Origin: a bacterium
GTDB taxonomy: Bacteria; Zhuqueibacterota; Zhuqueibacteria; Residuimicrobiales; Krinioviventaceae
Assembly (NCBI GenBank): GCA_024278645.1
Contig: JAJRST010000546.1
Coordinates: forward strand, 1 to 34,603
Direction of reading: 5' to 3'
Length of the DNA stretch: 34,603 nucleotides
In this document: in pieces, positions 1 to 34,603 of the stretch
How positions within the stretch are numbered: the first letter of the stretch is position 1
Layout of the letters: the number at the start of each line of letters is the position of its first letter
The notes under the pieces: model-generated
What the model saw: the letters and a program-made list of their open reading frames with translations, nothing else
Database searches by the model: none
What the model was told of the DNA's origin: nothing
Position numbers and translations under genes: made by a program

Positions 1-1
1 A

Positions 2-970
2 AAGATGTCCAAGACCTTTTTTGTTGAACTTGAAATGCCCGAGCCCGACGTTTATCTTGGCGTCGGCTCCGGTTCTCACGCCGAGCAAACGGCGGCGGTT
101 CTGGTGCAGATAGAAAAAATATTGCTTGAACAAAAGCCGGATTTGCTCATCGTCGTGGGCGACGTCAACTCGACCATCGCCGCCGCCATGGCCGCGGCAA
201 AGCTGCATATTCCGGTGGCGCACGTCGAGGCCGGCCTGCGAAGTTTCGACCGCGATATGCCGGAGGAGATCAACCGCGTTCTCACCGACGCCATTTCCGA
301 CCATCTGTTCGTCACCGAACAAGCCGGCCTGGAAAATCTGGCGCGGGAAGGCGTGCCCGACGAAAAAATCTATTTTGTCGGCAACTGCATGATCGATTCG
401 CTGGTGGAGCACCTTGACAAAGCGTCGAAGCTGGGAACGATGCAACAGTACGGCTTGACGCCAAAAGAGTACGCCGTCATGACGCTGCACCGTCCCTCCA
501 ATGTGGACGACGAAACGGTGCTGACGAACATCTTTTCGACGTTGTATAAAATCCAGCAAGACATGCCTATCATCTTTCCCATGCATCCACGTACGCGAAA
601 AATGTTGACGACATTTGGATTGGATAAAGAGATTGCAAAAATGAGTAATCTTGTTCTTACCGAGCCATTGGGCTATTTGCCGTTCCTGCGGCTCATGAGT
701 CAGGCGCGCCTGATGATCACCGATTCCGGGGGCATCCAGGAGGAGACGACCTACTTGAGGGTTCCCTGTTTAACGCTGCGGCGAAATACGGAAAGACCGG
801 TGACCGTTGATTTGGGCACCAATCAGCTTGTCGGCATGGAACCGGAAGACATCCTCGCCGGTTACAACAGTGCGATGAATTCTTCTTTCGAAAAGGCTTC
901 CATACCGCCGCTGTGGGATGGCGCGGCGTCACAACGAATTGTCGACATTATCAGTGATTTTGCAGAATAA
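2..970 (+). CDS. wecB: UDP-N-acetylglucosamine 2-epimerase (non-hydrolysing), 5'-truncated by the window edge
   Basis: The frame is open from base 2. The product carries GSGSHAEQTA, PDLLIVVGDVNST and HVEAGLRSFDRDMPEEINR, typical of the Epimerase_2 family. Roughly 40-50 N-terminal residues of the family are absent, so the start lies upstream of the window. Confidence 0.9.
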   Translation, partial: KMSKTFFVELEMPEPDVYLGVGSGSHAEQTAAVLVQIEKILLEQKPDLLIVVGDVNSTIAAAMAAAKLHIPVAHVEAGLRSFDRDMPEEINRVLTDAISDHLFVTEQAGLENLAREGVPDEKIYFVGNCMIDSLVEHLDKASKLGTMQQYGLTPKEYAVMTLHRPSNVDDETVLTNIFSTLYKIQQDMPIIFPMHPRTRKMLTTFGLDKEIAKMSNLVLTEPLGYLPFLRLMSQARLMITDSGGIQEETTYLRVPCLTLRRNTERPVTVDLGTNQLVGMEPEDILAGYNSAMNSSFEKASIPPLWDGAASQRIVDIISDFAE

Positions 971-989
971 TAAATTTCGGAGCTTCTGA

Positions 990-2723
990 ATGCGTTTTGT
1001 AATTATGCTGCTTTGCTTGCTTTTTGCTTCGTACGCAATGCCACAGGATTTATCCCAACTATCTTCATACCGGGATTTGCAAAAGGTGGCCAAGAAATCA
1101 TCGCTGCAGTTGCCGCGGCAACCGGAAATCGAGCACGCCGTGGTTGAAACGGAGTACCTTGTCGGACCCGGGGACGTCTTTAATATCATCATTGGCGGTC
1201 AAACCGGTGATGAACAGCAATTGATGGTTTCGCCCGAAGGAGAGCTGGTTTTTCCGGCGGTCGGGCCCATCAAGGTTGACGGTTTGACTTTGGCGAGGAC
1301 CAAGGATCTTGTCAAAGCTCATCTTCAGACGAGATACCTGGCCAAGGATATTTCCGTTTCCCTGGTGCAGTTGCGCACTTTTCGCGTCGCCGTCAGCGGC
1401 GCCGTTTATTTTCCCGGCCTTGTCGTCGTAAACGGCATGAGTCGGGTTTCCGATGCTCTCTTTTTAGCCGGCGGACTGGTGGAGCCGCCGCCGCCGTTTC
1501 CCCGGCCCGAGAATCCGCTCAGGAAAGAACAAACATCGTTGAAACAAAAAACCGAGACGACGATTAGCGAGGAAGATTATAAAAAGCTGCAAGGCGACGC
1601 CGCTTCGAAACGGAACATTGTCATCAAGCGCCGGGACGGGTCAAGTTTACGCGCTGATTTGCTAAAGTTTGAACGCACCGGCAACCTGGATGCCAACCCA
1701 TACCTGCATGACGGCGACGTCATCATAATTCCCACCGTGCAGGAAGATGTCGGCAAAATATCCATTGCCGGCGCCGTCAGGTCTCCGACGACCTTTGAAT
1801 ACTCCTCCGGCGATCGCCTGCGCGACTTGCTTGACATGGCGCACGGGTTTTCCGTCAACGCCGATTCCAGTAAAATCGAAATTGTACGTTTTGTTGAAAA
1901 CAGCAGCCGTGCGCAAGAAGTAGAGGTAGAATTCGATTGGTCCGATTCCGTCCTGGTGCGGCAGGCCCTGGATACGCCGCTGCAGCCGGACGACCGCGTT
2001 TTTGTGCGCAGTATGCCTAAATTTCATCAAAAGAGAACCGTGGAAATACGCGGCGAAGTCAAATATCCGGGCGAGTATGCGTTGCTCGAAAATGCGACGA
2101 CGCTCACCGATATCATCAATCTCGCCGGCGGTTTCACCAGCGAGGCTGCGCTGAACGCCGCTTATGTCGTCAGGCGTTCTTATGAAAATCGCAAGGACCC
2201 GGATTTCGAGCGCCTCGACTTTATGAGGGTGCAGGAGATGGAGCGCAGCGAGAAAGCCTATTATCGCGAGCGCGCCCGGGAAATCAAGGGCCTGGTGTCC
2301 ACGGATTTTATCGCCCTGTTTGAGAACGGCGAGGAGCAATATAACATCAAGCTCGCCGATAAAGACTTGATTGTGGTGCCGGCCAAAGAGTACGCCGTTT
2401 ACGTCGTCGGTCATGTCAAAAACCCGGGGCTGGTGCCTTATACGCCGGGGAAAAAAGCGAGCTATTATATCGAGAGAGCCGGCGGCTACAATATTGGCGC
2501 CTGGAAGAGCCGGGTGCGGGTGAAAAAGGCCGGCACCGGTGAAATGCTCAGCGCCAAAAGCACCATCGTGGAAATGGGGGACATGGTGTTTGTGCCCGAA
2601 AAAATCAAACAGGAAAATCTCATCCGCGACATTGCACTCATCACCGTGCAGGCGGCGACAGTCGTCTTACTTATCGTGCAGGCAAACTGGTACGCCAGCA
2701 GTTCAGGCGGTTTCGTACGCTGA
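990..2723 (+). CDS. Polysaccharide export protein (Wza-like; Poly_export plus repeated SLBB domains)
   Basis: N-terminal signal peptide MRFVIMLLCLLFASYA. VGPGDVFNIII Poly_export-type motif. Several repeats of the G.V..PG.Y type. C-terminal hydrophobic helix ALITVQAATVVLLIV. Confidence 0.8.
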   Translation: MRFVIMLLCLLFASYAMPQDLSQLSSYRDLQKVAKKSSLQLPRQPEIEHAVVETEYLVGPGDVFNIIIGGQTGDEQQLMVSPEGELVFPAVGPIKVDGLTLARTKDLVKAHLQTRYLAKDISVSLVQLRTFRVAVSGAVYFPGLVVVNGMSRVSDALFLAGGLVEPPPPFPRPENPLRKEQTSLKQKTETTISEEDYKKLQGDAASKRNIVIKRRDGSSLRADLLKFERTGNLDANPYLHDGDVIIIPTVQEDVGKISIAGAVRSPTTFEYSSGDRLRDLLDMAHGFSVNADSSKIEIVRFVENSSRAQEVEVEFDWSDSVLVRQALDTPLQPDDRVFVRSMPKFHQKRTVEIRGEVKYPGEYALLENATTLTDIINLAGGFTSEAALNAAYVVRRSYENRKDPDFERLDFMRVQEMERSEKAYYRERAREIKGLVSTDFIALFENGEEQYNIKLADKDLIVVPAKEYAVYVVGHVKNPGLVPYTPGKKASYYIERAGGYNIGAWKSRVRVKKAGTGEMLSAKSTIVEMGDMVFVPEKIKQENLIRDIALITVQAATVVLLIVQANWYASSSGGFVR

Positions 2724-2732
2724 TGAGAATAT

Positions 2733-2762
2733 AAAAAAGCCTCGCAATGCGAGGCTTTTTTT
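2733..2762. terminator. Bidirectional rho-independent terminator between convergent genes
   Basis: A6 tract, stem gcctcgc (2739-2745), loop aat, stem gcgaggc (2749-2755), then T7 (2756-2762). It reads as a terminator on both strands. Confidence 0.8.
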
Positions 2763-3948
2763 ATAAAGCGAGAATTGGAATTATTTTTTTCTGAATTTCC
2801 CCGGCGACGCCGACCTCCCCGTCATCCGTGACAAAGACATCGATTTCCGTGCGAAAGCCGATTTTTTCTTCCGGCATGTAGATGCCCGGTTCGATGGAAA
2901 AGCACGTCCCCGGCAGGACAAGTCGTTCATCCTTGGTTTCAAGATTGTCGATATGAACGCCGTTGCCGTGCACCTCTTCGCCGATGTTGTGACCGGTGCG
3001 ATGGGTGAAATACTTGCCATAGCCCGCATCAATGATGACCTGTCGACAGGCGTCATCCACCTCCCATCCGTGCACGGGAATGTTTTTCACAAAGCGTTCT
3101 CTGACAAAATCAAGAGCGGCGTCGCGTGCTCGAGCCGCGACCTGAAAGATGTTCTCCAGTTTTTCCGGGACGGTGTCGCCGACATAGCCCATCCATGTGA
3201 TGTCGTAAAAAATGCTGCCGGGACGATTCTTCTTCGCCCACAGATCCAAAAGCACAAGATCGCCTTTTTTCATCTCAAAGCTGTTCTCTTTTGTGGGTTC
3301 AAAGTGCGGGTCCGCCGCATGTTCATTAACGGCGACGATCGGCCCGTCTCCCCAGAACATGTCGTTCTCGCGCATAAGCTGGTGCATAAAGGCTTGAATC
3401 TCAAACTCGCGCGGGTTTTTACCGGCGCGGATGCGTTTTGCGATTTCCTTAAAGGTTTCATTCTTGACTATATGCATAATTTCGCCGGCCTCTTTGTGAC
3501 TCCTCAAGTCCGCATCGGTGAGGTGCGCTTCAAACTTGCCGACAAGGTCGCCGCTGGAAACCACGGCAACGCCAAAACTGCGAATCAGCTCCACAGTGCC
3601 CGCATCGACGATGGATACGTAGGGAATGGCGTTGTTGGGGGAGTATTGCATGGCGACTGTTTTGCAGGATTTTAGAATGCTTTCGAGTTTTTGCTGCTGT
3701 TCCTGCCAGGAAAGGTAGATGTGTTTGTCGCCCGGGAGATGATCGCATCGCCAGGGTTCAATGCGATGCACTAATTTTTGCGGCCGCCCGTGCGCCGGAA
3801 TGAAATAGTACCAGCGGCGGGAGGCGAAGCGCGAGGCATCCATGTGCAAGACGCGGGCGGCTATGGCATCCCGGTTATGGAAGTCATAAAATAACCAGCC
3901 ATCGATTTCAGCCCGTTGCAATTCCTGTTGAATGGCCTGCAAGTCCAT
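2761..3948 (-). CDS. M24 family metallopeptidase (Xaa-Pro aminopeptidase/dipeptidase-like)
   Basis: 395-aa ORF with HRTGHNIGEEVHG and FSIEPGIY motifs of the M24 pita-bread fold, plus a creatinase-like N-terminal domain. Confidence 0.85.
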   Translation of the reverse strand: MDLQAIQQELQRAEIDGWLFYDFHNRDAIAARVLHMDASRFASRRWYYFIPAHGRPQKLVHRIEPWRCDHLPGDKHIYLSWQEQQQKLESILKSCKTVAMQYSPNNAIPYVSIVDAGTVELIRSFGVAVVSSGDLVGKFEAHLTDADLRSHKEAGEIMHIVKNETFKEIAKRIRAGKNPREFEIQAFMHQLMRENDMFWGDGPIVAVNEHAADPHFEPTKENSFEMKKGDLVLLDLWAKKNRPGSIFYDITWMGYVGDTVPEKLENIFQVAARARDAALDFVRERFVKNIPVHGWEVDDACRQVIIDAGYGKYFTHRTGHNIGEEVHGNGVHIDNLETKDERLVLPGTCFSIEPGIYMPEEKIGFRTEIDVFVTDDGEVGVAGEIQKKIIPILAL

Positions 3949-3964
3949 TTCGTTCTCCTTAAAA

Positions 3965-4327
3965 TTAGGCGGTCGGCGAGTTCGAGCGAATAAGACGTTT
4001 CAGCATACGTTCAATATCGTCGATCTTGTCGTCCAGTTCATTGTAGTTTTTTAACAAACCCAAATCGTTTGCGAGCAGCAAGAGGTATGAAAGCTCCTGG
4101 ACGGCATTCAAGGCGCCGCGATAGTAGTAAAGCTTGGGCTTTTTGCCCCGTTTTTTAAAGCCGATGGAAATGTTGCTTGGAACGGATGCCGCAATAGTGC
4201 GGATCTGCGATGCCAGTGCATCGGTCTCTTTTTTGGAGAGCTTGGCCTTGTACAAAGCAAGAACAAGCTCGTGGCTTTTCTGCCATACGACCAGATCGTG
4301 AAATGATTCGACTTTTCTGGATATCAT
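3965..4327 (-). CDS. Four-helix-bundle protein (23S rRNA intervening-sequence protein family)
   Basis: FHDLVVWQKSHELVLALYK near the N-terminus and YLLLLANDLGLL near the C-terminus match this family. I place the start at the internal ATG 4327 (MISRKVESF...), giving the ~120 aa typical of the family. The 47 upstream codons of the track ORF look non-coding. Confidence 0.7.
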   Translation of the reverse strand: MISRKVESFHDLVVWQKSHELVLALYKAKLSKKETDALASQIRTIAASVPSNISIGFKKRGKKPKLYYYRGALNAVQELSYLLLLANDLGLLKNYNELDDKIDDIERMLKRLIRSNSPTA

Positions 4328-4550
4328 TGTGGATCGCCTTTCTCTGTTAGGTTTTAGGCTCGAGGGTTTCGTCGTGGATAATGGTAACATAAAAACGACG
4401 GATAGCGTAGCGATTATTTCGAAAAATCTGATTTTATTTAAAGTATTCATTTTGTTCAGGAAAAACAAATACTTTAAAAATTTTGGTAATTTGGCGGATA
4501 TTGCTTAAATTGAACATAATTTTGGTGAACCCGGATTCTGTGAGGAAAAA

Positions 4551-5534
4551 ATGACTCGATACAAGGTTGGCATCATTGGCGTCGGAAAGCTGGGCGCCTT
4601 TCATTGCAATGCGATAACGCAACTGGATAATGCCGAGCTGGTCGGCATCTTTGATGTTGATAAAGCCAGGGAAAAGGAAATGGCCGAAAAATTTCATTGT
4701 ACGCCATTTGCCGCGGAAGCTGATTTGTTTGATGCCGTCGACGTCGTCGGCGTCATCGTGCCGACGAGCGCGCATCTTGAGGTTGTCAAAAAGGCGCTTG
4801 TCGCCGGCAAACCGGTCTTTGTTGAAAAGCCGATCGCCGCAACCGTTGCCGAGGCGAAGGAAATCGTTTCTTTGGCGCAGGCGAGGAACCTGCCCGTTCA
4901 AGTCGGTCACATCGAACGTTTTAACCCGGCCATTCGTGCTCTGAATGCTTTTGAACTTGCGCCGATGTTTATCGAGTCGCACCGCCTGGCGCCGTTTGAT
5001 CCACGCGGAACGGACGTCGCCGTCGTTTTGGATTTGATGATTCATGATATCGACATCATCTTAAATCTGGTCAAGTCGCCGGTGAAAAGCATCCATGCGA
5101 ATGGCGTGGCCATAGTTTCGGACGAGGTTGACATTGCCAATGCGCGCATCGAGTTTGACAACGGCTGCGTCGCCAATGTCACCGCCAGCCGTATTTCGCA
5201 GCGCAAAATGAGAAAGATGCGTCTTTTCCAAAAAGACGCCTATGTGTCCATAGACTTTCTTCTTCGTTTGACCGAGCTTTTTCGTTTATCCGATGAAAGC
5301 AGAGAGAGCAACGTCGCCATAAATTTGGGACAAATAGACAAGGGGAAATACAGGAGAAACATCCTTTACGAAAAACCCCCGGTTCCGGAAGGGGATGCCA
5401 TGCAGACGGAATGGCAGAGCTTTTTTCATGCCATTGAAACCGGTGAACCGCCGATAATCAGCGCCCTCGATGGCTTGAGAGCGTTGGAGGTGGCGCTGCA
5501 AATCCGATCCAGGATCAATGAATCCATACACTAA
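4551..5534 (+). CDS. Gfo/Idh/MocA family NAD(P)-dependent oxidoreductase, possibly a GnnA-like UDP-GlcNAc 3-dehydrogenase
   Basis: N-terminal Rossmann motif KVGIIGVGKLGAFH, EKP motif (VFVEKPIA), GAGG RBS 5 nt upstream. It lies immediately upstream of lpxB. Confidence 0.8.
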   Translation: MTRYKVGIIGVGKLGAFHCNAITQLDNAELVGIFDVDKAREKEMAEKFHCTPFAAEADLFDAVDVVGVIVPTSAHLEVVKKALVAGKPVFVEKPIAATVAEAKEIVSLAQARNLPVQVGHIERFNPAIRALNAFELAPMFIESHRLAPFDPRGTDVAVVLDLMIHDIDIILNLVKSPVKSIHANGVAIVSDEVDIANARIEFDNGCVANVTASRISQRKMRKMRLFQKDAYVSIDFLLRLTELFRLSDESRESNVAINLGQIDKGKYRRNILYEKPPVPEGDAMQTEWQSFFHAIETGEPPIISALDGLRALEVALQIRSRINESIH

Positions 5535-5551
5535 TCATCGGGCCTGATTCT

Positions 5552-6679
5552 ATGTCAAAGAAAATAATGATAATCGCCGGCGAGGCCTCCGGCGACCTGC
5601 ACGGCGGCAAACTGGTGACGTCGCTGTTGCAGCAACAGCCGGACGCGGAAATTTTCGGCGTCGGCGGCGACAACATGAAAAAGGCGGGGATGGAATTGCT
5701 GTTTCATGTCGAGGACCTGGCTTTCATGGGGTTTACCGAAGTGATCAAGCATCTCGGCGATATCAAAAAAGTTTTTAATTCACTCATCCGGGAGGCGCAA
5801 GCTCGCAAGCCGGATATCATTGTGCTCATCGACTATCCCGGCTTTAATTTACGTTTCGGTAAAAAGGCAAAATCCCTTGGTTTTCGCATTTTTTATTTTA
5901 TAGCGCCGCAAGTTTGGGCATGGCATCAAAGTCGCGCAAAAAAAATGGCCTCCTTTATCGACCGCATGGCCGTACTATTTGATTTTGAAGTCGACTTTTT
6001 CAAGAGATACGGCATAGATGCTCGTTTTGTCGGCCATCCTCTGCTGGACGGGTTGCAGTTAAAATTATCCGAGACCGGGTTTCGCCGCACGTTTTCATTG
6101 CCGGTCGATGCGCCGCTGCTGGGATTGTTTCCGGGAAGCCGCAACCAGGAGATCGATCAGCTTTTACCGACCATGTTGCAAACGGCGCGTCGGTTGCGCG
6201 AGAAACATGCGCAAATTGTCGTCGCCGTAAGTCAGGCTGATACCATCAGCGACGCCCAAATTGGCGACCACCTTGCCGGATACGAAAATATCGCCGTTAT
6301 CAAAGGCGCGGCTTACGAGTTGATGAATTATTCCCGATCGGCTATGGTGGCTTCGGGCACGGCCACGCTGGAGACGGCCTGTTTTCAGACGCCGTTCGTC
6401 ATTATTTACAAAGTGTCCTCGTTTTCCTATTTTATCGGCAAACGCGTGGTCAAAATTCCTTTCATTGGTCTTGCCAATATTGTCGCCGGCAGGCAAGTTG
6501 TCCAAGAGTTCATTCAAGAAAATGCCTCCCCGGAAAATATTCTTGCGGAAATGGAGAAATGTCTTTTTGACGACGAATACCGCCGACAAAAAAAAGAAGA
6601 TTTGTTGCGAATCAAGCAAAAGCTTGGCGCTCCGGGGGCTTCGGAACAAACGGCGAAACTTGTGCTTGAAATGATTTAA
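5552..6679 (+). CDS. lpxB: Lipid-A-disaccharide synthase
   Basis: IMIIAGEASGDLHGGKLV N-terminus, YFIAPQVWAWHQSR and LFPGSRNQEI motifs characteristic of LpxB. 375 aa. Confidence 0.92.
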   Translation: MSKKIMIIAGEASGDLHGGKLVTSLLQQQPDAEIFGVGGDNMKKAGMELLFHVEDLAFMGFTEVIKHLGDIKKVFNSLIREAQARKPDIIVLIDYPGFNLRFGKKAKSLGFRIFYFIAPQVWAWHQSRAKKMASFIDRMAVLFDFEVDFFKRYGIDARFVGHPLLDGLQLKLSETGFRRTFSLPVDAPLLGLFPGSRNQEIDQLLPTMLQTARRLREKHAQIVVAVSQADTISDAQIGDHLAGYENIAVIKGAAYELMNYSRSAMVASGTATLETACFQTPFVIIYKVSSFSYFIGKRVVKIPFIGLANIVAGRQVVQEFIQENASPENILAEMEKCLFDDEYRRQKKEDLLRIKQKLGAPGASEQTAKLVLEMI

Positions 6680-6695
6680 TTGTTACAACTGATTT

Positions 6696-7361
6696 GTGAT
6701 AATGAATAAAAAAAGAAAAAAAGAAATTCTGCAATATATAGCCATCAAACTGTCGTGGCTGCTCATCCTTGCTTTTGGAAAATTGGCAAGGATAACCGTG
6801 AAAAATCAAAAGCACCATAAAACAGCGCTAAACAGTGGGCATCCCGTTTTGTACATTACCTGGCATGGTAAAATGTTGGCCCCCATTTATGTCATGCGCA
6901 ATTCCAAGATCGTCGCCATGGTCAGCGAGCACGGCGATGGAGAGATCATCGCACAAACGATTCTCAGACTCGGCTACAAGACGGTTCGTGGATCGAGCAC
7001 GCGCGGCGGTCAAAGGGCTTTTCGCGAAATGCTGAAGCTGTTAAAAAACGGGCGTCATTGCACAGTCCTGCCCGATGGTCCGAATGGGCCCCGTTTTGTT
7101 ATGAAGATGGGAGCGATACTTCTCGCTCAGAGATCCGGGGGCTATTTGTTGCCGCTCACTTTTTCCGCCGAGAAGCCAATTGAAATGAATTCCTGGGACA
7201 GGTTTACGCTATGGCGACCGTTCTCGCGAGTGTCGGTCTTGTACGGCAAGCCGATTCTTATTCCACGCAAGTTGAGTCCGGCGCAACTGGAGTACTATCG
7301 AAAGTTTGTCGAGCAGAAAATGCATGACTTGCAGCGAGAGGCGGATGAGTTTTTTGGATAA
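6696..7361 (+). CDS. DUF374 domain protein (lysophospholipid-acyltransferase-like, commonly linked to lpxB/lpxK/waaA)
   Basis: ITWHGKML...SEHGDGEIIA...GSSTRGG...VLPDGPNGPRF resembles DUF374. The track start is GTG 6696; ATG 6702 is an equally good start. The 3' end overlaps lpxK by 17 nt. Confidence 0.75.
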   Translation: MIMNKKRKKEILQYIAIKLSWLLILAFGKLARITVKNQKHHKTALNSGHPVLYITWHGKMLAPIYVMRNSKIVAMVSEHGDGEIIAQTILRLGYKTVRGSSTRGGQRAFREMLKLLKNGRHCTVLPDGPNGPRFVMKMGAILLAQRSGGYLLPLTFSAEKPIEMNSWDRFTLWRPFSRVSVLYGKPILIPRKLSPAQLEYYRKFVEQKMHDLQREADEFFG

Positions 7362-8361
7362 TAAATGGCCGGCCATTCTTTTATGGCCCCTATCCGTCTT
7401 GTACGGTTTTGCTATACGTGTACGAAATTTTTGCTATGACAAGGGTTTGTGTAAAAGCTACACTGTCGACTGCAAAGTGATAAGCGTGGGCAATGTAACC
7501 GTCGGTGGAACCGGAAAGACGCCGACAGTACAATATCTCTTTGAAAAACTGTCGTCGCTTGGCAAACGAGTCGCCATCTTAAGCCGCGGATATGGAAGGA
7601 CGACAAAGGGCGGCGTGCTTGTCTCGGACGGCGAAAAAATATGGTGCACTGCAAGAGAGGCCGGCGATGCACCCTTTCTGTTGGCTTTGTCGTGTTTCGG
7701 CGCTATTGTTGCTGTGGACGAGGATCGCATTCGAATGGCCCGCAAGATCGTCGCAAAGTATTCTCCGGATGTCATTATTCTGGACGATGCATTTCAACAT
7801 CGGAGAATACGGCGGGACCTTGATATTGTGATGATCCGCAGCGGCAAGCCGTTTGGCAACGGTTTTTTGCTGCCGGCGGGTCCGTTGCGAGAACCGTTGC
7901 AAAGTTTGCGACGATCGCATTTGATCCTTGCCAGCGGCAAAGATGATTCCGTTAAAAAGATAACGGCAAAAGAGAGGATTCCAGTCGTCAATTTTCATTA
8001 TAAAGTTCGGGATATTCGGAATAAGCACGGTTACGTTTCAGCGACCGAGTTGTCTGGAAAAGATATCATTGCCTTTTGCGGCATCGCCAATCCGACAAGT
8101 TTTTTGCAAACGCTGGCTAATTTTCATGTGAACATTTTAGACTTTGCAACGTTTCAAGACCATCATCGATACACAGAAAAAGATTTAATGCAGCTTCGTT
8201 TCCGCTCCCAACGCTTGGCATCAAACTATATCATTACAACTGAAAAAGATTGGGTAAAGCTCCCACAGGATGAGCTTGATGATGCGTGGTTGTATGTGCG
8301 CATCGGCATTATCCCGGAAGAGGAACAAGTCATAGTGTCTCGTTTTGAGATGGTTTTTTAA
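7345..8361 (+). CDS. lpxK: Tetraacyldisaccharide 4'-kinase
   Basis: P-loop VGNVTVGGTGKTP, ILSRGYG, and N-terminal WPAILLWPLSVLYG typical of LpxK. I prefer ATG 7345 (MSFLDNKW...) over the track start at 7306 because it gives the family-typical N-terminus. Confidence 0.9.
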   Translation: MSFLDNKWPAILLWPLSVLYGFAIRVRNFCYDKGLCKSYTVDCKVISVGNVTVGGTGKTPTVQYLFEKLSSLGKRVAILSRGYGRTTKGGVLVSDGEKIWCTAREAGDAPFLLALSCFGAIVAVDEDRIRMARKIVAKYSPDVIILDDAFQHRRIRRDLDIVMIRSGKPFGNGFLLPAGPLREPLQSLRRSHLILASGKDDSVKKITAKERIPVVNFHYKVRDIRNKHGYVSATELSGKDIIAFCGIANPTSFLQTLANFHVNILDFATFQDHHRYTEKDLMQLRFRSQRLASNYIITTEKDWVKLPQDELDDAWLYVRIGIIPEEEQVIVSRFEMVF

Positions 8362-8390
8362 AAAGTGTATCAAGATTATACAAAAAACAC

Positions 8391-8419
8391 TTGCGTTATA
8401 TGGTTCAATTTCTTATAAT
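8391..8419 (+). promoter_or_regulatory. Candidate sigma70-type promoter for the sigma54 activator gene
   Basis: TTGCGT (8391-8396), 17-nt spacer, TATAAT (8414-8419), about 30 nt upstream of the ORF start. Confidence 0.5.
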
Positions 8420-8445
8420 GTAGATGCTAACATACAGTTGGTTAA

Positions 8446-9846
8446 TTGGAGATGTTTATTGTGGAAGAAAAAAGAAGACCAAAAATATTGATTGTCGATG
8501 ACGACAAGAATATTTGCAAGATGATTGAGGCAAGTCTTCGAAAAGAGAGAAAGTACGATATAAATACAGCGTTGAGCGGCGAAGCGTGTTTAAAGATTAT
8601 TAAAGAAGAGTTGCCGGATCTTTGCCTGGTTGACATCCAAATGCCGGGCATCGATGGCATCGAAACCCTGAAGCGAATCAAGGAAGAAGATCCTCGCGTG
8701 CCGGTGATCATGATGACAGCGCACGGCACCATCGAGCGCGCGGTGAACTCGATGAAACTCGGCGCCTACGACTTGTTGACAAAGCCGTTCGCGCGCGACC
8801 GCTTGCTGGTTACTGTTCAAAACGCCCTGATCAACAGCTCACTGCAAAGAGAAGTAAGCGAACTGCGTTCAGAGTTGAAAAGCAAATACACTTTTTCGAA
8901 TATTGTCGGTCAAAGCGGCATCATGCAGGATGTCTTTCGGTCGGTAGAAAAAGTTATGGACAGCAATGTAACCGTTTTGATTCAGGGCGAGAGCGGCACC
9001 GGCAAAGAGCTTATTGCGCGGGCGATACACTACCATTCTAAAACGAGAGCGAACAAACCATTTGTCGCCGTCAATTGTTCCGCGTTGCCTGAATCTTTGC
9101 TCGAGAGCGAGCTCTTTGGTCACGAGAAAGGTTCTTTTACGGGCGCCGCGGGACGTCGAATCGGCAAGTTTGAACAGGCCAATGGCGGCACTATTTTTCT
9201 CGATGAGATCGGCTTGATGACGCCGGCAACGCAATCCAAAATTCTGCGCATTCTGCAGGAGCGCGAATTTGAACGAGTCGGCGGCAATGAATTAATAAAG
9301 GTCAATGTTCGCGTCATTTCCGCCACCAATAAAGATCTGGAAGAAGAAATGAAAAACGGAACTTTTCGCGAAGACTTGTTTTATCGCATTTCTGTTTTTC
9401 CGATTAAATTACCGGCCCTTCGTGAGCGCAAGGAAGACATTCCTCTCCTCGCAGCTCATTTCCTGAAAAAATATAATGAACAAGAAGGAAAAGAGGTTGA
9501 CGGCATCTCTTCGGATGCACTGGACCTTTTAATGGCTTATAATTGGCCCGGCAATGTCCGCGAACTTGAGAATGCCATGGAACGCGCCGTTGTGCTTGCC
9601 AACAGCTACGAAATCACAGCCAAAGAGCTGCCGCCTGCTGTCCGCTCACTGGGTGAAAAACGAATATACGAATCCGACAACACGCTGGCTAGTTGGATTG
9701 AAAAGTTAGAAGAGCAGGCGCTGCGTCAAGCATTGCTCGAATGCGAAGGAAATATCTCCAAAACCGCAAAACAGTTAGGCATCGGCAGGGCGACCATCTA
9801 TCGCAAGGCAAAAAAATACGGGCTTCCGATGGTCAAGACGAGTTGA
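8446..9846 (+). CDS. Sigma54-dependent Fis-family response regulator (NtrC class: REC + AAA+ + HTH_8)
   Basis: Canonical receiver (ILIVDDD, LVDIQMPGIDG, MMTAHG, TKPF). Walker A GESGTGKE. Sigma54-contact loop ESELFGHEKGSFTGA. Walker B IFLDEIG. C-terminal ISKTAKQLGIGRATIYRKAKKYG. The start is uncertain (TTG 8446, ATG 8452 or GTG 8461). Confidence 0.93.
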   Translation: MEMFIVEEKRRPKILIVDDDKNICKMIEASLRKERKYDINTALSGEACLKIIKEELPDLCLVDIQMPGIDGIETLKRIKEEDPRVPVIMMTAHGTIERAVNSMKLGAYDLLTKPFARDRLLVTVQNALINSSLQREVSELRSELKSKYTFSNIVGQSGIMQDVFRSVEKVMDSNVTVLIQGESGTGKELIARAIHYHSKTRANKPFVAVNCSALPESLLESELFGHEKGSFTGAAGRRIGKFEQANGGTIFLDEIGLMTPATQSKILRILQEREFERVGGNELIKVNVRVISATNKDLEEEMKNGTFREDLFYRISVFPIKLPALRERKEDIPLLAAHFLKKYNEQEGKEVDGISSDALDLLMAYNWPGNVRELENAMERAVVLANSYEITAKELPPAVRSLGEKRIYESDNTLASWIEKLEEQALRQALLECEGNISKTAKQLGIGRATIYRKAKKYGLPMVKTS

Positions 9847-9872
9847 TTTTCACTTCACGTTTTGTGGTTTAT

Positions 9873-9911
9873 GGGCGAATCCCTTCTTAAGGGTTCGCCC
9901 ATTTTTGTTTT
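9873..9911 (+). terminator. Rho-independent terminator after the activator gene
   Basis: Stem gggcgaa(t)ccc / gggttcgccc with one bulged base, 7-nt loop, followed by atttttgtttt. Confidence 0.6.
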
Positions 9912-9954
9912 AGTGTGATACACTGTTTCGCTTGTACACAGCCCTTGTGTTACA
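9912..9954. promoter_or_regulatory. Candidate upstream activator sites (inverted repeats)
   Basis: AGTGT-gat-ACACT (9912-9924) and the imperfect inverted repeat TGTACACA-gccct-TGTGTTACA (9933-9954). Their centres lie about 105 and 80 nt upstream of the -24 GG, the usual distance for enhancer-binding-protein sites. Confidence 0.25.
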
Positions 9955-10021
9955 ATCCTCCGAATGAGCTTCATTTACCCCCTGTTTTTAAAGATTTACA
10001 GCGTAACAACATGCTAAAAAG

Positions 10022-10036
10022 TGGTATGTAATTTGC
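10022..10036 (+). promoter_or_regulatory. Candidate sigma54 (-24/-12) promoter
   Basis: TGGTATGTAATTTGC versus consensus TGGCACG-N4-TTGC. GG and GC are separated by exactly 10 nt, and only two defined positions differ. It lies directly downstream of a sigma54 activator gene and about 135 nt upstream of the next long ORF. Confidence 0.55.
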
Positions 10037-10105
10037 TTAAAACAGTTCATCAGAAATGCATCGTTTTCTGCCAAGTGTGTGGGCGCCATTTCTGAGAACC
10101 CGCAG

Positions 10106-10168
10106 ATGGATGCTATCTGTAACGAGTGTGGCAGAGTTTCTAATGTGAAGTGCGGGGAATGCGGATAG
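10106..10168 (+). CDS. Possible 20-aa zinc-ribbon-like leader peptide (MDAICNECGRVSNVKCGECG)
   Basis: ATG..TAG mini-ORF with a CxxCG-x6-CxxCG pattern. It is in the same frame as the downstream 369-aa ORF and separated from it by only TAG plus one codon. No clear RBS. Confidence 0.2.
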   Translation: MDAICNECGRVSNVKCGECG

Positions 10169-10171
10169 CAA

Positions 10172-11281
10172 GTGACTCAAATGAAGTTGGGAACAATGGA
10201 GAAAACAAGTTTAGCTCAGTTGGTACGCGATATTTGTGCAGGCGATTATTCCCAGGCACAATTGGTTGAATTCATTAATTTGACTCAGAAAATCTCTCTC
10301 GGATATCTCAAATACCAGGAAATTATTGGTAAGCGAATATCCGGCGAGCGGGTTGATACAACACTAGAGTTGCAAGACCTTGCGGTTGATTGTATTGCAG
10401 AGCTGTTCAGCGGCGATGGAAATGGCAACTTCCCGCAGCTTAAAAAGTATTATGAACCCAAATATGAAGAAACTCAAAATATTGACGACGCCGAGGTTCT
10501 TATTTTAACTCGCCGGTTGGTGGTGCGCAAGACAAAGCAGGAGCTGTCACGAATTTTCCGGGAACGCGATCCGGAGGGCGCCAAAATTGTTCGCAACATA
10601 AAGGTCGCTATTCGGACATCCGAAAAGCTTGCCATGTTCGCTGACTTGGGTAAAGAATATGTTTTTTATAAAAATGGCCTCGAATTAAATCCGAATGAAC
10701 CTGTCGACGTCGATTTGATCGCCGGCTATTTGCGCAGAAAGAACCCCCCCATTCCTGAAGACCTGCTGCACACACGTTTTATTGACATTTATAATCCTTC
10801 CGATTCTGTTTCGAGTTCCATCCGAAAATTGCTGAGGACCGTTCACGATTTTAACGACTATCAGAACTTTCTGCCGATAGAAGTGATCGTAAAATTAATA
10901 CGACGAGTGAAATTCAATGCCGTTAAAGAAAAACTTGCCGCCGATGATTCCGTTCCCACTCCTCTTGATGTGCTGGAAGTCAAAGAGATCGAGAGCTATA
11001 TAGATGTGGTGATGGAAAAAGTCGAAAGAAAAATAAACACACAGTACCTTCGTTCCAATAAACTGGATTATCAACGCGCAGAGATTTATGCCAAAGCTCT
11101 GAGAGATGTTTTAAACGACCTCATCCAAAAAAAGGACAATTCATCGTACTTTAGGAATCTTCGATTCTACTTGCCTGAACTTACGCAGAGAGAATACCGA
11201 CAGAATGAAAGATCGGTGTTCGAATATCTTGCCAAAGTTGCCAAAAGAGAGTTTCGGAAACATTTAAAAGAATTGCTTTAA
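10172..11281 (+). CDS. Hypothetical protein; divergent sigma70/ECF-like factor with a long insertion between region-2-like and region-4-like segments (tentative)
   Basis: The N-terminus LAQLVRDICAGDYSQAQLVEFINLTQKISLGYLKY...LQDLAVDCIAELF...LILTRRLVVRKTKQELSRIF follows the ECF region 2 pattern (L..LV...GD..A...L......Y......D.AQD...E.F......IARN...D..R). The C-terminus LPELTQREYR...YLAKVAKREFRKHLKELL resembles region 4. Start is GTG 10172, or ATG 10181/10196. Coding status is solid; the function is inferred. Confidence 0.55.
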   Translation: MTQMKLGTMEKTSLAQLVRDICAGDYSQAQLVEFINLTQKISLGYLKYQEIIGKRISGERVDTTLELQDLAVDCIAELFSGDGNGNFPQLKKYYEPKYEETQNIDDAEVLILTRRLVVRKTKQELSRIFRERDPEGAKIVRNIKVAIRTSEKLAMFADLGKEYVFYKNGLELNPNEPVDVDLIAGYLRRKNPPIPEDLLHTRFIDIYNPSDSVSSSIRKLLRTVHDFNDYQNFLPIEVIVKLIRRVKFNAVKEKLAADDSVPTPLDVLEVKEIESYIDVVMEKVERKINTQYLRSNKLDYQRAEIYAKALRDVLNDLIQKKDNSSYFRNLRFYLPELTQREYRQNERSVFEYLAKVAKREFRKHLKELL

Positions 11282-11384
11282 ATTTTTCCGTAAAATCTGT
11301 TTCTTGTCTGTACTCTTTAATAGTTTTTCACCAAAAAGGTGATGGACAATTAAACGGTCACTTTGGCAAAAAGATCTGTGTATT

Positions 11385-12056
11385 ATGAAAAAACAAGAAA
11401 CGACCTTCAAAGGTAGTTGTGAGCACAGCAACCTAACGGAATTGCTGTATCTGGGCCAACTTGAAAATGAAGAGGAAAAAAAGCTCGCCCAACTTCATTT
11501 ACAACAGTGCCCTGTTTGCAAGAGGACATTTTCAGAACTTGAGCAACAATATCGATTTATAGAAAAAGAGATTCAAAAACCGGTCACAAATAAAACATTG
11601 GATCTGGCGAAGGAGGTAGGCTCAAAGGATACAAAGTATGGGCTTTTGATTTGTGAACCGGTCGAATCGGCAAAGACGAACAAAAAGGCGGCGCCTTACA
11701 AAGCCAAAGTCCTTTTTACCGCCAATGGCGCCGGAAATACAAAGAATAAAAAACTGGCCGATTTTAATCTAAAGTCTCTACCTGAAGACAGCATTGCTAT
11801 TCGGGCTATGACCGACAAAAAGTGTAATAAACTGTTGTTGTATCTTTGGAGTCCTCAAAATGAAGACTTTGACGGTTGGGAGCTTAAAATTTCGGGAGAG
11901 GCAAAGGCAGTTTTTAATCTGTCAGGCATGTCTCAGATTCCCCTGATGGAAATTGAAGATCTGAATGGAAAAGTGATCTATTTCAAAGAAAGGCAAACGG
12001 CATTCGCATCCGGAAATAGATTTACAAATATAAAGAGTTCAATCACGACTCTGTAA
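11385..12056 (+). CDS. Anti-sigma-factor-like protein with zf-HC2 motif, apparently soluble
   Basis: CEHSNLTELLYLGQLENEEEKKLAQLHLQQCPVCKRTF carries H-x3-C-x2-C (HLQQCPVC) plus an upstream Cys/His pair, as in ZAS-type anti-sigma N-terminal domains. No hydrophobic transmembrane segment is visible in the 223 aa. Confidence 0.6.
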   Translation: MKKQETTFKGSCEHSNLTELLYLGQLENEEEKKLAQLHLQQCPVCKRTFSELEQQYRFIEKEIQKPVTNKTLDLAKEVGSKDTKYGLLICEPVESAKTNKKAAPYKAKVLFTANGAGNTKNKKLADFNLKSLPEDSIAIRAMTDKKCNKLLLYLWSPQNEDFDGWELKISGEAKAVFNLSGMSQIPLMEIEDLNGKVIYFKERQTAFASGNRFTNIKSSITTL

Positions 12057-12072
12057 AAATTAAAGTTCTTTT

Positions 12073-12103
12073 AAAAGCCGGATGCATATCCGGCTTTTTT
12101 TTT
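12073..12103 (+). terminator. Strong rho-independent terminator
   Basis: aaaa-gccgga-tgcata-tccggc followed by T9 (12095-12103). The A-tract/T-tract extends the stem. Confidence 0.85.
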
Positions 12104-12181
12104 GATAAATAGCTTGCTTTGGTTTCCAATTTTAGATACATTTTTTCATAAGATATTGGAAAAATATATACTTGGCCATCT

Positions 12182-13954
12182 ATGAACGAGCGCAGCATAC
12201 TTATCGTCGACAGCGACCAAAAGAACCTCATGGTTATGGAAGCAAATTTCCGGGAGGCCTCATTCGTTACGGCAACTGCAAAAAGTGACAATGAAGCTTT
12301 GAGGATCCTTAAAGACGATTCGTTCAACATAGTGCTGTGCGCCCTAAGCGCCCCTAATATTGATGGTTACCAGGTGCTCAAGGAAATTCAGCGAAATCCG
12401 GCAAAAGAGGGGCCGCATGTTATTTTTCTCTCAATTAAAAGCGATATTTGGAATCGAGTCAAAAGCCTGAAGCTAGGGGCGAAGGACTATATTGTCAAGC
12501 CGGTCCACGCAAGCGAAGTTTTGGCCAGGGTCAATATGGTTATCAGGCGGTTGCAGCGAGAGGGGGAAAGGCAAACGTCCGTGAACAACCAAATCAGTGG
12601 ACGTCTGGAAGACCTTGCCGTGATCGACTTGATTGAAATTTTTGGAGCAGAGAAAAAAACGGGTATTTTAACCATTAATAATGAAAACGGTCATAGTGGG
12701 CAAATCGTATTCAACCGGGGGCAGGTTATTAGCACCAACACACAAGCACTGCGATCTGAAGAAGCTGTATATAAAATGATGCATTGGAATCGCGGACGGT
12801 TTTCCATGCTGTTCACGGATGTGCATGTGGAAGATGAATTTACAATAAGCAATATGGGGCTTTTATTGCAAGGAGCCAAAAGGATGGACCTTAGAAATGA
12901 ACTATTGAAACAACTTCCTTCGCTCGAGGCTGTAGTCATCACTACTTCAAATTTTAAAAAAATAACATCTCAGAAAGAGATGAACAGCGAACTCAAGGAG
13001 TTTTTGACTCTCTTTGATGGCGAGAGAACGCTAGGTCGAATTCTTGACGATAGTCATGAAAATGAGATTGTGACATTGAAGAGAATGGTAAAATTATATA
13101 AATTGGGCTTCCTGCATGTCCTTCGAAATTTTTCCAAAGAACGCCCCTTGCAATTCCGATCCGAGCAAGAGGAAGAACATCCGCAATATGTTCCTTTTGA
13201 CGTCTCCGGGGATTTCGAAGATGAGCTAGAGGAAGACGAATCCGCCTCGGAGAGCGATGAACTTCAATCTCGACCGCTTTCGGACTCCGGGGCCGGCGAT
13301 TTCGATTTAAACGACGAGGAAACCTTTCTTGCATCCGACGAGCAAGATGCTTTTAAAAAGAGTCCCCAACCCCGGGAGGATGCTGACGCGGCCGGCCATC
13401 GAGAGGAGCAAAGCGTTACAGACCGATCCGGCGCCGGCAAGAATCTCATTGTGATAAGCACAAAGCCAAAACATCTCAAGCTTTTTATTGAAAACCTGGC
13501 TTCTGATGTTGAAAAAACCGACGTCAAACCGAATGCGGCAAACATATACTTGGGGGCCGTAAAGTTGCGAGGCGGCGCCAGCGTTAATGTACTCGGTATG
13601 ACCCCGGATGAGGCGGTGACGGATATGATGCTCCATTTTTCCAAACTTACCCTTGGTTGTATGTTGCTCATCGACAGCGCCTCGGCGAATTGGAACTATC
13701 ACAGGTATCTCTACAAAACATTGCGCAAGAAACTGAATGTGCCTATTCTCATTGTTTGCATCGATGGCGAGCATGAGATAGATTTGCAATCCAAAAAAAT
13801 ACGCGACCAGATGGAAATTGATAAAGATACGCCCGTGCGCTTTATTTCCGCAATTGATCCCAACAGCGTACGTCGCGTGCTTTTCACTTTGCTGAATGCT
13901 TCTGCAAATGAAAAGATGCCTGAACCCCAAAGAGAAAGCTTTGCGACAAAGTGA
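12182..13954 (+). CDS. Pseudo-receiver (REC) - DUF4388/PATAN - acidic linker - degenerate Ras/MglA-like GTPase-fold fusion protein
   Basis: REC is aa 5-125, with Ala54 (GCC 12341-12343) where CheY has Asp57 (IVLCALSAPNIDG vs FVISDWNMPNMDG); the conserved Lys (IVKPV) is present. The DUF4388 signature is LEDLAVIDLIEIFGAEKKTGILTINNENGHSGQIVFNRGQVI...EEAVYKMMHWNRGRFSM. An Asp/Glu-rich linker spans aa ~326-415. The C-terminal ~155 aa have GTPase-like strand/loop order but no GxxxxGK[ST] (LIVISTKPKHLKLF). Confidence 0.75.
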   Translation: MNERSILIVDSDQKNLMVMEANFREASFVTATAKSDNEALRILKDDSFNIVLCALSAPNIDGYQVLKEIQRNPAKEGPHVIFLSIKSDIWNRVKSLKLGAKDYIVKPVHASEVLARVNMVIRRLQREGERQTSVNNQISGRLEDLAVIDLIEIFGAEKKTGILTINNENGHSGQIVFNRGQVISTNTQALRSEEAVYKMMHWNRGRFSMLFTDVHVEDEFTISNMGLLLQGAKRMDLRNELLKQLPSLEAVVITTSNFKKITSQKEMNSELKEFLTLFDGERTLGRILDDSHENEIVTLKRMVKLYKLGFLHVLRNFSKERPLQFRSEQEEEHPQYVPFDVSGDFEDELEEDESASESDELQSRPLSDSGAGDFDLNDEETFLASDEQDAFKKSPQPREDADAAGHREEQSVTDRSGAGKNLIVISTKPKHLKLFIENLASDVEKTDVKPNAANIYLGAVKLRGGASVNVLGMTPDEAVTDMMLHFSKLTLGCMLLIDSASANWNYHRYLYKTLRKKLNVPILIVCIDGEHEIDLQSKKIRDQMEIDKDTPVRFISAIDPNSVRRVLFTLLNASANEKMPEPQRESFATK

Positions 13955-15156
13955 GCTACCAGACTTCATTTCACATATTGGTTTTGGACAAGCTTTCTGT
14001 AGAAGTTGAGCGACTGTTGCAACTCTTAAAAGACAGCGGTTACAAGGTCACCCATACTGCGGATTCCCAGGAGGCGTTGCGGCTTTGCCTGGCAAGCGCC
14101 CCGGACTTGATCATTGTCAATATTGATGAAAGAGACAGGGAAAACATTGATTTTTTTCGACAAGCCAAGAGTCATTTTTCCACGCGCTCGACGCCGATTA
14201 TCATAACAACCGAAGCTGCTGACCATCGCAAGCGGGTCGAGTACATTGAGATGGGGGCGGACGATTTGGTGTTAAAGCCTTATTATCCTGAAGAGGTTGT
14301 CGCCAGAGTGGGCAACATTTTTCAAGACTATAAAAGCCCTCTTATTTCAAAAACTGTCGAGCGCGGCTTTGTGGGCAATCTTGGTGAAATGGACCTGATC
14401 GACCTGATTCAAACGATGGAGCTTGGCGGGAAGTCGGGGGTTATTCATCTCAATCGAGGCGATAAGGAAGGCCAGGTTTATATTTATAAAGGCAAAATCG
14501 TCGACGCGGTTGTCGAAGATTATAATTCAGTCGAGCGGGCTTTTCTGCACATGCTTACGTGGATTAACGGGACTTTTTATGTGATTTTCCAAGATGTGGC
14601 GGTCAACAAGCCGTTGACGGACAATAACCAGGAATTATTCGACGAGGCGACAAAAATTATAGATCAATGGCGAAAGGTGACCGGAGATCTGCCATCGCTT
14701 CATACGCAACTTGTTGCCGTGAGCGACAAACCGGCTCATTCGTTGGACTACCAGGAAAAGCAGATGCTCGCTGCTTTTAAGGAACCGCGCACAATTTTGC
14801 AGGCGATTGATCACAGCGAATATGACGACATTGCCGGCTTGAAGATCATAAAATCCTTGTTGGAAATGGGCTTGTTGATCGAACAGGAAGTTTCATACAG
14901 CGAAGAAAAAAATAAAGCCAGTTTGTCGCATTTAAACGGGCTTGGGCCGCGCCGATTCAAAAACAAATATTCGCATATTTTTGCCATTTTTCAAAGAAAT
15001 AAAAAGGGCCGGGACGAATTGACGCCGCCTCGCACCTCTGTCGCCGGCGCTGCTGCTGAAATGCAGCAGATTGTCGCGCCGAAAAATAAAATTCATAATC
15101 GCATTCGCCTGACAAAGGCAGAACTGTTATTGATTCGTCAGAAACTTGGCGCCTGA
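13951..15156 (+). CDS. REC-like - DUF4388/PATAN domain protein (paralogue of the N-terminal two-thirds of the preceding gene)
   Basis: The GTG start overlaps the upstream stop (GTGA). The receiver-like N-terminus keeps T and K (IIITTEA, LVLKPY), but the acceptor region reads LIIVNIDERD (Asn57, with Asp two residues later). DUF4388 signature: LGEMDLIDLIQTMELGGKSGVIHLNRGDKEGQVYIYKGKIVDA...ERAFLHMLTWINGTFYV. Confidence 0.75.
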   Translation: MSYQTSFHILVLDKLSVEVERLLQLLKDSGYKVTHTADSQEALRLCLASAPDLIIVNIDERDRENIDFFRQAKSHFSTRSTPIIITTEAADHRKRVEYIEMGADDLVLKPYYPEEVVARVGNIFQDYKSPLISKTVERGFVGNLGEMDLIDLIQTMELGGKSGVIHLNRGDKEGQVYIYKGKIVDAVVEDYNSVERAFLHMLTWINGTFYVIFQDVAVNKPLTDNNQELFDEATKIIDQWRKVTGDLPSLHTQLVAVSDKPAHSLDYQEKQMLAAFKEPRTILQAIDHSEYDDIAGLKIIKSLLEMGLLIEQEVSYSEEKNKASLSHLNGLGPRRFKNKYSHIFAIFQRNKKGRDELTPPRTSVAGAAAEMQQIVAPKNKIHNRIRLTKAELLLIRQKLGA

Positions 15157-15157
15157 A

Positions 15158-15670
15158 ATGTCGTTTTTAAGCATACAAAAAGATACACATCGTATCGGCG
15201 AGTTTATCGTCGCCGGCCCCTCGTTGACATTGCAGAAGAGGTTTATTACGCATCTGTGTAATGAAGTTATCATCACCAATAACAACACGGTGTTTGGCAG
15301 AAGCAAGGTGACCGACGAATTGCAACTGTTTTTTTACGGCATTGGCGAAAAGGAGCAATATGTTGATTTTGCGTGGGACCTCCTGGCGCCGAAAATGCTC
15401 GGCTATATTCTGGTTTTCAACTGGTATGATGGCAACGAATTTTCAAGCGCTCAACAGTTGCTGGACGAGTTGTCGTCGCAAATCGATTGCCACGGCATTG
15501 TGGTCGGGGATGTCTCCGAAATGTCCCTGCCCATTGACCCGAAAATTTACGAACAGGGTTTTTCTTTCTCCCCCAAACTTTATTTTACGCTTTGGGATTC
15601 AACAATAAAATCGGATGCAAAAAATGTATTGAAAATTCTGGTGGATTCGTTAATCAACCATTTTGAGTAA
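15158..15670 (+). CDS. Small GTPase-fold-like protein with degenerate nucleotide-binding motifs (tentative)
   Basis: ATG 15158 lies 1 nt after the upstream stop. EFIVAGPSLTLQKRFI sits where MglA-type GTPases have KIVYYGPGLSGKTT. LFFYGIGEKEQ corresponds to DxxGQ, GYILVFNWYD to the G..FV.DS strand, and IVVGDVSE to NKxD. Similar in layout to the C-terminal module of the 590-aa protein. Confidence 0.5.
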   Translation: MSFLSIQKDTHRIGEFIVAGPSLTLQKRFITHLCNEVIITNNNTVFGRSKVTDELQLFFYGIGEKEQYVDFAWDLLAPKMLGYILVFNWYDGNEFSSAQQLLDELSSQIDCHGIVVGDVSEMSLPIDPKIYEQGFSFSPKLYFTLWDSTIKSDAKNVLKILVDSLINHFE

Positions 15671-15672
15671 AG

Positions 15673-16068
15673 ATGATAGAAAGCTATTCAAATACAAGCG
15701 TCGCCGTTCACCCCGGCGTCCAGTTGCAGTTTTTACGCTACCTGCTGATGGGCTTGTCTCCGAACCCGTTAATTGAAAATATGGAGGCGGTCGAGTTGGC
15801 GGCGGTTTATGATTATATCTGGGAAAAGGCGCTGGAAATAGGCATTCGCGTCAAGGGCGATCGTTTTTCGCAAACCGATATGTTGAAAAGGCTGAAATCG
15901 GTTGAACAGTATAAAATGGAAGTTGACTGCACCGAACCGGGGCAGCGATGTATATCCGAAGAGTGCCTCCTTAAAGAGGCCGCTTGCGTTAAAACAAGGT
16001 TAAAGGAACAATTTAACCGACTTTATAATATGGTTTCGGAATACTTGGGCATTGAATTTAAAGCATAA
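15673..16068 (+). CDS. Hypothetical 131-aa protein, likely helical, with a C-x6-C-x4-C-x6-C cluster
   Basis: The start is 2 nt after the upstream stop, which suggests translational coupling. Cys cluster: CTEPGQRCISEECLLKEAAC. I recognise no family. Confidence 0.5.
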   Translation: MIESYSNTSVAVHPGVQLQFLRYLLMGLSPNPLIENMEAVELAAVYDYIWEKALEIGIRVKGDRFSQTDMLKRLKSVEQYKMEVDCTEPGQRCISEECLLKEAACVKTRLKEQFNRLYNMVSEYLGIEFKA

Positions 16069-16078
16069 AATAATTTTC

Positions 16079-17026
16079 ATGCTGCAACGCCGCCCCGGCA
16101 TTGAATTGTTTGTACTGTTTCTTGTCGCTTGTAATCTTATGTTCTCTTCTTCTCTTCTTTCCCAGAAAAATGAAAACCTTACAATGGAACGGGGTTCCTT
16201 CCTTATTCATTTTGCGGCGTCGGACAGCGCTTATGCCAGACAGGCCGGCGACATTCTCGCCAAGGCCTATGAAGAAATCTCTTTCGATCTTGACATTCAA
16301 ACGGATGAAACGTTCAACGTTTATATTATGCCGACCCGCCGCAGCTTTTTGGACGCCCTGGAAGGGAAATTGCCAAAATGGACCGGCGCATTCGCCGTTC
16401 CGTCGCAGCAGCTTATGGTTATAAAATCGCCAAGATGGGACAGAAGCGAGAATTACCGACATACGCTTGTGCACGAGTTGCTGCACCTGCTTGTCCACAA
16501 TTATCTTGGCGTGCGCGATTTGCCTCGTTGGCTCGATGAAGGGATGGCGATTTTCTATTCCGGCGAGGATCGCTGGAAGACGGATGTCGCCGTATCAAAG
16601 GCGCTGGCCACCGGCTCCGTCATTCCCCTGTCCGAAGTGGATGATGTTTTAAAGTATCATAGAGCCAAAGCGGATTTGGCCTACCAACAAAGCTTCTCCG
16701 CCGTGTTTTATTTGTTGACCACTTATGACATCGAGGCCTTGCGGGAGATTATTTACAGCCTCAAAGAGGGCCTCGGCATTGATGAAGCATTTCGCCGGGC
16801 AACGGGAAGCAGTTTCAATGACTTTGAGGAAGAGTGGCGCAACTATATAAGGAGGACGCACAAATGGTTGTGGCTCTATGAAATTGATAATTATGTATGG
16901 GTTTTTATTCTGGCGCTCACTGTGTTTGCCTTTATTCTCCGTCATTTTCACAACAAACGGGTCGAACGCAACTGGCGGAATGATGATCTTTTTGAGCCGT
17001 TGCAGGACGAACCGGATGATCCGTAA
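16079..17026 (+). CDS. Membrane-anchored peptidase MA (HEXXH) family metalloprotease
   Basis: HELLH at 16472-16486, followed by PRWLDEGMAIFYSGE (Peptidase_MA_2-like third ligand region). N-terminal signal/anchor IELFVLFLVACNLMF. C-terminal TM helix YVWVFILALTVFAFIL, then an acidic tail. ATG 16079 avoids overlap; the track start at 16052 is also possible. Confidence 0.7.
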   Translation: MLQRRPGIELFVLFLVACNLMFSSSLLSQKNENLTMERGSFLIHFAASDSAYARQAGDILAKAYEEISFDLDIQTDETFNVYIMPTRRSFLDALEGKLPKWTGAFAVPSQQLMVIKSPRWDRSENYRHTLVHELLHLLVHNYLGVRDLPRWLDEGMAIFYSGEDRWKTDVAVSKALATGSVIPLSEVDDVLKYHRAKADLAYQQSFSAVFYLLTTYDIEALREIIYSLKEGLGIDEAFRRATGSSFNDFEEEWRNYIRRTHKWLWLYEIDNYVWVFILALTVFAFILRHFHNKRVERNWRNDDLFEPLQDEPDDP

Positions 17027-17067
17027 TCTTTTGTTGTGAATTACTGTGTGAATACTTAAATTCAGCA

Positions 17068-17982
17068 ATGAATACCTGGAAGGACAAATTAGAATATAAA
17101 GCGCTTCTTGCTGTTGTCAGAATCGTTCATTCCTTATCGCCCCAGGATGCCGTCAAACTCGGGCGGCGCCTCGGCGACTTTGCCCACTATTTCATTCCCA
17201 TTCGAAAATCGGTGGTTTATGAAAATCTGGCAAATGCCCTGCCTGAAAAATCGTCCAAAGAAAGAAAAAGAATAGCCCGCTTGACGTTTCAGAGTTTCGG
17301 ACAAACATTTATCGAATTTTTACGAAACCCTGTGCGTTCGAGAGAAGAGACGCTCGAACGAGTTGTTTTTCATAACAAGGCGTTGTTGCAGGAGGCGTAC
17401 AATGCCGGCAATGGCGTTTTGTTGATGAGCGGTCATTTTGGCAGTTGGGAGATGATGGCCTGCGCCGTGACCGCTTTGGGATACCCGCTTGTGGTCATTG
17501 CGCGGCCGCAGCGCAACCGGCTGGTCGATGCCCTGATCAATCAATATCGTCAGGCGGCGGGGATTGAAACCGTATCGCTCGGCATGGGCGTGCGCGCCTT
17601 TTTGCGGGCGTTGAGGCAGAATAAATTTGTCGCCATCCTCGCGGATCAGGATGCGCATCGTGAAGGCGTTTTTGTCGACTTTATTGGCTTGCCCTCGTCC
17701 ACCGCTCCCGGGCCGGCCGTATTCGCATTGAAGACCGGAGCTGATATCGTCTTTGTCACCTCCGTCCTTCGGCGTGATGGAAAATATGACGCCTATTTCG
17801 AAAAGATCGAAAGCAAGGATTTGTACGGCGTCACGGATGAAAATATTCGCATCATCACCCAAAGACATGCCAAAAAACTGGAAGAGAAAATACGTCGCTG
17901 GCCGCACCACTGGTTCTGGATGCACAGAAGGTGGAAGACGACCCAGAGAGACGGGCGACGAGTCAATAAAGAGGAAGAATAA
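17068..17982 (+). CDS. Lipid A biosynthesis late acyltransferase (LpxL/LpxM/HtrB family)
   Basis: LLMSGHFGSWEM (the H-x4-D/E catalytic motif of this family), ILADQD, and the C-terminal WPHHWFWMHRRWK typical of Lip_A_acyltrans. Confidence 0.8.
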   Translation: MNTWKDKLEYKALLAVVRIVHSLSPQDAVKLGRRLGDFAHYFIPIRKSVVYENLANALPEKSSKERKRIARLTFQSFGQTFIEFLRNPVRSREETLERVVFHNKALLQEAYNAGNGVLLMSGHFGSWEMMACAVTALGYPLVVIARPQRNRLVDALINQYRQAAGIETVSLGMGVRAFLRALRQNKFVAILADQDAHREGVFVDFIGLPSSTAPGPAVFALKTGADIVFVTSVLRRDGKYDAYFEKIESKDLYGVTDENIRIITQRHAKKLEEKIRRWPHHWFWMHRRWKTTQRDGRRVNKEEE

Positions 17983-17984
17983 AA

Positions 17985-18929
17985 TTGAAGATCAGCGGGT
18001 TTTCATTTGTTCGAAACGGCGTTAAGCTTTATTATCCTGTTGTTGAAGCAATTAAATCCATTCTACCGATCGTGGACGAATTTGTTATAGCCGTAGGCAA
18101 GGGCGATGAGGACGATGACACTCGCGACAGAATCGTCGAAATCGGCGACCCTCGAATTAAGATCATTGATACGGTTTGGGATGAGAAGCATTACAAAGGC
18201 GGCATTGTAAATGCTATCCAGACGGACATTGCCATGAAGTCTTGCACGGGCGACTGGCTTTTTTATCTGCAGGCGGATGAAGTTGTGCATGAAAAAGATT
18301 TGCCGGTGATTGAATCTCGATGCCGGGAATTGTTGGACGATGAAAAGGTGGAGGGTCTGCTTTTTAGGTACAACCACTTTTGGGGCGACTATGAGCACTA
18401 TCACTCCGGTCATGGGTGGTATAAGAACGAGATCAGGATCGTGCGTAATAAACCGGAGATACATTCCTGGCAGAGCGCTCAAAGTTTTCGTCGTTTTGAC
18501 TATTATGATAATCCCAGACAACCCGACGGTCACCATAAACTGCTTGTTGCTCGCGTTGACGCTGAAATCTATCATTATGGCTGGGTGCGCCCTCCGCATT
18601 TTATGCAGAATAAACGACGCTCCCTGGATGCCGTCCACTGGGGGGTGAAAAAGGCGGAGCACTATTATAACAACGCCCCCGCCGAGTTTGACTATGGCCC
18701 GTTAAATTTGCTGAGCCGATTTGAGGGGACGCATCCTCAGGTGATGCAAGATATGATCGCCAAGATGGATTGGAAAGACAAGTTGCAATACTCGGGCCGC
18801 CCCGATCCCGCACGCGAACCGCATAAACACGAAAAGTGGCGCAACAGAATTCTCTCTTTCATCGAACGAACAGTCTTGCACGGAAGGGAGCTTGGAGGCT
18901 TTCATAATTACACGTTGGTGAAAAGATGA
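17985..18929 (+). CDS. Glycosyltransferase (GT-A fold, family 2-like)
   Basis: TTG start with GAGGA RBS. ISGFSFVRNG..YPVVEAIKSILPIVDEFVIAVG and GDWLFYLQADEVVHE (acidic DxD-like motif). Confidence 0.55.
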   Translation: MKISGFSFVRNGVKLYYPVVEAIKSILPIVDEFVIAVGKGDEDDDTRDRIVEIGDPRIKIIDTVWDEKHYKGGIVNAIQTDIAMKSCTGDWLFYLQADEVVHEKDLPVIESRCRELLDDEKVEGLLFRYNHFWGDYEHYHSGHGWYKNEIRIVRNKPEIHSWQSAQSFRRFDYYDNPRQPDGHHKLLVARVDAEIYHYGWVRPPHFMQNKRRSLDAVHWGVKKAEHYYNNAPAEFDYGPLNLLSRFEGTHPQVMQDMIAKMDWKDKLQYSGRPDPAREPHKHEKWRNRILSFIERTVLHGRELGGFHNYTLVKR

Positions 18930-20041
18930 CGTGGAAAATAAACACAACTTTTATTACAACGGTTGACCACAATGTGGGCGATGATTTTGTCCGCGAAGGA
19001 TTAAAATATCTGCTCAAGCGTTGTTTCAAGGGGGCGGCGCTGCACTTTGAAAATATTCACAAGCACTCCCCCATTACGTCCCGTTTTGGCTTTGAAAAGC
19101 GGAAAAACCTGAAAAAAGCGAACAAGATTGACAGAAGAATGCCCTTATGGATGACCAAAGATCGAATTTTACAGGCGGATATTGTTATACAGAGCGGCGC
19201 CCCGGTTTATTGGTGTCATGACGCCGTCAAAAGCCATTGTTATCAAAACGAGTGGTTTTCGCCGCTTATTCGGCGCCGTTTTTTGCGCAACAAGAACGCG
19301 CGCTTGCTGAACCTTGCGGCGGGCTCCTGCCAGACATATTTTTCAGACGGCTCTGAATTCTGCCCCGCCTGCAACGCATATATCCAAGAGTTCTATGATT
19401 TGGCGGCAGTGACAACCCTGCGCGACAAGGTCGCCGCCAATATTTTGCACAACATCGGGCTTCATGCGCCGCTTGTGCCGTGCAGCTCCATTTTTGCTCC
19501 GGACGAATACGGCCTCAAGCGGGGCGAAGGCGATTACGCCGTCGTCAACTACATGCCGCTGGCGGCGCATTATGACTTTGGCCAGAATATTGACGCCAGG
19601 CAATGGCGGGACATTTTTTCGCGGTTTTATTTCGAATTGAAAAAAGAGGAGCGCGTCGTCTTTGCATGTCACGATTTGAATGAAAAAAAAGCCGCCTTGA
19701 GCATCGACCCCAATGCCGACATCTTTTTCGCGGAAAACGACTTTGTCGCCTATATGAAGTTTTACTCGCGCGCGAAATTTGGCGTCATGAATCGCGTCCA
19801 TGGCGCTTTTATGATCGCTGCATTCGGTCGCCCCTCCTTTGTCATTGGCAATGACACGCGAGCGCGCATGGTGGAGGAGATTGGCTTGCAGAGCGCTTTT
19901 GTTCACGATGTCTCTTTTGATCTGTTGATGCAGAAAAAAACGTATTTACAAAAAGGGGGCGATTCCTACCGGGATCGTTTTGCGGCGATAAAAGAAAAGG
20001 CCTACGCGGGTTATTTAAACGCCCTGGCCATTTTGGAATGA
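18926..20041 (+). CDS. Polysaccharide pyruvyl transferase family protein
   Basis: ATGA overlap with the upstream gene. N-terminal NVGDDFVREG and C-terminal NRVHGAFMIAAFGRPSFVIGNDTRARMVEEIGL resemble PS_pyruv_trans. Confidence 0.55.
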   Translation: MTWKINTTFITTVDHNVGDDFVREGLKYLLKRCFKGAALHFENIHKHSPITSRFGFEKRKNLKKANKIDRRMPLWMTKDRILQADIVIQSGAPVYWCHDAVKSHCYQNEWFSPLIRRRFLRNKNARLLNLAAGSCQTYFSDGSEFCPACNAYIQEFYDLAAVTTLRDKVAANILHNIGLHAPLVPCSSIFAPDEYGLKRGEGDYAVVNYMPLAAHYDFGQNIDARQWRDIFSRFYFELKKEERVVFACHDLNEKKAALSIDPNADIFFAENDFVAYMKFYSRAKFGVMNRVHGAFMIAAFGRPSFVIGNDTRARMVEEIGLQSAFVHDVSFDLLMQKKTYLQKGGDSYRDRFAAIKEKAYAGYLNALAILE

Positions 20042-20127
20042 GTTGGTAAAATGCAATGGTTGACTGTATATAAAAAGCTTGGTCATCGTTTTAAAAAACG
20101 GCGTTTCCTGAGCACCTTTGTTCTGGT

Positions 20128-21246
20128 GTGGTTTTTTCACCTCAAAGCCCAGTTAAAAAAAAGAGTCGCCAAATTCATCCCGATACGCTGCTAATAGTTC
20201 GTTTCGATCTCATTGGCGACTATATTTTGTTTCGGAATTTTCTGACGTTCATTCGCAAGAGCGCGGCGTATCAAAATTATCGCATCACCTTGTGCGGCAA
20301 CGTTGTGTTTCGCAATTTGGCGGAAAGCCTGGACGCCGGGTTCGTCGATGACTTTATTTGGGTGGATCGGACGCGCTTTATCAAGGACAAGGCTTACCAT
20401 TACAAGGTGTTGAAAAACATCCACGACCGAGGTTTTGATGTGGTTGTGCAACCGACGTTTTCGCGGGAGATCTACGGAGACCTGCTTGTCAATGCTTCGC
20501 GAGCAAGGCGGCGCATTGGCGTGGACGGCGACTTGACGAATCAATCTGAGGCTCAAAAAAAGATCGCCGACAGCTTTTATACAAAACTCATTCGGGTCGA
20601 ACCGTCTCCCATGTTTGAGTTTTTTCGCAACAGGGAAATTGTGGAAAAGATAATCGAAGAGCCGATTCCCTTGGGGCGGCCGCGTATGGATCTGCCGCAC
20701 GCCGACGCGCCGAGCCTGGTGTCGGGCGAATATGCCGTCCTTGCGCCCGGCGCCAGCCACCGGAGCAAGCAATGGGAAGATTTTCATCGAATCGCCGATT
20801 ACCTCGCCGATCGCTATAATCTCAAAATTGTCCTGGCGGGTCGCGGCAAGCTCAACAGAAAGGCGATCCAAAGAGTTTTGCAAAAATCCACTGCATCCGA
20901 AGTGATCAACTTGTGCGACAGGACATCATTAATGGAGGCCGCATACTTGTTGGCAAGGGCGCGTCTTGTCGTGTCCAATGACACCGCCGCAGTGCATCTG
21001 GCCGCGGTTCTTGGCGTGCGCACGGTGTGCGTTTCCAGCGGCACGCACCTTTTTCGCTTTAACAATTATCCGGAAGATTTTGGCTTTCGCATTCGTTTTA
21101 TTTTTCCCCCGCAGATGGAAGACCTGCGGGCGACGGAGGACTGGAAACAATACTCGGCAGAATACAGCACTCATTTTGACATCAACTCCATTCCGACGAC
21201 GAGAGCCATTTGCGCCATTGACGAGGTGATGAATGTTGACAACTGA
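20128..21246 (+). CDS. Glycosyltransferase family 9 (LPS heptosyltransferase-like); the N-terminus may be frameshifted
   Basis: LLIVRFDLIGDYILFRNFL and SNDTAAVHLAAVLGVRTVCV are GT9 hallmarks. The only in-frame start is GTG 20128. See the finding on ATG 20051 and the A8 tract. Confidence 0.8.
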   Translation: MVFSPQSPVKKKSRQIHPDTLLIVRFDLIGDYILFRNFLTFIRKSAAYQNYRITLCGNVVFRNLAESLDAGFVDDFIWVDRTRFIKDKAYHYKVLKNIHDRGFDVVVQPTFSREIYGDLLVNASRARRRIGVDGDLTNQSEAQKKIADSFYTKLIRVEPSPMFEFFRNREIVEKIIEEPIPLGRPRMDLPHADAPSLVSGEYAVLAPGASHRSKQWEDFHRIADYLADRYNLKIVLAGRGKLNRKAIQRVLQKSTASEVINLCDRTSLMEAAYLLARARLVVSNDTAAVHLAAVLGVRTVCVSSGTHLFRFNNYPEDFGFRIRFIFPPQMEDLRATEDWKQYSAEYSTHFDINSIPTTRAICAIDEVMNVDN

Positions 21247-21994
21247 CGCCCCCACATTTTCGATTGTCACGGTCTGTAAACATGCCGCGTCGGTCATCGA
21301 AAGAACCCTGCTGAGCGTTTTACAGCAATCCCGGCCGTTTATCGAATACATCGTTGTGGACGGCCAGTCGACAGACGGTACGCTCGACGTCATTCACGCC
21401 CACAAGAACGGCATCGCAAAAGTCATTAGCGAAGCGGATGAGGGCATCTATGACGCCATGAACAAAGGCGTGAATGCGGCGACGAATGATTTTATTTTGT
21501 TTCTCAATGCCGGCGACTATTTGATCCACCCTGCCGCCATAGAGAATGTGGCCGCAAAAATCCGGCGAGATGGATTACAGAAAGTTGATGTCCTGCATGC
21601 CAATTTGCTTTTGTATAACCCTTCCGACGGCTCGGGTAGATTGTGGACATCCCCGAAGCAGAGCCGATTGTCGCTTTACTGTGGAAGCTTGCCGCATCCC
21701 TCGACGTTTTCAAGCAAGCAGGCGTTTCAAAAGAACGGTCTGTTTGATAAAAGCTTTCGAGTGGCCGGCGACTATGAGTGGTTTGTTCGAGGGTTTGTAA
21801 AAAACGGTTTGTCGTTTCAACACCTTGATGTTTTGACGACAGTTTTTCTCAATGACGGCGTTTCCACAAGCCGGGAATGGGAAAACGTGCAAAAAGAGGA
21901 GATTGAGCGGCTTCGTCACATGCATTTTTCTTTCACGGAACGCTTGTGGTTGAATATTGGACGATTCCTCCGAAAAAACAAACTTTTAAAATAA
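21233..21994 (+). CDS. Glycosyltransferase family 2 (WcaE-like)
   Basis: FSIVTVCKH...YIVVDGQSTDGT, EADEGIYDAMNKG, LFLNAGD. 14-nt overlap with the upstream gene. Confidence 0.8.
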   Translation: MLTTDAPTFSIVTVCKHAASVIERTLLSVLQQSRPFIEYIVVDGQSTDGTLDVIHAHKNGIAKVISEADEGIYDAMNKGVNAATNDFILFLNAGDYLIHPAAIENVAAKIRRDGLQKVDVLHANLLLYNPSDGSGRLWTSPKQSRLSLYCGSLPHPSTFSSKQAFQKNGLFDKSFRVAGDYEWFVRGFVKNGLSFQHLDVLTTVFLNDGVSTSREWENVQKEEIERLRHMHFSFTERLWLNIGRFLRKNKLLK

Positions 21995-22090
21995 CCCGGC
22001 ATTGGCAAGCAAAGGAAAAACACCGAGCCGTTACGCCTTGCCCTTTCGCAAAAGAGGCAATGCGCTTGCGCAGGGTGAAAGATAAAGTAC

Positions 22091-22936
22091 ATGAAAATAT
22101 CAGTTCTCATCACTGTCCATAATCGTTTTGAATTGCTCAGACGAAATTTGCTGTCGCTGACGCATCAATCCGCACCGCCCCGGGAAGTGGTGATCTCCGA
22201 TGATGGATCGCAAGAAGACATATTGGGTCCTCTCCGGGAAATCGCTTTGCGGACGCCTTTTAAAATGAAATATGTTCGTCAGCAACACAAAGGCTTTCGC
22301 GCCGCCAAGGTGCGCAACAATGCGGCAAACTTTGCCGACGGCGATTTGCTTATTTTTCTCGATCAGGATATTGTCGGAACAAAAGGCTTTCTTGAAACGT
22401 TTAGCATGGGCGCCGCCCCCGGCGAGTTCCGCGTTGCATGGCCCATTCGACTTACGCGACGGCAAACCACCGGTTTGAGCGATGAATTATTGATGAGCGG
22501 CGATTTTCGATCTTTGGTGTCAAAGAAACAGGTGCAGGGGGTTTCCAATCAATTTCGCAAAGATTCATTCTACTCCTGGATGCATTCCCTGCATCTGCGC
22601 AAAACCGGCCCAAAACTGCGGTCGGGACTTTTCTCTGTTTTTCGAGAGGACTATTTTAAAGTCAATGGCTTTGATGAAATGTATCGCGGCTGGGGCAATG
22701 AAGACGACGACCTTGGACGGCGGCTGCACGTTGCCCGTATACGCGGTCGCAACCCATTCTTAACGGAATATCCATTGCATCTCTATCACCCGCCGAACCG
22801 CCGCGGCGATGAACGACCAAACTTGCAGTACTATCGGAAGCGTCTTCCTGAAATTCATAATGGAGATTACCGCTGCCGATACGGCGTTGAAAATCCGTTG
22901 GAAAAAGAAAATTTAAAAAAACTTGAACTGAATTAA
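22091..22936 (+). CDS. Glycosyltransferase family 2 with a galactosyltransferase-type C-terminal motif
   Basis: ISVLITVHNR...VVISDDGSQEDI, LIFLDQDI, GWGNEDDDLGRRL. Confidence 0.8.
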   Translation: MKISVLITVHNRFELLRRNLLSLTHQSAPPREVVISDDGSQEDILGPLREIALRTPFKMKYVRQQHKGFRAAKVRNNAANFADGDLLIFLDQDIVGTKGFLETFSMGAAPGEFRVAWPIRLTRRQTTGLSDELLMSGDFRSLVSKKQVQGVSNQFRKDSFYSWMHSLHLRKTGPKLRSGLFSVFREDYFKVNGFDEMYRGWGNEDDDLGRRLHVARIRGRNPFLTEYPLHLYHPPNRRGDERPNLQYYRKRLPEIHNGDYRCRYGVENPLEKENLKKLELN

Positions 22937-23698
22937 ATGAATAAAATATCTGTCACGATCGTCACGCTAAATGAAGAGCGCAATATCGAGCGCTGTCTCA
23001 AGTCCGTCCAGTGGGCGGATGAAATCGTTATCGTCGATTCCGGCTCGACGGATCGCACGCTGGATATTTGCCGCGATTATGACTGCCATGTCATTAAAAC
23101 GGAGTGGCTCGGCTACGCCCGCACCAAGCAGCTCGCCGTCGACGCCGCTACGCATGATTGGATTTTTTCAATCGACGCCGATGAGGAGGCGACGCCGGAG
23201 CTGGGGGCGACAATCAGGGGAATCGTCAATGGAGACAGCCTTGTAAAGGGCTACAGGATCAAACGATGCTCTTTTTACCTTGGCAAAATGATCAAGCATT
23301 CCGGCTGGAACAAGGATTTTCCGCTTCGGCTCTTTCATCGGGATTTCGGCCGTTTTAATTTGCGGCCCGTGCACGAGGGCGTGGAGGTGAATGGTAAAAT
23401 AGGCTTTATCGAGCAAGTGCTGCTGGATTACACTTTCCCGACGCTTGTGTCGCATATTCGAAAGATAGAACTGTACTCGGAGCTTGGCGCTCTCGAGAAA
23501 AAAGAAAAGGGGCGCAAAGGAGGGGGGTATGTCGCTTTTTTACGTGGCATATACGAATTCATTCGCCTTTATTTCTTCAAGGCGGGGTTTCTGGATGGCC
23601 GCTATGGTCTCATTTTAGCGACCAACTCTGCTTTTGCCGCTTATATGAAATACCTTCTTCTTTGGGAAATGGTCGAGCAGCCGAACAAGCTGTATTAA
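22937..23698 (+). CDS. Glycosyltransferase family 2 (LPS core WaaE/KdtX-like)
   Basis: ISVTIVTLNEERNIERCL..EIVIVDSGSTDRT, IFSIDADEEAT. The start abuts the upstream stop. Confidence 0.8.
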   Translation: MNKISVTIVTLNEERNIERCLKSVQWADEIVIVDSGSTDRTLDICRDYDCHVIKTEWLGYARTKQLAVDAATHDWIFSIDADEEATPELGATIRGIVNGDSLVKGYRIKRCSFYLGKMIKHSGWNKDFPLRLFHRDFGRFNLRPVHEGVEVNGKIGFIEQVLLDYTFPTLVSHIRKIELYSELGALEKKEKGRKGGGYVAFLRGIYEFIRLYFFKAGFLDGRYGLILATNSAFAAYMKYLLLWEMVEQPNKLY

Positions 23699-24714
23699 AG
23701 GCGCAGTTTTTTCACAATATCGCTGTAAAGCCATTGAACATCAATGTCCAACATGCAACGGAAATGACTCTTGGGACATGTCTGCCCCCCATGGGTGCTG
23801 CATGGTCGGCATTCAATATCGATTTGAAAAATCTTGTCATGCGGACGAAACGGGCTGAATCCGAGCCGTTCCACGGTCGGGCCGAAAATGGCGAAAACAT
23901 CCGTCCGTACGGCGTTCGCCATGTGCATCGTGCCGCTGTCGTTGCAGATTAACAGATCGCAGTTTTTGATGACGGCCGCCGCTTCCAGCAGACTGGTTTC
24001 TCCGGCGAGGTTCAGGACGCCGTCGCTGCCGGCGTTTTGCCGGATTCTGTCGCACAACGCTTTTTCGCCGGGGCTGCCAATGAGGACAATGTTGATGTTA
24101 TGTGCCTCGAGTTTTTTGACAAGGTCGACGAAGCGATCTTCCGGCCATCGTTTTGTCGTTCTTACGGAACCGGGGGCAATGGCCACCGTCGGCGCATCCC
24201 GATGTACAGGCGAGAGAAGGCGCCCGGCCTGCTGCAAAATCTGGTCATTAAAAAAGAGTTCCGTCTGGCAGTCAAAGTTGTCATCCTTGAACACTCGCAG
24301 CAGGTCCAGATAGCGTTCAATTTGTCGTTTGCCTTTGTTGAAAAAGACGCGGGTGGACATGAGCCATGCCGCCGACTTGCCGGTAAAGCCGATGCGCCTT
24401 TTTATGCCTCCCGCGATCATTAACCAGGCCGTGGTCATGGAACGATGCGCCGCAAAGCCAAAATCATAGTTGTTATTTCGAATCATGCTCGCCGTCTCGA
24501 TAAAGGCTTTTCGTTTATTCTTTCTTTTGTCAAAGACCATGAGCGAATGAATATACGGATTGTTTTCGAGTACGTTTTTTGTCTGCGGAATGACGAGCAC
24601 ATCGATGCGCGCATCTGGAAAGACCTTTTTTGTCTCGCGAATCAGCGGCGTCGTCAGAATGACGTCGCCGATAAATGCCGTCTGTATGATGAGGATTTTT
24701 TTTTCAGCGTTCAA
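23695..24714 (-). CDS. Glycosyltransferase family 9 (ADP-heptose:LPS heptosyltransferase-like)
   Basis: ILIIQTAFIGDVILTTPLI and CNDSGTMHMANAVRTDVFAIFGPT are GT9 motifs. 339 aa. Confidence 0.85.
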   Translation of the reverse strand: MNAEKKILIIQTAFIGDVILTTPLIRETKKVFPDARIDVLVIPQTKNVLENNPYIHSLMVFDKRKNKRKAFIETASMIRNNNYDFGFAAHRSMTTAWLMIAGGIKRRIGFTGKSAAWLMSTRVFFNKGKRQIERYLDLLRVFKDDNFDCQTELFFNDQILQQAGRLLSPVHRDAPTVAIAPGSVRTTKRWPEDRFVDLVKKLEAHNINIVLIGSPGEKALCDRIRQNAGSDGVLNLAGETSLLEAAAVIKNCDLLICNDSGTMHMANAVRTDVFAIFGPTVERLGFSPFRPHDKIFQIDIECRPCSTHGGQTCPKSHFRCMLDIDVQWLYSDIVKKLRL

Positions 24715-24785
24715 CTGACTTGCCTTGGTTTATGAATTCCGTCTTTTGAGAATTATTTAATTCATCATCCGATTGAATTATTCTT

Positions 24786-24815
24786 TTGCTTAATAGAAGA
24801 AATTATCTGTATATT
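24786..24815 (+). promoter_or_regulatory. Candidate sigma70-type promoter for msbA
   Basis: TTGCTT (24786-24791), 18-nt spacer, TATATT (24810-24815), in an AT-rich divergent intergenic region. Confidence 0.3.
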
Positions 24816-24889
24816 ACGGTTTATTAAAAACGCTGCATGTTAATCAAAGTGCAACAAATAATCAAGCTTATAATAAAAAGTGTAAACGA

Positions 24890-26773
24890 ATGAATTTATA
24901 CGCCCGCGTTCTTAAATATGTCCGTCCTTACTGGAAGCCTGTGGCCATCGGCTTTTTCTTTACGTTGACCTTTGTGCTCTTTAATTCCATTTCCGTCTGG
25001 GTTTCCGCCGACTTTGTGCGCGAGCTGTTTATTTCAGAAAGAAGCATGACGCCGAAAGCAGCCGACATGGCACAGCCGCCGAACACTGAAAAGGCGCAAA
25101 CACGCGAAGACTGGGTTGCAAAGCAAATTGAAAAGCAGCGTGTTTATGAAAAGATGAAATCGAGCATACAATCCATCCTCGTCCGGGACAATCAAAAGGA
25201 TACTTTAAAGGTTGTCTGCGTCGTCATCTTTTTATCTTTTTTGTTCAAGAATTTGTCCATGTACCTGCATCGGGTGTTCTTTTATTACGCCCAGCTCAAG
25301 ATCGTTATTAAACTGCGCAACGAGTTGCAGGCGGTGATGCTGCGCATGCCGCTGTCTTTTTTTCATAATAAACATACCGGCAATTTAACCTCCATTGTTT
25401 TCAATGATGTGAACAGCATCCAAAACGTACTGGACAGCAGCTTTGTCAAAATATTTCTTGCGCCGATGCAAATTATCATCTACCTGGTGGTGCTGTTCCT
25501 GATAAGCTGGAAGCTGACTTTGGCCACACTGCTCATCCTGCCGGTCAGCGGCTTTATTATCATCAAAATCGGCCAAAGCATGCGGCGTAAAAGCCGGCGC
25601 GTCCTGGAACAGATTTCACAAGTGGTGACCGCTTTTCAGGAATCCATCTCCGCCATTCGCATTGTAAAGGCGTTTACGGCGGAGAAGAAAGAAATTGAAA
25701 AGTTTCGGCAGATTAACAGCGAGTATTTTAAAAAGGCCTTTCGCGCCAAACGACTGGACTATTTGACGTCGCCTCTCAACGAAACCATCGGCGTACTCAT
25801 CTTTTCCATCTTGTTATGGTACGGCGGCATGATGGTTTTTCGCGGAGACGGCATAAACGCGGAAGATTTTATGCGTTTTCTCATTTTTCTGTTTATGCTG
25901 TTCCAGCCGATGAAGCAGTTGTCCGGTTTGAATAACATTTTACAATCCGGCATGGCGGCGGCGGAGCGTATATTTTCCTATCTGGACACGCCGACCGAGG
26001 TGTATGATAAGCCGGGCGCCAAGACATTCGACTCCCTTGACGACCGGATTCTTTTCGACAGCGTCTATTTTTCCTATGCACCGGATATGCCGGTATTGAA
26101 AAATATCAACCTGACCATTAACAAAGGCGAGATGGTCGCCTTTGTCGGCCACAGCGGCGTCGGCAAGTCGACGCTTGTCGATCTCATTCCCCGGTTTTAT
26201 GACGTCAACAGCGGCAGCGTTTCCATTGACGGCGTCGATGTGCGCGATTACGAGCTGACCTCGCTGCGCGACAAGATCGGCATCGTGACACAGGAGACGA
26301 TCCTGTTCAACGACACGGTGCGCAAAAACATCGGCTATGGCTGCGAGTCCTATACCGACGAAGACGTCATCAAGGCGGCGAAAAACGCCAACGCCTGGGA
26401 GTTCATTGAAAAGATGGATCATGGACTGGATACTATCGTCGGCGAGCGCGGCGTCACAATTTCCGGCGGCCAGCGTCAGCGAATTTCCATCGCTCGCGCT
26501 ATTTTAAAAAATACGCCGATATTAATTCTCGATGAGGCGACTTCCGCTCTCGACACGCAATCCGAAAAACTGGTGCAAACGGCCATCGACAACTTGATGC
26601 AAAACCGGACGGTCTTGGCTATCGCGCATCGCCTGTCGACGATCCTCCACGCCGATAAAATAGTGGTCATGGAGGATGGGTGCGTCGTCGATGTGGGCAG
26701 GCATCAGGAGCTGCTGGAGCGCTCCGAGGTTTACCAGAAGCTGTACAATATGCAATTCCAGAATGATAATTAG
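24890..26773 (+). CDS. msbA: ABC transporter permease/ATPase, lipid A flippase MsbA-like
   Basis: N-terminal six-helix ABC_membrane region. Walker A GHSGVGKST, signature ISGGQRQRISIARA, Walker B ILILDEATSALD. It sits within an LPS locus. Confidence 0.8.
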   Translation: MNLYARVLKYVRPYWKPVAIGFFFTLTFVLFNSISVWVSADFVRELFISERSMTPKAADMAQPPNTEKAQTREDWVAKQIEKQRVYEKMKSSIQSILVRDNQKDTLKVVCVVIFLSFLFKNLSMYLHRVFFYYAQLKIVIKLRNELQAVMLRMPLSFFHNKHTGNLTSIVFNDVNSIQNVLDSSFVKIFLAPMQIIIYLVVLFLISWKLTLATLLILPVSGFIIIKIGQSMRRKSRRVLEQISQVVTAFQESISAIRIVKAFTAEKKEIEKFRQINSEYFKKAFRAKRLDYLTSPLNETIGVLIFSILLWYGGMMVFRGDGINAEDFMRFLIFLFMLFQPMKQLSGLNNILQSGMAAAERIFSYLDTPTEVYDKPGAKTFDSLDDRILFDSVYFSYAPDMPVLKNINLTINKGEMVAFVGHSGVGKSTLVDLIPRFYDVNSGSVSIDGVDVRDYELTSLRDKIGIVTQETILFNDTVRKNIGYGCESYTDEDVIKAAKNANAWEFIEKMDHGLDTIVGERGVTISGGQRQRISIARAILKNTPILILDEATSALDTQSEKLVQTAIDNLMQNRTVLAIAHRLSTILHADKIVVMEDGCVVDVGRHQELLERSEVYQKLYNMQFQNDN

Positions 26774-26833
26774 GTTTTAAAGGATACGGTCTGTTGGACT
26801 GCTATTATAACGAACAAGATTTGAGACGAGCCT

Positions 26834-27472
26834 ATGAGCAATTTGATACGTATTAATCCCGTAAAACCGGAGCATCATTTGATAGAGCAGGCCGCCGAGG
26901 TTCTCATCAGAGGCGGCGTCATCGGATACCCGACGGAAACAATTTACGGCATCGGCTGCAGCGCATTTGACGCCAAAGCCGTTGACCGCATTTACCAGCT
27001 CAAGAACCGCGACCGTAGAAAGGCCATGATTCTTGTCGCCGGCGACATTATCCAGGTCAGCGAGCTGGTGAAATCCATTCCCGAGGCGGCGGAGAAATTA
27101 ATTGAGAATTTTTGGCCCGGCCCCCTCACTATTATTTTTGAAGCCTCATCGCGTGTAAAAGAATTTGCCTTTGGCAAATCGAAAACAGTGGCCGTGCGCA
27201 TCCCGGCCTGTACAATCTGCCTGGAGCTCATCCGCGAAACCGGCTTTCCGCTGGTGTCGACAAGCGCCAACGTCAGCGGCCAGCCCGCGGGAACGACGGC
27301 GCAGCAGGGGGCCGAAGCGTTTGGAGATCAGCTCGATTTGATCGTCGATGGCGGGCGTACGCCGGAAACGGTGCCGTCTACGCTGGTGGATATAACCAGA
27401 ACCCCGGCGCGCATTGTACGCCAGGGCGCGATTTCCAATCTTGAAATCAATACCGTCCTCGAGACCTTGTAA
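26834..27472 (+). CDS. tsaC: L-threonylcarbamoyladenylate synthase (YrdC/Sua5 family)
   Basis: GGVIGYPTETIYGIGC, FWPGPLTII, LVSTSANVSGQP. Confidence 0.85.
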   Translation: MSNLIRINPVKPEHHLIEQAAEVLIRGGVIGYPTETIYGIGCSAFDAKAVDRIYQLKNRDRRKAMILVAGDIIQVSELVKSIPEAAEKLIENFWPGPLTIIFEASSRVKEFAFGKSKTVAVRIPACTICLELIRETGFPLVSTSANVSGQPAGTTAQQGAEAFGDQLDLIVDGGRTPETVPSTLVDITRTPARIVRQGAISNLEINTVLETL

Positions 27473-27518
27473 ACATATATATTTTTTGCAATTGTTCAGC
27501 GTGATTTTTAAAAAACTC

Positions 27519-27547
27519 TTGAAATTTAAGCAAAATATTGGTATGAT
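27519..27547 (+). promoter_or_regulatory. Candidate sigma70-type promoter for ssb
   Basis: TTGAAA (27519-27524), 17-nt spacer, TATGAT (27542-27547). AGGAGG RBS at 27584-27589. Confidence 0.55.
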
Positions 27548-27600
27548 TCTGTTATACTTAAATCAAGCGATACTAACTTAAAAAGGAGGGGATCGTAACT

Positions 27601-28038
27601 ATGGCATACGACAGCAAAGGCACCGTCAACAAAGTCATCCTCATTGGCAGGCTTGGACAAGACCCGGAGCTGAAATACACGCCCTCGGGCGCGGCCGTTG
27701 TAACATTGAGCGTTGCAACCAACACCTCGTACAAAGGTCAGGATGGCAATTACGTGGAAAATACGGAATGGCACCGGGTTGTGCTATGGCGCAAGCAGGC
27801 GGAAGCCGCTGCGCAATATACCAAAAAGGGCCATCGTGTTTATGTTGAAGGCAAGCTGACCACCCGCTCCTGGGATGACAAGGATGGCATAAAAAGGTAC
27901 ACAACCGAAATTCAGGCGGACAGCATTCAGTTTCTGGAGAGTCGTGCGGATTCTTCTTCCGCTCCGCCGCCGCCGCCACCGTCGGAGACGCATGTCGCCG
28001 AACCCAGCCCGGAGGAAGGGGACGATTTGCCGTTCTAG
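27601..28038 (+). CDS. ssb: Single-stranded DNA-binding protein
   Basis: [20 protein letters not shown]-fold N-terminus, TEWHRVVLW, Pro-rich linker and acidic tail ending DDLPF. Confidence 0.95.
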
Positions 28039-28088
28039 TCGTAAAACGTTTTGCGCGGCCGGATCGGACGTGTGCGCCAAAATTTAAA

Positions 28089-28120
28089 ATCCAAAGCTCG
28101 CGTTAGCTTTGGATTTTTTT
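28089..28120 (+). terminator. Rho-independent terminator after ssb
   Basis: Perfect 10-bp stem atccaaagct / agctttggat, loop cgcgtt, T7 tail. The upstream A-tract makes it look bidirectional. Confidence 0.8.
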
Positions 28121-28139
28121 CTATCACAAGGGACGACGA

Positions 28140-28538
28140 ATGGAGCTACAAAAACTTGTCAATCGAGCGATTGATGCAAAAAAGTTCGCCCTGTCAAGCT
28201 ATTCCAAATTTCCGGTCGGCGCCGCCCTGTTGACTGCTTCGGGCGAGGTTTATACCGGGTGCAACATCGAGTCCAGTTCTTACGGTTTGACCATGTGCGC
28301 CGAGCGGGTTGCGCTGTTCAAGGCGCTTTCCGAAGGAGAAAAGAGCTTCAAAGCCATTGCCATCGCCACGGATGTGGACGGCTTTTGTCCGCCGTGCGGC
28401 GCCTGCCGACAGGTGCTTTGGGATTTTGCCAAGGATATCACTGTTTATCTCGTCAACGCCCAAGGCGATCATCAAACGCTCCGGCTGTCCGAGTTTTTCC
28501 CCCATGCATTCGATGACGGGTTCTTGCACCATGACTGA
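28140..28538 (+). CDS. cdd: Cytidine deaminase
   Basis: CAERVALFKA (the C/H-A-E zinc site) and CPPCGACRQ motifs. 132 aa, as for the tetrameric class. Confidence 0.9.
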   Translation: MELQKLVNRAIDAKKFALSSYSKFPVGAALLTASGEVYTGCNIESSSYGLTMCAERVALFKALSEGEKSFKAIAIATDVDGFCPPCGACRQVLWDFAKDITVYLVNAQGDHQTLRLSEFFPHAFDDGFLHHD

Positions 28539-29166
28539 AAAGCGGCGCCAGCGTACAATACTTGTCGGCGTCGCCGGCGCTTCCGGTTCCGGAAAAAGTT
28601 TTTTTTCACATTTGCTTGAATCGAAATTGAAGGATTTTCGGACGCTCATCTTGTCGCAGGATGACTATTACAGGGACCATTCACACATCTCGATTATGCA
28701 GCGCACTCGCATGAATTATGACCATCCGGACGCCATAGATTTTGACCTGCTCGTCGAACAACTTTCTACTCTCAAATCCGGTCGGGCCATTCAACATCCT
28801 CTATATGATTTTGCAGTGCATAATCGCAAAAAGGAGACCAGGTCTGCCGGCCCCGTGGATGTGGTGATCGTGGACGGCATTCTCATCTATGTGCCGCAAA
28901 AATGCCGCGATCTGTTTGACTTTAAGGTTTTTGTGGATACGCCGCCCGACATTTGCCTGGTGCGCCGATTACGGCGCGACGTGCAGGAACGGGGTCGCAC
29001 CATGGAATCGGTGCTGCAACAGTATTTGAACACCGTTCGTCCGATGTTCGAAAAATATGTGGCGCCGACGAGCCGTTTTGCCGACTTTGTCGTCGAGGGC
29101 GTCGGCGATATGCTGGATGATGTGGAGCGCGTTCAAGAGGCCATTTTGTCTCTAAAACGTCCGTAA
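28531..29166 (+). CDS. udk: Uridine kinase
   Basis: The internal ATG 28531 gives MTEKRRQRTILVGVAGASGSGKS (P-loop near the N-terminus), NYDHPDAIDF, and VIVDGILI. It overlaps the end of cdd by 8 nt. The longer track ORF from 28309 runs inside cdd in another frame. Confidence 0.9.
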   Translation: MTEKRRQRTILVGVAGASGSGKSFFSHLLESKLKDFRTLILSQDDYYRDHSHISIMQRTRMNYDHPDAIDFDLLVEQLSTLKSGRAIQHPLYDFAVHNRKKETRSAGPVDVVIVDGILIYVPQKCRDLFDFKVFVDTPPDICLVRRLRRDVQERGRTMESVLQQYLNTVRPMFEKYVAPTSRFADFVVEGVGDMLDDVERVQEAILSLKRP

Positions 29167-29169
29167 GCA

Positions 29170-30399
29170 ATGCTGACATTATTAATAAAGAGGTGCGAGT
29201 TGAAAAAAATAGTTATTATGCCGCTGATTCTCTTTACATTGGCGGGCGTTTTGTCGGCGCAGTTGGCGCCCATAGACTCCTCCATGTTGTGCATGGGCAA
29301 ATACTGGACGCCGCAGGAAGGCGAACAGCAACTGCAAAAGTTCCGAAAACTTTATAGCAATAAAGCCGAGTGGCTGCGTCGCGCCGATCAGATTCGACGG
29401 CACATTCTTCAGGGCGCCGAACTGGATCCCCTGCCCGCAAAAACGCCGCTCAACCCGATTTACCGCAACCCGCGACAATACGACGGCTATACGGTGGTCA
29501 ATGTCGCCTTTGAAAGTCGTCCGGGAGTGTACGTGACCGGCAGCCTCTATCGCCCGGCGGATTCATCCGGCGTTCATGCCGGCATCCTCAGTCCGCACGG
29601 CCATTGGAACAAAAAAGAGGATTACGGTCGTTTCCGCCCGGATATGCAAAAACGATGCGCGACGCTGGCCAAAATGGGCGCCGTCGTATTCGCTTATGAC
29701 ATGGTCGGTTACGGCGATATGAGAGATCACGGCTGGATTCATCGCCATCCCCGTACCTTGAAATTGCAGCTCTGGAACAGCATTCGCGCCGTGGATTTTC
29801 TACTCTCGCTCGACGACGTCGACCCGCAGCGCATCGGCGTCACCGGCGCCTCCGGCGGCGGTACTCAGACCTTCTTATTGACGGCGGTGGACGACCGCAT
29901 CAAGGCCGCGGCGCCCATCGTCATGGTTTCGGCGCACTTTTTCGGCGGCTGCGTCGGCGAAAGCGGCATGCCGATTCACAAGGGCGAGGATTTTCAGACC
30001 AACAATGTGGAAATTGCCGCCTGCGCGGCGCCGCGACCGCTGTTGCTGGTCTCCGACGGCAAGGACTGGACGCAATATTCGCCCAAGGTCGAATACCCTT
30101 ATATAGAAAATATTTACCGCTTTTTTAATGCAAGCGACAATTTCGATCATGTGCACATTCCCGACGAGGGGCATGACTACGGCTATAGCAAACGCGTTCC
30201 CATGTACGTCTTTTTCGCCAAACATTTCGGTCTGGACATCGCTTCCGTGCTCGGCCTCGATTCGAGACCGGATGAGAGCTTTGTGGTGATCGAAGACTAT
30301 AAGGATATGATTGTTTTTAATGATGAAAACCCGTTGCCGCAACATGCCGTACGAAGCAATGATGCGGTAAACTGGGATTTTCATGCGGATGAAAAATAA
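29170..30399 (+). CDS. Secreted alpha/beta hydrolase (esterase/dienelactone-hydrolase-like)
   Basis: Signal peptide IMPLILFTLAGVLSAQ. Nucleophile elbow GVTGASGGG (G-x-S-x-G). Downstream HDYG. The start is uncertain within the first ~17 codons. Confidence 0.65.
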   Translation: MLTLLIKRCELKKIVIMPLILFTLAGVLSAQLAPIDSSMLCMGKYWTPQEGEQQLQKFRKLYSNKAEWLRRADQIRRHILQGAELDPLPAKTPLNPIYRNPRQYDGYTVVNVAFESRPGVYVTGSLYRPADSSGVHAGILSPHGHWNKKEDYGRFRPDMQKRCATLAKMGAVVFAYDMVGYGDMRDHGWIHRHPRTLKLQLWNSIRAVDFLLSLDDVDPQRIGVTGASGGGTQTFLLTAVDDRIKAAAPIVMVSAHFFGGCVGESGMPIHKGEDFQTNNVEIAACAAPRPLLLVSDGKDWTQYSPKVEYPYIENIYRFFNASDNFDHVHIPDEGHDYGYSKRVPMYVFFAKHFGLDIASVLGLDSRPDESFVVIEDYKDMIVFNDENPLPQHAVRSNDAVNWDFHADEK

Positions 30400-30473
30400 G
30401 CGCAATCGCATTTGATCAAAACCGGCAATTCCGTAAACGACCGGCTTTTGTTTTTCATGAATCAGGGCTGATT

Positions 30474-31112
30474 ATGGGCGTCACAATTCATTACAACGGA
30501 CAACTGGCGGATGAGGAAAAGCAGCGCCAACTGTGCCGCGAGATGGTCGATATTTGCACAAGCATGGAATGGCAGTTTCACAACGTCAACCCGGATCGGA
30601 AGGATGTCGCGCACCCGCCTGTGCATGGCATGTTTTTCATGCCGCACAAGAATTGCGAGGCCGTGGCGATTTTGTTTGACAATGCCGGCAATCTTGTGCA
30701 TATTTCGGCGTTGGCCGCTTACGACCCCAACCTTGCCGCGCAAAAGCAGGTCAGCGTCAAGACGCAATTCGCGTCGCCCTATATTCATATTGTGATTGTC
30801 AAATTGCTTCGCTATATAAAAACGAAATATATCCCCGCCTTGCAAGTGGTGGATGAGGGCGAATATTGGGCAAGGGAAGATCGCGATCTGTTGGATCATC
30901 TTTTTCGCGTCAACGAGGAAAACATCAAAAGGGTTGCCGAGTTGTTAAAGGATGCCAGCGGCAAATGGCAGCCGTCCGAATCCGGTTTGCGGCTTGTGCG
31001 GCAGATCGAGGATCAATTGCGCGCTCTTCTCAAGGATGACGTGGATATTAAACGACTGCAAAACAAGCCGTCGAAAAAGGATTTTGACGACTGGGATATT
31101 TCATTGAACTGA
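30474..31112 (+). CDS. Hypothetical protein (212 aa), no recognisable family
   Basis: Long ORF with coding-like composition, on the same strand and closely spaced with its neighbours. I see no motifs I can name. Confidence 0.5.
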   Translation: MGVTIHYNGQLADEEKQRQLCREMVDICTSMEWQFHNVNPDRKDVAHPPVHGMFFMPHKNCEAVAILFDNAGNLVHISALAAYDPNLAAQKQVSVKTQFASPYIHIVIVKLLRYIKTKYIPALQVVDEGEYWAREDRDLLDHLFRVNEENIKRVAELLKDASGKWQPSESGLRLVRQIEDQLRALLKDDVDIKRLQNKPSKKDFDDWDISLN

Positions 31113-31113
31113 T

Positions 31114-31332
31114 GTGATGACCGGCCTTGGGAAAACACTCATCCTCATTGGCGTCGTTCTGATCGTGATCGGCGCCATCGTCCTCCTGCTCGAACGTTTC
31201 GGCCTGCATTTGGGCCGACTGCCGGGCGACATTGTCTGGCGCAGAGGAAACACCACGGTATATTTTCCGATCGTCACCAGTCTGCTGCTGTCGGTTTTGT
31301 TGACGATTATTTTTCTTATTTTCAGACGTTAA
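31114..31332 (+). CDS. DUF2905 family small membrane protein
   Basis: Two hydrophobic helices flank LPGDIVWRRGNTTVYFPI, which matches the DUF2905 signature. The start is GTG 31114 or ATG 31117, 1-4 nt after the upstream stop. Confidence 0.7.
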   Translation: MMTGLGKTLILIGVVLIVIGAIVLLLERFGLHLGRLPGDIVWRRGNTTVYFPIVTSLLLSVLLTIIFLIFRR

Positions 31333-31356
31333 AGAGAGAACAGAAAGGAGAAGCGA

Positions 31357-31923
31357 ATGCTAAGCATCGTGCCCAGGGATATGGGATGGATCGAGGTCGT
31401 GTGCGGTCCAATGTTCAGCGGAAAATCCGAGGAATTGATCCGCCGGCTGCGCCGCGCTGAAATTGCCAGGCTCAAGGTGGCTATTTTCAAACCCGCCATT
31501 GACGATCGTTACGCCACCGGGCATATCGTCTCGCACAGCGCGCAGCGACTGCCGTCGATCCCGGTGTCCTCTTCGGCCGAGATTCTGGAAAAGGCGCGCG
31601 ACTCGCAAGTGATCGGCATCGATGAGGCGCAGTTTTTCGATATTGATTTGGTCGACGTCTGCCAGAAACTGGCGGATGACGGCAAGCGGGTCATTGTCGC
31701 CGGTTTGGATCAGGACTATCGCGGCAAGCCGTTCGAGCCGATTCCGCAGCTTTTGGCCGTGGCCGAATACATCACCAAAACGCTGGCGATATGCGTGCAA
31801 TGCGGCAGCCCGGCCAGCCGAACGCAGCGGTTGAGCAAGGATTCCGAGCGCGTCGTCGTCGGCGCCGCCGATATTTATGAAGCGCGCTGCCGCTTTTGTC
31901 ACGAGGTGCACGATGATGATTAA
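31357..31923 (+). CDS. tdk: Thymidine kinase
   Basis: [15 protein letters not shown]-loop, IGIDEAQFF, and C-terminal zinc site CxxC...CxxC (CVQCG, CRFCH). AGGAG RBS 8 nt upstream. Confidence 0.92.
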
Positions 31924-31944
31924 AAACACTGACGCGGAGGTTCT

Positions 31945-33546
31945 ATGAGGTTTATCGGCATATTAGGAATTATTGTATTACTCGGCCTGGGCTACCTGCT
32001 TTCGACAAATCGCAAAGCAATACAGCCGCGCATCATTTTCTGGGGGCTAAGCTTGCAGCTCTTGTTTGCCACAATTATTCTTGGCAAATCGTTGCTTTCA
32101 TGGTCAGGCATGTTTGTCTTTATTTTGCTTATTCTCGTCTACCTTTTTGAGAATGAAATCCTGCGCAAATCAAAATGGATAGAGGTGCTTGCGCCCTCGG
32201 CCATTCTTCTTTTTACATCCCTGGGAATTATTATCGCCGCCTATTTTCTCGAGTCCATCGGCGTCGCAACCTATCTCTTTTGGGTTGTTGTTGTCGCCTA
32301 TTTGGTTTTTTTGCTGCTGAAAAAAGCCAAAGTTGTGCGTCTTTTCTTTTCCCTGCTCATGCTCATCGGTCTCGGCATAGTCATCTCCCGTGGTGTGTTT
32401 GGCAAGACCATCTTTGCAAAGTTGGCGGACGGGGTGACCCGCTTCCTCAGCCTGACGGATTTGGGCAGCGAGTTTCTCTTTGGCAACCTGGTAAAAACCG
32501 AATACTTTTCCGGCTCCGAAACATGGCCTGGATTTGGCTACCAATTTGCTTTTTCCGTCTTGCCGACGATTATCTTTTTTTCCGCCGTCATGTCCATTCT
32601 CTATTATTTCGGCGTCATGCAGGCGATCGTTAAAATGATGGCAAAATTCATGCGCTGGACCATGGGGACATCCGGCGCGGAGACGCTGTCCTGCTCTGCG
32701 AATGTTTTTATCGGCCAGACGGAAGCGCCGCTGCTCATAAAACCTTTTTTGGATGATATGACCCTGTCGGAACTGCATGCGATTATGGTGGGCGGATTTG
32801 CCACGATTGCCGGCGGCGTACTCGCCGGCTATATCCGCATGGGCATCGATGCCGGGCACTTGATCGCCGCCAGCGTCATGGCGGCGCCCGCGGCCCTGGT
32901 GATGGCGAAAATCATGCTGCCGGAAACAGAGCATTCGGTAACCGCCGGCGACGTCGATATACCCGACGTCGGGCGGGCGGACAATCTCCTCGACGCCGCC
33001 TCGAGAGGCGTCACCGACGGTCTCAAGCTCGCCGTTAATGTTGGCGCCATGCTGCTAGCGTTTATCGCCCTCATCGGCATTGTTGACGGGGTTCTCGGCT
33101 ATTTTGACAAACTTGTCGATTTTAAACTGTTGGGCGGTGTGTTGAATGACGCAACCGGTGAATATCGCGGCATTTTTCCCGGCAGCCTGAAAACTTTTTT
33201 CGGTACGCTTTTCCGGCCGATTGCCTTTCTGATGGGCGTGCCCTGGAAAGAGTCGCTGCAAGTCGGCAATCTGCTCGGCATCAAAATCGCCGTCAACGAG
33301 TTTGTCGGCTATGCTGAACTGGGCAAGCTTATGGCAAATAACGAGTTGTCCAAACGAGCGGCGACGATCGCCACTTATGCGCTGTGCGGCTTTGCCAATT
33401 TTTCTTCCATCGGCATTCAAATCGGCGGCATCGGCGCCATCGCCCCAAAACGACGCTCCGAATTGTCTCGCGTTGCTATGCGCGCCATGTTTGCAGGTGC
33501 GTTTGTCTCGTGGATATCAGCGTCGATCGCCGGGATGCTGATATAG
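31945..33546 (+). CDS. nupC: NupC/CNT family nucleoside:cation symporter with an extended N-terminal membrane region
   Basis: GTSGAETLSCSANVFIGQTEAPLLIKPF, MVGGFATIAGGVLAGY and CGFANFSSIGIQIGG are CNT hallmarks. GGAGG RBS upstream. Confidence 0.88.
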   Translation: MRFIGILGIIVLLGLGYLLSTNRKAIQPRIIFWGLSLQLLFATIILGKSLLSWSGMFVFILLILVYLFENEILRKSKWIEVLAPSAILLFTSLGIIIAAYFLESIGVATYLFWVVVVAYLVFLLLKKAKVVRLFFSLLMLIGLGIVISRGVFGKTIFAKLADGVTRFLSLTDLGSEFLFGNLVKTEYFSGSETWPGFGYQFAFSVLPTIIFFSAVMSILYYFGVMQAIVKMMAKFMRWTMGTSGAETLSCSANVFIGQTEAPLLIKPFLDDMTLSELHAIMVGGFATIAGGVLAGYIRMGIDAGHLIAASVMAAPAALVMAKIMLPETEHSVTAGDVDIPDVGRADNLLDAASRGVTDGLKLAVNVGAMLLAFIALIGIVDGVLGYFDKLVDFKLLGGVLNDATGEYRGIFPGSLKTFFGTLFRPIAFLMGVPWKESLQVGNLLGIKIAVNEFVGYAELGKLMANNELSKRAATIATYALCGFANFSSIGIQIGGIGAIAPKRRSELSRVAMRAMFAGAFVSWISASIAGMLI

Positions 33547-33679
33547 CTGGCGATCACTAATTACGCGAATTGTACGAATAACGCGAACCGGGACGAGAAT
33601 GAATCCGGCTTGAATCGTTAGCCGGCGTTTCGAACAAGATGCTAAAAACAATCAATACTTTGTAAAGGAGGCAATTATC

Positions 33680-34603
33680 ATGACGGAAAAAAAATCCGAA
33701 TCTGCCCAAAGCAACGTATCGCGACGAGGGTTCATCAAGGGCGCCGCCGCGGCGACCGCTTTTACCATCGTTCCCCGCAACGTCCTCGGCCAGGGACAAA
33801 CGCCGCCAAGCGATAAACTGAACATCGCAGGCATCGGCGTCGGCGGCATGGGAAAGAACAACCTCAAGCACTGCAATACGGAAAACATCGTCGCCCTGTG
33901 CGACGTCGACCAAAAATATGCAGCGCCGGTGTTCGAGACCTATCCCAAGGCCAAAACCTACGTCGACTATCGCGTGATGCTGGAAAAGCAAAAGGATATA
34001 GACGCCGTCATTATTGCCACGCCGGATCATACACATGCGGTCATCGCCATGGCCGCCATGGAGCTGGGCAAGCATGTCTACGTGCAAAAGCCGCTGACCC
34101 ATTCCGTGTTCGAAGCCCGCAAGCTGACCGAGGCGGCGCGCAAATACCACGTCGTCACCCAGATGGGCAACCAGGGCCATTCCGGCGAAGGCACGCGGCT
34201 CATCTGCGAGTGGATCTGGGATGGCGCTATCGGCGACATTCGCGAGGTGCACGCCTGGACCAATCGACCCGTGTGGCCGCAGGGCGTGGAAGTGGATCGC
34301 CCCAAGGAGACGCCGCCGGTTCCCGAAGGCCTGAACTGGGACCTGTGGCTGGGACCGGCGCCCTATCGCCCCTATCACCCCACTTACATCCCCGAAGCCT
34401 GGCGCGCCTGGTGGGATTTCGGCACCGGCTCGCTCGGCGATCTCGGCTGCCACGTCCTCGATCCCGCTTTCTGGGCGCTGGACTTGAAATATCCCGAAAG
34501 CGTCGAGGGCAACATCTCCACCTACTGGGGCGGCTTTTGGGAGTACACGGAACCGAAAAACGAACAGTACCCGCGCTCGACCATAGTGCGCTTTAAATTC
34601 CCC
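33680..34603 (+). CDS. Tat-signal Gfo/Idh/MocA family oxidoreductase, 3'-truncated by the window edge (absent from the ORF track)
   Basis: My own translation from ATG 33680 gives 308 codons with no stop to the window end. AAGGAGG lies 8 nt upstream. Twin-arginine signal SRRGFIKGAAAATAF. Rossmann motif NIAGIGVGGMGKNN. IIATPDHTHA and YVQKPL (EKP-type) motifs. Confidence 0.85.
   Translation, partial: MTEKKSESAQSNVSRRGFIKGAAAATAFTIVPRNVLGQGQTPPSDKLNIAGIGVGGMGKNNLKHCNTENIVALCDVDQKYAAPVFETYPKAKTYVDYRVMLEKQKDIDAVIIATPDHTHAVIAMAAMELGKHVYVQKPLTHSVFEARKLTEAARKYHVVTQMGNQGHSGEGTRLICEWIWDGAIGDIREVHAWTNRPVWPQGVEVDRPKETPPVPEGLNWDLWLGPAPYRPYHPTYIPEAWRAWWDFGTGSLGDLGCHVLDPAFWALDLKYPESVEGNISTYWGGFWEYTEPKNEQYPRSTIVRFKFP

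Follow-up and report, generated by a model that had tools for sequence, protein, structure and literature searches.

In Borrelia, Rrp2, RpoN, and RpoS form a cascade that runs from an activator through sigma54 to an alternative sigma factor. In MglA-type modules, an intact GTPase is partnered with a Roadblock/MglB protein. PATAN domains act as protein-interaction output domains and can do so without phosphorylation; in PatA-type regulators of cyanobacteria they bind the pilus motor PilB1 and PilC, and MglA/MglB homologues are frequent neighbours of PATAN genes (bioRxiv 10.1101/2021.06.11.447907). The 34.6 kb stretch of DNA analysed here (hereafter the window) contains eight signalling ORFs, flanked by lpxK (7306–8361; Pfam LpxK 5e-95) and a gene for an LpxL-family lipid A acyltransferase (17068–17982; Pfam Lip_A_acyltrans 8e-56), with these and all features below lying on the forward strand. 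A preliminary description was right about the positions of the eight ORFs, of two terminators and a -24/-12 element, and of the closely packed gene junctions, and regarded the eight genes as one unit, an inserted island. The block is instead ancestral, with its synteny kept in two lineages of phylum level, usually sitting inside a lipid A/LPS-core locus, and consists of two separable modules, each also found alone in some genomes.

The co-conservation of gene order, which the preliminary description left to be checked, is borne out by recurrence of the gene set, with its order mostly kept, at an unchanged place in the chromosome in about 80 species-level genomes of KSB1 and Calditrichota, two related and uncultured lineages whose locus counts are not phylogenetically independent. 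The activator gene lies upstream in 54 of 73 loci, with the genes for the PATAN proteins p590 and p401 present in 54 of 64, that for p170 in 50 of 62, and that for the metallopeptidase in 36 of 53. This order is kept while sequence identity drops to 22–45% for most member proteins. Module A comprises an NtrC-type activator, an enhancer, a sigma54 promoter, p369, and the ZAS protein p223, whilst module B comprises two REC-PATAN proteins, two Ras-fold domains, p131, and a membrane HEXXH peptidase.

The first gene of module A (8446–9846, with the likely start at ATG 8452 judging from orthologue N-termini and sequence) encodes an orphan NtrC-class sigma54 activator of REC, AAA+, and Fis-type HTH domains (Pfam Response_reg 1e-32, Sigma54_activat 2e-72, HTH_8 1e-11), which carries GESGTGKE, GSFTGA, and DEIG and shares 75–92% identity with its orthologues. 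As first described, the receiver is canonical, with D12, D13, D57, T/S87, and K109 retained in 56/56 orthologues. The reported lack of a histidine kinase in the window holds for the ten larger ORFs scanned outside the block. A sigma70-type promoter-like element, TTGCGT-N17-TATAAT (8391–8419), can be read ahead of the gene, and past it lies an intrinsic terminator (9871–9902) whose 12-bp stem, with seven GC pairs, leads into a run of T, a similar hairpin being present in close orthologues.

Downstream of this terminator, TGAnACA and TGTnTCA half-sites (9913–9940) form an enhancer, to which the activator presumably binds. It precedes the sigma54 -24/-12 promoter TGGTATGTAATTTGCT (10022–10037) by about 115 bp. 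The copy in the window is a weaker version of a motif, T[GC]AnACA-N1-4-TGTnTC, found in 42 of 71 non-redundant loci, always 99–120 nt upstream of the -24 TGG, with just 47 matches across 1.54 Mb of loci overall. The near-consensus -24/-12 element noted earlier in this spacer is the sole match in the window (0.14 expected), and about 70 of 87 loci have TGGTA[TC]-N5-[TA]TGC conserved ahead of the gene for p369.

The promoter precedes the gene for p369 (10172–11281), an all-alpha, highly conserved protein of an unnamed family, whose likely start at ATG 10196, based on orthologue N-termini and sequence, gives 361 aa (family members, 361–369 aa). All 346 close homologues are labelled ‘hypothetical’, and the wider family of 1208 representative clusters at 50% identity reaches outside KSB1/Calditrichota. 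Its neighbour p223 (11385–12056) is cytoplasmic, with no transmembrane segment, and combines an N-terminal ZAS-type (zf-HC2) anti-sigma domain with a beta-rich C-terminal part. The anti-sigma zinc motif previously recognised in p223 is real: H-x3-C-x2-C corresponds to H38, C42, and C45, accompanied by C12, and 42 p369 partner proteins share the residues C, E, H, C, and C without exception. Pfam zf-HC2 matches 18 of 42 members of the p223 family, the p223 of the window itself having no Pfam (zf-HC2 included) or NCBIfam match. Past p223, an intrinsic terminator (12073–12098) with an 11-bp stem and T9 closes the operon, and the hairpin AAAGCCGGAT..ATCCGGCTTT also follows p223 in orthologous loci.

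This arrangement raises the possibility, which we consider unlikely though deserving of serious attention, that p369 is a sigma factor of sigma70/ECF type that has diverged extremely far, with p223 as its ZAS anti-sigma factor, such that module A would form a cascade like Rrp2-RpoN-RpoS of Borrelia. The target gene comes first and the ZAS gene second, as is standard, and of 89 loci with p369, 86 have a motif-bearing ZAS partner (a count that includes the window and excludes the later loci L090–L092); three of four distant relatives beyond the block show this pairing too. Furthermore, the p223 family profile matches the true anti-sigma factors RslA (6e-4) and RsiW (4e-3) in the PDB, p369 is a basic, helical protein of very high conservation, and its N-terminus resembles ECF regions 2.1–2.4 by eye in the stretches LV..IC.GDY..A.L..F..L, ..DLA.DCIAELF, and L.RRLV.RK.K.EL, the same stretches that hhalign aligns with ECF sequences. 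The “region-2-like” and “region-4-like” ends first ascribed to p369 nevertheless find no sigma match by Pfam, hhalign, or Foldseek. No Sigma70 Pfam match is seen in 38 members even at E<=10, nor any Sigma70_r2, r4, or ECF match in 10 distant members. The family profile (Neff 6.9) aligns with ECF sigma factors at a probability of 0.5%, against a template alignment of only five sequences, which limits sensitivity; scores lie at or below those of reversed controls, with the p369 N-terminus scoring 12.2 against sigma2 compared with 16.9 for the reversed template. The AF2 model (pLDDT 85.9) ends in a single 30-residue helix rather than a region-4 helix-turn-helix, and its best PDB match by Foldseek has an E of 1.2, with sigma70 at E 3 and TM 0.09, none of these being significant. 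No relative of p369 was found in the PDB, BFVD, or Pfam, or by hhalign, and no NCBIfam match. We regard p369 as most likely a transcription-associated effector that is not recognisably of the sigma70 family, a guess from gene order.

Module B begins at a sigma70-type promoter, TTGCTT-N17-TACATT (12114–12142), whose position is conserved, with cTTGACA-N17-TAnAnT at the same place in most orthologous loci. Its genes are translationally coupled, the start of p401 overlapping the end of p590 by GTGA (13951–13954) and the subsequent gaps measuring 1, 2, and 10 nt. The protein p590 (12182–13954; Pfam REC 6e-21, DUF4388 2e-15) consists of a pseudo-receiver, a PATAN domain, an acidic disordered linker, and a Ras-fold pseudoGTPase domain (aa ~420–580), and p401 (13951–15156; DUF4388 5e-16, REC 5e-14) of a pseudo-receiver and a PATAN domain. 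Pfam thus supports the REC and DUF4388/PatA_N domains assigned earlier, but replacement of the phospho-acceptor Asp had been missed: the D57 position is Ala in p590 of the window and Glu in 56 of 57 orthologues, and Asn in p401, with Glu in 45 orthologues and Asp in 9. Glu at this site could mimic phosphorylation rather than render the receiver inert.

The stand-alone p170 (15158–15670), which has no Pfam or NCBIfam match, is homologous to the p590 C-terminal domain (hhalign probability 99%, E 5e-18 over 149 columns), and the model of p590 aa 410–590 (AF2, pTM 0.77) yields 730 Foldseek matches, among them Rab, Arf, Ras, Rho, and MglA at E 1e-7 to 1e-5. Both GTPase-like domains recognised at the outset have a Ras-superfamily fold, and their catalytically dead appearance is supported by the absence of the P-loop, DxxG, and NKxD (G1, G3, and G4) from all 112 sequences, with GxxxxGK[ST] in 0/58 p590-type and 0/54 p170 sequences and the G3 Asp of p170 also missing; this loss is no proof of lost nucleotide binding. 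The mainly helical orphan p131 (15673–16068) occurs in KSB1-type loci only (20/61) and has no PDB, Pfam, or NCBIfam relative. It was introduced as a Cys-cluster protein, a label that does not fit the family, the four-Cys cluster being optional and missing in several members. The last gene (16052–17026, likely start ATG 16079) encodes the expected membrane-anchored MA-clan metallopeptidase (Pfam Peptidase_MA_2 2e-22), with an intact HELLH at residue 132 and hydrophobic segments at ~6–26 and ~271–291, the only transmembrane segments in module B. Given Glu, Ala, or Asn at the phospho-acceptor position of the receivers and the absence of all nucleotide motifs from the Ras-like domains, module B is probably a constitutive protein-protein scaffold.

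Rather less probable is a role of module B in polarity or motility of the MglA/MglB type, serving type IV pili or gliding and unrelated to the envelope or to module A. The known binding of PATAN to PilB1 and PilC, the regular presence of MglA/MglB homologues near PATAN genes, the match of the Ras-fold domain to MglA (6izw_A, E 4.5e-6) among other small GTPases, and the separability of the two modules are consistent with such a role. In contrast to MglA-type modules, however, module B lacks both the G motifs and a Roadblock partner: neither the block nor its flanks contain a Roadblock/MglB domain, in keeping with the original observation, or a pilus or gliding gene. With every G motif gone, a GTP cycle like that of MglA is unlikely. 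Additionally, in a locus without module A and lpxK (L092), module B stays with the MA peptidase, with lpxL following it, and with an MsbA-like gene, and in the window lpxL starts 42 nt past the peptidase gene with no terminator predicted between them.

Each module is associated with lipid A genes in its own right, as module A without module B retains lpxK (lpxK-activator-p369-ZAS in L031 and L087) and module B retains lpxL and the MsbA-like gene in L092. Across loci, lpxB-DUF374-lpxK lies upstream of the activator in 34 of 67, some of them without module B, and lpxL lies downstream in at least 23 of 50, a lower bound set by the 10 kb flank. The link to LPS is thus frequent, not universal, and could be frozen ancestral gene order. 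That this adjacency has no functional meaning, the block being three independent transcription units in an unbroken ancestral order, appears improbable. The activator gene, the p369-ZAS pair, and the PATAN operon each have their own promoter with terminators between them, each module stands alone in some genomes, the p369/ZAS pair occurs in entirely different gene contexts in other lineages, and all loci come from two related lineages. Mere inertia is nevertheless difficult to reconcile with an order that outlasts such extensive sequence divergence, with the direct coupling of the activator gene to p369, at fixed geometry, through the enhancer and the sigma54 promoter, and with the lipid A neighbour kept by both separated modules. 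Horizontal acquisition of the block as a mobile or defence island, to which only its slightly lower G+C (0.39–0.47, flanks 0.48–0.54) might point, is effectively refuted by synteny in about 80 genomes. Identities across lineages of 75–92% (activator) and 42–86% (p369) fit vertical descent, and the block lacks an integrase, a transposase, repeat boundaries, and meaningful PADLOC matches.

We tentatively favour a model in which a sigma54-driven, anti-sigma-type switch and a PATAN scaffold independent of phosphorylation and GTP are both tied to outer-membrane/LPS biogenesis. The activator gene would be transcribed from its own sigma70-type promoter, and its product, once phosphorylated by an unlinked kinase, would bind the palindromic enhancer and switch on the sigma54 promoter of the two-gene p369-ZAS operon. 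As in sigma/ZAS pairs, p369 would be sequestered in an inactive state by the ZAS protein until a signal, perhaps oxidation of thiols, loss of zinc, or an input to the ZAS C-terminal domain, releases it as the effector. Module B, in effect one fused and one split copy of pseudo-receiver, PATAN, and Ras-fold pseudoGTPase, would be transcribed from its housekeeping-type promoter, apparently together with lpxL and core glycosyltransferases. The two pseudoGTPase domains could plausibly form a hetero-pair, and the catalytic domain of the peptidase is predicted to face the periplasm. The scaffold of module B would serve to place or gate a process of the envelope instead of switching by phosphorylation or GTP, and may be linked to LPS or outer-membrane biogenesis in these lineages.

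All eight ORFs reported in the preliminary description, flanked by lpxK (7306-8361) on one side and the LpxL-family gene (17068-17982) on the other, were reproduced by ORF listing, and are grouped here into two modules. Module A comprises an NtrC-type activator (8446-9846; Response_reg, Sigma54_activat, AAA_lid_14, and HTH_8 in Pfam), a 369-residue protein (p369, 10172-11281), and a 223-residue protein (p223, 11385-12056). Module B comprises p590 (12182-13954) and p401 (13951-15156), each with Pfam Response_reg and DUF4388 (PatA_N, hereafter PATAN) domains, p170 (15158-15670), p131 (15673-16068), and a protein assigned to Peptidase_MA_2 by Pfam (16052-17026), which alone among the block proteins has hydrophobic segments. 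The 369, 223, 170, and 131 residue proteins returned zero matches in Pfam or NCBIfam. The two terminators proposed earlier were confirmed, at 9871-9902 and 12073-12098, as were the tight junctions of module B (a GTGA overlap, then gaps of 1, 2, and 10 nt) and a -24/-12 element, TGGTATGTAATTTGCT, at 10022-10037. TGGYAY-N5-TTGCW, of which 0.14 matches are expected in the window, occurs there at this one site. No terminator is predicted between the peptidase gene and lpxL in the window.

The block had been taken for an island inserted in a lipid A/LPS-core locus, a view contradicted by its conservation in the same order across KSB1/Calditrichota contigs. An exact look-up of window p590 gave no match, although P0001, among its homologues, is the same protein. 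The p590 homologues belong to KSB1, Calditrichota, and unclassified MAGs, on contigs ordered lpxB, DUF374, lpxK, activator, p369, a ~220 residue protein, a long REC.PATAN protein, and a second REC.PATAN protein, followed by proteins of ~170 and ~125-131 residues, Peptidase_MA_2, LpxL, and glycosyltransferases. Scanning a set in which each species was represented by a single genome, the p369 alignment recovered 80 loci, mostly with the same order, from which counts were taken with an ORF/BLAST table; all come from related lineages, and the counts are not independent. The activator lies upstream in 54/73 loci, p590 and p401 are present in 54/64, p170 in 50/62, the peptidase in 36/53, and p131 in 20/61 (KSB1-type loci only), with lpxK upstream in 34/67 and lpxL downstream in at least 23/50 (10 kb flank limit). 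Identity among orthologues is 75–92% for the activator, 42–86% for p369, and 22–58% for the other members, the activator and p369 being far more conserved than the remainder. A defence or mobile island is rejected, with PADLOC giving no support and the position fixed across genomes. The low G+C of window 11001-13000, which covers p223 and the start of p590 (0.39-0.42 compared with 0.48-0.54 in the flanks), is more probably due to weak sequence constraint than to acquisition from elsewhere, because synteny is conserved. The DUF374 gene (6696-7361), which overlaps the lpxK ORF in the window, is invariably found between lpxB and lpxK in the KSB1/Calditrichota lineages, and is a stable though uncharacterised member of the lipid A operon.

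Modules A and B are separable. Among the orthologous loci collected from other genomes, L031 and L087 carry lpxB-DUF374-lpxK-activator-p369 and the p223-type partner followed by unrelated genes. In L092 module A and lpxK are both missing, and module B precedes lpxL and an MsbA-like ABC gene. Even in isolation, therefore, each module still has a lipid A gene beside it, lending modest but independent support to the link with the envelope that had been suggested from position. In L033 (598-11700) the block forms a perfect inverted duplication, with p369 to p170 on the + strand and then p170 to p369 on the - strand, probably a MAG assembly artefact. In Calditrichota-type loci p131 is missing and an insertion separates p170 from the MA peptidase; that of L006 (16449-19012) encodes a PALP-CBS protein and a PLP enzyme of Cys/Met metabolism, with similar gaps of ~3 kb in L046, L047, L054, L058-L065, and others.

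The activator is a textbook bacterial enhancer-binding protein of the NtrC class, with an AAA+ sigma54-interaction domain (Sigma54_activat 2e-72 in Pfam), a C-terminal Fis-type HTH (HTH_8 1e-11), and the motifs GESGTGKE, GSFTGA, and DEIG. Its receiver, previously called fully canonical, has the equivalents of D12, D13, D57, T/S87, and K109 in 56/56 orthologues, window included. HisKA and HATPase_c are absent from the block and from the called genes of the orthologous loci, and the reported absence of a histidine kinase from the window holds for the ten larger window ORFs scanned, which include a UDP-GlcNAc 2-epimerase, a Wza-like exporter, an M24 peptidase, a GFO oxidoreductase, a GT9 heptosyltransferase, an MsbA-like ABC protein, and others. 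The activator is an orphan regulator. In about 70/87 loci a TGGTA[TC]-N5-[TA]TGC element precedes the start of p369 by 50-330 nt, in a spacer whose remainder is unconserved. In 42/71 non-redundant loci the -24 TGG is itself preceded, at a distance of 99-120 nt, by a palindromic TGAnACA/TGTnTCA element, often in two overlapping copies, whose regular expression occurs only 47 times in the 1.54 Mb of all loci together; this geometry is that expected for a putative enhancer of the adjacent activator. The p369 leader in the window also contains a Cys-rich 20-codon ORF, MDAICNECGRVSNVKCGECG (10106-10168, +), which carries CxxC-x7-CxxC and is in frame with p369 with a TAG between. As a zinc-ribbon leader peptide it is rejected, and probably arose by chance, since it is conserved in none of 66 other leaders.

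This arrangement recalls the Rrp2-RpoN-RpoS system of Borrelia burgdorferi, in which an activator works through sigma54 on an alternative regulator. In both, an NtrC-class regulator is associated with the sigma54 promoter of a regulatory gene, here with the putative enhancer ~100-120 bp upstream of the -24 element. In contrast to the Borrelia cascade, the driven gene, p369, encodes no recognisable sigma factor, the cascade sits among lipid A genes, and a kinase was not found in the loci.

Downstream of p369, a partner with a zinc-binding anti-sigma (ZAS, zf-HC2) domain is encoded in 86/89 loci carrying p369, window counted. The anti-sigma zinc motif earlier recognised in p223 (H38, C42, and C45), together with C12, is invariant in 42 aligned partners, whose invariant residues are C, E, H, C, and C. 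The first spacing of C-x24-26-H-x3-C-x2-C is 24-26 in 76/77 distinct sequences. The partner-family profile matches RslA (3hug_B, 6e-4) and RsiW (5wuq_C, 4e-3), and weakly DdvA (0.14) and ChrR (0.84). Pfam zf-HC2 matches 18/42 partners (best 7.7e-7), with window p223 alone falling below detection. Partners take one of two forms, either ~200-230 residues or a ZAS domain alone of 76-98 residues, and p223 is predicted to be cytoplasmic. Gene order points to p369 as the sole candidate target of the ZAS partner.

The domain of the partner is of anti-sigma type, and p369 had been described as having a region-2-like N-terminus and a region-4-like C-terminus. Pfam, hhalign, and Foldseek were all negative or no better than control in this respect. 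Sigma70 Pfam families matched 0/38 members at E<=10 and none of 10 distant members at relaxed thresholds, a PDB profile search with p369 found no sigma-factor relative, and hhalign of a broad p369 profile against a small alignment of real ECF sigmas gave a probability of 0.5%, with domain-by-domain scores at or below those of reversed controls. The AF2 model (pLDDT 85.9, pTM 0.51) is all-alpha plus one hairpin, and Foldseek with this whole-protein model returned nothing significant in the PDB (best E 1.2) or BFVD. On these searches, which for Pfam covered 48 members, an identity of p369 as a sigma factor is not supported. The N-terminus does, by eye, resemble ECF regions 2.1-2.4, which we treat as a lead and not as evidence.

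The comparison with ECF sigma/ZAS pairs (RsrA-SigR, RslA-SigL, RsiW-SigW, ChrR-SigE) is similarly divided. Both are two-gene operons of a target followed by a zinc-binding partner, with the cysteines and histidine of the partner spaced as in ZAS domains and its profile matching RslA and RsiW. However, p369 proteins are about 360 residues, roughly twice the length of an ECF sigma, and none of Pfam, hhalign, and Foldseek gives a signal for Sigma70 region 2 or 4 in them; the cytoplasmic partner either ends in a beta-rich domain or, in Calditrichota-type loci, measures only 76-98 residues; and the p369 operon is sigma54-driven rather than autoregulated.

All 346 close homologues of p369 are labelled "hypothetical", and the family retains invariant stretches such as RRLxxRKTKQELSRIFRERDPEGAKIVRNIKVA. 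An exhaustive profile search extends it to 1208 representative clusters, 845 of them at E<=1e-10, mostly from uncultured FCB-group bacteria, with most members about 335-350 residues long and without Pfam domains or informative names. Outside KSB1/Calditrichota, the p369/ZAS pairing is kept in 3/4 distant relatives, whose neighbours include no activator, PATAN, or lpx genes. Distant pairs in L088 (11996-20523), L089 (5912-9654), and L090 (10246-12402) are followed by a protein of ~720-775 residues without clear domains, with large Fib_succ_major/Por_Secre_tail secreted proteins also downstream in L088 and L089, which suggests the same two-gene switch with a different output in other FCB-group bacteria. 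In L091 (3151-5704), on a contig of phage-like appearance with many small ORFs, the p369-family protein P0283 is followed by a cNMP-binding/4Fe-4S protein in place of the ZAS partner.

Second copies of p369 with a short ZAS protein (86-91 residues), adjoining neither the activator nor lpx genes, are present in L005 and L048 (10001-11448), L051, L053, and L067. A sigma54 element is found ~91-100 nt upstream of the second copy in L051 and L053, with none detected in L005, L048, or L067. The second copy in L048 and the full block in L072 form a paralogous pair, because both are from one MAG. In L031, BshC and a PIG-L/BshB-like deacetylase of bacillithiol biosynthesis (15057-17490) lie a few kb past the p369/ZAS pair, which in this locus comes without module B. 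The proximity may be coincidental, or it could hint that the ZAS protein is connected with thiol redox.

Module B appears to have a promoter of its own. A cTTGACA-N17-TAnAnT element follows the second terminator in most loci, the window version being TTGCTT-N17-TACATT (12114-12142). The idea that the PATAN operon is preceded by a promoter specific to p369 was considered and rejected, as the conserved element there resembles an ordinary TTGACA-N17-TAnAnT; nothing therefore indicates that module B is driven by p369.

PATAN domains (PF14332) are recognised by Pfam in p590 (2e-15) and p401 (5e-16). With CheY as the reference, position D57 of the p590 receiver is occupied by Glu in 56/57 orthologues, and D13 has been lost; in the p401 receiver the D57 position is Glu in 45 orthologues and Asp in 9. 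Window p590 (residue ~53) has Ala at the acceptor position, the only such case among 57 orthologues, and window p401 (residue ~57) has Asn where Glu mostly occurs elsewhere, so that the window receivers are more degenerate than the family norm. Since the acceptor residue is Glu, Ala, or Asn, both are read as pseudo-receivers, or at best as phosphomimetic; in NtrC, Glu at the acceptor site (D54E) mimics phosphorylation.

The protein p170 is a homologue of the p590 C-terminal domain (hhalign 99%, E 5e-18), with p590 as a fusion and p401/p170 as a split pair, so the operon carries the same architecture twice. Because a homologue search with p170 returned close relatives only, structure was predicted for the p590 C-terminal domain instead. 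The AF2 model of residues 410-590 (pTM 0.77) has the order b1-a1-b2-b3-a2-b4-a3-b5-a4-b6-a5, as in a G domain. Foldseek matched it to 730 PDB chains at E<=1e-3, the best 50 of which are all Rab, Arf, Ras, or Rho-type small GTPases, with MglA also among the matches; a Ras-superfamily fold is accordingly assigned to p590 residues 420-580 and, through the hhalign match, to p170. The impression that these domains look catalytically dead is supported across the family, with GxxxxGK[ST] present in 0/54 p170 and 0/58 p590 sequences. GxxxxGK without the Ser/Thr occurs in only 3 p170 and 2 p590 sequences, the G3 Asp of p170 is replaced by His, Phe, or Tyr with the Gly alone kept, and [NT]KxD is found in one sequence per family, which fits chance. 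Eukaryotic pseudoGTPases such as CENP-M and the pG domains of p190RhoGAP, and the pseudo-receiver of FrzS, similarly keep the fold with catalytic or acceptor residues gone. Unlike the known pseudoGTPases, the loss here is family-wide (0/112) and is accompanied by pseudo-receivers in the same operon. No description of a bacterial Ras-fold pseudoGTPase family was found in the literature searched.

The peptidase (16079-17026) has HELLH at residue 132, a PF13485 match (2e-22 over 187 residues), and N-terminal and C-terminal hydrophobic segments; the Glu of the downstream WLDEGMAIFY could be its third ligand. The Cys-cluster protein p131 is present as described, with the cluster itself optional across members, and p131 as a Roadblock or other known protein is rejected, with no relatives in the PDB or Pfam.

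Cyanobacterial PatA-type regulators (PatA, PixG, PixE) also combine a receiver and PATAN in one polypeptide, some members being phosphorylation-independent with PATAN as the output domain (bioRxiv 10.1101/2021.06.11.447907). In contrast, module B has REC-PATAN rather than PATAN-REC order, the acceptor Asp is systematically Glu (Ala or Asn in the window), and a winged-helix-like region, an acidic linker, and a pseudoGTPase domain are added. A role in motility or polarity is a rival reading, as MglA/MglB genes frequently adjoin PATAN genes, and the MglA/MglB(/RomR) polarity module of Myxococcus and Thermus has PATAN neighbours (Makarova et al. 2006, as cited in bioRxiv 10.1101/2021.06.11.447907). 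Module B shares with it the co-encoding of PATAN, a Ras-like fold, and receiver-like domains, as well as the structural match to MglA. It differs in lacking Roadblock/MglB, the absence noted earlier having been confirmed by Pfam (no Robl_LC7 in the eight proteins) and by the called genes of the orthologous loci; in Ras-like domains without G1, G3, and G4; in two paralogous Ras-like copies, one fused to a PATAN protein; and in its linkage to a membrane peptidase and lpxL, not pili.

We favour a switch and a scaffold, of which all functional parts are inferred. A phosphorylation-controlled sigma54 switch would express p369 along with its zinc-dependent antagonist, and a constitutive PATAN/pseudoGTPase scaffold and periplasm-facing peptidase would be co-expressed with late lipid A functions. 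The published behaviour of PATAN as an interaction/output domain that works without phosphorylation fits the scaffold role (bioRxiv 10.1101/2021.06.11.447907). The parts belong to known kinds, namely a bEBP, a ZAS domain, PATAN, a Ras fold, and an MA peptidase. What appears undescribed is their combination, the loss of switch chemistry throughout whole families, the pairing of a ZAS protein with one that is not sigma-like, and the lipid A context, with no description of the block or p369 found in the literature searched on PATAN/DUF4388, KSB1/Zhuqueibacterota, and bacterial pseudoGTPases. That p369 is categorically new has a minority chance. We consider it unlikely, in sum, that p369 founds a new and widespread factor class (at least 1208 clusters at 50% identity) checked by a ZAS-type domain, either as a sigma-like RNA-polymerase subunit whose divergence puts it beyond every current model or as the first non-sigma ZAS target, which in KSB1/Calditrichota is wired via an orphan NtrC-type regulator and sigma54 and acts with a phosphorylation- and GTP-independent PATAN/pseudoGTPase scaffold on lipid A/outer-membrane biogenesis.

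The block provides a concrete, unusually conserved handle on gene regulation in two phylum-level, almost entirely uncultured lineages, and defines a large p369 family for which the invariant anti-sigma-type partner is the sole hint of function. Knowledge of ZAS domains would be widened either way, by a hidden sigma class or by a non-sigma ZAS target. The Ras-fold pseudoGTPases, which appear to form a bacterial family and are paired with pseudo-receivers, would be a prokaryotic counterpart of the eukaryotic "dead enzyme as scaffold" theme. Finally, the independent placement of both modules beside lipid A genes makes it a testable proposal that, in FCB-group bacteria, the late steps of lipid A or the export of LPS are subject to dedicated regulation or to control in space.

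Follow-up and report, generated by a model that had tools for sequence, protein, structure and literature searches.

The window, by which we mean the whole analysed stretch of 34,603 nucleotides, belongs to a MAG of an uncultured bacterium (3.28 Mb in 647 contigs, 74% complete), and the locus described here follows lpxK on its forward strand. A gene for an NtrC-type response regulator and sigma-54 activator (8461-9846) is succeeded by an intergenic region and then by two further genes, target gene 1 (361 aa, 10196-11281; the conserved start is ATG 10196, within an open reading frame that opens at GTG 10172 and has 369 codons) and, co-conserved downstream of it, target gene 2 (223 aa, 11385-12056), whose product contains an H-x3-C-x2-C motif (HLQQCPVC). 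Ahead of target gene 1 come, in order, a terminator, a pair of tandem dyads at about -124, an IHF-like element at about -57 and a -24/-12 element, and terminators bracket the unit. The upstream one, the intrinsic terminator of the activator gene (9871-9910, forward strand), has a 12-bp stem with 7 G-C pairs followed by TTTTGTTTT, a T-run that overlaps the first enhancer half-site; a hairpin and T-run are found after the activator gene in most relatives. The downstream one (12073-12108, forward strand), with an 11-bp stem followed by TTTTTTGAT, closes the two-gene unit.

The activator is composed of a receiver, an AAA+ domain and a Fis-type helix-turn-helix, with Pfam matches to Response_reg (1e-32), Sigma54_activat (2e-72) and HTH_8 (1e-11) as well as to AAA_lid_14. 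The key residues of the receiver are readable (DDD, the Asp in LVDIQMPG, Thr and Lys), and the AAA+ domain has the Walker A sequence GESGTGKE and the loop GSFTGA, which is GAFTGA with Ala changed to Ser at position 2. The protein fits the usual definition of an NtrC-class enhancer-binding protein, which calls for a receiver with a phospho-acceptor Asp, an AAA+ domain with Walker A/B and a GAFTGA loop, and a C-terminal Fis-type helix-turn-helix. It falls below every NCBIfam equivalog cut-off, those for NtrC, AtoC, ZraR and PrsR included, and is therefore no orthologue of any named regulator. The open reading frame opens at TTG 8446, and the conservation of GGAGA-N8-GTGGAA in relatives makes GTG 8461, which stands behind a Shine-Dalgarno-like GGAGA, the likely start. 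Judging from these signals, this lineage of the FCB superphylum appears to use Shine-Dalgarno sequences and TTGnnn/TATAAT-type promoters.

A preliminary description of this DNA had placed a near-consensus sigma-54 promoter directly 3' of a sigma-54 activator gene, and both points proved correct: the activator gene ends at 9846, and TGGTATGTAATTTGC (10022-10036, forward strand) is an exact match, with GG (10023-10024) and GC (10035-10036) 10 nt apart and TTGC at -12. Taking as a sigma-54 promoter a GG and a GC exactly 10 nt apart within TGGCACG-N4-TTGCW, we found that TGGTATGTAATTTGCT matches TGG[CT]A[CT]G-N4-TTGC[AT] at all specified positions. On both strands of the 3.28-Mb draft genome the latter pattern has 6 sites, the one in the window included, against ~0.8 expected from base counts; two of them, C356:86 and C427:56, lie at contig ends and are identical in site and flanks, probably through assembly overlap or as a repeat, so that the six strict sites may amount to five distinct loci. 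The pairing of an activator gene with a strict-consensus sigma-54 site behind it recurs in at least one other place in the genome, on C356. When sites were ranked by a weighted consensus score, 4 of the 6 top-scoring ones (67%) lay in non-ORF DNA, compared with 38% of the next class and ~4% of the low-scoring GG-N10-GC sites, with "ORF" meaning stop-to-stop frames 120 or more codons long, which cover 92% of the genome. This enrichment of high-scoring sites outside ORFs indicates that the score detects real promoters in this organism. The cognate sigma factor, whose gene had been singled out as something to look for, is also encoded: a 477-aa open reading frame that looks intact matches PF04552 with 209 bits, and both the RpoN box (ARRTVAKYRE) and a region I rich in Gln and Leu can be read in it.

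We considered whether TGGTAT... might instead be part of an extended -10 sigma-70 promoter (TGnTATAAT-like), with the dyads serving as operator or activator sites of a classical regulator. The distant clade, which reads TGGTATAAT or TGGTATATA, does offer a good extended -10 at this place, but the sequences of the middle clades, TGGTACACG or TGGTACATG, make poor -10 hexamers, and the invariant GG and TTGC exactly 10 nt apart are not something that an extended -10 requires. A simple scan of the spacer (9847-10172) returned no sigma-70-like match of a -35 plus a -10, and an activator site ~100 nt upstream combined with an IHF-like element is the layout of a sigma-54 promoter. We regard the extended -10 explanation as very unlikely.

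Conservation of the element was assessed in 55 loci fetched from species-representative genomes of KSB1/Calditrichota, 52 of which had enough upstream DNA. TGGTAY-N5-TTTGC sits 41-220 nt before the orthologue of target gene 1 at 49 of the 52, with TTGA replacing TTGC at -12 in two of those 49, and is absent from the three most distant loci among the 52 (31-38% target identity). It is kept down to 41% target identity although the flanking sequence diverges. The gene order lpxK, activator, promoter, target 1 is maintained across KSB1/Calditrichota; in most loci an activator orthologue, 77-92% identical, lies directly upstream of the promoter and target, and downstream of these tblastn detects a homologue of the 223-aa protein (21-59% identity), the relatives compared being non-independent samples. 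On one contig, DAOOPF010000047.1 (L047/L062; G038:C47), the activator-promoter-target module occurs twice in inverted orientation, ~10 kb apart (1874-8956 and 12657-19739, reversed), and the two copies have identical promoter and leader sequences. Motifs in intergenic DNA may also be conserved for a reason other than initiation, as recombination or replication signals or as part of a non-coding RNA gene. The fixed order of terminator, dyads, IHF-like element, -24/-12 and gene, the orientation always towards the downstream gene and the resemblance of the element to the other sigma-54-type sites of the genome speak against such a role, which no observation favours directly and to which we attach hardly any weight.

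Upstream of the -24/-12 element lie two 17-bp dyads, neither of which has a strand of its own: dyad A, TGTTTT-AGTGT-GATACA (9906-9922), in which the outer TGT and the inner GAnACA are conserved, and dyad B, TGTTTC-GCTTG-TACACA (9924-9940), which is conserved in the alignment of the loci. The two are separated by one base and meet in a central palindrome, GATACAcTGTTTC (9917-9929), made up of their inner halves. With the loci aligned on the promoter, the general form of the unit is TGTnnC-N5-GAnACA and then TGTnTC-N5-nnCACA, two abutting 17-bp dyads, and this tandem arrangement has been kept in 46 non-redundant loci, 34 with a one-base joint and 12 with a two-base joint. Loci of the near and middle clades place the joint, which is the centre of the palindrome, 99.5-103.5 nt from the -24 GG; those of the main distant clade (targets 41-47% identical) combine a two-base joint with a distance of 112-113 nt, longer by about one helical turn. 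The dyads display the properties expected of upstream activator sites, lying within ~80-150 nt upstream and being conserved and helically phased. The core GA.ACA.TGT.TC has just two occurrences in the whole genome to which the window belongs. Of 41 relatives, 23 contain the exact composite GANACANTGTNTC-N86-102-TGGYAY-N5-TTGC, once per genome, and the reversed control has none; all matches are at this locus, save that two genomes of a single genus each carry an additional one.

The preliminary description had drawn attention to two inverted repeats in this region, at a distance usual for the binding of enhancer-binding proteins. Both repeats are present and the enhancer was correctly placed, but the repeats are mis-registered and are not the conserved units. 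The first, AGTGTgatACACT (AGTGT-gat-ACACT, 9912-9924), has its left arm in the variable N5 spacer of dyad A, and this arm reads AGCGT, AGGGT, AGGAC or AGTCT in relatives. In the second, TGTACACA-N5-TGTGTTACA (9933-9954), the left arm TGTACACA overlaps the conserved outer half-site TACACA (9935-9940), and the right arm TGTGTTACA is retained in the nearest genus only.

Between the dyads and the promoter, on the forward strand, is the IHF-like element TTTTAAAGATTTA (9986-9998), which agrees with 7 of the 9 specified positions of WATCAANNNNTTR and lies at about -57 from the predicted start. The stretch that best fits the IHF consensus is 30-32 nt upstream of the TGG, on the same strand, in nearly every near- or middle-clade locus (AAACAAnnnnTTA). 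The scores themselves are modest (7.7 versus 6.9 in shuffles, with 7/9 positions in the window and up to 9/9 in relatives) and barely exceed those of shuffled sequence, so that what counts as evidence is the constancy of the position. One gene of the HU/IHF family was found in the genome.

An rpoN that looks intact, the domain content of the activator, the conserved element, the phased enhancer and the unique composite together uphold the core of the cascade that had been proposed, from activator through sigma-54 promoter to gene pair. We put at roughly 85% the probability that 9906-10036 holds a sigma-54 promoter of the enhancer-dependent type, from which the adjacent NtrC-type regulator would drive the downstream gene pair.

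The identity of the protein that would occupy the dyads calls for separate consideration. This draft genome, 3.28 Mb and 74% complete, has at least 28 Sigma54_activat genes, at least 27 of them besides the adjacent one, which for a genome of 3.3 Mb is an unusually large repertoire. With such a number of candidates, and with a second full copy of the enhancer elsewhere in the genome (C3:4603-4637), the sigma-54 promoter could be real and the dyads bound by another activator or by an unrelated dimeric protein, the adjacent regulator having its targets elsewhere. We think this unlikely, since the activator gene, 77-92% identical among relatives, adjoins the enhancer-promoter in most loci, since similar dyads precede the activator's own promoter, and since a composite site is found essentially once in a genome. 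We infer that the dyads are an enhancer bound by the adjacent response regulator; because at least 27 other activators are encoded, this assignment is one of context only, made through synteny, co-conservation and motif sharing.

The second enhancer copy reads TGTGTA-AATGC-GAGACA-G-TGTCTC-GCTGT-GATACA and is situated in a 1-kb intergenic region of contig C3. No sigma-54 element was found at the canonical ~100 nt from it; the sole candidate is the sigma-54-like TGGTTTGATCTTTGCA (C3:4853-4868), 225 nt downstream of the dyads and ~440 nt before the gene for a 1235-aa secreted protein with a signal peptide. The C3 site is a possible second member of the regulon. In the one genus with extra composites, these are located at L088 3208-3326 on the minus strand (G034:C146) and at G036:C24:19039-19156, and they precede a gene for an activator-like protein of 437 aa, whose receiver is weak and AAA+ domain degenerate but whose HTH_8 is good; after this gene come SLBB-type and Wzz-type polysaccharide-export genes. 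The adjacency to lpxK at the main locus and the enhancer ahead of polysaccharide-export genes suggest an envelope-related regulon, a hint that the circuit may report on, or remodel, the cell envelope.

Dyads of the same kind also occur at the promoter of the activator gene itself. This promoter, read from the sequence as TTGCGT (8391-8396), a 17-nt spacer and TATAAT (8414-8419) on the forward strand, is sigma-70-like and is kept as CTTG(C/A)...TAnAAT in 32 non-redundant loci; it was missed by the simple scan because its -35 matches at only 3 of 6 positions. The proximal dyad, TGTATC-AAGAT-TATACA (8366-8382, no strand), has half-sites and an N5 spacing like those of the enhancer dyads and ends 8 nt before the -35, running into a conserved A-tract (ACAAAAAA). 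Loci of both the near and the middle clades retain the corresponding pattern, nTGTnTCA-N5-(A/G)A(T/G)ACAA, before the activator gene. A distal dyad, TGTCTC-N5-GAGATG (8336-8352, no strand), lies inside the 3' end of lpxK, and TGTCTC-N4/5-TGAGA recurs at this position in the nearest relatives; because it overlaps coding sequence, it is the weaker autoregulatory candidate. An AAGTGT/ACACTT repeat (8363-8368 and 8387-8392) had earlier been noted here with the remark that it might be coincidence. Its arms exist but are not conserved, and the suggestion of coincidence does not hold for the region as such, where the conserved enhancer-type dyad at 8366-8382 lies between them. The enhancer-type dyads at the activator's sigma-70-like promoter suggest autoregulation, and the regulator probably controls its own gene through them, positively or negatively, the dyad at 8366-8382 foremost.

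What the promoter would express is a lineage-specific pair of proteins. Orthologues of target gene 1 occur in 38 of the 41 related genomes, and the 332 homologues collected, mostly 361 aa long, are all annotated as "hypothetical", none of them with a Pfam domain. The protein is confined to KSB1/Calditrichota and is highly conserved, the segment RRLVVRKTKQELSRIFRERDPEGAKIVRNIKVA being almost invariant. An AlphaFold (AF2) model is mostly helical (pLDDT 83.7, pTM 0.43). The pair had been labelled sigma-like and anti-sigma-like, a label for which Pfam, NCBIfam, PDB sequence searches, hhalign and Foldseek gave no support. Searches with 29 members of the target 1 family yielded neither a Sigma70_r2 or r4 match nor any other match in Pfam or NCBIfam, PDB sequence searches were negative or non-significant, and hhalign against nine ECF sigmas of the same genome gave a probability of 2.8%. 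Foldseek against the PDB returned nothing significant (best E-value 0.3), with sigma-70/sigma-S chains recurring among the weak matches. Target 2, though it contains HLQQCPVC, matched neither zf-HC2 nor any other Pfam or NCBIfam family significantly, and its neighbour is not demonstrably a sigma gene, as that of a ZAS anti-sigma factor would be. Because the results of Pfam, hhalign and Foldseek are non-significant, "sigma-like/anti-sigma-like" is an unverified label. Target 1 does not qualify as an ECF sigma factor, for which region 2 and region 4 domains would be expected.

Transcription is predicted to start near 10048, from the usual spacing to the -12 element, which would give the mRNA a 5' leader of ~148 nt (10048-10195, forward strand). 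This leader contains a candidate H-type pseudoknot formed by two interleaved helices, helix a (CCCGCA, 10099-10104, with TGCGGG, 10151-10156) and helix b (GCTATCT, 10112-10118, with GGATAGC, 10163-10169). Both helices are found in 14 loci, the window and 13 others from several KSB1 genera, with compensatory changes. Helix a, with the consensus CCCGYA/TRCGGG, appears as CCCGCA/TGCGGG, CCCGCG/CGCGGG, CCCGTA/TACGGG and ACCGCA/TGCGGT, and helix b, with the consensus GCYRTC/GAYRGC, as GCTATC/GATAGC, GCTGTC/GACAGC, GCCGTC/GACGGC and GCCATC/GATGGC. In an alignment with the variable loop excised, 90.7% of cells pair versus ~35% with the partners slid, both sides have changed in five of the pairs and the covariation score is reached by no shuffle, figures that come from sequences and anchors chosen by motif and from hand-anchored helices, a selection that favours the structure. 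Anchoring by hand and excision of the loop were used because MAFFT mis-aligned the 3' halves of whole leader cores. The minimum free energy of the window's leader is no better than that of shuffles (z = 0.07), and a generic search for interleaved helix pairs did not separate the leaders from shuffles. A covariance model trained on the five leaders closest to that of the window recovered those five only and did not reach other genera, and Rfam covariance models run over 9800-10300 at E <= 10 produced chance matches only. Many loci have short leaders without the pseudoknot structure. A mini-ORF within the leader (ATG 10106 to TAG 10168, 20 codons) encodes the Cys-rich MDAICNECGRVSNVKCGECG (CxxC...CxxC). 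We rejected it as a coding sequence; in the nearest relatives the equivalent stretch lacks the Cys pattern or contains stops, and the conservation is therefore at the level of RNA pairing rather than of the peptide. We offer only tentatively, and with more doubt than confidence, the idea that this pseudoknot, previously undescribed, adds a second, post-transcriptional gate to a lineage-specific regulator in the lipid A locus, working as a riboswitch or by binding a protein.

We propose the following sequence of events at the locus. A kinase encoded outside the window would phosphorylate the receiver aspartate of the response regulator (8461-9846), and the phosphorylated regulator would bind the dyads at 9906-9922 and 9924-9940, where its AAA+ ring would assemble. 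A bend at the A/T-rich IHF-like element (9986-9998) might then loop the DNA and bring the ring to the closed RpoN-holoenzyme on TGGTAT-N5-TTTGC (10022-10036), and ATP hydrolysis would open the promoter for a start near 10048. The transcript would comprise the structured leader of 148 nt, the 361-aa gene and the 223-aa gene and would end at the terminator at 12073-12108. The regulator would probably also bind the similar dyads just upstream of its own sigma-70-like -35 (8336-8382), which would amount to autoregulation.

In the library that was searched no publication links KSB1 with sigma-54, and the genome papers on Caldithrix and Zhuqueibacterota make no mention of sigma factors or two-component systems. 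The locus provides a concrete and testable circuit, in which a kinase would act on an NtrC-type regulator and this in turn, through a tandem-dyad enhancer and a sigma-54 promoter, on a strictly conserved, lineage-specific protein pair, in a candidate phylum that has no cultured or genetically studied members. The site TGTnTC-N5-GAnACA and the consensus TGGTAY-N5-TTTGC can be used to annotate the regulon in other MAGs. The mechanism itself is the standard one of enhancer-dependent promoters and of a known kind, and will therefore come as no surprise to the specialist; it is the lineage that is unstudied.

The closest parallels are found in well-known systems. The two-gene unit, whose second protein has an H-x3-C-x2-C motif, resembles the pairs of ECF sigma factors and ZAS anti-sigma factors, but the first protein is here roughly twice as large as an ECF sigma. 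Klebsiella nifH-type promoters combine a NifA upstream activator sequence, TGT-N10-ACA, with an IHF site and a -24/-12 element, and the present locus likewise has a TGT...ACA dyad enhancer ~100-130 nt upstream, a candidate IHF-type site in between, a GG-N10-GC promoter and an activator that is an AAA+ protein with a Fis-type helix-turn-helix. It differs from nifH in that the dyad is TGT-N11-ACA (17 bp) and present in two abutting copies, in that the activator is a response regulator controlled by phosphorylation rather than the GAF-domain NifA, and in that the target is a lineage-specific protein pair and not nitrogenase. In the enteric glnAp2/glnL system, NtrC binds tandem 17-bp dyads, TGCACC-N5-GGTGCA, and autoregulates through sites at a sigma-70 promoter. 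As at glnAp2, we find an NtrC-class regulator and a two-site enhancer of 17-bp dyads with an N5 core, whereas the half-site is TGTnTC instead of TGCACC, and the dyads abut, with their centres 18-19 bp apart, where those of glnAp2 are separated by about three helical turns. As at glnL, similar sites are also found at the sigma-70 promoter of the regulator's own operon.

Follow-up and report, generated by a model that had tools for sequence, protein, structure and literature searches.

The closest described counterparts of the locus analyzed here are SigR-RsrA of Streptomyces coelicolor and SigE-ChrR of Rhodobacter sphaeroides, two-gene units in which the regulated protein is encoded first and is followed by a cytoplasmic partner with an N-terminal Hx3Cx2C anti-sigma domain (ASD) and a fourth zinc ligand upstream of this motif. 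The zinc ligands of RsrA are C11, H37, C41, and C44. RsiW (SigW-RsiW, Bacillus subtilis) and RslA (SigL-RslA, Mycobacterium tuberculosis) are membrane proteins bound to canonical ECF sigma factors. Second-tier regulators under negative control are also induced by an activator together with sigma-54: in polar flagellates, fliA, encoding sigma-28, is sigma-54-dependent and has FlgM as its anti-sigma factor, and in Pseudomonas syringae, the enhancer-binding activator HrpR/HrpS and sigma-54 reportedly turn on the ECF sigma factor HrpL. The class I zinc-binding anti-sigma domain is defined by an H-x3-C-x2-C motif and has been catalogued by searching next to ECF sigma genes; the same work describes what ChrR and RsiW do (PMC7406223). 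Because this catalogue relies on ECF adjacency, a non-ECF partner of such a domain would have been missed by design.

The window, a stretch of 34,603 nucleotides from a contig of an uncultured, KSB1-type bacterium, contains a two-gene unit that can be compared with these systems (Table 1). Its upstream gene encodes a large protein and its downstream gene a cytoplasmic partner carrying the same type of domain and fourth ligand. The window partner resembles ChrR in layout, with an anti-sigma domain followed by a soluble C-terminal domain, and the short partners found in the family (~85-95 aa) resemble RsrA in size. Unlike in SigR-RsrA and SigE-ChrR, however, the upstream protein cannot be recognised as a sigma-70 factor and is about twice as long, and the unit lies behind a predicted sigma-54 promoter and not an autoregulated ECF promoter. 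As for HrpL and sigma-28, an activator and sigma-54 would induce a second-tier regulator under negative control, but HrpL and sigma-28 are bona fide members of the sigma-70 family, whereas the regulator encoded here has an unrecognised fold. We propose, with a probability of roughly 55%, that the unit is a self-contained, sigma-54-induced regulatory module in which this large regulator is gated by an anti-sigma-type partner. The system is compact (two proteins, ~2.3 kb of DNA, and three short cis elements), and both protein families, their pairing, the sigma-54 promoter, the enhancer-like repeat, an internal promoter-like element, and the terminators were found to be conserved. No published description of the family or of the unit was found in a literature search.

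Table 1. Features of the two-gene unit and of its upstream region, with positions in the window.
Feature	Position	Strand	Description
Sigma-54 enhancer-binding response regulator gene	8446..9846	+	REC, AAA+ Sigma54_activat, and HTH_8 domains (Pfam)
Terminator-like hairpin 3' of the activator gene	9871..9902	+	12-bp stem, then T-run
Enhancer-like inverted repeat TGATACACTGTTTC	9916..9929		Conserved in family loci
Predicted sigma-54 type -24/-12 promoter TGGTATGTAATTTGCT	10022..10037	+	Strict motif conserved upstream of the family gene
Large-protein gene	10196..11281	+	361 aa, all-helical, unannotated family; listed ORF 10172-11281 is 369 aa with a GTG start
Bipartite promoter-like element TTTTTCCGTAAAATCTGTTTCTTGTCTGTACTCTTT	11283..11318	+	Intergenic, conserved geometry
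Partner gene	11385-12056	+	223 aa
Partner N-terminal putative zinc-binding class I anti-sigma domain (aa 1-85)	11385..11639	+	Ligand columns, PF13490, profile matches
Partner C-terminal soluble domain	11640..12056	+	~138 aa; fold without Pfam or PDB match
Intrinsic terminator closing the unit	12073..12107	+	11-bp stem, then T-run

Both open reading frames reported in the first-pass annotation (369 and 223 aa) are present, and the distance of 103 nt between them was confirmed. As most homologues of the large protein are 361 aa long and their alignment begins at M9, the true start is probably the ATG at 10196. Some homologues have N-terminal extensions, which contain no cysteines and result from wrongly called starts. 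Word-indexed searches gave 346 matches for the large protein and 35 for the partner, and 1,206 representatives were retrieved by profile. Since both families are conserved and the adjacency of the two genes is kept in 78 of 80 loci, the pair of frames did not arise by chance. The strong terminator noted earlier after the pair (AAAGCCGGATG...CATCCGGCTTTTTTTTT; hairpin and T-run at 12073-12098) is conserved among close relatives, and the hairpin 3' of the activator gene separates this gene from the pair, so that terminators flank both sides, in agreement with the earlier view that the two genes form a unit of their own. A Cys-rich, zinc-ribbon-like leader peptide (10054-10168) was considered as a further part of the module and discarded, because relatives as close as 82-86% identity do not conserve it.

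The two genes had been described as a sigma/anti-sigma-like pair, and the anti-sigma half of this description was corroborated. The HLQQCPVC zinc motif is present at residues 38-45 of the partner, forming H38-LQQ-C42-PV-C45, and the fourth ligand, C12, is located upstream of the histidine; all four ligands (C12, H38, C42, and C45) are invariant columns across 29 partner homologues. Cysteine and histidine are separated by 25 residues in 57 of 78 loci, and C-x25-H-x3-C-x2-C, the canonical ZAS set, is the commonest form of spacing over these loci. A PF13490 (zf-HC2) match was obtained for 20 of the 29 homologues (best 3e-5); for the window partner itself, no PF13490 match was reported at E<=0.1, and the only hit was NF052375 'antisigma' (E=0.1). 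When the partner family profile was compared with the PDB, the sole solved structures matched were those of RsiW (5wuq, SigW-RsiW; E=0.0048) and RslA (3hug, SigL-RslA; E=0.24), with an alignment covering the helix that bears the H-x3-C-x2-C motif. By these sequence features, the partner is classified as a class I zinc-binding anti-sigma domain protein, and its conserved KPVxNKxLDLAK segment probably corresponds to helix 4.

As previously noted, the partner has no transmembrane helix (maximum Kyte-Doolittle 19-mer of 0.63). This had been regarded as atypical, but solubility is predicted for approximately 35% of anti-sigma factors of class I, and approximately 72% of those carry the zinc motif (PMC7406223). 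Its solubility distinguishes the window partner from RsiW and RslA, and only a relative from Ignavibacteriales has a transmembrane helix, located between the anti-sigma domain and an outer domain of ~340 aa; the partner family thus varies in domain make-up in the way typical of anti-sigma factors. In Bacteroidota relatives, the partner is cysteine-free and retains the N-terminal pattern. The C-terminal domain of the partner gave no sequence match in Pfam or the PDB, and unlike for ChrR, no Cupin family was among the Pfam matches listed at E up to 0.1. Partner lengths fell into two sets, with 39 of 78 being at most 120 aa (anti-sigma domain only) and 39 of 78 being 191-240 aa, and half of the family can therefore do without the C-terminal domain.

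The pairing itself was then analyzed. A downstream ORF on the same strand with C-x(24-26)-H-x3-C-x2-C was found in 78 of the 80 KSB1/Calditrichota loci. Paralogous copies of the large protein in one genome (L059 and L083) each retain their own partner, and in distant loci the neighbourhood changes and the pair persists. When an ECF HMM that retrieves all 10 of this genome's sigma genes was applied, an ECF-like ORF was detected within 4 kb in a single locus out of 80, on the opposite strand. The constant neighbour of the partner is thus the large-protein family and not a detectable sigma factor, and a cognate ECF sigma was not encountered. It could be argued that the partner controls a canonical ECF sigma factor encoded elsewhere, with the 361-aa protein acting as an accessory, that is, a sensor, a co-inhibitor, or an anti-sigma antagonist: at least nine ECF-type sigma genes are present in this genome, orphan anti-sigma domains have been discussed in the literature (PMC7406223), and the large protein lacks a recognisable output domain. 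However, the constancy of the 361-aa neighbour over 80 loci, with an ECF gene nearby in only one of them, and the fact that paralogous copies of the large protein bring their own partners, make this explanation unlikely. In addition, the weaker matches to the internal element in this genome all lie on contigs that lack an ECF gene, and the large protein is much better conserved than the partner (at least 45% identity across the class, compared with 35 detectable partner homologues), which fits an output better than an accessory.

Of the 151 genomes of the phylum, 113 encode the large protein, as do almost all genomes of the class to which the window belongs, and most have a single orthologue; members of the family were also found in Bacteroidota and Ignavibacteriales by a word-indexed search with distant members (15 matches). 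In the 369-aa numbering, a six-helix domain and a beta-hairpin make up the N-terminal part (aa 9-166), from which a variable linker leads to a helical C-terminal domain (aa ~184-369). The protein bears an invariant basic block, RRLVVRKTKQELSRIFRERDPEGAKIVRNIKVA, and a long invariant basic helix-loop-helix (pI 11.8). The AlphaFold models were confident, with a pLDDT of 87 for the full protein, and a pLDDT of 90 and a pTM of 0.80 for the N-terminal domain alone. A resemblance of the N-terminal bundle to HPt domains, which rested on a BarA HPt match at E=1.1, was ruled out because there is no invariant histidine.

The sigma half of the earlier description was not borne out. No significant Sigma70_r2/r4 match or fold similarity was found for the 369-aa protein, which is the outcome that the first-pass annotation had named as refuting its sigma-like reading. 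The Pfam Sigma70 models did not match the window protein (Sigma70_r2, PF04542, at E up to 1) or any of 96 family members, even at E up to 10, and PF04542, used as a control, recovered 10 genes in this genome; NCBIfam likewise gave no sigma match for the window protein. The region-4 helix-turn-helix models Sigma70_r4 and r4_2 matched neither the window protein (Pfam, NCBIfam) nor the 96 relatives (Pfam). An hhalign comparison of a 180-sequence family alignment with eight ECF sigma factors of this genome gave a probability of 0.55%, and PDB sequence and profile searches with the large protein gave no match. Foldseek searches with the full model and the N-terminal domain model gave no significant match and revealed no sigma-2 or sigma-4 fold; no sigma factor was among the top 50 for the N-terminal domain (best E=0.98, TM 0.29). 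Nothing was found with a viral fold library, and no recognisable DNA-binding or RNA-polymerase-binding domain was detected in the large protein (Pfam, Foldseek) or in the 96 relatives (Pfam). The large protein stands where a sigma factor would be expected, shows no sigma-factor fold, and is not a recognisable member of the sigma-70 family. Being encoded beside an anti-sigma gene is a trait that it shares with sigma factors, but this is a matter of context and does not by itself assign a protein to them.

It is nevertheless conceivable, though quite unlikely, that the large protein truly belongs to the sigma-70 family, as an oversized, ECF-like factor that has diverged past sequence and fold searches, in which case the pair would be an ordinary sigma/anti-sigma pair. 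Published class I anti-sigma domains, found next to ECF genes, bind sigma-2 and sigma-4 (PMC7406223), and the large protein does have two helical domains with a variable linker between them. A pattern noticed by eye, 'DLAxDCIAELF ... RRLVxRKTKQELSR', recalls regions 2.1-2.4, and SigmaS, sigma32, and sigma70 chains were present among the non-significant full-length Foldseek matches, SigmaS having the top TM-score (0.26/0.31). Against these points stand the empty profile, sequence, and hhalign comparisons, the confident N-terminal domain model that retrieved no sigma factor, and the size of each domain, which is about twice that of sigma-2 or sigma-4. That the two proteins are simply co-expressed without binding, the zinc domain having been reused for a function other than sequestration, is very unlikely: the window partner itself remained above E 0.1 against PF13490, but the pair stays together while all other neighbours change, and half of the partners are a bare anti-sigma domain of ~85 aa that leaves little but a binding module.

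In 78 of 80 KSB1/Calditrichota loci, an anti-sigma domain is thus locked to a non-sigma-like protein, Bacteroidota and Ignavibacteriales having relatives of the pair, and anti-sigma domains may control something besides sigma factors. Either a second, non-sigma kind of protein is regulated by anti-sigma domains, or a sigma-like factor is invisible to current models and fold searches, and either outcome would alter the annotation of anti-sigma domains.

The control region points to sigma-54. The adjacent activator gene gave Pfam matches (Sigma54_activat 2e-72, Response_reg 1e-32, HTH_8 1e-11), the family gene is preceded by a GAFTGA-type gene on the same strand in 56 of 78 loci, and rpoN is present in this genome (contig C247). 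In 68 of 78 loci, the strict motif TGGYAY-N5-TYGC lies ahead of the family gene, with a chance rate that we estimate at ~0.005 per locus; the motif was also seen in L001 and L004. TGGTATGTAATTTGCT has the GG at -24, the GC at -12, and the canonical spacing expected of a -24/-12 promoter, and together with the activator, the upstream site, and rpoN, all of which were found, it is predicted to be a sigma-54-dependent promoter. The enhancer-like repeat (consensus TGAnACA-N1-3-TGTnTC) was observed in 44 of the 69 loci having the sigma-54 motif, compared with a total of 0.09 expected from the rest of the same loci. In every case, it lies upstream of the -24 element at a distance of 99-127 nt (median 115). 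The adjacent activator is most likely the protein that switches the unit on.

In the module that we propose, the NtrC-type response regulator would bind the inverted repeat and then activate the -24/-12 promoter, from which the gene of the 361-aa protein would be transcribed and the partner gene would be reached by read-through; the latter probably also has its own promoter, the internal element. We infer that the soluble partner would bind the 361-aa protein and keep it inactive until a cytoplasmic cue releases it. Oxidation of thiols or loss of zinc at the four ligands may provide such a cue, as may a signal to the optional C-terminal domain; the zinc motif need not be the sensor, since it is structural in RsiW (PMC7406223). 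The freed large protein would be the output and would most probably act on transcription.

The internal element, which had not been listed before, follows the consensus TTTT[C/A]CG[T/A/C]AA, a fixed spacer, and TTGYNTGTAY, with identical geometry in 64 of 81 loci from both clades, and the site in the window scored 38 bits with a matrix built without it. In relatives' genomes, the strict element was found at the cognate position in three of five, with one further match inside an opposite-strand gene and no control matches, and each genome has effectively a single copy. Scanning this genome with the matrix gave eight weaker sites of at least 16 bits, compared with none in the null. A similar site precedes a SpoVG-like gene, 46-53 nt from the start in two of four relatives, the match being mainly to the -10-like half. 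No convincing regulon was found for the element. Since the -10-like half resembles the conserved SpoVG-like promoter region, the element may function as an ordinary promoter of the lineage rather than as a dedicated site. In a more specific version, the 361-aa family would be an unrecognised class of RNA-polymerase-binding initiation or specificity factor, sigma-like by function and not by descent, induced through sigma-54 and kept in check by an anti-sigma domain of class I, with the internal element as its own recognition site, so that it would drive its own inhibitor; this version we consider rather improbable.

An RNA element in the leader or in the gap was also considered and rejected, with no Rfam family at threshold, terminator noise only, and a fold z-score of -1.8. 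The ECF-type promoter suggested downstream of the unit (12104-12181) was not borne out, and the conserved sequence there resembles TTG-N20-TAnnTTT.

The best-supported reading of this gene pair is that sigma-54 induces a regulator of unknown fold and that an anti-sigma-type partner gates it; we infer the binding of the large protein to its partner, the signal for release, and the activity of the output. The first-pass annotation had described an oversized sigma-like protein and a soluble zf-HC2 protein that appeared to form a unit of their own, and both ORFs, as well as the 103-nt gap between them, were found exactly where it had placed them. Hairpins followed by T-runs were present on both sides of the pair, so that terminators enclose the unit. 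Most homologues of the upstream (large) protein are 361 aa long and align from the ninth codon of the listed ORF, so that the true start is probably the ATG at 10196.

Coordinates of the features of the gene pair and its flanking regions
Feature	Position	Strand	Description
Hairpin	9871-9902	+	12-bp stem and T-run; closes the preceding gene
Inverted repeat, window copy	9916-9929		Upstream of the -24 element
Sigma-54 type promoter	about 10022-10037	+	Strict TGGYAY-N5-TYGC
Large-protein ORF	10172-11281	+	369 aa, GTG start as listed
Partner ORF	11385-12056	+	223 aa
Terminator-like hairpin	12073-12098	+	11-bp stem and T-run; 3' of the partner gene

Judged by its sequence, the downstream protein is a real anti-sigma-type protein, and its earlier description as a soluble protein of the zf-HC2 type was upheld. 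Residues 36-47 read AQLHLQQCPVCKR, and C12, H38, C42, and C45 were invariant among 29 partner homologues, 20 of which matched Pfam zf-HC2 (PF13490; best E 3e-5); the window's own partner had no PF13490 match at E ≤0.1 in the Pfam search. A partner-family profile compared with the whole PDB yielded exactly two matches, RsiW (E 0.0048) and RslA (E 0.24), both of them zinc-binding anti-sigma factors whose crystal structures include the cognate ECF sigma. The pattern C-x(24-26)-H-x3-C-x2-C was detected in a same-strand downstream ORF at 78 of 80 related genome loci. The Cys-to-His separation was 25 residues in 57 of these 78 partners, the same as the C11/H37 spacing of RsrA. The highest Kyte-Doolittle value of the partner over 19 residues was 0.63, far under those of membrane helices, and solubility is nothing unusual for class I anti-sigma factors, about 35% of which are predicted to be soluble, with the zinc motif in about 72% of the soluble ones (PMC7406223).

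The C-terminal domain of the partner, whose ~138 residues had no match in Pfam or PDB searches, is optional in the family. Half of the partners (39/78) are at most 120 aa long, corresponding to a bare N-terminal anti-sigma domain (ASD), and 39/78 have 191-240 aa. In an Ignavibacteriales relative, the ASD is followed by a membrane helix and an outer part of ~340 aa. Both genes were apparently called too short in the Ignavibacteriales record L016 (1650-4154), where the full family gene encodes 342 aa and the ASD sits in an uncalled stretch 5' of a 393-aa membrane protein. The partners of two distant relatives, L017 (5360-5614; labelled Bacteroidota bacterium) and L018 (5077-5895), are cysteine-free, keep the N-terminal pattern (...LT..ER...E.LIETD...), and seem to be the same domain in a zinc-free form. 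Anti-sigma factors are known for modular variation of this range.

Few features of these genomes are as stable as the pairing. Within KSB1, the pair is located in a lipid A locus; outside it, the neighbours are quite different while the pair stays together. One MAG, HK-STAS-KSB1-2, carries two paralogous large-protein genes (loci L059 and L083), each followed by its own short partner, with the zinc motifs HITYCPKC and HIASCNKC. Just one of the 80 loci has an ECF-like ORF within 4 kb, and on the opposite strand, according to an ECF HMM with which all ten sigma genes of the window's genome are recovered. That the partner's real target is an ECF sigma from another part of the genome is unlikely. 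Full-text literature searches turned up no anti-sigma domain described with a partner other than a sigma factor.

The large protein has 346 word-indexed family matches, every one named 'hypothetical'; clustered at 50% identity, the family has 1,206 representatives, most of them ~340 aa long. Members also occur in Bacteroidota and Ignavibacteriales MAGs, and full-text literature searches turned up no description of the family. It occurs in 113 of the 151 genomes of the window's phylum and in nearly all of the window's class, usually as one orthologue per genome, to which some genomes add divergent paralogues. A long, very basic block, RRLVVRKTKQELSRIFRERDPEGAKIVRNIKVA (pI 11.8), is mostly invariant. 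In one 951-aa member (P0168), an N-terminal extension of ~600 residues, made of repeated ~50-residue units, is fused to the usual 340-aa body.

As far as sequence comparison and structure prediction can tell, the large protein cannot be recognised as a sigma factor, and its tentative first assignment as such was not sustained. Pfam and NCBIfam gave no sigma match for it, and among 47 close and 49 distant members of the family not one matched a Sigma70 model, with E allowed up to 10. PDB sequences, searched with the single sequence and with a profile, returned nothing relevant, a viral fold library gave no match, and an hhalign comparison of the family (180 aligned sequences) with eight ECF sigmas from the same genome gave a probability of 0.55%. 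The AlphaFold2 model was confident (pLDDT 87.4) and predicted an N-terminal six-helix bundle with a hairpin, joined through a variable linker to a helical domain at the C-terminus. With Foldseek, the full model matched nothing in the PDB at E ≤0.001, and the N-terminal part modelled separately (pLDDT 90.2, pTM 0.80) had no sigma chain in its best 50 matches (best E 0.98, TM ≤0.29). SigmaS, sigma32, and sigma70 chains did appear for the full model, at E 2.5-2.8 and TM ≤0.31, among potassium channels and aminotransferases, and we regard a sigma-70 relative diverged past detection as unlikely. We also regard co-expression of the two proteins without binding as unlikely.

Induction by sigma-54 is suggested by the region upstream of the large-protein gene. 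The strict promoter motif was found ≤450 nt upstream of the large-protein gene in 68 of 78 loci, one per locus, where we estimate a chance rate of ~0.005 per locus. A GAFTGA activator gene lies upstream on the same strand in 56/78 loci, an inverted repeat, TGAnACA-N1-3-TGTnTC, is located 99-127 nt upstream of the -24 element in 44/69 loci (0.09 expected), and rpoN is encoded in the window's genome. The leader between promoter and start codon (10054-10168) encodes Cys-rich fragments in two frames (CQVCG...; MDAICNECGRVSNVKCGECG*); the closest relatives lack them in their leaders, so they are strain-specific and probably without function.

The partner gene may, in addition, have a promoter of its own. 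Directly 3' of the large-gene stop, a bipartite element (11283-11318) consists of TTTT[C/A]CG[T/A/C]AA, a fixed spacer, and TTGYNTGTAY, with identical geometry in 64/81 loci from both clades. Using a matrix built without it, the window's element scored 38 bits, the next-best site in the genome 23 bits, and no site in reversed sequence reached 16 bits. The strict pattern occurred at the cognate position in three of five relatives' genomes and elsewhere in them only once, inside an opposite-strand gene (control matches, 0). Neither an RNA-family match nor a significant RNA fold was detected for the element. Its conserved blocks flank a spacer of constant length and variable sequence, as would be expected of a promoter or similar DNA signal. 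The 23-bit site (contig C138 of the same genome, about 1785-1820) precedes a SpoVG-like gene by ~56 nt, and two of four relatives (L103 and L104) have a similar sequence 46-53 nt upstream of this gene. Since its -10-like half resembles this conserved upstream region, the internal element may be a promoter of the lineage type whose -35 region is special. In relatives with ≥82% identity, a second conserved block, AAACGGTCACTTTGGCAAAAA (11353-11373), lies 12-32 nt 5' of the partner start codon; as the lineage has no clear Shine-Dalgarno sequence, the block could serve as a signal for translation.

At 12104-12181, ahead of the next operon (REC-PATAN genes), an ECF-type promoter had been suggested; the sequence conserved there in close relatives is instead TTG-N20-TA(C/T)nTTT, which is closer to the Bacteroidetes-type -33/-7 housekeeping consensus than to an ECF promoter. 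This hints that KSB1 uses Bacteroidetes-type -33/-7 promoters.

Follow-up and report, generated by a model that had tools for sequence, protein, structure and literature searches.

Two paralogous receiver–PATAN units with GTPase-like domains lacking nucleotide-binding motifs in a conserved KSB1/Calditrichota gene cassette

Gene organization of the locus

The window, i.e. the whole 34,603-nucleotide stretch of DNA analysed, comes from an uncultured KSB1-type bacterium and contains three consecutive ORFs, C590, D401 and E170, as described in a preliminary description of the sequence. Together with two downstream genes they form a compact cassette:

12073..12098, + strand: terminator-like hairpin with an 11-bp stem and a trailing T run
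12182..13954, + strand: C590, fused protein with receiver (REC), PATAN, helical segment, acidic linker and pseudo-GTPase
13951..15156, + strand: D401, split-copy adaptor with REC, PATAN, helical segment and tail; GTGA overlap with the C590 stop
15158..15670, + strand: E170, stand-alone pseudo-GTPase with Ras-like fold
15673..16068, + strand: F131, conserved co-operonic protein; WEK..E.G...G..F motif invariant, four Cys nearly so
16052..17026, + strand: Peptidase_MA_2 protein, overlapping the F131 end; last gene of the conserved cassette

The layout is that of an operon, with genes that overlap or abut (E170 truly begins with the ATG at 15158, a single base past the D401 stop) and a terminator upstream of C590, the hairpin at 12073..12098, which marks the boundary with the upstream A369-B223 pair. 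Genes for a long fused and a short protein, a small pseudo-GTPase, a 131-aa protein and an MA peptidase stay together across KSB1/Calditrichota loci, both in L003-L009 and in the distant loci L010, L015, L016/17 and L018, where E170 identity is 27–32%. C590-type and D401/E170-type units were found together in every locus examined, and lipid A/LPS genes were always present in the cassette neighbourhood of the KSB1/Calditrichota loci. Elsewhere in the window we detected neither further paralogs nor pilus genes, no MglB/Roadblock (LC7) match came up among the Pfam-scanned window ORFs, and no sigma54 promoter was found 5' of C590 in eight loci. Three other assignments were rejected: an anti-phage defence system (no meaningful matches in a PADLOC search), A369 as the sigma factor partner of a ZAS-like B223 (supported by neither Pfam nor the PDB), and F131 as an MglB/Roadblock analogue (unsupported; no assignable fold was found for this protein).

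Domain architecture of the two units

The domains of C590 and D401 were delimited as follows:

12197..12532, + strand: C590 receiver domain, aa 6-117 (Pfam REC)
12596..12892, + strand: C590 PATAN domain, aa 139-237 (Pfam PF14332, DUF4388/PatA_N)
12893..13129, + strand: C590 conserved helical segment, aa 238-316, including LFDGERTLGRI...LYKLGFL, common to D401
13130..13438, + strand: C590 acidic linker, aa 317-419, poorly conserved
13439..13915, + strand: C590 pseudo-GTPase module, aa 420-578, Ras-like fold without Walker A, DxxG/GTPGQ or NKxD
13975..14310, + strand: D401 receiver domain, aa 9-120 (Pfam REC)
14374..14673, + strand: D401 PATAN domain, aa 142-241 (Pfam DUF4388)
14674..14886, + strand: D401 helical segment, aa 242-312, homologous to the C590 segment
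15097..15153, + strand: D401 C-terminal motif N.I.LTKAELLLIRQKLG, aa 383-401, kept even in the most distant loci

The order first proposed for the 590-aa protein (REC, DUF4388, helical segment, acidic linker, GTPase-like module) is confirmed. Receiver scores (PF00072) were 75.2 bits in C590 and 52.9 bits in D401 (cutoff 30.2), and PATAN scores (PF14332) were 57.4 and 59.4 bits, respectively (cutoff 25). C590 and D401 matched each other at 92 bits (BLASTP, E 2e-24, 25% identity across 284 residues), and the match spans the helical segment (C590 29-311, D401 33-309). By this alignment, C590 residues 1-316 and D401 are paralogous and the duplication is real. The C590 linker is rich in acidic residues (Asp+Glu = 31% of residues 317-419) and ranges from 70 to 236 aa in orthologs. 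The helical segment had no Pfam or PDB match; its interpretation as a winged helix or DUF742-like domain was rejected, given a lone weak HTH_47 match (E 0.026, one of 16 sequences) and none in the PDB. The C-terminal motif of D401 is a candidate docking helix.

Fold and ancestry of the C-terminal modules

Conventional searches said little about E170 and the C590 tail: Pfam and NCBIfam scans of both gave no match, and PDB phmmer with single sequences returned chance matches alone, e.g. ORC2. The C590 tail by itself also gave no match in a word-indexed homolog search because this module evolves fast (23–52% identity among orthologs, compared with 58–88% for E170); C590 orthologs were instead recovered via the conserved helical segment. 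AlphaFold models of both modules displayed the topology b1-a1-b2-b3-a2-b4-a3-b5-a4-b6-a5, a six-stranded alpha/beta G-domain fold (pLDDT 74 and 80, pTM 0.76 and 0.78), with the E170 model built from a shallow 17-sequence alignment and exceeding pLDDT 70 in only the best of five models. For both, Rab, Ras, Arf and MglA headed the Foldseek matches. The E170 model matched Rab5, Rab1b, KRAS and Rap2A (E ~1e-6, TM up to 0.70; 801 PDB matches at E<=1e-3), and the C590 module matched Rab-like 2il1, Rab33 and Rab1b (E ~1e-7; 850 PDB matches at E<=1e-3), with Myxococcus xanthus MglA (6izw_A) at rank 6 (E ~1e-7). Module profiles recovered Rab3 (E 9e-4) and SR-beta (E 0.0099) from the PDB, and the wider family alignment recovered Rab3 at E 1.9e-6. 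These Foldseek and profile matches to Rab, SR-beta and Arl rule out a flavodoxin/receiver-like fold.

An exhaustive search yielded 81 cluster representatives that grade into intact GTPases. The latter carry GxxxAGK[ST], TTVAMDFG, GTPGQ and NKQD, match Pfam ATP_bind_1, Ras and Arf, and as a profile had their best PDB matches in Sec4, Arl8 and Rab, not MglA; their gene neighbourhoods were uninformative, on short contigs with no PATAN genes close by. BLASTP between the C590 C-terminal module and E170 gave no true match, and shallow profiles were merely suggestive (hhalign 55%, E 1.2e-4), whereas deeper profiles aligned the C590 module with the E170 family (hereafter E family) across 158 columns (98.7%, E 1.6e-16). 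Judged by these profiles and models, the two modules are homologous and of small-GTPase ancestry. D401 plus E170 thus corresponds to a split copy of C590 in both halves, as the preliminary description had recognized by eye, and its GTPase-like label for the C-terminal modules is borne out by the Ras-superfamily structural matches and the homology to intact GTPases.

A history in which true duplication is confined to the REC-PATAN halves, with C590 and E170 having gained and inactivated their G domains independently, nevertheless deserves consideration. The E family lies much nearer to intact relatives (99.85%, E 6e-31) than to the C590 module (E 1.6e-16), and the empty direct BLASTP is in keeping with separate origins. 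This asymmetry arises, however, because the C590 module evolves faster. The C590 module also aligns more strongly with the E family than it does with intact relatives (98.0%, E 2.3e-13), both modules have the same motif losses and a shortened switch I, and both units co-occur in all loci examined. We regard independent gain as unlikely.

Loss of nucleotide-binding motifs

Walker A (GxxxxGK[ST]) was absent from all E-family proteins (0/67) and all C590 modules (0/39), and present in the seven intact relatives. The intact GPYxAGK[ST]xFI aligns with GPSLTLQKRFI in E170 and STKPKHLKLFI in C590, with variable residues in the P-loop columns. At the FGTPGQ of intact relatives (G3), E170 has YGIGEKE and C590 has LGMTPDE. 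The G4 motif NKQD aligns with GDVS in E170 and IDGE in C590, within VGDVSE (family [AG][DN][VIL]) and CIDGEHE, respectively. Switch I is ~17 residues shorter, and the b1-a1 loop comprises just 2-3 residues in both AlphaFold models. G1, G3 and G4 have genuinely been lost, and throughout the family. The preliminary description had placed the replaced P-loop and NKxD by eye; alignment to intact relatives puts them in the same positions and reveals no hidden Walker A. The conserved core of E170 instead consists of FG(R), YG and WDLxAxKxLG.

Could the modules still be nucleotide-binding switches with a non-canonical pocket, so that a GTP-dependent cycle persists? They would then resemble atypical GTPases that bind GTP and do not hydrolyse it; the fold is retained with a strongly conserved switch II helix, and 17 of 67 E-family members have Lys at the canonical P-loop Lys column. 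A deviant G4 is also tolerated in MglA groups 2-3 (PMC4316618). Against this, GK[ST] occurs in no member and the P-loop columns vary, other residues stand in for both the Gly/Gln of G3 and the Lys/Asp of G4, switch I is shortened, and the modelled b1-a1 loop is minimal, which together make a persisting cycle quite improbable. That the modules are decaying, functionless remnants or mis-called ORFs can be dismissed almost entirely: neither matches Pfam or NCBIfam and the C590 module evolves fast, but intact ORFs of constant length occur in dozens of metagenome lineages (17/17 E170 orthologs are intact, 169-170 aa long and 58–88% identical), E170 can still be recognized at 27% identity, in unchanged synteny, and the genes are translationally coupled.

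Phospho-acceptor positions in the receivers

The first reading of the receivers placed Ala54 (C590) and Asn57, with an Asp two residues later (D401), at the acceptor position, and alignment to CheY gives the same result. In C590, Ala54 occupies the position of CheY Asp57; D10, S85 and K107 align with CheY D12, T87 and K109, and the acidic pair (CheY D12/D13) is incomplete, with S11 present. In D401, Asn57 stands at the acceptor position, followed by Asp59, and Lys14 replaces CheY Asp13. Both receivers therefore lack the phospho-acceptor Asp and the full acidic pair (CheY D57; D12, D13), and both retain the T/S87 and K109 equivalents (CheY numbering).

Among C590 orthologs, the acceptor position is Asp in the nine closest and Glu in 19 more distant proteins; among D401 orthologs, six have Asp, those of 4 distant loci have Glu, and Asn occurs in the window and in L001. 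From this distribution, the acceptor losses are recent in the window genome, and the acceptor is best described as dispensable, not uniformly missing. The term pseudo-receiver, used previously for both domains, hence suits the window genome and does not extend to the family. Since the closest orthologs have the acceptor Asp, phosphorylation may matter in relatives. The acceptor changes freely in both receivers, and Asp, Glu, Ala and Asn form a clean evolutionary series in which to ask when receivers cease to need phosphorylation.

Proposed function and related systems

We propose, with a probability of roughly 0.7, that the products of this locus are two paralogous adaptor units of one KSB1/Calditrichota-specific family in which the G-like domains serve as nucleotide-independent adaptors. 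Each unit combines a receiver-like domain, PATAN and the helical segment with a Ras-superfamily (MglA-type) G domain that has neither nucleotide-binding nor catalytic motifs left. A long acidic tether, probably disordered, connects the halves of C590, whereas translationally coupled genes supply those of the other unit as the individual proteins D401 and E170. Given the lost motifs, the G-like domains would neither bind nor hydrolyse GTP any more, and may act as constant protein-binding modules via the retained interswitch/switch II surface (FG, YG, WDLxAxKxLG), consistent with their earlier characterization as scaffolds rather than enzymes. Because the two halves are fused in C590, gene-fusion logic predicts that D401 binds E170, mirroring the association within C590, through an interface of the same putative kind. 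The fusion likewise predicts a direct PATAN-adaptor/G-domain interaction, testable in tractable organisms. Regulation, if any, would no longer lie in a GTP cycle; the REC-PATAN part or the availability of partners would have taken over this role, independently of phosphorylation in the window genome. An envelope-related process is the probable target because an MA-type peptidase and lipid A/LPS genes are constantly linked in the gene neighbourhood.

A more far-reaching version is speculative and rather doubtful: an MglA-type polarity switch that has gone nucleotide-free lineage-wide, its dead G domains acting as permanent docking plates (one tethered, one free), with switching by REC-PATAN adaptors whose acceptor is interchangeable (Asp, Glu, Ala, Asn), and which spatially organizes outer-membrane/LPS assembly or the membrane MA-peptidase. 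If true, no pseudo-GTPase signalling module would have been described in prokaryotes before this one.

MglA-family small Ras-like GTPases control bacterial cell polarity and motility, and PATAN regulators direct pilus motors. The modules share with the MglA family the Ras-superfamily G fold, nearest intact relatives with GTPGQ and Pfam ATP_bind_1/Ras/Arf matches, and adjoining PATAN genes; unlike that family, they have lost G1, G3 and G4, have a shortened switch I, include one copy fused to REC-PATAN, and were found without MglB/Roadblock in the Pfam-scanned window ORFs. Indirect evidence for a possible place within the MglA family comes from GTPGQ and ATP_bind_1 in the nearest intact relatives and, in the case of the C590 module, from the rank-6 match to 6izw_A; G3 of MglA groups 2-5 is GTPGQ (PMC4316618). 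PATAN proteins encoded beside MglA/MglB-type genes are already known (PMC4316618, Wuichet & Sogaard-Andersen 2014), and PATAN-MglA gene neighbours also feature in Makarova et al. 2006, as cited in PMC4316618. The arrangement, previously called unusual and poorly described, is accordingly not new as a gene neighbourhood; the dead and fused PATAN/G-domain form appears to be new to the literature.

The combination of PATAN (PF14332) with a CheY-like receiver recalls cyanobacterial PatA, PixG, PixE and LsiR, regulators that act by protein-protein contacts, e.g. with the pilus motor PilB1, and not by DNA binding. Those of the PatA type have PATAN followed by REC, whereas here REC precedes PATAN, a helical segment and G-like module are added, and the acceptor Asp is missing in the window genome. 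The actinobacterial conservon CvnA-D similarly places an MglA-family GTPase inside a multi-gene cassette with two-component-type parts; CvnD, however, is an active GTPase, and the histidine kinase, Roadblock protein and DUF742 of the conservon were not detected here. Myxococcus FrzS, a pseudo-receiver protein, and RomR are receiver-domain polarity proteins that act with MglA. They parallel C590 and D401 in using receivers or pseudo-receivers for localization or interaction within a small-GTPase circuit, but have neither PATAN nor a G-domain fusion, and their MglA is a live switch (for MglA/FrzS in Myxococcus polarity, see PMC11580455).

Within the library searched, we found no paper linking pseudo-GTPases with the MglA family in this sense. 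To our knowledge, the pseudo-GTPase concept has been essentially eukaryotic to date. The CENP-M and p190RhoGAP pG domains are eukaryotic examples. Another is the Ras-like domain of the dynein light intermediate chain (PMC4359372). As in these proteins, the G fold here would have kept a structural or binding role once its nucleotide motifs were lost, albeit with an unrelated origin. Nucleotide-free modules would carry the concept into bacteria, and the family provides a natural case of a G domain under strong selection, fused to REC-PATAN, from which every nucleotide motif has been lost.

Results and discussion

The window is an entire 34,603-bp contig of a KSB1/Calditrichota-type metagenome-assembled genome, and a homolog search recovered its C590 protein at 100% identity. 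Three consecutive ORFs encode a fused receiver (REC)/PATAN/helical segment/acidic linker/G-like protein (C590, 590 aa), a REC/PATAN/helical segment/tail protein (D401, 401 aa), and a stand-alone G-like protein (E170, 170 aa), all present as in the preliminary description. The end of C590 and the start of D401 overlap in GTGA, and E170 begins one base beyond the D401 stop; 17/17 E170 orthologs are 169–170 aa long, with the equivalent Met as first residue.

Genes and signals from C590 to the MA peptidase
12073–12098: strong terminator-like hairpin, immediately upstream of C590
12182–13954, + strand: C590 ORF
13951–15156, + strand: D401 ORF
15158, + strand: ATG start of E170 (not the upstream TTG)
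15673–16068, + strand: F131 (131 aa), two bases after E170
16052–17026, + strand: Peptidase_MA_2 gene, overlapping the F131 end

Given these overlaps and abutments and the hairpin upstream of C590, the five genes look like one operon.

Both C590 and D401 carry Response_reg and DUF4388/PatA_N (PATAN) domains above the curated Pfam thresholds; across 284 aligned residues they are 25% identical (E 2e-24). This similarity extends beyond the Pfam domains through the helical segment described earlier, which is kept in all orthologs of both proteins and had zero matches in Pfam and PDB searches. The C590 linker spans ~100 aa (31% Asp+Glu; 70–236 aa in orthologs). Because their domain order is the reverse of that of the PatA type, C590 and D401 are not PatA-type regulators. 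The D401 tail (residues ~334–401; 14950–15153, + strand) holds two short motifs conserved in all loci, KYSHIFSIFQR and a C-terminal N.I.LTKAELLLIRQKLG, the last of which, LTKAELLLIRQKLG, is retained even by the most distant loci. C590 has no equivalent of these motifs, which are candidate docking peptides for E170.

E170 and the C590 tail had zero matches to any Pfam or NCBIfam model. Against solved structures, the ortholog profile of E170 reached Rab3 (E 9e-4), and that of the C590 module reached SR-beta (E 0.0099), with Arl6 and EngB weaker. AlphaFold models of the two modules (pLDDT 74 and 80, pTM 0.76 and 0.78) both displayed the canonical strand and helix order of a G domain. Foldseek searches of the PDB returned exclusively Ras-superfamily proteins as top matches, namely Rab5, Rab1b, KRAS, and Rap2A for E170, and a Rab-like GTPase, Rab33, Rab1b, Rab27a, and Myxococcus xanthus MglA for the C590 module. 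The GTPase-like assignment made from sequence therefore stands, as profiles, models, and structural matches all point to a P-loop NTPase fold.

An exhaustive profile search of 1.84 billion proteins with the E170 family yielded 81 cluster representatives, ~50 of which shared the E170 pattern when aligned. The weakest matches were intact small GTPases with GxxxAGK[ST], TTVAMDFG, FGTPGQxRFxFMW, and NKQD motifs; they match Pfam ATP_bind_1, Ras, and Arf, and solved Sec4, Arl8, Rab, and Ras structures (E 1e-10 to 1e-7). GTPGQ is the reported G3 motif of MglA groups 2–5 (PMC4316618). In some distant intact relatives (P0120, P0125) a fusion joins the GTPase with TIR, HEAT, or nSTAND1 NTPase domains, so that live members of this group have likewise entered multidomain proteins of the conflict or signalling type. 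Profile–profile comparison linked the E family to the intact relatives (99.85%, E 6e-31), the C590 modules to the E family (98.7%, E 1.6e-16), and the C590 modules to the intact relatives (98.0%, E 2.3e-13). Columns aligned to the intact relatives show that the P-loop and NKxD positions, described earlier as degenerate, are indeed replaced in both modules.

Motif columns in intact relatives, E170, and C590
G1: GPYxAGK[ST]x; GPSLTLQKR; STKPKHLKL
G3: FGTPGQE; YGIGEKE; LGMTPDE
G4: ANKQD; VGDVSE; CIDGEHE

Both G domains thus descend from a live small GTPase and have lost G1, G3, and G4. They share the fold of the functional small-GTPase family but lack the three defining motifs tested, and lie outside it. 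Walker A occurred in 0/39 C590 modules and in 0/67 E-family sequences, a set defined by its absence; the informative observation is that it is missing from every match stronger than ~1e-7. Switch I is ~12–17 residues shorter in both dead lineages. This common deletion, the same losses in both, and the faster evolution of the C590 module argue that the two dead G domains stem from one duplicated unit; separate origins, which would accord with E170 lying much nearer to live GTPases than to the C590 module, we regard as unlikely. P-loop columns are variable among E-family proteins as well as C590 modules, and only 2–3 residues separate b1 from a1 in both models; non-canonical nucleotide binding by these modules is improbable. 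Conserved E-family residues (F46-G47, Y60-G61, W73-D74...K79-x-L81-G82) are located on the interswitch strands and the switch II helix.

Close relatives repeat the gene order A369, B223 (upstream neighbours of 369 and 223 aa), C590, D401, E170, F131, and MA peptidase. The core trio, comprising a long REC-PATAN protein (590–720 aa), a short one (388–408 aa), and a pseudo-GTPase (160–173 aa), also recurs where the E protein is only 27–32% identical, and all long proteins of distant loci terminate in a P-loop-less module like that of C590. A ~130-aa protein and the MA peptidase lie directly downstream of the trio in 3/4 distant lineages; in the L010 locus the 130-aa gene is missing and the peptidase is two genes further downstream. 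Among the three core proteins, E170 is the best conserved (61–86% identity in fetched loci, versus 46–54% for full-length C590), and the C590 module alone is 23–52% identical across loci. The conservation of the cassette and of E170 excludes decay and marks the system as functional and lineage-specific; it contradicts the idea that the G-like modules are non-functional remnants, which is extremely improbable. The organisms bearing the cassette are uncultured.

In the loci compared, the cassette always sits among lipid A/LPS genes. In the window, this envelope cluster spans 1–9846 and 17068–26773, with UDP-GlcNAc 2-epimerase, a Wza-like exporter with SLBB domains, LpxB, DUF374, and LpxK upstream, and a lipid A acyltransferase, a pyruvyl transferase, GT9 and GT2 transferases, and an MsbA-like ABC exporter downstream. 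This neighbourhood is repeated in relatives.

Alignment with CheY bore out the earlier reading that Ala54 (C590) and Asn57 (D401) occupy the phospho-acceptor position; T/S87 and K109 are retained in both receivers.

Acceptor residues in the window and in orthologs
C590: Ala54 in the window; Asp in the 9 closest orthologs; Glu in 19 more distant ones and 4 distant loci
D401: Asn57 in the window; Asn in L001; Asp in 6; Glu in 4 distant loci

As the residue varies among orthologs, the acceptor is under relaxed constraint, which fits receivers working without phosphotransfer; in relatives that carry Asp, phosphorylation may still take place. Lys occupies the CheY Asp13 position in most D401 orthologs as well, and CheY D13K is active independently of phosphorylation. 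Because the closest relatives have Asp, acceptor loss in both receivers of the window genome is recent. Each acceptor codon (GCC at 12341–12343 for Ala54, AAT at 14119–14121 for Asn57) is a single base change from an Asp codon.

The system thus comprises two REC-PATAN-helical adaptors that are paralogs; one has its G domain in cis and the other in trans. We hypothesize that the G-like domains would act as nucleotide-free binding modules through the retained switch II face, and that control may have moved either to the REC-PATAN part or to the availability of partners. By gene-fusion logic and translational coupling, D401 and E170 would associate as the two halves of C590 do. The output may concern the envelope, as the MA peptidase and the surrounding LPS genes suggest. 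We assign this adaptor and dead-G-domain picture, target aside, a probability of roughly 0.7, and are much less confident about the biological target. An adaptor role would match precedent, because known PATAN regulators work by binding other proteins, e.g. PilB1, and PATAN genes neighbour MglA/MglB genes (PMC4316618). The system would work most like a pseudo-GTPase, a concept documented in eukaryotes (PMC4359372); our literature search found no paper tying pseudo-GTPases to MglA-type proteins or PATAN. On evolutionary and structural grounds the case is solid; the functional reading is a prediction.

Features upstream of the trio
8446–9846: NtrC-like sigma54 activator, adjoining the A369 region
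9871–9902: terminator hairpin, upstream of the sigma54-type element
10022–10037, + strand: sigma54-type promoter TGGTAT-N5-TTTGCT, between this hairpin and A369
10172–11281, + strand: A369
11385–12056, + strand: B223

The sigma54-type element precedes A369 orthologs in 7/8 loci, distant ones included; the pattern alone is not enriched within the window. Together with the adjacent activator, it suggests that A369-B223 is the activator's target operon. A369, without matches in Pfam, NCBIfam, and PDB searches, shows the highest conservation of any protein in the neighbourhood (82–86% identity where C590 has 46–54%, and still 44–64% in distant loci). B223 has no obvious transmembrane segment, and its sole match was a weak one to NCBIfam 'antisigma' (E 0.1); its invariant H38-x3-C42-x2-C45 motif, accompanied by Cys12, is similar to the one with which ZAS-type anti-sigma factors bind zinc. 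In the F131 family, without matches in Pfam and PDB searches, a WEK..E.G...G..F motif is invariant and four cysteines are nearly so (C86, C93, C98, and C105; gone in one distant ortholog, L016); the cysteines suggest a metal site.
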